Assembly: GCF_000981785.2 (NCBI RefSeq)
Contig: NZ_CP011304.1
Location: forward strand, 2,040,001-2,072,000
Origin: Microcystis aeruginosa NIES-2549
GTDB lineage: Bacteria; Cyanobacteriota; Cyanobacteriia; Cyanobacteriales; Microcystaceae
Length of the DNA stretch: 32,000 bases
Reading direction: 5' to 3'
This document shows positions 1-32,000 of this stretch, one piece after another (within the stretch, counting starts at the first letter, position 1; the number at the start of each line of letters is the position of its first letter). The translations under genes were made by a program, and so were the position numbers. Below the pieces are notes generated by a model, which was not told the origin of the DNA, made no database searches, and saw nothing but the letters and a program-made list of their open reading frames with translations.

Positions 1-212
1 CTTTGGATTTGCTGAAACACCTCCCAACCGCTCATTTTTGGGAGAAGGAAGTCCAAAATAATCAAATTCGGGTTTTCAGTACGGATGAGATTATAGCCCT
101 CTAATCCGTCTTTAGCTTCGAGGAATTCAAAGTTACCCTCTGGTAACATATCGCGAACGCGCATCCTAATCACTTTACTGTCATCGATAACGAGAATTTT
201 ATGATTTGACAC
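1..212 (-). CDS. Response regulator receiver domain protein (CheY-like), N-terminal part; 3' end runs off the window
   Basis: Minus-strand translation from GTG at 212 (alternative GTG at 221) reads VSNHKILVIDDSKVIRMRVRDMLPEGNFEFLEAKDGLEGYNLIRTENPNLIILDFLLPKMSGWEVFQQIQ. It shows the acidic DD pair and the phospho-acceptor D in ILDFLLP typical of REC domains. It is absent from the ORF track because it is truncated by the window edge. Confidence 0.75.
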   Translation of the reverse strand, partial: MSNHKILVIDDSKVIRMRVRDMLPEGNFEFLEAKDGLEGYNLIRTENPNLIILDFLLPKMSGWEVFQQIQ

Positions 213-234
213 GATAGACACCTTAGACAAGAGA

Positions 235-440
235 CAATAGATAAACTCGATGATTCGAGGGGATATTGGCGAAAACTTTCGGCATAGGCATTGAGGATTC
301 CCAAAAAACCCTTAGAAACTAACATACATCTTGACACTCCCGTCGCGCTCATGCGAGAGATTCTTGGTTCATCGAGTTTCCTTAATCTGGCAGGACGTAT
401 CCAACCAAACCAGAGGGAATCTCTCCCCAAGCGTATTAGT
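235..440 (-). ncRNA. Predicted omega-RNA (reRNA) of TnpB, overlapping the tnpB 3' end and the IS right end
   Basis: This follows from established TnpB biology, in which the omega-RNA is encoded at the 3' end of tnpB plus the RE. Local stem-loops are visible, for example CTCGA-atca-TCGAG on the minus strand near 245-262. Exact ends were not determined. Confidence 0.35.
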
Positions 441-1577
441 TTCGGTATGCCCTACCGTACTTAGTCCCTTTTTGAGAATGTTGATAGCGGCGTTAATATC
501 TCTATCTTCTACATAGCCACAGTGGGGACAAATATGGGTTCTTGTCGATAGAGATTTAGGGACTTTTTGACCACAATTAGAACAATTTTGACTCGTGTTA
601 TGGGGGGCTACTGCTACCGTAGCCTTACCATATTTAAAGCCAAAATATTCTAACCATTGCCGAAAAGTTGACCAAGCCACATCATTAATAGATTTAGAGA
701 GTTTAGAGTTTTTTACCATGCCTTGAATATTTAAGTTTTCGTAGGCGATGAAATCGTTAGATTTAATGACGTGCAATGCCTCTTTTTCGACAAAGCCTTT
801 ACGTTGCCTACTTACTCTTAAATGCTTTCTAGCATATCTCTTTCTAGCTTTTTGGTAGTTGTTTGATTGGGGTTGACCTTTTCTAAACTTTTTAGATTTT
901 TTCCGATTCAGACGGTTTAATCTTTTTTCTGCCTGGCGATAGTATTGCGGTATTTCTACCGTTTCCCCATCACTATTAGCGTAGAAAACTTTTAAACCTA
1001 CATCCAATCCCACACATCTTTTAGTCGGTTCTAGCGGTTTAGCATATTCCCGAATATCAACACTTAGACAGAATTGGACATAATAACCGTCTGCTCGTTT
1101 AACAATCCTAACTCGTTTAATTTGGTCTATGGGGTAAAAGTTTAGGTCTCTAGTTCCTTTTAGTTTAACCGTGCCAATGTTTTTCTTATCTGTGAAAGTG
1201 ATTTTCTTTCTATCCTCTGATAATTTCCATCCGGAGTTTTTATATTCCACAGAACGATTATTTTTCTGAAATTTAGGATAACCTTTTTTTCCTTTAACCT
1301 TTTTCTTACAATTATCATAGAAACGGGCAATAGCTGACCAAGCTCGTTCGGCCGATGCTTGTCTGGCCGTAGAATTTAGAGTATCGACAAACTTGAACTG
1401 TTTGGCGAGAACTGCACAATATTTATTGAGAGAATATTTATCGATTTTGTCTTCTCTCTTGGCATCCATCCAAAGCCTTAAAGCCTTATTTCTGATGAAT
1501 TGTACTGTACGAATAGCTTCATCAATGGCAGAACATTGACTTGGTTTGACCACGGCTTTCATTTCTAAGACAATCAT
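369..1577 (-). CDS. tnpB: TnpB RNA-guided endonuclease (IS605 OrfB family transposase accessory protein)
   Basis: 402 aa. The RuvC triad is recognisable: D in VGLDVGLK, E in AYENLNIQGM, D in EDRDINAAINI. A zinc ribbon CSNCGQKVPKSLSTRTHICPHCG lies between RuvC-II and RuvC-III. Confidence 0.9.
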   Translation of the reverse strand: MIVLEMKAVVKPSQCSAIDEAIRTVQFIRNKALRLWMDAKREDKIDKYSLNKYCAVLAKQFKFVDTLNSTARQASAERAWSAIARFYDNCKKKVKGKKGYPKFQKNNRSVEYKNSGWKLSEDRKKITFTDKKNIGTVKLKGTRDLNFYPIDQIKRVRIVKRADGYYVQFCLSVDIREYAKPLEPTKRCVGLDVGLKVFYANSDGETVEIPQYYRQAEKRLNRLNRKKSKKFRKGQPQSNNYQKARKRYARKHLRVSRQRKGFVEKEALHVIKSNDFIAYENLNIQGMVKNSKLSKSINDVAWSTFRQWLEYFGFKYGKATVAVAPHNTSQNCSNCGQKVPKSLSTRTHICPHCGYVEDRDINAAINILKKGLSTVGHTETNTLGERFPLVWLDTSCQIKETR

Positions 1578-1666
1578 TGTTGATCGACCTCAAACAACTT
1601 ATTTTAAGTTAACCTGTAGAGCATCGGATTGTCAAGATTTTAGTTGTGCTTCGCTGTTTTATATTG

Positions 1667-1738
1667 GTCGGGGTTTCATCCCGTTGCGCTCAAGCAAGGG
1701 CTTCGGCCGTGAGCTCAGCCGAACGGTCTTCACCCCGA
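1667..1738 (-). other. Nested hairpin structure, probable IS605-family left-end recognition structure
   Basis: The outer stem GTCGGGGT (1667-1674) pairs with ACCCCGAC (1731-1738). It encloses two inner hairpins, CCCGTTGC..GCAAGGG and TTCGGC-cgtgagctca-GCCGAA. Confidence 0.45.
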
Positions 1739-1749
1739 CATTTGAGATA

Positions 1750-1778
1750 AAGAAAAAACCTCGGTTAATGTCCGAGGC
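1750..1778 (-). terminator. Rho-independent terminator downstream of the S8 protease gene
   Basis: On the minus strand, CCTCGG-acattaa-CCGAGG is followed by TTTTTTCTTT, about 100 nt after the protease stop codon (1879). Confidence 0.7.
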
Positions 1779-1878
1779 TGCTGTTGTAGGAGAACTCAAT
1801 GCAAAACAAAAGGAAGATACCAAAACCAAAGAGGTTTTTATCGGTAAATCACCCTTATTGTCCCATTGTAACCCCTGT

Positions 1879-3657
1879 TTAAGCGTATCGGGATGAAGTA
1901 GCACTTTTTAGGGCTAAATAACCTAAACCGAGACATAAAAGCGCATTTACGCCCAAAAATGCCTGAGCGCTCCTACCAGAACCTAACCAGACCAGAGTAG
2001 GATCGATAACAGCACTGATCCCTAAAGTCACCGCCATGGCTAAACTTACCCCCACCGCTAACCATTTTGCTTGGGGATGACCTAAAAGCAGAGCAATCAG
2101 GACAAAAGGCAGGATAACACTGGCAAAAAGCGGATTAAGGACAGAACTTCCCTGAATAACGCCTCCTAGGTCGGAAAGAGAACTCCCCATGACTCGGAAA
2201 GGCCATTGGGGTAAATCGAAGATATAAAGACCTCTGAGGAAAAATAAGCCAGAACTGCCAAAAATTAGACCAGCATTCAAAAATCCGTTCCAGGAGAAGG
2301 GAAAATAATTTCTCAGCCACCAAGCGAGGAGATAAGAACCCAAAACCATAGCCATTTTGGGTAAAACTGCCACCGCACCGCCATCAATCCAGAAACGAGG
2401 ATTGAGATAACCGTTATCGCGCAACCAACGCCAAAAATCCCGGAAAGTAATCTGTCCTTTTAGGGCTAATTGTAGGGCATTGCCCGCGTCTAATTGTCCG
2501 GCCCCAAAATGATTAAAGGGATCATCATTGATCTTACGGGCCGACTGTTGCAAAACCCCTAAAACTGCATTGGGTTCTTTAATTCCCGCAGCCTTGATTA
2601 AAGCTACCACGCCGGCAACGTGAGGGGCTGCCATGCTGGTTCCCTGAAAACCGAGGAACGCCGGTTCCCCTCCCTTAGCCGGATCGATGGTTTCTTGGAT
2701 AATTTTACCCGTATCGGAGCCGCCTGGGGCAGCAATATCGATTCCGGCCCCGAAATTAGAATAGGGGGCTTTATTTCCGGAGGCATCTACCGCAGAAACG
2801 CCGATAACGTGCGGAAAACGGGCGGGATAGGCGGCGGAATTATCATCGCCATTACCGGCAGCGGCGACGATTACCACACCTTTACTATAGGCATATTCGA
2901 TCGCCTCTTTCATTACTTGGGTTTCCCCTCCACCCCCTAAACTCATATTGATGACATCGGCTTGATTATCGACGGCAAAACGGATCGCTTCGGCGATATC
3001 TCCCACGGTTCCCCCACCCGTCCCGGAAAGCACCTTGAGGGGCATAATTTTGGCTTTGTAGGCGATGCCGGCCACCCCGTAGTTATTATTGGTCGATTGG
3101 GCAATTGTTCCCGCTACATGGGTTCCGTGACCGTTATCGTCCTCGCTATTGCTGCGATCGTTGACGAAGTCGTAGCCTTCCACAAACTCGGTTTCTCGCA
3201 GATCGGGAACTCTTGATACACCTGTATCAATGACGGCGACGGTGATCCCTTCACCGTGATTTTCTTCCCAAGCGCGTTCGATATTTATCCCCCTCAGGTT
3301 CCACTGTTTGCTATAGTCGGGGTCATTGGGGGCGATGAAAGCATGATAAATATAATCGGGTTCGATCGATTCGGTGTATTTTTTAACGTCGGAATTGCGG
3401 AGAGTTTTCAGGAGTTTGCTATCTCCTGCCACGGTGTAAAGATGTTCATCGATGGAAAAAATACTATTTAAACTGGTGGTTTTTCCCGCTTTTTTGTTGA
3501 TAGCATTTAACTGTTCATCTAGTACGCTGACGGGTATATCGTCCCTGAAGTCGATTAAAATTGATTGATACTCGCCCCGATGTGCTAGTCCAGTAAAGTT
3601 AAAGATAGCAAATCCTAGACCGAGCATAAATAGGGTTAACAATAAAATTTTTTTCAT
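1879..3657 (-). CDS. Subtilisin-like serine peptidase (S8 family) with N-terminal signal/anchor and polytopic C-terminal membrane domain
   Basis: The catalytic triad motifs are AVIDTGV, HGTHVAGTIA and GTSMAAPHVAG. The N-terminus MKKILLLTLFMLGLGFAIF is hydrophobic. The last ~190 aa contain several hydrophobic helices (VAVLPKMAMVLGSYLLAWWL, GLIFGSSGLFFL, FASVILPFVLIALLLG, AVGVSLAMAVTLGISAVI, AFLGVNALLCLGLGYLAL). Confidence 0.9.
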   Translation of the reverse strand: MKKILLLTLFMLGLGFAIFNFTGLAHRGEYQSILIDFRDDIPVSVLDEQLNAINKKAGKTTSLNSIFSIDEHLYTVAGDSKLLKTLRNSDVKKYTESIEPDYIYHAFIAPNDPDYSKQWNLRGINIERAWEENHGEGITVAVIDTGVSRVPDLRETEFVEGYDFVNDRSNSEDDNGHGTHVAGTIAQSTNNNYGVAGIAYKAKIMPLKVLSGTGGGTVGDIAEAIRFAVDNQADVINMSLGGGGETQVMKEAIEYAYSKGVVIVAAAGNGDDNSAAYPARFPHVIGVSAVDASGNKAPYSNFGAGIDIAAPGGSDTGKIIQETIDPAKGGEPAFLGFQGTSMAAPHVAGVVALIKAAGIKEPNAVLGVLQQSARKINDDPFNHFGAGQLDAGNALQLALKGQITFRDFWRWLRDNGYLNPRFWIDGGAVAVLPKMAMVLGSYLLAWWLRNYFPFSWNGFLNAGLIFGSSGLFFLRGLYIFDLPQWPFRVMGSSLSDLGGVIQGSSVLNPLFASVILPFVLIALLLGHPQAKWLAVGVSLAMAVTLGISAVIDPTLVWLGSGRSAQAFLGVNALLCLGLGYLALKSATSSRYA

Positions 3658-3792
3658 AGATTTCCTAAGAATTTATCATTACAAGCTAAGGTTTTTTTAG
3701 TTTTGATGAGAAAATTTGCTCGAAGTTCCCCTATTTTTGTCTCAGTTGAAGATAGAACTAACCAGTTACAAAAAAGTCACCTGTTGTTTATT

Positions 3793-4227
3793 TTAAGCTC
3801 GATCGCCGATCACTGTTAATTGCCGACTGGCAAAAATAGCTTCATAGTGGCGATAATGTTTAAATTCCAGGAGATTATAGAAAGGATCCTCCAGAAAAAA
3901 GGTTTTATGTTCGGTTATCTCCCCATTAAAGCGAGTTTTTGGTTCTAGATAAAATTTTAGTTGATTGACTCGTGCTTTTTCGAGAAGATTGTCCCAATCC
4001 CTGGCATCTGGCAGAATTAGACCAAAATGGCGAGGATAAATGCTATTTTGGGGAGTAAGAGGCATTTCAGTGACGTGAGCGACTACCTGATGACCGTAGA
4101 AATTTAAGATTATCGCTTTCTCGGTTTCCCTTCCCGCTAAACAACCTAAACCATCACAGTAGAAGCTTTTAGCGGTGGACACATCGGTAATCGGAATAGC
4201 GAGATGAAAAATTGCAGGTTGATTCAT
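3793..4227 (-). CDS. VOC/glyoxalase-bleomycin resistance-dioxygenase family protein
   Basis: MNQPAIFHLAIPITDVSTAKSFYCDGLGC is a typical VOC N-terminal beta-alpha-beta module. I prefer the internal ATG at 4227 over the ORF-track start at 4314, because the 29-aa extension is Cys/Ser-rich and unlike the family. Confidence 0.65.
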   Translation of the reverse strand: MNQPAIFHLAIPITDVSTAKSFYCDGLGCLAGRETEKAIILNFYGHQVVAHVTEMPLTPQNSIYPRHFGLILPDARDWDNLLEKARVNQLKFYLEPKTRFNGEITEHKTFFLEDPFYNLLEFKHYRHYEAIFASRQLTVIGDRA

Positions 4228-4454
4228 GGCGATCGAGTTTATCCGCATTCTACTAGGTTCCATTGTAGCGATCGAGGGGCAACTGTTACAGGAATTTTTT
4301 CTTGAAATTGGCAATTACCTAGGGTTGCCTGAATAAATCTAAAAAACCTTGTTGAATAATATATTTAGGCTTTTTTGACATCAAAAAGTGCCGACTCTTA
4401 GAGTAATCGCAGGGAAATTTTAGGCACTTTTTCCCTGAAAATCGATAAAACCCC

Positions 4455-4475
4455 ACACCCTACACCCTACACCCC
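4455..4475 (-). repeat. Heptamer tandem repeat (3 x ACACCCY on plus), part of a four-run G-tract motif on the minus strand
   Basis: Plus strand 4451-4477 reads CCCCACACCCTACACCCTACACCCCACC. The minus strand reads GGGGTGTAGGGTGTAGGGTGTGGGG, starting 3 nt downstream of the egtB stop. Confidence 0.8.
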
Positions 4476-4477
4476 AC

Positions 4478-5833
4478 CTAAAGACTTTGTGCGATTCTAA
4501 AACCAGCGTGTTGATAAAAATTCCGGCGAAACCAATTGCGATAGTAGGGTAGGATTTCTGTGCCGTTAGTCACCCAAGCTCCTCCTAACATCATTTTATG
4601 TTGACTATTAAAGAACGGAGTGGAATTGTCAGCATAGAGGTAATGGGGTTGAAAGTCAGTTAAGGGATTAAAATCATCTTCTAGCCATTCCCAGACGTTA
4701 CCGCGTAAATCATAAATTTCTGAGTTATTACCAGAATTTTTTAACATTCCTACGGGAGTGGGAGAACAGAATTTTAAATTGAGGTTATAATCATCAAATT
4801 TATCGTTTTCTAGGGTATAACATCGATTTTTTTGACTGCCATAGGTGGCTAAATTCCACTCAGCTTCCGTCATTAAACGTATTCCTTGACCTTGAAAACG
4901 ACAGTAAGCGATCGCTTCATAATAGTTAACTTCTACCGGCCAATCAAGAGGTAAATCGAGAACATCAAACATGGCTCGATGTTGATAATTTCCCCCCTTA
5001 TCTACCAGCCAAAATTTAGGATATTTGACTCGATAATGATTTTTCCATTGCCAAGCTTCCTCATCCCAATAACTGGGATTTTCGTAGCCACCATTATGGA
5101 CAAATTCTTTAAATTCTCCGTTGGTAATCATATATTTACTCACCAGAAAATTGTTAACTTGAACTTGCCGATAACCATACTCGTTATCCCAACCATAAAT
5201 AGGAGAATCTTGGGGTTTACCAATTTCTACTATTCCCCCAGAAACCTCCACCATTTGATTAGGATAAGCTTGACCAAAAGAAGGGGCATAATGCCAACCT
5301 TGAGGACGTTGCAGACAGTCTAAAGGCAGTTGTCTGAGTAACATTGAAGATGTTTCAAAGTGAACACGCTGATGCTCGATTCCCATCATTAATGACCAGA
5401 GAGAATGCCGAGGATGAATAGGAAGATTAAGGGGTACATTTTTAATTATTTCGACCACAATTTCATAGACTTGTTGTCGATATTCCCAAACTTTAGCCAC
5501 CCCAGGCCACTGAATATGGGCGGTAGCAGAGTTTAATTCTTCAGGAGTTGCTGGATCTACTCCCACTCCAAACAATAATTCATAGTCAGGATTAGGGCTT
5601 TTTTTTAATAGGTTAACCAGCTGCAATTTATTCAGATAAAAAGCGGCCGCATGACCTAAATAAAAAATGAGGGGATTTCTTAAATCGTCAGGGTTACAGT
5701 AAAAAGCTTCTTCTTTGATGATGCTTTTTAACAGCATATCTTCTAATTGCCAAGCATTTTCAAAATAGTCCAGTATATTTTCTCGACTACAGTTACTTAG
5801 AGAGATAGGAGCCTGTGCTTGAATCTTTTCCAT
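4478..5833 (-). CDS. egtB: Ergothioneine biosynthesis sulfoxide synthase EgtB (DinB-like N-domain plus FGE-sulfatase-like C-domain)
   Basis: 451 aa. The N-terminal part carries the HxxxH-type DinB motif (FYLGHAAAFYLNK; GIEHQRVHFETS). The C-terminal FGE-like part includes GNVWEWLEDDF and GGAWVT. The gene lies immediately downstream of egtD, and there is no C-terminal methyltransferase, so it is not OvoA. Confidence 0.85.
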   Translation of the reverse strand: MEKIQAQAPISLSNCSRENILDYFENAWQLEDMLLKSIIKEEAFYCNPDDLRNPLIFYLGHAAAFYLNKLQLVNLLKKSPNPDYELLFGVGVDPATPEELNSATAHIQWPGVAKVWEYRQQVYEIVVEIIKNVPLNLPIHPRHSLWSLMMGIEHQRVHFETSSMLLRQLPLDCLQRPQGWHYAPSFGQAYPNQMVEVSGGIVEIGKPQDSPIYGWDNEYGYRQVQVNNFLVSKYMITNGEFKEFVHNGGYENPSYWDEEAWQWKNHYRVKYPKFWLVDKGGNYQHRAMFDVLDLPLDWPVEVNYYEAIAYCRFQGQGIRLMTEAEWNLATYGSQKNRCYTLENDKFDDYNLNLKFCSPTPVGMLKNSGNNSEIYDLRGNVWEWLEDDFNPLTDFQPHYLYADNSTPFFNSQHKMMLGGAWVTNGTEILPYYRNWFRRNFYQHAGFRIAQSL

Positions 5834-5873
5834 GTTTTTATGCCTCTATTACTGATGATAATTTTCTCATTAT

Positions 5874-6884
5874 TTACAGGGATAACTGACAGAGAATTAA
5901 CCCAAATAAATTTTCAGGATCGGTGAAAACCTTGAGCGGGTTTAATCCCTTTGATTTTAGGTCTTTTTGCATAGTTTCTAGGTTGAATTTACGCGAGATT
6001 TCTGTTAAAATACTTTCCGACGCTTGAAAATTAACCGTTAAATCGAGTTTTTTAAGATGAACAGGATGAGTTTTTTGACAAATTAAATACATTTCAATTT
6101 GAGATTTATCTTGATTATAGATAGCTTGATGACTAAATAAATCAAGGTTAAAATCAGCTTGAAAACGCCAATTTAAATGGGAAAGCATATTTAAATTAAA
6201 AGCGGCTGTCACCCCTTGAGCATCATTATAAGCTGCTTCTAAAATTGCCACTGGTTTTTGGAGATCAATCCCTAATAAAAAATAATCTCCAGCTTTTAGG
6301 ACAGTGGCAATTTTTTCTAAAAATTTATCACATTCAGCCGCAGAAAAATTACCGATAGAACTTCCCAAGAAAAAAATCATTCTGGTATTATCAGAAGGGT
6401 TTTGACAATAGGCTAAGGCCTGTTCATAGGTTCCAATTAACCCCTGAATGGGTAAATTAGGATATTCTTTTTGTAATTCTATGGCACTAGCTTTGAGAAT
6501 AGTTTCACTAACATCGATAGGTACATATTTAGAGGATTTTTGTTGCTGATAATAAGCATCCAATAACAGACGAGTTTTAGTGGAACTACCACTGCCTAAT
6601 TCGATCAATTCGCAGGAGCCTGTATAGGCGACAATTTCTTGAGCATATTCTTGGAGAATAGCCGCTTCTGTCCTAGTGGGATAGTATTCTGGCAATTGAC
6701 AGATTGCTTCAAAAAGTTGGGAACCTTGCCGATCATAAAAATATTTAGATGGTAAACTTTTGGGGGTTTTAGTTAATCCTTCAATCACATCTTTGCCATC
6801 ATCTTTAACTATATTTTGTCGCGTAGCATCGGTGGCTAAATACTCAATTTGTAACAGTTCTTGGTTAGATTGTTTAAGTTGCAT
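5874..6884 (-). CDS. egtD: L-histidine N-alpha-methyltransferase EgtD
   Basis: 336 aa. KYFYDRQGSQLFEAICQLPEYYPTRTEAAIL and the SAM-binding ELGSGSSTKT are signatures of the EgtD family. Confidence 0.85.
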   Translation of the reverse strand: MQLKQSNQELLQIEYLATDATRQNIVKDDGKDVIEGLTKTPKSLPSKYFYDRQGSQLFEAICQLPEYYPTRTEAAILQEYAQEIVAYTGSCELIELGSGSSTKTRLLLDAYYQQQKSSKYVPIDVSETILKASAIELQKEYPNLPIQGLIGTYEQALAYCQNPSDNTRMIFFLGSSIGNFSAAECDKFLEKIATVLKAGDYFLLGIDLQKPVAILEAAYNDAQGVTAAFNLNMLSHLNWRFQADFNLDLFSHQAIYNQDKSQIEMYLICQKTHPVHLKKLDLTVNFQASESILTEISRKFNLETMQKDLKSKGLNPLKVFTDPENLFGLILCQLSL

Positions 6885-7113
6885 AGATTCTCCAGATTAT
6901 TCTCCAGTTTTTTGATTGTTCTTGATCGATACCGAGGATGAAATCCACTTTGACAGCTTGAATACTGGCAGAGATTATCGTTCTTTGGTAATTTTACCAC
7001 TAAAACCCCGCAAAATTTACCTCTTGTCTAGATAGACAAGGTTTGTGGATGGTAAATAAAAGCCGTTAAATTGATCGCCAGTAAGCTGATGCTATTCAAG
7101 TAAAATTACTGGT

Positions 7114-7398
7114 TTAATTAATCAGTAAAGACTGCATTTCCTCTAAAGTAAGATTTTCTTGAATATAGCGAGGATTAAGGGGATGATAGGGACTAGCAAG
7201 ACGATCTATCCTAATAATTGTCGCCGTTTCAGGAATGAGCGGAATATCGGGATCGTAGGGGGTGCTGCGGGTAAGGGAACTAGAAAAACCCTTAAAAATA
7301 GAGATTTCTTCTTCCTCCCCATCCACAGCAATAGTCACCAATAAAACCTCGTGGGGATTTTTGAGGGTGTATTGTTCGAGTTGTTGACCAATATTCAT
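7114..7398 (-). CDS. Small conserved-looking hypothetical protein (94 aa)
   Basis: It is a clean ORF with coding-like composition. I could not assign any motif. Confidence 0.5.
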   Translation of the reverse strand: MNIGQQLEQYTLKNPHEVLLVTIAVDGEEEEISIFKGFSSSLTRSTPYDPDIPLIPETATIIRIDRLASPYHPLNPRYIQENLTLEEMQSLLIN

Positions 7399-7430
7399 AG
7401 AAAAATGGCTAATTATCGATAGCTAAAAAC

Positions 7431-8024
7431 TTATTGTTGTAAAGCTGAACGTCCCTGTTTGCCGAGGCGAATAAGAAGAAAATGGGCAAAATAGAGAGTA
7501 TAAAAAGAGAGACCAACTAAACCAAAAAAGCCCAAAACATTAGCAGTAGCTTCTGAATGAAAAATCTCGCGAAACTGCCAGGGTGCTTCCTGCCAAACCT
7601 GACAATAGGGAGAATTTAGCAATTCCCCTGACATAGCACAGGAGAGAAAAGGTAAGGTAGAAATTGCACCCAAAGGAGAATAGATAGTTACTGCCCAACG
7701 CCAAGCAGTGGTGACAAATTTAATCGGACTGGCGGGTAAATCTTTAATTTCATCGTTAATATCTACCCAAAACCATAGAGAAATCGGGATTAAAATCTTA
7801 GCTAAAAAACTGGTGACAAAACCAATTGGCCAGGAAGCAATCATTAAATATACGGTAATTAACAAAAGACTAGCCACTCGCCAATAGATAATCAACAATT
7901 TTTGTAATGATTCGATTTTTGCAAATAAAGACCAAATTAACAAAATTGCCGGAATAATCACCGTAAATAGGACGGCTAAACGATAATCTATCCAAACGAG
8001 AGGACGAAACCAAAGTTGATTCAT
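7431..8024 (-). CDS. Integral membrane protein, about 5-6 TM helices, function unknown
   Basis: 197 aa with repeated hydrophobic helices (LAVLFTVIIPAILLIWSLF, VASLLLITVYLMIASW, ILIPISLWFWV, VLGFFGLVGLSFYTLYFAHFLLI). Confidence 0.6.
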   Translation of the reverse strand: MNQLWFRPLVWIDYRLAVLFTVIIPAILLIWSLFAKIESLQKLLIIYWRVASLLLITVYLMIASWPIGFVTSFLAKILIPISLWFWVDINDEIKDLPASPIKFVTTAWRWAVTIYSPLGAISTLPFLSCAMSGELLNSPYCQVWQEAPWQFREIFHSEATANVLGFFGLVGLSFYTLYFAHFLLIRLGKQGRSALQQ

Positions 8025-8104
8025 AAACTATTTAGACATAATTACACTGTCACCATTTTACTGTCTTCGGACGCAGGAGCCAAAATCGGCCACAGCTTGA
8101 CCAA

Positions 8105-8150
8105 CAAACAAAAAAACGAGGGGCGATCTCTTTATAGCTGAGATCGCCCT
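8105..8150 (-). terminator. Rho-independent terminator of cp12
   Basis: The stem GGGCGATCTC (8121-8130) pairs with GAGATCGCCC (8140-8149). On the minus strand it is followed by CTCGTTTTTTTGTTTG. Confidence 0.8.
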
Positions 8151-8199
8151 AAAGCTAGGATTCTACTGTGAGGAGAGAAAAAACCGCTGCCCGACTCCA

Positions 8200-8424
8200 T
8201 TAATCGTCATAAACGCGACACTCGGCGGCATCGGGATTATCATCACAATACTTTTGGAAGTAGGTTTTTTGGGGGTGGTCCTGACGTTGGTGAGCTGCTT
8301 CTGCTTGTAATTCTTCCACCGCATCCCAAGCGGCGGCGCATTCGCCAGAGGTGGCACCTTCCGTACTACAGACGGTTCTGGCGTTTTCTAGCTCTTCTTG
8401 AATTTTATCTTGGATATTGCTCAT
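8200..8424 (-). CDS. cp12: CP12, Calvin-cycle regulator that links GAPDH and PRK
   Basis: 74 aa with an N-terminal Cys pair (CSTEGATSGEC), the AWDAVEELQAEA core motif, and a C-terminal Cys pair ending CDDNPDAAECRVYDD. Confidence 0.95.
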   Translation of the reverse strand: MSNIQDKIQEELENARTVCSTEGATSGECAAAWDAVEELQAEAAHQRQDHPQKTYFQKYCDDNPDAAECRVYDD

Positions 8425-8492
8425 GATTCCTCTGGAATTGATCTATTGAATTAGGGGTCGAGAAGGTCGTCACCGACCTCCCCTCCCATTCA

Positions 8493-8526
8493 GAACCGTG
8501 CGTGAGATTTTCACCTCACACGGCTC
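8493..8526 (-). ncRNA. Group II intron domain V (catalytic hairpin)
   Basis: The minus strand reads GAGCCGTGTGAGGTGAAAATCTCACGCACGGTTC, a 34-nt hairpin. It matches the domain V consensus shape (GAGCCGU..GAAA..ACGGUUC) and begins directly after the IEP stop codon. Confidence 0.85.
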
Positions 8527-10371
8527 CTAGTTTGACTGTTCCCTTGTTAAGGATACAGCTTGACTTCTTTTGGTTTGCCTTGTATTATCTAGTTTGACTT
8601 CCTTAGATGTCAAATCAGGTGATTTCAGGCTTCCATCAGATGCCGATTTATCATCGTGACAGTGGCGGTGTAGTAATTGAAGGTTTTTATATTCATTCTT
8701 TCCGCCTAAGCTGAGAGGGTGAATGTGGTCAACTTCAATTAAATCCGATGGGGTGAAATACTGTCCACATCGGCTACACTTGCCTTGTTGCTTCTTAAGT
8801 AGTTTAGCTACTCTTGTCGGTGTGTCGATTGCTTGTCCTCGTCTGGTCGCCCAGTAAGTCCAATTTCCGTCGTAAGGTGAAGCGTCGGGGCGTACTAGGG
8901 TATGTCTGACGATTGGTGTCCAATTATGTTGCCATAAATGAAGACCATCTTTGGTCTTAAATAACCAAGATTCTTGTCTTTCTTTCTCATTGCTGAGTTT
9001 AACTGTACCCGGTCTAAAGTAGTTTCTCAGCTTTTCGTAGTTCGCTTTACCGCATCTTGAGACTGTCCATGCCCTTAACATTAACCAGATTGTGTGGTCT
9101 AGTTTACTGAAGGTATCCATAGATACTGCTCCTGAGTAGTAGTTAGCCCAACCTCTAATGATTGGGTTTAATTGACTAATCAGGGCTGATTGAGGTGCTG
9201 TCTTGTGTTTTTTGATTACACCTTTAATCGCTTCTGTGTGGGCTTTAATTGCTTTTTGGCTGGGTTTAATGTGGGTTTTGTGACCAATTAATCGTCTTCC
9301 CCCTCCTATTTTCCCAGATTTGTATTTTCCTACTGGATATTGCCTGATATTGAATCCTAGAAAATCAAAACCGGGTTCTTCTGTTTTCCCATTGTACTCA
9401 ATGGGGTTAAGTGTATGACACACTCTGGTTTTTTCTGGTTTGAGTTCTAATCCAATTGGTTTTAACCATTCAGAAATGGCAATCTTGCACTGTTCAATGA
9501 TTTCGAGTGAGGGGGAAATCACTACAAAGTCATCGGCATATCTTATGAGAACAGCTTGATTAGTAGCTTTCTTTTTGGGAAATAACGTTTCAATTAGTCT
9601 CGCCATTCCATCCAGTGCGATGTTGGCTAGTAGTGGACTTATTACCCCTCCTTGTGGTGTCCCGGTTTCTGTTTCTTCAAATACGCCTTTATCCAATACT
9701 CCTGCTTTGAGCCATTGTTTTATGTCTCTTTTCAGGGAGCTTGGATAATGAATTTTGGACAGTAAACAGTTGTGATTAATTCGGTCAAAACACTTGGCAA
9801 TATCAGCATCTAATACAAAGTAGCTACCTTGATTAATGGTGATGTATATCTTTGATATTGCGTCATGGGCAGACCTTCCCGGTCGGAAACCATAACTGGT
9901 TCCTTCCATTTTTGATTCCCATTCTGGCTCAAGTGCCGATTTAATCAATGCTTGTCTAGCTCTGTCTTTGATGGTTGGTATTCCTAATGGACGTTTTTCA
10001 TCCTTACCGGGTTTAGGAATCCATACCCTTCTTAATGGTTTTGCTTTAAGTGTTCCCTTGATTTCTTCGGTTAGATTTAGCCTTTGTTCTGGGGATACTG
10101 CTATCACTCCATCGACTCCTGCTGTTTTCTTTCCTTGGTTGTCTTGGGTTACTTTGCGAACTGCTAATAGACGAGCGTAGTACGATTTCACCAATAGACG
10201 TTGCAACCTTCTAACCTTTGCATCCTGTCCCGATTTAGCCGCTTGGTATATCCTCTTTTGAAGCTTAAAAACGTATCTTTGGACTTTCGCCCAATTGATA
10301 GCTTTCCATACATTCGTAGTCTTAGTGGTTTTCGGTTTTCCGAATCCTTTACCTTCTCTCGATTTCGTCAT
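8527..10371 (-). CDS. Group II intron-encoded reverse transcriptase/maturase with C-terminal HNH endonuclease domain
   Basis: 614 aa. RT motifs are present, including RRVWIPKPGKDEKRPLGIPTIKDR, FDRINH and the catalytic IRYADDFVV. There is a maturase X region (RGWANYY), then an HNH domain (CSRCG...EVDHIHPLSLGGKNEYKNLQLLHRHCHDDK). Confidence 0.95.
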   Translation of the reverse strand: MTKSREGKGFGKPKTTKTTNVWKAINWAKVQRYVFKLQKRIYQAAKSGQDAKVRRLQRLLVKSYYARLLAVRKVTQDNQGKKTAGVDGVIAVSPEQRLNLTEEIKGTLKAKPLRRVWIPKPGKDEKRPLGIPTIKDRARQALIKSALEPEWESKMEGTSYGFRPGRSAHDAISKIYITINQGSYFVLDADIAKCFDRINHNCLLSKIHYPSSLKRDIKQWLKAGVLDKGVFEETETGTPQGGVISPLLANIALDGMARLIETLFPKKKATNQAVLIRYADDFVVISPSLEIIEQCKIAISEWLKPIGLELKPEKTRVCHTLNPIEYNGKTEEPGFDFLGFNIRQYPVGKYKSGKIGGGRRLIGHKTHIKPSQKAIKAHTEAIKGVIKKHKTAPQSALISQLNPIIRGWANYYSGAVSMDTFSKLDHTIWLMLRAWTVSRCGKANYEKLRNYFRPGTVKLSNEKERQESWLFKTKDGLHLWQHNWTPIVRHTLVRPDASPYDGNWTYWATRRGQAIDTPTRVAKLLKKQQGKCSRCGQYFTPSDLIEVDHIHPLSLGGKNEYKNLQLLHRHCHDDKSASDGSLKSPDLTSKEVKLDNTRQTKRSQAVSLTREQSN

Positions 10372-11354
10372 ATAGACTTCTACTAGACTCTATCCTTACA
10401 ATCAAACCGTAACCTGTTAGCATATCTTGACTATTACCGTCAAGCGTTGGCTTTTGGTTACATCTCACACCCTTAAAGGCTTGCGCTTACACTTGTCACT
10501 ACTGGGTATTTCGACCGATACTCAGAGCCTAAAAGGGGTTATCACGTTCCGTTTATATGGGCATTCCATCTTTAGATTTGTCCTTTCCATCGGGGTACTT
10601 TTAAAGGTCTGTGTAAGTGACTAAGCGAGTTTCTTACTTTTCCCCTTGTTCTTTTGAACGTAGTGTATCAACCTATTTCACTACTTAATCGTTACGATGG
10701 TTCAGGTCAGACATTCGGCTCACGCCTAATCTTGGATGGTTGGCAGTGGTCTCGTTTCTGGTGTTAGGTTACACCTCGGAGCCTTCCGTTCCCCGCTTCA
10801 GTCCCAGAGTTGTGACTTCTGAATCTGGGGGTGGCTATCGCCGTTACTCTCACCTTTGTAGTAATTGTAAATAATTGTTACAAAGTGTTTTGACCTTGAG
10901 TCCCCTTGCCTAGTTTGGTATCGGGTGATACTAAACGTCGGGACATATAAACAGTTATAAGGTTGGTCTGGGTTGACCTCTTAGATTCAGTCAGGGGACT
11001 GAAGACCTTATTAGGCGGTTATTTCGGGCATTTCAGCCCTATTTCATGCCTAAACGTTTCGCACCACTCTAACAATTATACAGTCACCTTCTCAAACCAT
11101 AGGATCGGTTATCCCACTCGATCGCCTTTCCTGTGCTATTGAGCCAATCCTAGCGCAATTGTTGGGGAATTTAAGATCAAGATTTCCTGACTAGGCCAAT
11201 TTTTAGCCCAGATTTCGCACTGGAGAAACGCCACAGGGATTTCTCCCCGGGATAGACAGCGAGCAGAAGCATATATCGACTTATTTAGGCCGTCTTAGCG
11301 GTCTCGATGCTCCCTTAGACAGGGTGGCGCAGATCGAATAAGTTATTCTAGGGA

Positions 11355-11660
11355 CTAGGGGAAAAAGACTGTTTTGCTGGCAATAGTCAGCATTCCTGTC
11401 ACCAAAATGCCGACAATGCTAAGGAATCCAATGGTGGTAATGTTGACTCGTGCGTTGAGATCGTCAACCCGCTTTTCTAGTCGCGTAACTTTGGCATCTA
11501 AGGCCTTAATATCCCCTTTAATTTCTCCTAAACTGTTTTTGATCGCCTTCTGTCCATTTTCTAGGTTTGTCAGTCGGGATTCGATCGCTTTCTGTCCGCT
11601 AACGATTAAATCTTCTAACCTTTTCAGATCATTCTCGGTAACTGCCGTCATCAGTGACAA
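11355..11660 (-). CDS. Tail-anchored coiled-coil protein, unknown function
   Basis: 101 aa. It has heptad-like repeats (LENGQKAIKNSLGEIKGDIKALDAKVTRLEKRVDDLNARV) followed by a single C-terminal TM helix (ITTIGFLSIVGILVTGMLTIA). Confidence 0.55.
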   Translation of the reverse strand: MSLMTAVTENDLKRLEDLIVSGQKAIESRLTNLENGQKAIKNSLGEIKGDIKALDAKVTRLEKRVDDLNARVNITTIGFLSIVGILVTGMLTIASKTVFFP

Positions 11661-11841
11661 TCCTCTTAAAGTTGAATTTTTCCCCAGTCTCCTATCAATA
11701 CTCTATCAATATTTTCTCGGTCGAGCATTTCTACTCTAGAATAAAAGATATTGCAATCCCTGTTAGGGAATTTATTAGAAACTTGAGGTATGTAAATGTG
11801 ACATAATCACAGTTTCGCATTTAACCTTCATAAGATGGAAT

Positions 11842-12177
11842 ATGAATATCATTGACGCTTTAAATCTCAAAAAAACCCAAGATTACCCTTCTAGAGAAGC
11901 TTATCAGCAAGACGTTGTCAAAGCGGTACAGGTATTGATGCGTCTAGGTATTATGGATAGTCCCTCGGCCGATTTAACCGCTTCCCTAGACTCTATCCTT
12001 GAGAAATTACAAGAGGATGAACTGGCTATCTACGGTAGAAAACGCAGTAAACAGGAAATTATCGCCGATTTAAAGCAAGTTAATAGTGAAATTGTCGAAC
12101 TCGATCGAGAAATAGCCGACTTAGAATGGCAAATTGCCCTCAAAAAAGCTGAAATATCTGTTAATGAAACATCTTAG
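11842..12177 (+). CDS. Hypothetical protein with C-terminal coiled coil
   Basis: It is a 111-aa ORF, one of only a few plus-strand genes in the window. No motif was recognised. Confidence 0.45.
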   Translation: MNIIDALNLKKTQDYPSREAYQQDVVKAVQVLMRLGIMDSPSADLTASLDSILEKLQEDELAIYGRKRSKQEIIADLKQVNSEIVELDREIADLEWQIALKKAEISVNETS

Positions 12178-12235
12178 GGTTTTTTATCTTGATTCTGGTT
12201 CGGTTTCTCCAAACTGAGCGTAATAATCATCCGCA

Positions 12236-12517
12236 CTAATAAACTTCATCGTGAGTCCCAATTGACTCCAAAAGAATTGCCTGTTTCTGCTCATATTCAA
12301 CGAATTTAAAGACAATTCTTAAATCATAGCCCACACTACAAGCATAAGAGTCTTTAAGCTCCCCTTTTAATTTGTGTGTTCTTAATCGAGGTTGAAATGG
12401 ATCTACGGATAATAAAGCTAAAGTTTCTTGGATATTTTGAGCTAAAAAAGCCTGTTTTTTCACAATTTTTCGAGCATTTCTAATAAATATATTCGAGCGT
12501 AATAAAACAAAATTCAC
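12236..12517 (-). CDS. Type II toxin, RelE/YafQ (ParE-RelE superfamily) mRNA interferase
   Basis: 93 aa. THKLKGELKDSYACSVGYDLRIVFKF ... ILLESIGTHDEVY is the characteristic RelE/YafQ C-terminal pattern. It overlaps the upstream small gene by 4 nt. Confidence 0.8.
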   Translation of the reverse strand: MNFVLLRSNIFIRNARKIVKKQAFLAQNIQETLALLSVDPFQPRLRTHKLKGELKDSYACSVGYDLRIVFKFVEYEQKQAILLESIGTHDEVY

Positions 12518-12729
12518 GAAAGGATTTCCTCCATGATTTGTTCAGGTGTCAGGGGTTGACATTGACCTTGTGCAAATTCTTGTTGAGCTTCTTGAACATC
12601 TCTAAACAACTCTGTTCTTTTTTGATCTCGAAGACGATTCTGTAAAATATGAATGAGATTTTCTTGATCTTCAAGGGGAAGTTGCTCGGCTGCTTCTAGA
12701 ATCTCTGCAAAGGTTGTTTGTATTGCCAT
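12514..12729 (-). CDS. Cognate antitoxin of the RelE/YafQ-like toxin
   Basis: It is a 71-aa acidic helical protein whose stop overlaps the toxin start (ATGA-type coupling). The assignment rests on position and size only. Confidence 0.65.
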   Translation of the reverse strand: MAIQTTFAEILEAAEQLPLEDQENLIHILQNRLRDQKRTELFRDVQEAQQEFAQGQCQPLTPEQIMEEILS

Positions 12730-13028
12730 TTTCTTAAGGGGCGATCGATTAAACTATCTAGAATTTACAATCAAGGCTAAAAATAGCGAGAGTTACCGCA
12801 TAAACATTCATTATATCGATATTTTTTGTCTAGTCAACCCAGAGAACAAAAAAACAGAAACTTGACCTATATTCACTGGGTAGAGAATGTTATCTAGAAA
12901 CATTCCCGACATTTCCGAGAATGGCCAAGGGTTGCTGATTTTTTTCTTAACCACAAAGAGACAAAGGACACAAAGAGAGGGAGTAAGGGATTTCCACCAT
13001 TCTAAGAGCGCCAAGAGAGCCGAATCAT

Positions 13029-13703
13029 CTAAGGACTAATATGAATTTGACTGAGAATATAACGCAAGCGATCATAATCATCCTTAAGTAAAACACTTAA
13101 CTGTCTGCCCACATTCACTAACCATTGTCGATCGGCTTGACGCAATTGATACATCTGACGGATAGAAGCGGCTGCCAAAGCTTCCACGGGAGTATTTTTG
13201 ACCTGTAATAAAATTCGTAAAAAGTCTAATTGTTCACTAAAATAAACCACTTCTAACGACTCACATTGATAAACCGCCTGATGAATTTGTGGGGGACGGG
13301 GAGGAATATATTGATAGATATAACCTCGCCCAGCACCATTGCCATTAAATTGTCCGGGTAAGGTTTCAAAACCGACAATAGTTGCCCGAAATTCCGTTTT
13401 TAACATAGCGAAAATCTGCGGCTGTTGTTCCCGCAATTCAGCCAAAGATAACCCCAAAGCTCTAGCGCGATGTACCGAATCGATGGGTGCAGTGGTGGCA
13501 AAGGTGACAATCCCAAAAATCTTATTACCCGTTTCTTCATCGTAGGCTTTCACCCAACTACCAAAAGCGGGCATAAAAGGAAAGTTTAACTCCTCTGGTT
13601 CCAAACATTGCGCTAAAAACTCGGTCGTCGTCGTCTCGATAACTTCGGCGATATGATCGGGATGGCGGTTATCCGTGGCCAATTGCGGTAAGGGTGGACG
13701 CAT
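13029..13703 (-). CDS. Conserved-looking hypothetical protein (224 aa), probably co-transcribed with ndhS
   Basis: It begins 2 nt after the ndhS stop on the same strand. No motif was assigned. Confidence 0.6.
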   Translation of the reverse strand: MRPPLPQLATDNRHPDHIAEVIETTTTEFLAQCLEPEELNFPFMPAFGSWVKAYDEETGNKIFGIVTFATTAPIDSVHRARALGLSLAELREQQPQIFAMLKTEFRATIVGFETLPGQFNGNGAGRGYIYQYIPPRPPQIHQAVYQCESLEVVYFSEQLDFLRILLQVKNTPVEALAAASIRQMYQLRQADRQWLVNVGRQLSVLLKDDYDRLRYILSQIHISP

Positions 13704-13705
13704 GG

Positions 13706-13900
13706 TTATTTTTTGCCTTTAGCCGGGGCAATAATTACTTCTTCTAATTCCGAGAGATTAAAGGTGACTAACTTATCCCAGTTACCCCCCTCAAAAAGAA
13801 CGGCCACTTTCCCATCGCTTAAACGCTGGGCTAAACCTTCAAATTTATAATAGGTATCATCGGGATTGGTGACTCGAACGGTACTACCTGGCAAAATCAT
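13706..13900 (-). CDS. ndhS: NDH-1 complex subunit NdhS (SH3-like ferredoxin-docking subunit)
   Basis: 64 aa. [55 protein letters not shown] closely resembles the cyanobacterial NdhS (Ssl0352-type) sequence as I recall it. Confidence 0.85.
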
Positions 13901-13963
13901 AGGATTGACGACGAAATTATAATTAACTGTCTCTTAGCTTATCAAAATTTAGTGATCAGGGAG

Positions 13964-14021
13964 TCGTGACTTACCCCTACCTTCTGTTATCCTTCTTAGG
14001 CAATACGTCCCTGTTCTCTAC
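13964..14021 (+). pseudogene. 58-bp relic copy of an internal segment of the HNH endonuclease gene (matches 23244-23301)
   Basis: Hand alignment gives 53/58 identical bases in the same orientation. In-frame stop codons (TAG TGA) lie immediately upstream of the copy, so it is a fragment rather than a gene. Confidence 0.8.
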
Positions 14022-14189
14022 CCGATCAGGCGATCGCAATTCGTTCCTCAGGCGACAATTGTTGTACTGCTTAAATAAGCTGTTCTAAAGTTAAGGGAAT
14101 GGTTCTCATCGATTTTGCTTTAATAATTTATAAGTAGGTAGGCACAATTATTTGTAGGATGGGTTAGCGGTAGCGTAACATGAGCGGGA

Positions 14190-14218
14190 GTTGGGTTTCA
14201 TGCTTCAGCCCAACCTAC
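14190..14218. repeat. Hairpin repeat of the GTTGGGTT..AACCCAACCTAC family (GTAG-headed on the minus strand), copy 1
   Basis: It reads GTTGGGTTTCATGCTTCAGCCCAACCTAC and is related to the copy at 14900-14928. Confidence 0.75.
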
Positions 14219-14302
14219 GTTCATTTTATATTTAATTCCACCCACCTACTTAATTTGCTCTATTCAACCCTCAACCCCAGCCACAGGAGATCGCAATAAC
14301 TA

Positions 14303-14428
14303 CTAGGATGCGCTTTTCGATAGCGTAACGCACCAATTTAATAATAAAGTTAGTGCGCGGGGCGCGGATTGTTAATTTTGGTTTTTTATCAGAGATTATC
14401 ACCGCAAACACGCACCCTACAAGATCGG
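14303..14428. repeat. Solo copy of the ~118-bp REP-containing unit found in tandem at 15675-16160
   Basis: It contains AGCGTAACGCACCAATTTAATAATAAAGTTAGTGCG...GGATTGTTAATTTTGGTTTTTTATCAGAGATTATCACCGCAAAC, followed by CGCACCCTACAAGATCGG. Confidence 0.8.
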
Positions 14429-14459
14429 TGTACTGCTAGGCAGTGCCTTCGGCATCGCA

Positions 14460-14639
14460 CTATTGAGCATTCAGGTTTCTGAGAATTTTTTGTGCTAAAA
14501 ATTCTTTGATTTCTGTATGTCGTGGTACAGCTTCAATCACCCCAGTTTGAGGGTTAATCCAAAGAGAATGAGATGCACCCTCTCGCTTAAGATAACAACC
14601 AGCTTTCCGCAACTTTTTTTCTAATTCTTGACGTTTCAT
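14460..14639 (-). CDS. hicA: HicA mRNA interferase toxin (59 aa, below the ORF-track cutoff)
   Basis: Minus-strand translation gives MKRQELEKKLRKAGCYLKREGASHSLWINPQTGVIEAVPRHTEIKEFLAQKILRNLNAQ. This is the canonical HicA pattern (GSHxxw..., PRHxEI). Its start overlaps the hicB stop by 4 nt. Confidence 0.85.
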   Translation of the reverse strand: MKRQELEKKLRKAGCYLKREGASHSLWINPQTGVIEAVPRHTEIKEFLAQKILRNLNAQ

Positions 14640-14854
14640 GGAATGGAAATTGTCTCCTCGATCGCCTCTTTCGGTAGTCCTCGACGAATATCAGCCAAAC
14701 GATCTTCAAAAATTAGTTGAATAGCACTTTTTAAGCTTTCTTTGGCTTCTTCAATGGTTTCTCCTTGACCATTCGCACCAGGCACTTCAGGACAAATCGC
14801 CCAATATCCTCCTTCTGTTGCTGCCTCAATGATGGCGGTAAACTCTGCTTTCAT
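14636..14854 (-). CDS. hicB: HicB-family antitoxin (UPF0150-type, short form)
   Basis: 72 aa. FTAIIEAATEGGYWAICPEVPGANGQGETIEEAKESLKSAIQLIFE is the typical HicB N-terminal fold signature. Confidence 0.8.
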   Translation of the reverse strand: MKAEFTAIIEAATEGGYWAICPEVPGANGQGETIEEAKESLKSAIQLIFEDRLADIRRGLPKEAIEETISIP

Positions 14855-14899
14855 GAAAATTCCCTTAGATGTTTTATTAATTATGATAATACAGATAAT

Positions 14900-14928
14900 G
14901 TTGGGTTTCGTTCCTCAACCCAACCTAC
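14900..14928. repeat. Hairpin repeat of the GTTGGGTT..AACCCAACCTAC family, copy 2
   Basis: It reads GTTGGGTTTCGTTCCTCAACCCAACCTAC and is followed by AAGATCGGCGATCGCAC, the same tail seen at 14418 and 16137. Confidence 0.75.
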
Positions 14929-15012
14929 AAGATCGGCGATCGCACTAATTCGTAGGGTGTGTTAGCGATAGTTGCTCTATGAGTCAATAGTCAGCAACGA
15001 AAGTAGTAAAAT

Positions 15013-15078
15013 GTAGGGTGCGTTAGACGGCAACAATCTCTGCTCTTACTTAGGATTAGCAATCCGTCGTAACGCACC
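15013..15078. repeat. REP inverted pair (REPIN-like hairpin) immediately upstream of the RAYT gene
   Basis: GTAGGGTGCGTTAGACGG and, 33 nt later, CCGTCGTAACGCACC form an inverted repeat. A further REP head, GTAGGGTGTGTTAGCG, lies at 14952-14967. Confidence 0.75.
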
Positions 15079-15106
15079 ACCCACCAGATATATTAAAGAT
15101 AGAATA

Positions 15107-15658
15107 ATGCCTAATTATAGAAGACCTAATGTTTCTGGTGGTACTTATTTTATCACCCAAGTTACTTATCAACGTGAACCCTGGCTCTGTAGTGAAATTG
15201 GACGGAAGGCTCTCAGAGAAGCTCTTCAAAAGGTAAGAGAAAAACATCCTTTTTTAATTGATGCTTTTGTTTTGTTGCCAGATCATTTTCATTGTTTGTT
15301 AACTTTGCCACCAGAAGATAAGGATTTTTCTATGAGATTGCGATTGATTAAAACGTATGTCACCAAGCATTATGCAGAACAATTAGGTATTAATCGAGAA
15401 GTTTCTCAGTCACGAATAAAGCGCAGAGAGAGCAATCTTTGGCAGCGTCGCTATTGGGAACATTTGCTTCGAGATGAAAGAGATTTTGCTCTGCATTGTG
15501 ATTATATTCATAATAATCCCGTAAAACATGGATTATGTGCGAATCCGCAAGATTGGCAGTTTTCGAGCATCCATCGGTTTATCGCTCAGGGAATTTATCC
15601 GCCTAATTGGGGGAGCGATGGGATTAAAGAAATACCAACAGCAATTTGGGATGAATAA
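15107..15658 (+). CDS. REP-associated tyrosine transposase (RAYT; IS200-like Y1 HUH transposase)
   Basis: 183 aa with an HUH motif in LLPDHFHCLLTL and a catalytic Tyr region in CDYIHNNPVKHGL. It also carries WQRRYWEH. It is flanked on both sides by GTAG-headed REP palindromes. Confidence 0.85.
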   Translation: MPNYRRPNVSGGTYFITQVTYQREPWLCSEIGRKALREALQKVREKHPFLIDAFVLLPDHFHCLLTLPPEDKDFSMRLRLIKTYVTKHYAEQLGINREVSQSRIKRRESNLWQRRYWEHLLRDERDFALHCDYIHNNPVKHGLCANPQDWQFSSIHRFIAQGIYPPNWGSDGIKEIPTAIWDE

Positions 15659-15674
15659 TTTAATTATCAATTCT

Positions 15675-16160
15675 CGCAGGGTGCGCCATTCGATAGCGTA
15701 ACGCACCAATTTAATAATGAAGTTGATGTGTTACAGCCGATTGTTGATTTAGTTTTTTATCAGAGATTATCGCCGCAAACAAAAACATAAATCGTAGGGT
15801 GTGTTAGCGAAAGCGTAACACACCAATTTAATAATAAAGTTGGTGCGTTACGGCGGATTGTTAATTGAGGTTTTTTAACAAAAATTATCGCCGCAAACAA
15901 AAACATAAATCGTAGGGTGCGTTAGCCAAAGCGTAACGCACCAATTTAATAATAAAGTTGGTGCGTTACGGCGGATTGTTAATTTGAGTTTTTATCAGAG
16001 ATAATCACCGCAAACAAAAACATCAATCGTAGGGTGCGTTAGCGACAGCGTAACGCACCAATTTAATGACAAAGTTGGTGCGTTACGGCGGATTGTTAAT
16101 TTGAGTTTTTTATCAGAAATTATCGCCGCCTAACGCACCCTACAAGATCGGCGATCGCAC
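15675..16160. repeat. Tandem array of four ~117-119-bp units, each containing a REP palindrome plus a third REP half-site
   Basis: Units start near 15675, 15792, 15911 and 16028. The unit consensus is CGTAGGGTGCGTTAGC-n3-AGCGTAACGCACCAATTTAATAATAAAGTTGGTGCGTTACGGCGGATTGTTAATTTGAGTTTTTTATCAGAGATTATCGCCGCAAACAAAAACATAAAT. The array ends in CCTACAAGATCGGCGATCGCAC. Confidence 0.9.
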
Positions 16161-16168
16161 TACAATAT

Positions 16169-18172
16169 CTAAAACAACATACTTAAAAACTCAAGCAAAT
16201 TTAGTCCATTCAAAATTGCTCCAAGCTTTTCTAATCTTACAGGGAAATAAGGTAAATACAATGGACTAAAAGGACTTGATGGACGTAATAAAAATGGAAT
16301 TACTCTTGTCAAAGTAAATATTTTAACATACTCTATTAAAGCCACCTCCCCACTAGGATCGATCGCATTTACCGGATTAACCCCAGCGTATAAATAATCA
16401 TGCAAGGTTATCGGTTGATTATTGAAACCCTCAAAGGGATCAACGGAAGCAAAACGCCCTGTATTAGGATCATAATACCTTGCTCGTAAATAATAACCAT
16501 CTACCGCATCATCAAACTGCTCACCAGCAAACAGATAATTATTCTCCGCATCCCCGACTTTACGGGTTAAATTACCATAAGCATCATAATCATATTCTAC
16601 AATGACAGAACCATTATTACCCGTCATCAAACGAGTGCTACCTAAACCATCCACTTGATAGTAAATCCGATTTGCACCGTCCTCTTGAGAGATTAAATCC
16701 CAACCGTGAGTATAGGTAGTATTAACTGTACCATTAGTTTGATATTCCTCAATCACTTGGGCGTATTGCTGTTGATTATTGTCGATTAAGAAGCGAGTCA
16801 CCTCACCATCCACATCAATCGCCACTCGGATACCATTGTGATCATATTCAAACTCAATGCGTCCGGTTTCGCCGTTTTCCGTGACTTCTACTGCGGTTAA
16901 TTCACCCTTAGCATTCCACTCATAATTAGTGGTAGTTGCGCCATTTTCTACCTTAGCAAGGAGATTACCCTCCTCATCGTATTGATATTGGGTAACATTT
17001 CCGCCAAGAATTTCTTTTAATAATCTGTCGTTTTTATCATAGTTATAGGTGGTTTTACCTGCCACTGAATCGACTTTTTCTAAACGATTTCCTACTGCAT
17101 CAAAACTATAAGTAATCGTTTTGTTACCTGCTACAGTGTCAGTAATTTTCTCTTGGGTTAAACGATAGAGATTGTCATAGGTGTACTCCACAGTGCGACC
17201 ATCATTTTCTACCACTTTCACCCGATTACCCATCGCATCTAGGGTATAAGCATAACTAGAAATAATGCTCGTATCATTGCGGTTTTCGAGGTAGGTTAAG
17301 CGATTTAATAAGTCATATTGTTGATTTTCAATCACCCCATTGGGGAAGACTGTTTTAATCAAATTACCCACCGCATCATAATCGTAGTCTGTTACTCCAT
17401 TATCGGCATCTTTAACAGTATCAAGGCGATTCAACCCATCATAAGTATAAGTGGTTGTGCCTGAAGGTACGGTTAAGGTAAGAATATTACTAGCCTTGTC
17501 GTAAGTATAGCTAATAGTACGGTTATCGGGTTCGGTACGACTAATTAACCTGTCACGCTCATCATAAACATAATTTGTCATCCCTCGGTTATCGATAACG
17601 GTAGCTAATTCCCCCGTCAAGGTATAGGTAAAGGTTTCCGTAGCTGTACCATCAGAGAAAGATTTTTCGGTTAACCAGTTACGCTCATTATATTTATAGG
17701 TGGTGACTGCTCCATTAAAGTCAGTTACTTTGATTAAATTACCGATTTTATCGTGAATTGTCTCGTTACGTTGTCCACCAGGTAAGATGGTAGCTTTTAG
17801 ACGGGGTAAACTGTCATATTCAAACTTAGTGATATTACCATTTGCGTCTTTTTGCTCGATTAAATTACCCACTAAGTCATATTTATACTCAGTGCGTTGA
17901 TTTAAAGCATCAATTACCGCCGTTAGTCTTCCTAAAGCGTCATATTCATAATTAGTGGTATTTCCTGCTAAATCGGTTTCTGCTATCACTCGTCCTAAAG
18001 GATCATAAGTGGTAGTCATTACCGTATTATTAGCATAAGTTGTGGTAAGAAGACGATCAAGCTCGTCATAATCATACTCAGTGATGCGCCCTAACGCATC
18101 TGTTTTGGCAATTTGTCGCCCGTCTGCATCATAAGTATAGCTAGTAATTTGATTGAGGGCATTAGAAACTAC
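16169..18172 (-). CDS. RHS/YD-repeat protein. The frame is open from 18172 although the first ATG is at 18019, and it continues in frame from the upstream ORF across a single TGA. Possibly a disrupted gene.
   Basis: It has dozens of YxYDxxGNL/RL-type YD repeats. The RHS core ends RARYYDPNTGRFASVDPFEG...LYAGVNPVNAIDPSGE and is followed by a 58-aa hydrophobic tail. Codons 18020-18172 translate to VVSNALNQITSYTYDADGRQIAKTDALGRITEYDYDELDRLLTTTYANNTV, which are further YD repeats. Confidence 0.85.
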   Translation of the reverse strand, partial: VVSNALNQITSYTYDADGRQIAKTDALGRITEYDYDELDRLLTTTYANNTVMTTTYDPLGRVIAETDLAGNTTNYEYDALGRLTAVIDALNQRTEYKYDLVGNLIEQKDANGNITKFEYDSLPRLKATILPGGQRNETIHDKIGNLIKVTDFNGAVTTYKYNERNWLTEKSFSDGTATETFTYTLTGELATVIDNRGMTNYVYDERDRLISRTEPDNRTISYTYDKASNILTLTVPSGTTTYTYDGLNRLDTVKDADNGVTDYDYDAVGNLIKTVFPNGVIENQQYDLLNRLTYLENRNDTSIISSYAYTLDAMGNRVKVVENDGRTVEYTYDNLYRLTQEKITDTVAGNKTITYSFDAVGNRLEKVDSVAGKTTYNYDKNDRLLKEILGGNVTQYQYDEEGNLLAKVENGATTTNYEWNAKGELTAVEVTENGETGRIEFEYDHNGIRVAIDVDGEVTRFLIDNNQQQYAQVIEEYQTNGTVNTTYTHGWDLISQEDGANRIYYQVDGLGSTRLMTGNNGSVIVEYDYDAYGNLTRKVGDAENNYLFAGEQFDDAVDGYYLRARYYDPNTGRFASVDPFEGFNNQPITLHDYLYAGVNPVNAIDPSGEVALIEYVKIFTLTRVIPFLLRPSSPFSPLYLPYFPVRLEKLGAILNGLNLLEFLSMLF

Positions 18173-18634
18173 TCATCCTCCCCATTCAAACTCAAATTCA
18201 GGTTCAGGTAAAGATTCAACCTCTAAATCTTGAGGTTCCAATAGAGGAGTGTCATTAAACTCATATTCTGGCTCTAACATTGCTTCAGGTTCATGTGTTG
18301 TTTCAGGTTCAGGCTCAGGTTCTGGAGAAGCTTCAGGTTGATCCTCTTCTTTGCATTTTATATCAATAGTTTTTGTGTCGTTATCCCAAAATGGAGCATC
18401 CACTTCTTTTACAGAAATACTTTCAGGTTCACAACTTTTTGTATCTATAATAGTATTATTTTGATCGCCTTCGATAATATCTCCTTTTTGAGTAAAATTT
18501 TCGATGTTGGTAGTTCTTTCAGAACTATCTTGATTAATATCTCTGCCAGCAAAGTTATCTGGACTATCTTGCGTCAAACGTTCAACGAAATCCTCTGCGA
18601 AGTTTTTTAAACTCCAATTGCTTTTTTCGGACAT
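18173..18634 (-). CDS. Acidic, low-complexity N-terminal domain protein (153 aa), in frame with the downstream RHS repeats
   Basis: There is an AGGAGA RBS about 13 nt upstream of the ATG. The sequence is rich in D/E/P (EASPEPEPEPETTHEPEAMLEPEYEF...PEPEFEFEWGG). The TGA stop at 18173-18175 is in the same frame as the RHS ORF. Confidence 0.6.
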   Translation of the reverse strand: MSEKSNWSLKNFAEDFVERLTQDSPDNFAGRDINQDSSERTTNIENFTQKGDIIEGDQNNTIIDTKSCEPESISVKEVDAPFWDNDTKTIDIKCKEEDQPEASPEPEPEPETTHEPEAMLEPEYEFNDTPLLEPQDLEVESLPEPEFEFEWGG

Positions 18635-18670
18635 AGTTCATCACTCTCCTAAGTAATAATCAGTCAAGCC

Positions 18671-20323
18671 TTAAGATGATAGCGGTTTATACTCGTCTAA
18701 TCCTAGCACATAATCTACTAAATTTCTAGTCTGGGATGTGGCATCAGGGGCTAGGGCATCTTTAAGCAGAGTTTTAATATTAGCGAGTAGTTCATCCTCA
18801 AAATCTATCCAAAAAAGTTTGCGTTCTTCCTGAAGTTGAGGCGATTGTAAAAGTCCCGTAAAGCGACCACTCATTTGTAAGGATCGATTCGCTACACCTG
18901 GATTATCTTCTCCTAAAGATAATTCATAATCTTCTCTCTTTTCTAATCGTACTTTTGTAATTCCACTAGCATTAGGACTGTAACGCTGAATGGTGGGACT
19001 TATGGGTAAGTTAGGTAATCTATCACGCATTAGGTTGGTTAAAGTTGGGATTCCAGGACTTAAGGATAATAGGGTTTGGTAAACGTGCTTATTTTGTTCC
19101 CAACGTTTTTGATTGTCGGGAATAGTGGGAGCGACTTCAACTAAACCGACATTAAATTCTCGTAGATAGTCACCAGCAAGCCCCAATGTACCGACAGGAA
19201 GCCGATGAGTTTCATCAAGAATAGCTAAGATTTTTTCACGGGGTTTATCATCTTTGGGTTGGGGATTTGGCCCTAGTTCCAGAATACGAGTGAGTAGGTT
19301 GTCTAAAAATAATGGACCAACAATATTTGATGATGATTTAGAGAGTGGTTGGCTTAAAATAACGAGGGCGCGATGATAAAGAATGTCATCCAAGTCAAGC
19401 ATTTTTAAGTCTGGATGAGGTTCTGTATATTCTAATAAATCCTCATGGTTTAACATATCTTTAAAAAGTTGTACCCCCCGTCTTGTTAAAGTAAGTTGAG
19501 GCTGATTAAGATAGAAGAAATTGGCCATGTTAAGTTGTTGTTCAATATCTTCTAACAGTTGTAAATCTTTTGATTTTAAAGAGGTTTCCTGCCTTGCTGC
19601 ATTCTCTTTTAGTTTTTCTTTGACTTTATCTGGAAAATACAATAAATGAACTAATTTTCTTAATGTTGGTATTTTTTCTGATTCAAAATTTTGAAGATAT
19701 ATTAACAGATATTCTGCAATTGTGGCCGCATTATAGACAACGGCAACTGTTTCACCATCCAGTTGATAATGCTCAACGATAACCTGAGCAATCATTGCAA
19801 AAAATTCGCGTCTATCTTGGGGATTGTTGAGATACCGCAACGGGTTAAAACAGCAGTTACCACGCGGCCAACGATAACGGATAATATCAGGAAATTTCTG
19901 TTGTAAGTAATCGGCAAGATCGGTAAATGCTGCGCCTTCTTTTCCGCCATTAATACCGCCTTTAGCTTCGCAAACAATGACAGTACCATACCACTTTAAA
20001 GCCCCTGAAATTAATCTTAATAATACAGTAGTTTTGCCAGATCCAATTGCTCCACCAATAAACAAATGAGTAGAAAGTAAATCTACAGGCAACCAAAAAG
20101 GATATCTAGTTGTTGTTTCGGGATAGGATGCCGCTTGTCCTAAATAAATTTTGTTTTTTCCCGGTTTAATTTTATCGCCATCGTATGGATTATCAGCATT
20201 ATCGTCATCAGAATTAAGATTTGCTAAGACTGACTGAAGACTTTGAGGAATCCGTTTAGGCTTTCCTAGATTATTGCTTTTTTGAGCTAGGGGAATAGGT
20301 TTGAGAGAAAAAGGATAGGACAT
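18671..20323 (-). CDS. Soluble P-loop NTPase resembling type IV coupling proteins (VirD4/TraG/TraD-like NBD plus all-alpha insert), lacking the N-terminal TM anchor
   Basis: 550 aa with Walker A FIGGAIGSGKTTV, then VIVCEAKGG and CFNPLRY (a T4CP-like xNPL motif). A ~200-aa helical insert follows, then Walker B KILAILDETHRL. The family call is from motif reading only. Confidence 0.55.
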   Translation of the reverse strand: MSYPFSLKPIPLAQKSNNLGKPKRIPQSLQSVLANLNSDDDNADNPYDGDKIKPGKNKIYLGQAASYPETTTRYPFWLPVDLLSTHLFIGGAIGSGKTTVLLRLISGALKWYGTVIVCEAKGGINGGKEGAAFTDLADYLQQKFPDIIRYRWPRGNCCFNPLRYLNNPQDRREFFAMIAQVIVEHYQLDGETVAVVYNAATIAEYLLIYLQNFESEKIPTLRKLVHLLYFPDKVKEKLKENAARQETSLKSKDLQLLEDIEQQLNMANFFYLNQPQLTLTRRGVQLFKDMLNHEDLLEYTEPHPDLKMLDLDDILYHRALVILSQPLSKSSSNIVGPLFLDNLLTRILELGPNPQPKDDKPREKILAILDETHRLPVGTLGLAGDYLREFNVGLVEVAPTIPDNQKRWEQNKHVYQTLLSLSPGIPTLTNLMRDRLPNLPISPTIQRYSPNASGITKVRLEKREDYELSLGEDNPGVANRSLQMSGRFTGLLQSPQLQEERKLFWIDFEDELLANIKTLLKDALAPDATSQTRNLVDYVLGLDEYKPLSS

Positions 20324-20332
20324 AATTTATTC

Positions 20333-21091
20333 TTATTGAAAGGGATGGTCATTTATGTCTTCACTATGATCAGCCTCTATTGGACGATGTAAGGAGCTTC
20401 CAAGTAAAGGATTATCAGGGTCTAATCGCTGCATTACTGAATCCATAATTTCCAATAATTCCTTCCCTTGTTTTCCAAAAGAAGCTCTGTTTGTTTGCAT
20501 GGCCAATAAAATATTATACGCCTGAGCAACTACATCTAAAAGCGTTTGTTGAGTTTTTTCTTTCAATTCAAATTTTTGCTTGAGAATCCTTAGTTCCTCA
20601 CTCAATTTATAAATTCTTATATCTTTTCTTTGTTTAATATAATCATAAAATGTTGGTGTCAAACGTATAGAATTTTGATAATGTCGTCCATAGATAAACA
20701 AAAGTCCAAGAGTCAAAAATATTCCTATCATTGTTGTTGACGAATTAAAACTCCTAACAAAAAAGTCATCCCATTCATCAAACTTTAAGAAAATTACTAC
20801 TGTCAACAAGTCTAATACTGGTTTAAATAAACAAAAGACTATGCCAACCTGAATCAGGGAAAATACAATCAGATACCATGTTGAGATTTTAATCCCTTCT
20901 TTGTATTTACCCAATAAATCTTCGTTGTTACTTTTTAATATGTGTATTCGCACAGCGTTAATTGTTGCTTGTGGCCATATAAGCGCGTGCAAAAATTTAT
21001 CATTTTTGGGTTGCTCCGCTAAGTGAACAATTTCATCTACGAGATGAGCAAACTTATCATCTTCAGGGTTAATGGATTCAATGGTTGTCAT
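20333..21091 (-). CDS. Membrane protein with about 3 TM helices and a C-terminal coiled coil, unknown function
   Basis: 252 aa. The TM segments are TWYLIVFSLIQVGIVFCLF, VLDLLTVVIFL and TTMIGIFLTLGLLFIYG. The C-terminus is helical (ELRILKQKFELKEKTQQTLLDVVAQAYNILLAMQ). There is an AAGGAG RBS, and the stop is 9 nt from the ATPase start. Confidence 0.65.
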   Translation of the reverse strand: MTTIESINPEDDKFAHLVDEIVHLAEQPKNDKFLHALIWPQATINAVRIHILKSNNEDLLGKYKEGIKISTWYLIVFSLIQVGIVFCLFKPVLDLLTVVIFLKFDEWDDFFVRSFNSSTTMIGIFLTLGLLFIYGRHYQNSIRLTPTFYDYIKQRKDIRIYKLSEELRILKQKFELKEKTQQTLLDVVAQAYNILLAMQTNRASFGKQGKELLEIMDSVMQRLDPDNPLLGSSLHRPIEADHSEDINDHPFQ

Positions 21092-21131
21092 GTTAAAAAC
21101 TCCTTAAACAAGTTAGAAATAAATTAAAAAA

Positions 21132-22778
21132 TCAAGGCTCAATAAGTTTTCGAGATTCTTGTTGACGGTATTGAGATTTAAGATAGTTTAATCTTAAGGG
21201 TGGATAAATTGACAATCCTGTTAATGAAACCGTAGATAAAACACTTGCTGTAAGAAGGTAGGTGTTAAAGCCATTAACAAAACCTAAGCCTGTGGAAATG
21301 CTTACACAAGAAGTCAATAAAATATATGAAGTTGCTCTCACTCTGTTTTTCAATGGTTTTTCATAAAATAATTGACAAAATAAATGCCATAAATCGTTGT
21401 AATATCTCATCCAAAGACGTAGAATGATTACAAGAATTACGCCTAAACTCCCTCCTAACAAACCGCCTATCATAAGTCCACTAAAAATTTGAACGAACGA
21501 ATTCTGATCGTGAGCAAGACTCCAACCATAGACATTAAACATTCCTACTGATGAAAAAGCTAAAAATACACCTAAACCTAACAACGCTAGATAGGGAGGA
21601 AAAGCAACATCAAATTTAATTTTTGCCGTTTGAATAGAAACATTAAAACGGATGCGCTCCTCGTTAGCATTACTTTCTAAAACAATTTCTCGCTGATAAA
21701 TCTTATCTGCTTTGAGTTTACTTGTATCAATCGTAATCGTGCAAGTTACCTCTTCCTCATAGTGCGCTTCAAACCGTTTGGGAGTAATGCGAATCCAGAC
21801 ATGATCATCTGGTGTATGGGGCGGATCATTCGGATGAGGCGCAACATACCATTGCCCTTGTAAAATCGTCTCAGAAACCGTATTTTTTAGCGTAATTGTT
21901 TGGCTTAACTTTTCCCCTACTTTGCCAGCAACAAACCTCAATTCTGACTTATCAAAAGTAATATCAGGAATCCGAACAATATAAAGCGGTTGTAAAGCCT
22001 CTAACGCCGTTTTTGCATCAGGAAAGCGATTCACTGGCTCAGGTTCAACCATTTTTTCCAGCCATTGAATAAACTTAAAACTAAACTTGGGAACCCGAAC
22101 TTTAAAAATAATACGATTTGTGGAAAAATTGACTAATTTTCCAATATCGGATGTCTTATTTTTGGTAATTAAACAGATTAAGGTTGCCCCTAAACCATAC
22201 AAATCAGACGCTTCTGTTAACTTTTGATTATGAACTTGTTCTGGTGGCATAAATCCCAAAGTACCGCCCATCATGGTACTAAATGCCATTGTATTATTAC
22301 CAATTCGTGCCAAACCAAAATCAATTAAATAAACCTTAATATTATCATCTACTAAAATATTTTCAGGCTTTAAATCTTTATGTATAATGATAGGAATCTG
22401 ATTTTGTAAATAGATCAAGATTTCTAAAATTTGATTAGCAATATCCTTAATTTCTTCTGGGCTAAACGTGCGAGGTTTTGATAAAGGAGCGGCATTCTTA
22501 TATTCCTGTACAAAACATAACCCATCCCCCGGATCAAATTTAGTCAGAAATTTTGGTATTCCTGGATGCTTTAACCCCCGCAGTACCTCAATTTCTCGCT
22601 CAATCGCCTTGTACTCATCCCAGTTGTTAGTTTTTGCAAAACAAAACTGCTTAATCACCACCGCTTGCTGTGAGTTAAGATCAAGAGCCTTATAGGTAAT
22701 CCTGCCGCCTGTGGCATTGTTGTTCAGGCATTCTGTCACTTCATAACCAAATTGACGAAAATCGGGGAAAGTAGTCAT
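21132..22778 (-). CDS. Hanks-type Ser/Thr protein kinase fused to a beta-rich middle domain and a 4-TM C-terminal domain
   Basis: 548 aa with VVIKQF (catalytic Lys), EREIEVL (helix C Glu), HKDLKPENIL, DFGLAR and MPPE. Residues ~270-390 look like an Ig-like beta sandwich. Four hydrophobic helices follow (YLALLGLGVFLAFSSVGMF, IFSGLMIGGLLGGSLGVILVIIL, YILLTSCVSISTGLGFV, LLTASVLSTVSLTGLSI). Confidence 0.85.
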   Translation of the reverse strand: MTTFPDFRQFGYEVTECLNNNATGGRITYKALDLNSQQAVVIKQFCFAKTNNWDEYKAIEREIEVLRGLKHPGIPKFLTKFDPGDGLCFVQEYKNAAPLSKPRTFSPEEIKDIANQILEILIYLQNQIPIIIHKDLKPENILVDDNIKVYLIDFGLARIGNNTMAFSTMMGGTLGFMPPEQVHNQKLTEASDLYGLGATLICLITKNKTSDIGKLVNFSTNRIIFKVRVPKFSFKFIQWLEKMVEPEPVNRFPDAKTALEALQPLYIVRIPDITFDKSELRFVAGKVGEKLSQTITLKNTVSETILQGQWYVAPHPNDPPHTPDDHVWIRITPKRFEAHYEEEVTCTITIDTSKLKADKIYQREIVLESNANEERIRFNVSIQTAKIKFDVAFPPYLALLGLGVFLAFSSVGMFNVYGWSLAHDQNSFVQIFSGLMIGGLLGGSLGVILVIILRLWMRYYNDLWHLFCQLFYEKPLKNRVRATSYILLTSCVSISTGLGFVNGFNTYLLTASVLSTVSLTGLSIYPPLRLNYLKSQYRQQESRKLIEP

Positions 22779-23118
22779 GGATAGACCTCTCAGCGAAATA
22801 AGTCAGGACATTTGCCCAGAGTCATTTCTGGCCAAAATGCCTTGTTTGAACGATGCTATCAAAAATTAGTGAAGTTTTCTACCTCTGGACATTTTTATTT
22901 TGAAAATATTGATCTCCCCCACCCGTCAAATTTTCCAGTTAAGCTGCCAGATTTGCTAGGAGAAGATAGGGTGAGAGGCGTGACTTGAGGAAGCACCTCT
23001 ACCAGATCGGCGATCGCAATGAAAAAAGCTCCCCACTTCCCCAACAGTGAATAATAGGTTCCCATCTCAGGGATCTGTGTTACCATGCGGGGTAAATTCA
23101 AGCGATCTCCAGACACCT

Positions 23119-23616
23119 ATGAGCAAGGTTCTCGTGTTGAATGCCTCCTACGAACCGCTAAATATCACCAGTTGGCGGCGCGCGATCGTTTTATTGTTGA
23201 AAGGAAAAGCTGAATCCCTAGAACATAACGGAAAAGTGGTTTGTCGTGACTTACCCCTACCCTCCGTTATCCGTCTTAGGCAATACGTCCGTGTTCCCTA
23301 CAAGGAAATTCCTTTAACCCGTCGTAATATTCTCGAACGAGACCATCACACCTGTCAATACTGTCTCTACCGAGGTGAACAATTAACCATCGATCATGTG
23401 ATTCCCCGTTCCCGCGGAGGGGGTGATACCTGGGAAAATTTAGTGGCGGCTTGTGTGCGTTGTAATGTGCATAAGGGCAATCGTACACCAAAAGAGGCCA
23501 ATCTGTCCCTGCGCGCCCAGCCGCGTCGTCCCTACAGTAGTCTCCACTTTGAGCTATTAAAGCACACCAGGGGCAATCACAATCACGAATGGCGTAAATA
23601 TGTCATCGGCATTTAG
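23119..23616 (+). CDS. HNH endonuclease (McrA-like small HNH protein)
   Basis: It carries DHHTCQYC...LTIDHVIPRSRGGGDTWENLVAACVRCNVHKGNRTP. I prefer the start at MSKVLVLNASYEPLN (23119) over the ORF-track start at 23047. Confidence 0.8.
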   Translation: MSKVLVLNASYEPLNITSWRRAIVLLLKGKAESLEHNGKVVCRDLPLPSVIRLRQYVRVPYKEIPLTRRNILERDHHTCQYCLYRGEQLTIDHVIPRSRGGGDTWENLVAACVRCNVHKGNRTPKEANLSLRAQPRRPYSSLHFELLKHTRGNHNHEWRKYVIGI

Positions 23617-23966
23617 GGTGAGAAAGGCATGGTGAAACCAAGACCAAAATTGATTCCCATGCCATTATTATTAGTCTGGGTGCGAGGATTGGCAACTCCC
23701 GTGCCTAGATAAACCGCACAACCAGGACAGGGGGAATTGACTCGGTAGCGCACCGCCATGGGATCATTAGGATCGGTGATGGTTACTCCCTGATGGTTTA
23801 AATCTTTAATTAGATTAGTAACGGGTTTGAAAAAATCGGCACTGGGGGGTTGACTTGGTTGCAGTTCTAGGGTTTGTTCTTGGGAAGCAAAAACAATTTC
23901 CGAAGCGATAACTAGCAGTAGAGAGGTAGTTAAGCCAAATAAACCCAGATTATTTTTGATCTTCAT
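23613..23966 (-). CDS. Small secreted protein, unknown function
   Basis: 117 aa with a signal-peptide-like N-terminus MKIKNNLGLFGLTTSLLLVIASEIVFA and a CPGC motif. Its stop codon overlaps the HNH gene stop codon. Confidence 0.5.
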   Translation of the reverse strand: MKIKNNLGLFGLTTSLLLVIASEIVFASQEQTLELQPSQPPSADFFKPVTNLIKDLNHQGVTITDPNDPMAVRYRVNSPCPGCAVYLGTGVANPRTQTNNNGMGINFGLGFTMPFSP

Positions 23967-24058
23967 TTTTTTATCACCGAGAGACTGTTAATTTCTTCTG
24001 GTAAGAATTTTAGCGTTTTCTCACCGGAAAGGACCCTACCCTAATCAGTAAAATTTTT

Positions 24059-25171
24059 TTACTGATTTCTACCATACTTATAATAAGCGGCACAAGCACC
24101 TTCACTAGAAACCATACAAGTACCGATGGGATGTTCTGGAGTACAAGCAGTCCCAAATACTTTACATTCCCAGGGTTTTAAAACACCTTTAAGAATTTCG
24201 CCACACTGACAAGCTTTGTGATCTTTAACGCGCTGATTGGGTAAGGTAAATTTCTTCTCCGCGTCAAAATTACTGTACTCATCTCGCAGTTTTAATCCTC
24301 CTTGAGCAATTTCTCCTAAACCTCGCCATTCAAACTGATCCCGCAGTTCAAAAACTTGGTTGATTGCCGATAAAGCGACTCTATTTCCTTGATTTTGTAC
24401 CACTCGATTGTACTGATTTTCGATCTCACATCTCTGCTCATCTAATTGTTTTAATACCATCCAAATTGATTGGAGAATATCCAAAGGTTCAAACCCAGAA
24501 ACTACTACAGGTTTATGATATTCTTGGGCAATAACTTGATAGGGTTCTGTGCCAATTACCATGCTAACATGACCGGGACCAACAAAACCGTCTAACTGTA
24601 AATCTGGGTTATCTAACAAAGCTTTCAGAGCGGGAATAATCACCACATGATTAGAAAATAAACTAAAATTAGTGATGCCATCTCTTTGCGCTTCTAAAAC
24701 GGTTAAAGCTGTGCTAGGAACGGTTGTTTCAAACCCTAAGGCTAAAAATATTACTTCTTTATCAAGATTTTCTCTGGCAATTTTTAAGGCATCGCGAGGA
24801 GAATAAACCATGCGAATATCATCACCTTTTGCTCGCGCTTGCAGCAGACTCAAATGGGAACCGGGGACACGCATAGTATCGCCAAAAGTTGTCAGAATTA
24901 CGTTCGGTTGTTGTGCCAGAAAAATGGCATCATCTAAACGACCTCGCGGCAGCACACAAACGGGACATCCAGGACCATGAATTAATTCGATAGTTTCCGG
25001 AAGTATGGCCTCGATACCGTATCTAAAAATTGAGTGGGTATGACCTCCACAAACCTCCATAATTTTAGTAACTTTTTCCCGCTTTTCAGAGATTCTTATC
25101 GATAATTGTTTAATTTGTTGAATTAATCCTGCCGCTTTAACTGGCTCACGAAATTCATCAACGTATTTCAT
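24059..25171 (-). CDS. hypD: [NiFe]-hydrogenase maturation protein HypD
   Basis: It starts MKYVDEFREPVKA and carries MEVCGGHTHSI, HGPGCPVCV and GFETT, plus a C-terminal Cys cluster. I prefer the start at 25171 to the ORF-track start at 25279. Confidence 0.9.
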   Translation of the reverse strand: MKYVDEFREPVKAAGLIQQIKQLSIRISEKREKVTKIMEVCGGHTHSIFRYGIEAILPETIELIHGPGCPVCVLPRGRLDDAIFLAQQPNVILTTFGDTMRVPGSHLSLLQARAKGDDIRMVYSPRDALKIARENLDKEVIFLALGFETTVPSTALTVLEAQRDGITNFSLFSNHVVIIPALKALLDNPDLQLDGFVGPGHVSMVIGTEPYQVIAQEYHKPVVVSGFEPLDILQSIWMVLKQLDEQRCEIENQYNRVVQNQGNRVALSAINQVFELRDQFEWRGLGEIAQGGLKLRDEYSNFDAEKKFTLPNQRVKDHKACQCGEILKGVLKPWECKVFGTACTPEHPIGTCMVSSEGACAAYYKYGRNQ

Positions 25172-25306
25172 AACAAGCTTTCTCTCTATAAGTGGTTGGA
25201 CAAAAGTAAAGTTAATACTGGAGTCGGTAGTCAGTAATAATTGCCGTAATTTACATTTCTTATAGATAGACAACAGCATTAATTTATGGCTAACTAATTA
25301 AGAACG

Positions 25307-25570
25307 TTAATTATGATTAAATTCTGCCTCTAATTCCGCTAATTGTGTTAATAAATTTAAGGTTTCTTGCGCCTCATCTTCATCGATTCGATTCATGGCA
25401 AAACCCACATGAACTAATACCCAATCCCCTACACAAGTATTAGCGGGATGGTCTTCATCAACAATACAAGCGATATTTACTTCTCTTTTTACACCCCCCA
25501 CATCGACGAGAGCGAGATGATGGTTTTCATCAATAATTGCCGTAATTTGTCCCGGTATGCCTAAACACAT
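25307..25570 (-). CDS. hypC: [NiFe]-hydrogenase maturation chaperone HypC
   Basis: 87 aa with the N-terminal MCLGIPGQI signature (essential Cys2) and an OB-fold-like remainder. Confidence 0.9.
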   Translation of the reverse strand: MCLGIPGQITAIIDENHHLALVDVGGVKREVNIACIVDEDHPANTCVGDWVLVHVGFAMNRIDEDEAQETLNLLTQLAELEAEFNHN

Positions 25571-25990
25571 AGTTTTTACCTTAAATCTAGTTTTTGTTAA
25601 TTATGCGCCGATTTTTTGGCTAGATATTGCAGTAATATCAACTGACAGCCCTTCTCATAAAGATGAAGTATAACCTAATTTGGTATTGACGACCGACGAC
25701 CGGCTCCCGAAAAGGAAAACCTAGTCAAAGGTTATCCTTTTTACTTGCTCTTACCTGCCATTCTGGACTATTGCCCTCAAGAACAGCTTTTTTTCTCGTA
25801 TCTTTTTTAAGATTTCCCCTGTCCCAGACTCTGGACATTATCCCGGCAAGGGTAAAACTTTTGTATTAGGGACTAGATCTTGCGGGAGAAATCGGGGGAT
25901 TTCACTGATTAGCTTCTGAAGGCAAGCGGCACTCATGCAAGAGGCAAAAGGCAGCAGTCAGTATTCAGGAGCCAGCTTTTATTTATTCTC

Positions 25991-26011
25991 CCCACTTCCC
26001 ACTTCCCACTT
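25991..26011. repeat. Heptamer tandem repeat, 3 x CCCACTT
   Basis: CCCACTTCCCACTTCCCACTT lies 16 nt downstream of the ABC ATPase stop (minus-strand gene). Confidence 0.8.
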
Positions 26012-26026
26012 CTGTCAATTGGCAGT

Positions 26027-26806
26027 TTACTGAATCGGTCCGTCGATACTGCCGGTAAAAAATTGCTTGAGTACGGGGATTTCGGAGTGATAAGCCTCTT
26101 GAGTCGGTCCAACCCATTGAAATTGACCTTTATAGAGAAAAACGATGCGATCGGTGGTATTTTCGATGGTGCTGTGGACGTGGGTGACGATGAGATGGGC
26201 CCCACAGGCTTTTTTTAGCTTGAGAAGTTCCATAATTACCGTCTGGATGCGGGTAGAAGCGACGGGATCGAGTCCGGCAGTGGGTTCATCGTACAGGAGA
26301 ATGTTCGGTCGATCGGCGGCGATCGAGGGATCGCTGATAATTGCTCTGGCTAAACTGACGCGTTTTCGCATCCCTCCGGATATTTCAGAGGGATAGAGGT
26401 CGTAGGAACCAGACATTCCCACTAAATCGAGTTTTTCTTCCACTAAATCCCGGATTTCGGCTCGTTTTAGCTTTGAGTGGCGATAGAGAGCAAAACCGAC
26501 ATTTTCCCCGACGGTGAGGGAGTCAAAAAGGGCCGATTGTTGGAAAACTAGACCAACACCGAGGGGATCTTCCCCCTGTTCTACGGTTCTCTGGCGTTTT
26601 GTGCCGTAGATGTACACTTCTCCCCGATCGGGGGCCAGTAATCCGGCGACTAAGCGCAAAATCGTCGATTTTCCCGTACCAGACGGACCGATCACGCCGA
26701 TCGCTTCCCCTTCGTACACTTTCAGATCGACGTTATTTAAGATTACTTTCTTGCCGAAAGCTTTGGTTACTCCCCTTAATTCGACGATCGGTTCGCGCAT
26801 CACCAT
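26027..26806 (-). CDS. ABC transporter ATP-binding protein, MlaF/TGD3-like (lipid-trafficking type)
   Basis: It has Walker A GPSGTGKST, the ABC signature ISGGMRKRVSLA and Walker B LLYDEPTAGLD. The N-terminus IVELRGVTKAFGKKVIL is typical of MlaF-type ATPases. Confidence 0.85.
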   Translation of the reverse strand: MVMREPIVELRGVTKAFGKKVILNNVDLKVYEGEAIGVIGPSGTGKSTILRLVAGLLAPDRGEVYIYGTKRQRTVEQGEDPLGVGLVFQQSALFDSLTVGENVGFALYRHSKLKRAEIRDLVEEKLDLVGMSGSYDLYPSEISGGMRKRVSLARAIISDPSIAADRPNILLYDEPTAGLDPVASTRIQTVIMELLKLKKACGAHLIVTHVHSTIENTTDRIVFLYKGQFQWVGPTQEAYHSEIPVLKQFFTGSIDGPIQ

Positions 26807-26833
26807 CTAGAATATCTTTACAAAAATCCCCTT

Positions 26834-27505
26834 TTATTGTAGGGCAATGACCCGATCTTTCTTTTTTTTCTTTTCTGGTTTTATGGTTCGCGATTCTATC
26901 TGCATTTCGGGAATCTCTCGCAATTCTTCGGCATCTAAACGATATTGTTCGCAGACAAGACTGAGACGAATACCGGAACAGCTAACGGGATTAACTGAAT
27001 GGGTGAGATCTCCTTGAAATAAGATCAGGGTGTTAGCACAAGGACGAATCTGGGCCACGGAACGATTGCCTGTTGCTAGTACCAGTTCCCCCCCTTGAAT
27101 ATCTTTAGGAACCTGCACATAAAGGACGCTAACTAGAAGCGGAGGATCGATTGTTTTACAATAGGAGCGCAGGGAGCGATCGATATGGGGATCGACGCGT
27201 GAACCGGTTTGTAGGAGTAAGGGATTAAGATAAAAAGCGTTGCAGTCAGCTTGTAAACTGCGATCAAGATAGGGTTTAAAATAGGGAAACATTCGTGCAA
27301 CTTCGCTGATTTGTGTGCGTCGAAAAGCGATAGAAAAGCCTTTGGTTTTAACGAAATCTCGATTTAAATTGTTAACTGTGAAGTGGGGACAAGCGAGAAT
27401 CTGTCCTTGTAGTTCGCTCAGATAACTGGGAGTAAAAGCGTCGGGATATTGGGAATAGTAAGGCACGGATAGAATCGCAACGGTATGGCAATCTTTAGGA
27501 TACAT
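26834..27505 (-). CDS. 2OG-Fe(II) oxygenase superfamily protein
   Basis: It has the HxD motif in DPHIDRS, a distal His in GDLTHSV and Arg-x-Ser in IRLSLV. The Lys-rich C-terminus (KPEKKKKKDR) is encoded by a homopolymer-rich tract. Confidence 0.65.
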   Translation of the reverse strand: MYPKDCHTVAILSVPYYSQYPDAFTPSYLSELQGQILACPHFTVNNLNRDFVKTKGFSIAFRRTQISEVARMFPYFKPYLDRSLQADCNAFYLNPLLLQTGSRVDPHIDRSLRSYCKTIDPPLLVSVLYVQVPKDIQGGELVLATGNRSVAQIRPCANTLILFQGDLTHSVNPVSCSGIRLSLVCEQYRLDAEELREIPEMQIESRTIKPEKKKKKDRVIALQ

Positions 27506-27574
27506 TTTTAGTCAAACACAAAATCAGAGTTTTTGCCGCTCCCGAATACAGGTTTATTCAGAATCAGCTTTTGT

Positions 27575-27600
27575 GACTTATAGTCCGTAGATTAATAGTC
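27575..27600 (+). promoter_or_regulatory. C-box operator pair for the RM controller protein
   Basis: GACTTATAGTC-cgta-GATTAATAGTC lies 58-83 nt upstream of the C gene start. It matches the GACT-N3-AGTC tandem palindrome architecture of C.PvuII-type C-boxes. Confidence 0.7.
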
Positions 27601-27657
27601 ATCATAGAAGGAAAATGGACTGTAGAGAATTTCAATATCTTCTTTGGTAGTTTATAT

Positions 27658-27903
27658 ATGGCAGGAAAGCTAGTCACTGCTGTTGCTGTGACTGTAAGAA
27701 AATTGCGGAAGAAACGTAATCTGAGTCAAGAAGCTTTAGGGTATAGAGCTAATCTTGACAGAACCTACATATCTGGAGTTGAAAGGGGAGTAAGAAACAT
27801 TACTTTGGACTCCTTAGAACAAATTATTTCAGCTCTGGACATGGATATTGTTACTTTTGTCAATACTGTTGCGGAAGAAATTAATGAGTTATATCATAAA
27901 TAA
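27658..27903 (+). CDS. Restriction-modification controller (C) protein, XRE-family HTH
   Basis: 81 aa. LRKKRNLSQEALGYRANLDRTYISGVERGVRNITLDSLEQIISAL is a classic C-protein HTH. It overlaps the start of the downstream endonuclease gene. Confidence 0.85.
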   Translation: MAGKLVTAVAVTVRKLRKKRNLSQEALGYRANLDRTYISGVERGVRNITLDSLEQIISALDMDIVTFVNTVAEEINELYHK

Positions 27904-28654
27904 ACATTCTGATACCAGCTTTTTCTCAAAACAGGGTCAGAAAATAACTATCGATAAAGTCATATTTGAGCATTCATTAGTTGAATGTCATTCTGTTGTT
28001 AAAAAAATAGTCCAAGATATACCCGTAGATATATTTAGAATTCTAGGTATAAGAAATCTTTCTGCATTTATTGGTGAGCTATTTGCCATAGAATTTGCCA
28101 ATAAATCCCAGGGATTATTTATCAACAATCCGCATCAAGACGGCTATCCAGATTTGCTGTTAATGGATAAGAATGGCAAAGTTTTTTTTGAACAACTTTC
28201 CCAAGAAAGACGAATGCGAGATAAGTCTCCATTTAGTCCATTTGCTAATGGGGGAGTAGAGGTTAAAGCCACTTGTGGCAGTGTTCCTACACCAAGAGAA
28301 TTAAAGAAGACTGGAAAAGAAAAACCCGATATGGGAGACACAAGAATCGAGGTAATGAAAAGCTATGATTGGAAGGCTCACCATAGAGAAACTAACAATC
28401 TTATTGGCATTCTCTGGGATTTTGAGAATACTATACCTCAAATAGTTGCTGTCTTTTTTGGCAACAACTTAACTGACAATGATTGGGGTAAAATTGTTCA
28501 GCCAAAAGAAGGCGGTGGAAGAACAACTAGCGTCTCAATTATGTCACGACAAGGCGTTAAGAAAATGTATAAAAACTGGATTATGATAAAGAATGACGAT
28601 AGATATATTAATTTTGTCAACAAATATAACAAAGACAATTTAATTTTAAAATAG
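27884..28654 (+). CDS. Type II restriction endonuclease (PD-(D/E)xK), specificity unknown
   Basis: A candidate catalytic motif is DGYPDLLL ... GGVEVKATCG. It lies downstream of and overlaps the C gene, and it is convergent with a C5 methyltransferase. The start was chosen at MSYIINKHS (27884); the ORF-track TTG start at 27848 is also possible. Confidence 0.65.
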   Translation: MSYIINKHSDTSFFSKQGQKITIDKVIFEHSLVECHSVVKKIVQDIPVDIFRILGIRNLSAFIGELFAIEFANKSQGLFINNPHQDGYPDLLLMDKNGKVFFEQLSQERRMRDKSPFSPFANGGVEVKATCGSVPTPRELKKTGKEKPDMGDTRIEVMKSYDWKAHHRETNNLIGILWDFENTIPQIVAVFFGNNLTDNDWGKIVQPKEGGGRTTSVSIMSRQGVKKMYKNWIMIKNDDRYINFVNKYNKDNLILK

Positions 28655-29986
28655 ACAGAGCTGCTCATATTTTTCCTTGATTTGCTCCTCAAGAGAACAA
28701 TCATCATTGAGGATGGATACTAAATGATCAAATATTTTTTGTAATCCAGCAGGTGGGATACTTTCGCCAATTAACTCTCTAATTAGTTTATCACTAACTC
28801 TTTTGTCATCTGCCCGTTTCCATGAAAATGGGTATTCGGTAATTGTGTGAAGAATCATTGCTTCATACAGAGATAATACTCTATTTTGAATAGGATGTAG
28901 TTTATTGTCACTACAAGCATAGGAGAGATTTCGTGTAATTGTACTGGCTGGTGCGTCCCAACTCATTCTTTTATAGGCACTGGTATAACCTTTCATCAAC
29001 CTGTATTTTCCATCTTCTTTAACCCATGGACGAGGAAGAATGTGTCCACATTTAAGGCAGTAAAGGGGGGTTTCTGTACTAGCTCGATTAATTCCTTCAT
29101 TATTTTTGCGTGCGCTGTGTGTTGGATTACCATTATATCTACAAACAGGGTTAATACATTGATTATCAAATGAACTTTTTTCTTCTGGTGTATTACTGAT
29201 CCAAAAATATTTTTCTTCATCTAATAGGGGTACATAGTGATATGGTATATCATCTGATTTAGCAGTTTCTGTTCGTTGAGAGTCAAGTGGTGGTAAATGA
29301 TATATTGCGTCTCGAACAGTTTTCCATCTGGGAAGTTCTAATCCTTCTTTACTATGAGTTGGTTTAGGAAAAAGAGAATTGTTCTTTTTTAAATAATTCT
29401 TCAGTTTCTCATTTTTAGTAAATATTGAAATAAGTCGTTGACGATTCTGCGGGACTCCATAATCAGCAAAATCTATAATGCTAATCGAACTTAAAAACTT
29501 ATCACCAATACGCTGTTTTATATAACATAAAATATTTACCAAATAATCATCTTTCTCGGGAAAGGGTATATAAGTATTTTGCATTTCTGGCACATTTTCC
29601 ATGACCAGTGTTTCTGCTCCACTAGCCAGAAAAACTTCTAGGGTGGGAATGATTAATAAATTTCTCTGGTCGATTTCATTTTTTGAGCCTTTACGAATAG
29701 AATTAAGCAGCTTACCTCTGCCATTTCTAGACATACCTTGGCAGGGAGGAGTCGCAAAAACAATGTCTAAATTTTGTCCAGAGAGTCGCTGCTTTGTTTC
29801 TGCGACTATCTCATTTTTTGTATCCCATATATCCCCAATAATCATTAATGATTCTGGGTGGTTAAATTTAAATACTTCTGCACGATCTTTCAATAATTCA
29901 TTCGCCACTACAACTTCAAATCCCCCAGAGCGAAGAGCCATATCTCCAATTCCACCACAGGCAAATAGACTGATTGCTTTCCTCAT
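28646..29986 (-). CDS. DNA (cytosine-5)-methyltransferase with a zinc-ribbon insertion in the variable region
   Basis: Motif I is LFACGGIGD, motif IV is TPPCQGMS, motif VI is MENVPEM, motif VIII is QNRQRL and motif X is GESIPP. A CxxC...CxxC insert (CINPVCRY...YCLKCGH) lies between VIII and IX. The start was chosen at MRKAISLF (29986), which has a GGAG RBS. Confidence 0.9.
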   Translation of the reverse strand: MRKAISLFACGGIGDMALRSGGFEVVVANELLKDRAEVFKFNHPESLMIIGDIWDTKNEIVAETKQRLSGQNLDIVFATPPCQGMSRNGRGKLLNSIRKGSKNEIDQRNLLIIPTLEVFLASGAETLVMENVPEMQNTYIPFPEKDDYLVNILCYIKQRIGDKFLSSISIIDFADYGVPQNRQRLISIFTKNEKLKNYLKKNNSLFPKPTHSKEGLELPRWKTVRDAIYHLPPLDSQRTETAKSDDIPYHYVPLLDEEKYFWISNTPEEKSSFDNQCINPVCRYNGNPTHSARKNNEGINRASTETPLYCLKCGHILPRPWVKEDGKYRLMKGYTSAYKRMSWDAPASTITRNLSYACSDNKLHPIQNRVLSLYEAMILHTITEYPFSWKRADDKRVSDKLIRELIGESIPPAGLQKIFDHLVSILNDDCSLEEQIKEKYEQLCLF

Positions 29987-30156
29987 CGATTTTCTTACTC
30001 CATGTAACTTATAGTCTATAATAATAATTGGCTGAAGGCAACTTTTAAAAATGAGTATCCCCAGCAAACCTGAAAGCGATCTTTCCTGTCAACCCAGTCG
30101 CGGTGACAACCCACCGTTTACAATAGTTAAGAACCAACGGCAAGCAAGAATTAACG

Positions 30157-32000
30157 ATGCGGATTTCGATCAACTGGTTACGAGAATTAGTCAAAATTGT
30201 CCAATCTCCCCAAGAATTAGCCGAATTATTGACAATTGCGGGAATAGAAGTGGAAGAGATCGAGGATCGCCGAGAATGGGCAAAGGGTGTGGTTATTGGT
30301 AAAATTATCGATCGCCAACCCCATCCCAACGCAGATAAATTAAGTGTCTGTCAGGTGGATATCGGTCAGGAAAACCCTAGTACAATTGTCTGTGGTGCGC
30401 CCAATGCTAGGGCTGATATTCTAGTTCCCGTGGCTACTTTGGGAACTCATTTACCAAAAATCAATTTAACGATTAAACCGGCTAAATTGCGGGGGGTAAA
30501 ATCGGAAGGGATGATCTGTTCCCTCGCAGAATTAGGATTAACTAAGGATTCTGAAGGAATCCACATTTTTAGTCAGGAAAATCTCCCTTTAGGTACAGAT
30601 GTTCGTCCCCTTTTAGGACTCGATGAGGTGATTTTAGATATTTCTCCCACCGCTAACCGTGCCGATGCTTTGAGTATGATCGGAGTTGCGCGAGAAGTGG
30701 CGGCTTTGACAGGAGGAGAATTAAGCCTACCAAAAGTGAAATTAGGGGAATTTTCCCCTAAAAAAGATTTAACGCTGGAAATATCAGAAAATACAGCCTG
30801 TCCTGCTTATATTGGTACGGTGATCGAGGGGGTAAAAATTGGCCCATCTCCGCTATGGTTGCAACAGCGTTTACAGGCAGCCGGACTGCGATCGATCAAT
30901 AATGTGGTCGATATTACTAATTATGTCCTCTTGGAGTGGGGACAACCTTTACACGCTTTCGATCGCGATCGTTTACAAAGTTTTGCCGGAGGTAAATCCG
31001 TTACTATTGGGGTCCGTTTTGCCGAGGAAGGGGAAAAAATTATTAGCCTTGATGGTCAGGAAAGAAGCTTAAAAGAGCTTAATTTGTTAATTACTGCCAA
31101 TAATAAGCCGGTAGCTTTAGCGGGGGTGATGGGAGGTCAAGATACGGAAGTTAACGAGGAAACCGTTAATCTTGTGCTAGAGTCGGCTTTATTCGATCCG
31201 ATCGCTATCCGTCGTTCCTCAAAAGCGCAGGGTTTACGCAGCGAATCTTCTGGACGCTATGAACGCGGTGTTAATCCCGCCGCTTTGGAATATGCTTGTC
31301 AAAGGGCGATCGATTTAATTCTAGAGTTAGCTGGGGGAACTGTCAGCAGTCAGGTTAAAGCTGATTATCGTGCCGATCAGTCCAGTCGTTTGATCGAATT
31401 GCGTTTAGAACGTTTGCAGCAGCTACTGGGTCAAGTTACCCTAGATAATGGTGCGATCGGTGAAATTCTCGCCGAAGATGTGGAACGGATTTTAGGCAAT
31501 TTAGGCTGTGAATTGCAGTTAACCTCGAAAAATCCTGTTCTGTGGACTGTGACAGTGCCAGACTACCGTTATCGGGATTTAGAACGAGAAATTGACTTAA
31601 TTGAAGAAGTGGCGCGACTGTACGGATATGATCGCTTTGTCGATACTTTGCCAGCAAAAACCGCAGCCGGAGGATTATCCTTTGAGGAAACTATACAGCG
31701 TCGGGTACGGGAAGCTTTTCGCGCAGTGGGTTTGACGGAATTAGTCCAGTATTCCCTAGTTAAACCGGAATTAGCGGAAGTTGTCCTCGCTAATCCCCTT
31801 TTTGTCGAGTATTCTGCTTTGCGGACTAATCTCCTCGACGGTTTAATCGAAGCGTTTGAGTATAATCAGTCTCAGGGTAACGGTTCCTTAAATGGCTTCG
31901 AGATCGGGCGAGTTTTCCGCTCAGAATCGGATAATATCAACGAATACGATGCGATTGCTGGCATTTTTGGCGGTGATTTCTTCCCGGCCGGACGTTGGCT
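30157..32000 (+). CDS. pheT: Phenylalanine--tRNA ligase beta subunit, N-terminal ~614 codons (runs off the window)
   Basis: Translation from ATG 30157 gives [70 protein letters not shown]...[19 protein letters not shown]. This is the canonical PheT N-terminus and tRNA-binding domain. The frame stays open to the window end. Confidence 0.9.

Follow-up and report, generated by a model that had tools for sequence, protein, structure and literature searches.

The block of co-directional genes at positions 16,169 to 22,778 of a 32,000-nt stretch of Microcystis aeruginosa NIES-2549 DNA (the window) is, with moderate confidence, best explained as three independently evolving units: a widespread cyanobacterial kinase, a three-gene cassette for which we infer a mechanism below, and a 5'-truncated RHS fragment. 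Surveying 37 loci that carry the ATPase of the cassette, we found by sequence comparison that the conserved unit is a cyanobacteria-restricted cassette of membrane anchor, ATPase and acidic protein, which is undescribed and whose ATPase is of a known kind. An initial annotation had taken kinase, membrane protein, ATPase and an acidic-domain/RHS toxin for one candidate toxin-delivery or conflict system, but the same comparison does not support the four genes as one conserved system: only the anchor, the ATPase and the acidic partner recur, while the kinase accompanies them in three and RHS in two of the 37 loci.

Five ORFs lie on the minus strand in the order kinase, membrane protein, ATPase, acidic protein and RHS ORF. 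The ORF calls bear out the tight co-directional packing described earlier, with intergenic gaps of 40 nt (kinase/anchor), 9 nt (anchor/ATPase) and 36 nt (ATPase/acidic).

The three-gene cassette

The first cassette gene (21,091..20,333, minus strand) encodes a 252-aa protein whose N-terminal region is cytoplasmic and which has two to three TM segments (residues 69-104 and 117-136), a coiled coil and, at the C-terminus, an acidic end; we found no match for it in Pfam, NCBIfam, PADLOC or PHROG. An anchor homologue lies directly 5' of the ATPase gene wherever upstream sequence suffices in the 37-locus survey, and in two 914-aa proteins (P0060 and P0081) the anchor is fused to the ATPase, their N-terminal 350 residues matching the separate anchors (E = 2e-58). 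Because of this constant linkage and the fusion, the earlier suggestion that the ATPase obtains its missing anchor from the membrane protein encoded next to it is supported at the level of sequence. The anchor gene has a GC content of 32.8%, its allele has been swapped between 97%-identical backgrounds, and a divergent mosaic segment covers the TM domain of the kinase together with the anchor.

The second cassette gene (20,323..18,671, minus strand) encodes a soluble P-loop ATPase of 550 aa. A hydrophobic-segment scan found no TM segment in it, and the motifs listed in the initial annotation are in place (Walker A at residue 90, CEAKGG at 118, FNPL at 159 and Walker B at 365), with G96/K97 of Walker A and D370/E371 of Walker B invariant in 33 ATPase sequences and a dN/dS of 0.16-0.24 indicating purifying selection. 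The AlphaFold (AF2) model (pLDDT 89.6, pTM 0.88) places a helical insert at residues ~168-298, and its best Foldseek matches are Cagbeta (6e-11), TrwB (1e-9) and DotL (2e-9), with DndH-C (5e-8), HerA (1e-7) and VirB4 (2e-5) among the further ones. These matches support a type IV coupling-protein-like (VirD4/TrwB-type) fold for the modelled ATPase, in which an all-alpha insert accompanies the nucleotide-binding domain, as had been read from its motifs. No Pfam or NCBIfam model, those for type IV coupling proteins (T4CPs) included, reaches threshold on the ATPase (Pfam TrwB_AAD_bind scores 16.4 bits, under its cutoff of 20.5), PADLOC returned generic matches only (mad8, 2e-6; HerA, 0.02) and the proteins weakly related to it in sequence are of the TraG/TrwB/HerA kind. 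The family is very small and cyanobacterial: a word search found 79 matches, and among 1.84 billion scanned representatives only 54 matched at E<=1e-3, 21 of them at E<=1e-30. The strong matches belong to the family or are fragments, and those weak ones that were tested proved to be other TraG/TrwB/HerA-type ATPases.

The third cassette gene (18,634..18,173, minus strand) encodes a mostly low-complexity acidic protein of 153 aa (28% D+E, pI 4.05). It contains TxxGDI repeats, and both its N-terminal motif and its aromatic-acidic C-terminal tail, PEPEFEFEWGG, are conserved. Most loci carry an acidic homologue or an analogous acidic ORF of ~120-370 aa with an aromatic-acidic end, and the gene is under purifying selection, as is the ATPase gene. 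The in-frame TGA that ends it occurs at the same place in loci L020, L001 and L036, and homology with L020 and L001 ceases exactly at this stop, which is thus the cassette boundary, with no RHS sequence beyond. We therefore rejected the acidic segment as an N-domain continuing into the RHS protein: no RHS fusion occurs among the acidic homologues, all of which are free-standing, and judged by these alignments the acidic protein is a free-standing conserved protein that ends at its native stop.

A longer form of the cassette also encodes a polytopic membrane protein and a putative lipoprotein; the short form in the window is without a channel component. The cassette has several housekeeping contexts, but also sits in variable, island-like surroundings that include integrase, TIR, PIN, HigB, NACHT, type III CRISPR, ParA and IS elements. 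In our working model, the anchor would tether a ring-forming ATPase to the cytoplasmic membrane, a task that falls to the N-terminal TM domain in true coupling proteins, and the terminal tail of the acidic protein may dock on the ATPase as client, adaptor or regulator, by analogy with T4CP substrates, TraM/TraD tails and CagZ. At the membrane, ATP hydrolysis could then power the handover or translocation of either the acidic client or nucleic acid, and the cassette would be one of the mobile or conflict-type functions of accessory islands, with the kinase as a neighbour and the RHS sequence as passenger debris.

Kinase and RHS sequences beside the cassette

The kinase (548 aa, 22,778..21,132, minus strand) is the Hanks-type Ser/Thr kinase that had been described: it matches Pkinase (E = 1.2e-35), retains VIKQ41, HKDLKPEN133 and DFG153, and combines a cytoplasmic beta-sandwich with a helical TM domain (in the AF2 model, residues 270-385 form an all-beta domain and 396-544 long helices; there are four hydrophobic segments). 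Its family comprises more than 2500 proteins, as against ~80 ATPases, and the three loci in which it adjoins the cassette (the window, L020 and L036) belong to one lineage of at least 96% identity. A close relative (L034/L035) has an intact kinase beside a 56-codon stub of the anchor gene, and in L001 (Snowella) the cassette is kept and only 36 nt of the kinase are left. The adjacency of kinase and anchor is ancestral for the Microcystis/Snowella-type cassette lineage and the divergent mosaic segment takes in parts of both genes, which leaves room for a local functional link. On this comparative evidence the kinase is a lineage-specific neighbour outside the conserved cassette, and the membership and gating role proposed for it are not supported.

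Directly after the acidic TGA, and in frame with it, an RHS frame opens in the middle of a repeat. The resulting 5'-truncated RHS/YD-repeat fragment (16,169..18,172, minus strand) begins with 51 repeat codons without a start (18,172..18,020), followed by an ATG at 18,019 and a 616-aa ORF (18,019..16,169) that matches RHS_repeat (E = 2.2e-61) and Rhs_assc_core (E = 8.8e-20). The core occupies residues 478-557, and the tail after DPSGE is 53 aa long; we found neither a toxin domain in this tail nor an immunity gene beside it in the window. The nearest relative, in L036, has the identical acidic/RHS junction and retains a toxin tip of the Cytotoxic family (PF09000) together with a DUF7683 gene, with divergence from the window beginning exactly after the RHS core. 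The frame is, by its substitution pattern, not simply decaying, as dN/dS against L036 is 0.13 and 34 of the 43 differences fall at third codon positions. The window and L036 are the only two of the 37 loci with RHS beside the cassette, and L020, at 97.7% nucleotide identity, has none after the acidic stop. What had been called an acidic-domain/RHS toxin, and cargo, is two things: an acidic protein that stands by itself, and an RHS fragment truncated at its 5' end, which lacks a toxin tip here. The fragment would have landed exactly at the acidic stop codon and, in the window, lost its toxin tip and immunity gene.

Alternative readings and known systems

An anti-phage or anti-plasmid defence role is the alternative that we take most seriously, though we regard it as unlikely: the membrane-tethered translocase would sense or pump incoming DNA, with the acidic protein as a DNA-mimic plug or regulator silencing the ATPase until infection. 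The patchy distribution, the islands (toxin-antitoxin genes included), the swapped anchor allele, the lack of any copy in viral contigs and the use of T4CP/HerA-like ATPases in defence, with DndH-C and HerA among the Foldseek matches, all agree with such a role, but the cassette conserves no effector domain (nuclease, protease, TIR etc.), its PADLOC matches are generic and several of its contexts are housekeeping. It is improbable that the cassette belongs to a conjugative or mobilisable element as a relic or satellite coupling module, one that relies on a T4SS from another site and in which the acidic protein serves as an accessory factor of relaxosome type. Its fold is nearest to conjugative coupling proteins, ParA- and actin-like partition genes lie close by in L005, in L008 the ATPase gene has an M15 cell-wall peptidase gene after it, and integrases lie near the cassettes of L013 and L039; against this, the ATPase is sub-threshold for every T4CP model, the cassette forms a conserved, self-contained unit and, as initially noted for the window, T4SS genes are missing, with no relaxase, VirB4 or other T4SS gene in 10 Pfam-annotated loci and none among the families listed in a census of 14 further loci.

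Very improbable, in our judgement, is the original proposal of one kinase-gated toxin-delivery system with RHS as the cargo of the ATPase. Gating of the T6SS by a Thr kinase is established, and the proposal can also draw on the close spacing on one strand, on the RHS frame placed in frame after the acidic TGA under coding constraint, and on L036, where the five genes stand in identical order with an intact Cytotoxic tip and immunity gene. In the T7SS, small acidic WXG proteins and RHS-bearing toxins are exported by FtsK/HerA-type ATPases (Zhang et al. 2012, PMC3482391). Kinase and RHS are both missing, however, from the 34 loci outside the window/L020/L036 lineage, kinase and cassette have been lost reciprocally, the acidic stop is kept in both RHS-bearing loci and the RHS frame opens mid-repeat without a toxin in the window.

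Among described systems, the cassette shares with type IV coupling proteins (VirD4/TrwB/TraD/Cagbeta/DotL) a RecA-like nucleotide-binding domain with Walker A/B and an inserted all-alpha domain, membrane tethering, small accessory or regulatory partners (CagZ, TraM and IcmSW are examples) and acidic tails. It differs in that its anchor is a separate gene, fused in few members only, that no relaxase or T4SS gene is linked to it in the loci examined, and that its ATPase family is very small and restricted to cyanobacteria. HerA/FtsK-type defence ATPases and DndH/SspH C-terminal domains have the ATPase superfamily and island-like contexts in common with the cassette, whose ATPase has no HAS-barrel and which lacks a partner nuclease, SIR2, a DUF4297 protein and DNA-modification genes. 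The T7SS is alike in concept, with a membrane-anchored FtsK-like ATPase (EssC/EccC), a small acidic partner (WXG100 substrates) bearing a C-terminal recognition motif and polymorphic (LXG/RHS) toxins sometimes encoded downstream (PMC3482391); yet neither EssC nor EccC figures in the 50 Foldseek matches listed for the cassette ATPase, which has one ATPase domain instead of three, no FHA, WXG or LXG domain occurs, and the RHS linkage is lineage-specific. PADLOC best matches to MADS (mad6 for the kinase, E = 2.5e-37, and mad8 for the ATPase) come from profiles built from HHpred matches to PDB structures, which are therefore generic; the block lacks a methyltransferase, mad7 and any other mad gene, and the kinase scores 81 bits against a cutoff of 460 for NCBIfam MAD6. 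Like orphan or displaced Rhs C-terminal fragments of polymorphic toxin loci, the RHS frame of the window lacks an N-terminal domain and keeps the core (DPxG...), but it is not downstream of a full-length rhs gene, abuts the stop codon of an unrelated gene in frame and has lost its toxin/immunity pair.

Genomic setting of the block

Co-transcription of the block, which the operon proposal assumed, is only plausible: the spacing is tight and we found no terminator-like site on the minus strand of the block, but promoter-like matches within it are no more frequent than in shuffled sequence. The block is AT-richer than its flanks, as had been judged by eye, although modestly so (36.8% GC versus 40.8% and 41.7%). 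The bracketing described before also stands, with a RAYT/IS200-like Y1 transposase gene (15,107..15,658, plus strand; PF01797, Y1_Tnp, E = 2.3e-8) and a REP-like array (15,690..16,130) on one side and an HNH endonuclease gene (23,047..23,616, plus strand; PF01844, E = 8.4e-17) on the other. The array lies immediately 3' of the RHS end and consists of ~118-nt units, each with a palindrome of 38-39 nt. Units akin to these also occur in L036 and behind the anchor stub in L034, and the HNH gene, along with hypC and hypD, is syntenic in L036.

A conserved cassette of anchor, ATPase and acidic protein

Five ORFs, for a kinase (22778..21132, 548 aa), a membrane protein (21091..20333, 252 aa), an ATPase (20323..18671, 550 aa), an acidic protein (18634..18173, 153 aa, pI 4.05) and an RHS protein with YD repeats (18019..16169, 616 aa when read from its first ATG), lie in the same direction on the minus strand. 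The initial annotation had described this block as a tightly packed four-gene operon, more AT-rich than its surroundings, and we measured intergenic gaps of 40, 9 and 36 nt and a GC content of 36.8% versus 40.8% and 41.7% in the flanks. As our scans found no terminator-like site on the coding strand of the block, nor promoter-like matches in it above the frequency in shuffled sequence, co-transcription of the block is plausible. Searching 36 further ATPase-bearing loci along with the window using iterated profiles, we found that the conserved entity is a previously uncharacterised cyanobacterial cassette consisting of a membrane anchor, an ATPase resembling type IV coupling proteins (T4CPs) and an acidic protein.

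The AlphaFold2 model of the ATPase (pLDDT 89.6, pTM 0.88, built from a 33-sequence alignment) predicts an intact P-loop ATPase of T4CP-type fold: a RecA-like nucleotide-binding domain with Walker A and Walker B, between whose strands a TrwB-like all-alpha insert (residues ~168-298) is placed. The best PDB matches in Foldseek were coupling proteins, which are known components of the machinery for type IV secretion and conjugation, namely Cagbeta (6e-11), TrwB (1e-9) and DotL (2e-9), with target-normalised TM-scores of 0.50-0.61, followed by DndH-C, HerA and VirB4. At the level of the fold, the earlier call of a T4CP-like ATPase that lacks an anchor was thus correct. Walker A G96/K97 and Walker B D370/E371 are invariant in the alignment, and the protein is under purifying selection (dN/dS 0.16-0.24).

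At the sequence level the ATPase scored above the cutoff of no T4CP model (Pfam T4SS-DNA_transf, TraG-D_C and TrwB_AAD_bind; NCBIfam), reaching 16.4 bits against a cutoff of 20.5 for TrwB_AAD_bind in a match confined to the surroundings of Walker A, and only E>0.04 for NCBIfam TraD and TrbC. Matches to a VirB4 profile (E 1.7e-3) and to PADLOC mad8 (E 2e-6) were likewise sub-threshold, a PDB profile search retrieved DotL at E 0.31, and searches of Pfam, NCBIfam, PADLOC, PHROGs and PDB sequence profiles gave sub-threshold or generic matches only. The family is tiny and cyanobacterial, with 79 matches in a word-indexed search, and when 1.84 billion representatives were scanned exhaustively with a profile, 54 matches at E<=1e-3 were obtained, 21 of them at E<=1e-30; the strong matches are full-length members and fragments of the family, and the weak ones that we checked against Pfam are TraG/TrwB/HerA-type ATPases. 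No relatives were found in the viral contigs scanned. One cassette sits on a 3.8-kb contig labelled as a Methylomonas MAG (JBJSYX010000293.1); its ATPase is 62% identical to that of the window, the same value as for two Microcystis copies, and the contig is probably a mis-binned cyanobacterial one and not a proteobacterial occurrence.

The ATPase has no hydrophobic segment and hence no N-terminal transmembrane anchor in cis, and the idea that the separate membrane protein supplies this anchor was supported by two observations. A membrane/coiled-coil protein is encoded immediately upstream of the ATPase at every locus with upstream sequence among the 36 loci and the window, and in two 914-aa proteins (P0060 and P0081) anchor and ATPase form one chain, whose N-terminal 350 aa are homologous to the separate anchors (E 2e-58); everywhere else they are two genes. 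The ATPase thus has an obligate membrane anchor that is sometimes fused to it. In the window the anchor has hydrophobic segments at 69-104 and 117-136 and belongs to no family in the profile libraries tried (Pfam, NCBIfam, PADLOC, PHROG). The anchors of the window and of L036, a closely related locus labelled Microcystis aeruginosa NIES-2519, are only 27% identical, yet their ATPases are 97% identical. The divergence takes the form of a mosaic or allele swap, in which window 20370-21511 (the anchor and the C-terminal transmembrane part of the kinase) corresponds to L036 9268-10806 between sides that are both ~97% identical; the L036 kinase has ~100 extra residues in its transmembrane region, and the anchor allele of L036 shares 89% identity with that of the Snowella locus L001.

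The acidic protein is a recurrent partner in the cassette with conserved termini. At most loci it has 120-370 aa, of which 20-28% are D+E, and its C-terminus is an aromatic-acidic tail, for example EFEFEWGG, EFDFEIGG, FEFEFEC, SEMKWG or EADYG. In an alignment of the protein at 18173-18634 with its homologues, N-[IV]-x-N-x-T-x-x-G-D-I repeats, whose number varies, separate a conserved N-terminal motif (EDFV...QDSPDNFAGRDINQ) from a tail of the PEPEFEFEWGG type. We saw no clear sign that the ATPase domains and this partner are electrostatically complementary.

The window carries a short form of the cassette, ordered anchor, ATPase, acidic protein. In a five-gene long form (L019 6159-11662; also L008, L009, L010, L012, L028, L031, L033 and L039) a ~250-aa protein whose N-terminus is lipoprotein-like comes first, followed by a polytopic membrane protein of 355-494 aa, the acidic protein, an anchor of ~390 aa and the ATPase. 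The accessory proteins match no Pfam or PHROG family. Counting the long form, four of the five cassette components are without any family assignment. At L008 alone, a 494-aa Peptidase_M15_4/VanY cell-wall hydrolase protein is encoded directly downstream of the ATPase (11518-13002).

Lineage-specific neighbours: the kinase and the RHS fragment

The kinase gene encodes a bona fide Hanks-type Ser/Thr kinase (Pkinase E 1.2e-35; PF00069 123.6 bits versus a threshold of 31.7) with the catalytic residues K43, HKD133-135 and DFG153 present, and its AlphaFold2 model (43 homologues, pLDDT 82) comprises a kinase domain (1-265), an all-beta domain (270-385) and long helices (396-544), in agreement with the initial annotation of a kinase joined to a beta domain and a helical transmembrane region. 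Its family has >2500 members, and among the 36 loci and the window it adjoins the cassette only in the window, L020 and L036. L020 is 97.7% identical to the window at the nucleotide level and L036 is ~97% identical and syntenic from hypC to RHS, and by this identity the three represent one lineage; no kinase was found at ~23 other loci with at least 2.5 kb of upstream sequence. Two loci (L034 and L035) retain the same kinase intact (96% nucleotide identity), followed only by a 56-codon stub (L034 10841-11011; L035 2216-2386) that corresponds to the N-terminus of an L036-type anchor and is cut off by a REP-like palindromic element, indicating that the cassette was deleted there. Conversely, the Snowella locus has an intact cassette (87.8% nucleotide identity to the window, 90% to L036) and the kinase gene is reduced to its last 36 nt. 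This reciprocal loss shows that neither unit needs the other, and on such comparative grounds the kinase is a neighbour of the cassette and not a component of it, with the caveats that kinase-anchor adjacency is ancestral in the Microcystis/Snowella clade and that one divergent mosaic segment spans the kinase transmembrane region and the anchor together.

The acidic protein had been taken to continue into the RHS repeats. The acidic ORF ends in ...EFEFEWGG followed by an in-frame TGA, beyond which the same frame stays open through YD repeats (VVSNALNQITSYTYDADGRQ...) that offer no start for 51 codons, up to the first ATG of the RHS ORF, and no acidic homologue is fused to another protein. The homology of L020 and of the Snowella locus to the window ends exactly at the acidic-gene stop, with ordinary intergenic DNA beyond it in both, and among the 36 loci and the window an RHS ORF occurs only in the window and L036, with an identical junction (GG-TGA-VVSNALNQ). 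Kinase and RHS being confined to these few loci, the four-gene order is not conserved across homologues.

That the ORF is of RHS type stands, with RHS_repeat (E 2.2e-61, 11 stretches) and Rhs_assc_core (E 8.8e-20, at 478-557) both matched; its designation as a toxin does not, as the window has no N-terminal trafficking domain or start, no C-terminal toxin domain and no immunity gene. The 53-aa tail has no domain match and was seen in none of 120 homologues, and a REP array, not an immunity gene, lies 3' of the ORF. The L036 RHS keeps a hydrophobic linker, a Cytotoxic domain (PF09000) and a DUF7683 gene, and the similarity between the two RHS ORFs stops just after the RHS core. With a frame that opens mid-repeat after the stop codon of another gene, the window RHS is best read as a displaced fragment; most database homologues likewise start within repeats in our search for a family N-terminal domain. 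The frame is nevertheless constrained (dN/dS 0.13 versus L036; 34/43 differences at third codon positions), and the fragment may therefore be expressed from the internal ATG, or conversion with paralogues may keep it homogeneous.

Relation to known systems and possible function

Among known systems, the cassette would work most like a coupling protein, from which it departs in its sequence scores, in lacking an anchor in cis and in its linkage. As the initial annotation had noted for the window, T4SS genes are not nearby: no relaxase or T4SS (VirB4) gene lies near the ATPase in 10 Pfam-annotated loci, and none is among the top 25 families of a listing that covers 109 neighbours at 14 more loci, which single weak matches could have escaped. 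The ATPase also differs from HerA-type defence ATPases (HAS-barrel and DUF87 with a NurA, SIR2 or DUF4297 partner), as it has no DUF87 match in Pfam and a PADLOC HerA match of only E 0.02, and no such partner was found at any ATPase locus examined. MADS requires mad6, mad7 and mad8, with a methyltransferase alongside (10.1101/2023.03.30.534895); we rejected membership because the defining genes are absent, with no methyltransferase or mad7 equivalent in the block and a kinase score of 81 bits against the NCBIfam MAD6 cutoff of 460, and because the matches are generic, the MADS profiles having been built from PDB homologues. Type VII secretion combines an FtsK-like ATPase, a small acidic substrate and RHS toxins (PMC3482391) and is a conceptual parallel only: the cassette has a single ATPase domain where EssC is a multi-domain FtsK-like protein with FHA, Pfam found no FHA, WXG or LXG in the block, and EssC/EccC is not among the 50 Foldseek matches listed. 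Neither for cyanobacteria nor for defence did a literature search turn up relevant work on orphan T4CP-like systems.

We propose that the anchor tethers a ring ATPase to the inner membrane, that the acidic protein docks on the ATPase via its tail as client, adaptor or regulator, and that the cassette would carry out an accessory translocation related to conflict or mobility. Three other explanations compete with accessory translocation. The cassette might be a defence system with the acidic protein as a DNA-mimic regulator. Its contexts are variable and island-like, with an integrase, a restriction endonuclease and TIR at one locus and PIN, a helicase and an IS, type III CRISPR, HigB and NACHT, or NACHT and caspase at others, and ParA, Cas1, RAMP, PIN and Uma2 are among the families listed in the census of 109 further neighbours, in which no recurrent partner was found; the HerA-type partners, as described, are missing. 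It might instead serve a T4SS encoded elsewhere as a satellite coupling module; the coupling-protein fold speaks for this, and the lack of T4SS and relaxase genes among the neighbours covered speaks against it. The integrated kinase-gated RHS toxin-delivery system of the initial annotation draws on the tight, co-directional spacing of the genes and a constrained RHS frame, and it rests on a lineage-specific juxtaposition (kinase at three loci, RHS at two, all in one lineage). The observation behind that annotation is confirmed in part and its interpretation supported in part.

Going further, the cassette could be a minimal machine for membrane translocation in cyanobacteria, self-contained and so far overlooked: a coupling-protein motor that operates without a T4SS and is aided in the long form by the lipoprotein and the polytopic protein, with the acidic protein as client or targeting module via its aromatic-acidic tail. 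An RHS toxin would then have been captured in frame behind the acidic module in the Microcystis/Snowella-type lineage, where, given its position directly behind that module, low-level TGA readthrough could yield an acidic-RHS fusion fit for export, with the kinase as a possible modulator. We regard this extended scenario as improbable. A conserved T4CP-fold ATPase under purifying selection, with a split, fast-evolving anchor and an acidic partner and with T4SS, relaxase and known effector all absent, suggests either that the motor has been put to a new use, in defence or in the biology of mobile elements, or that cyanobacteria such as Microcystis have a minimal export route of a new type. Conspicuous as the kinase and RHS neighbours are, they should not be counted among the components of the system.

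Other genes in the window

A 224-aa HAS-barrel protein (13029-13703, minus strand; PF09378, E 4.9e-9) has no ATPase attached, and the 64-aa ORF beside it (13706-13900, minus strand) resembles, by eye only, the NDH-1 subunit NdhS; both seem to be core genes with no connection to the cassette. A histidine-specific methyltransferase (Methyltransf_33) beside a protein with an FGE-sulfatase domain (4478-6884, minus strand) looks like an ergothioneine EgtD/EgtB pair. Mobile elements include a TnpB gene (OrfB_IS605/Cas12f-like; 369-1577, minus strand), a 614-aa group II intron-type reverse transcriptase/maturase/HNH ORF (8527-10371, minus strand) and a RAYT-type Y1 transposase (15107-15658, plus strand). 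The REP array at 15690-16130 consists of ~118-nt units with palindromes of 38-39 nt, and similar units are present in L036 and L034.
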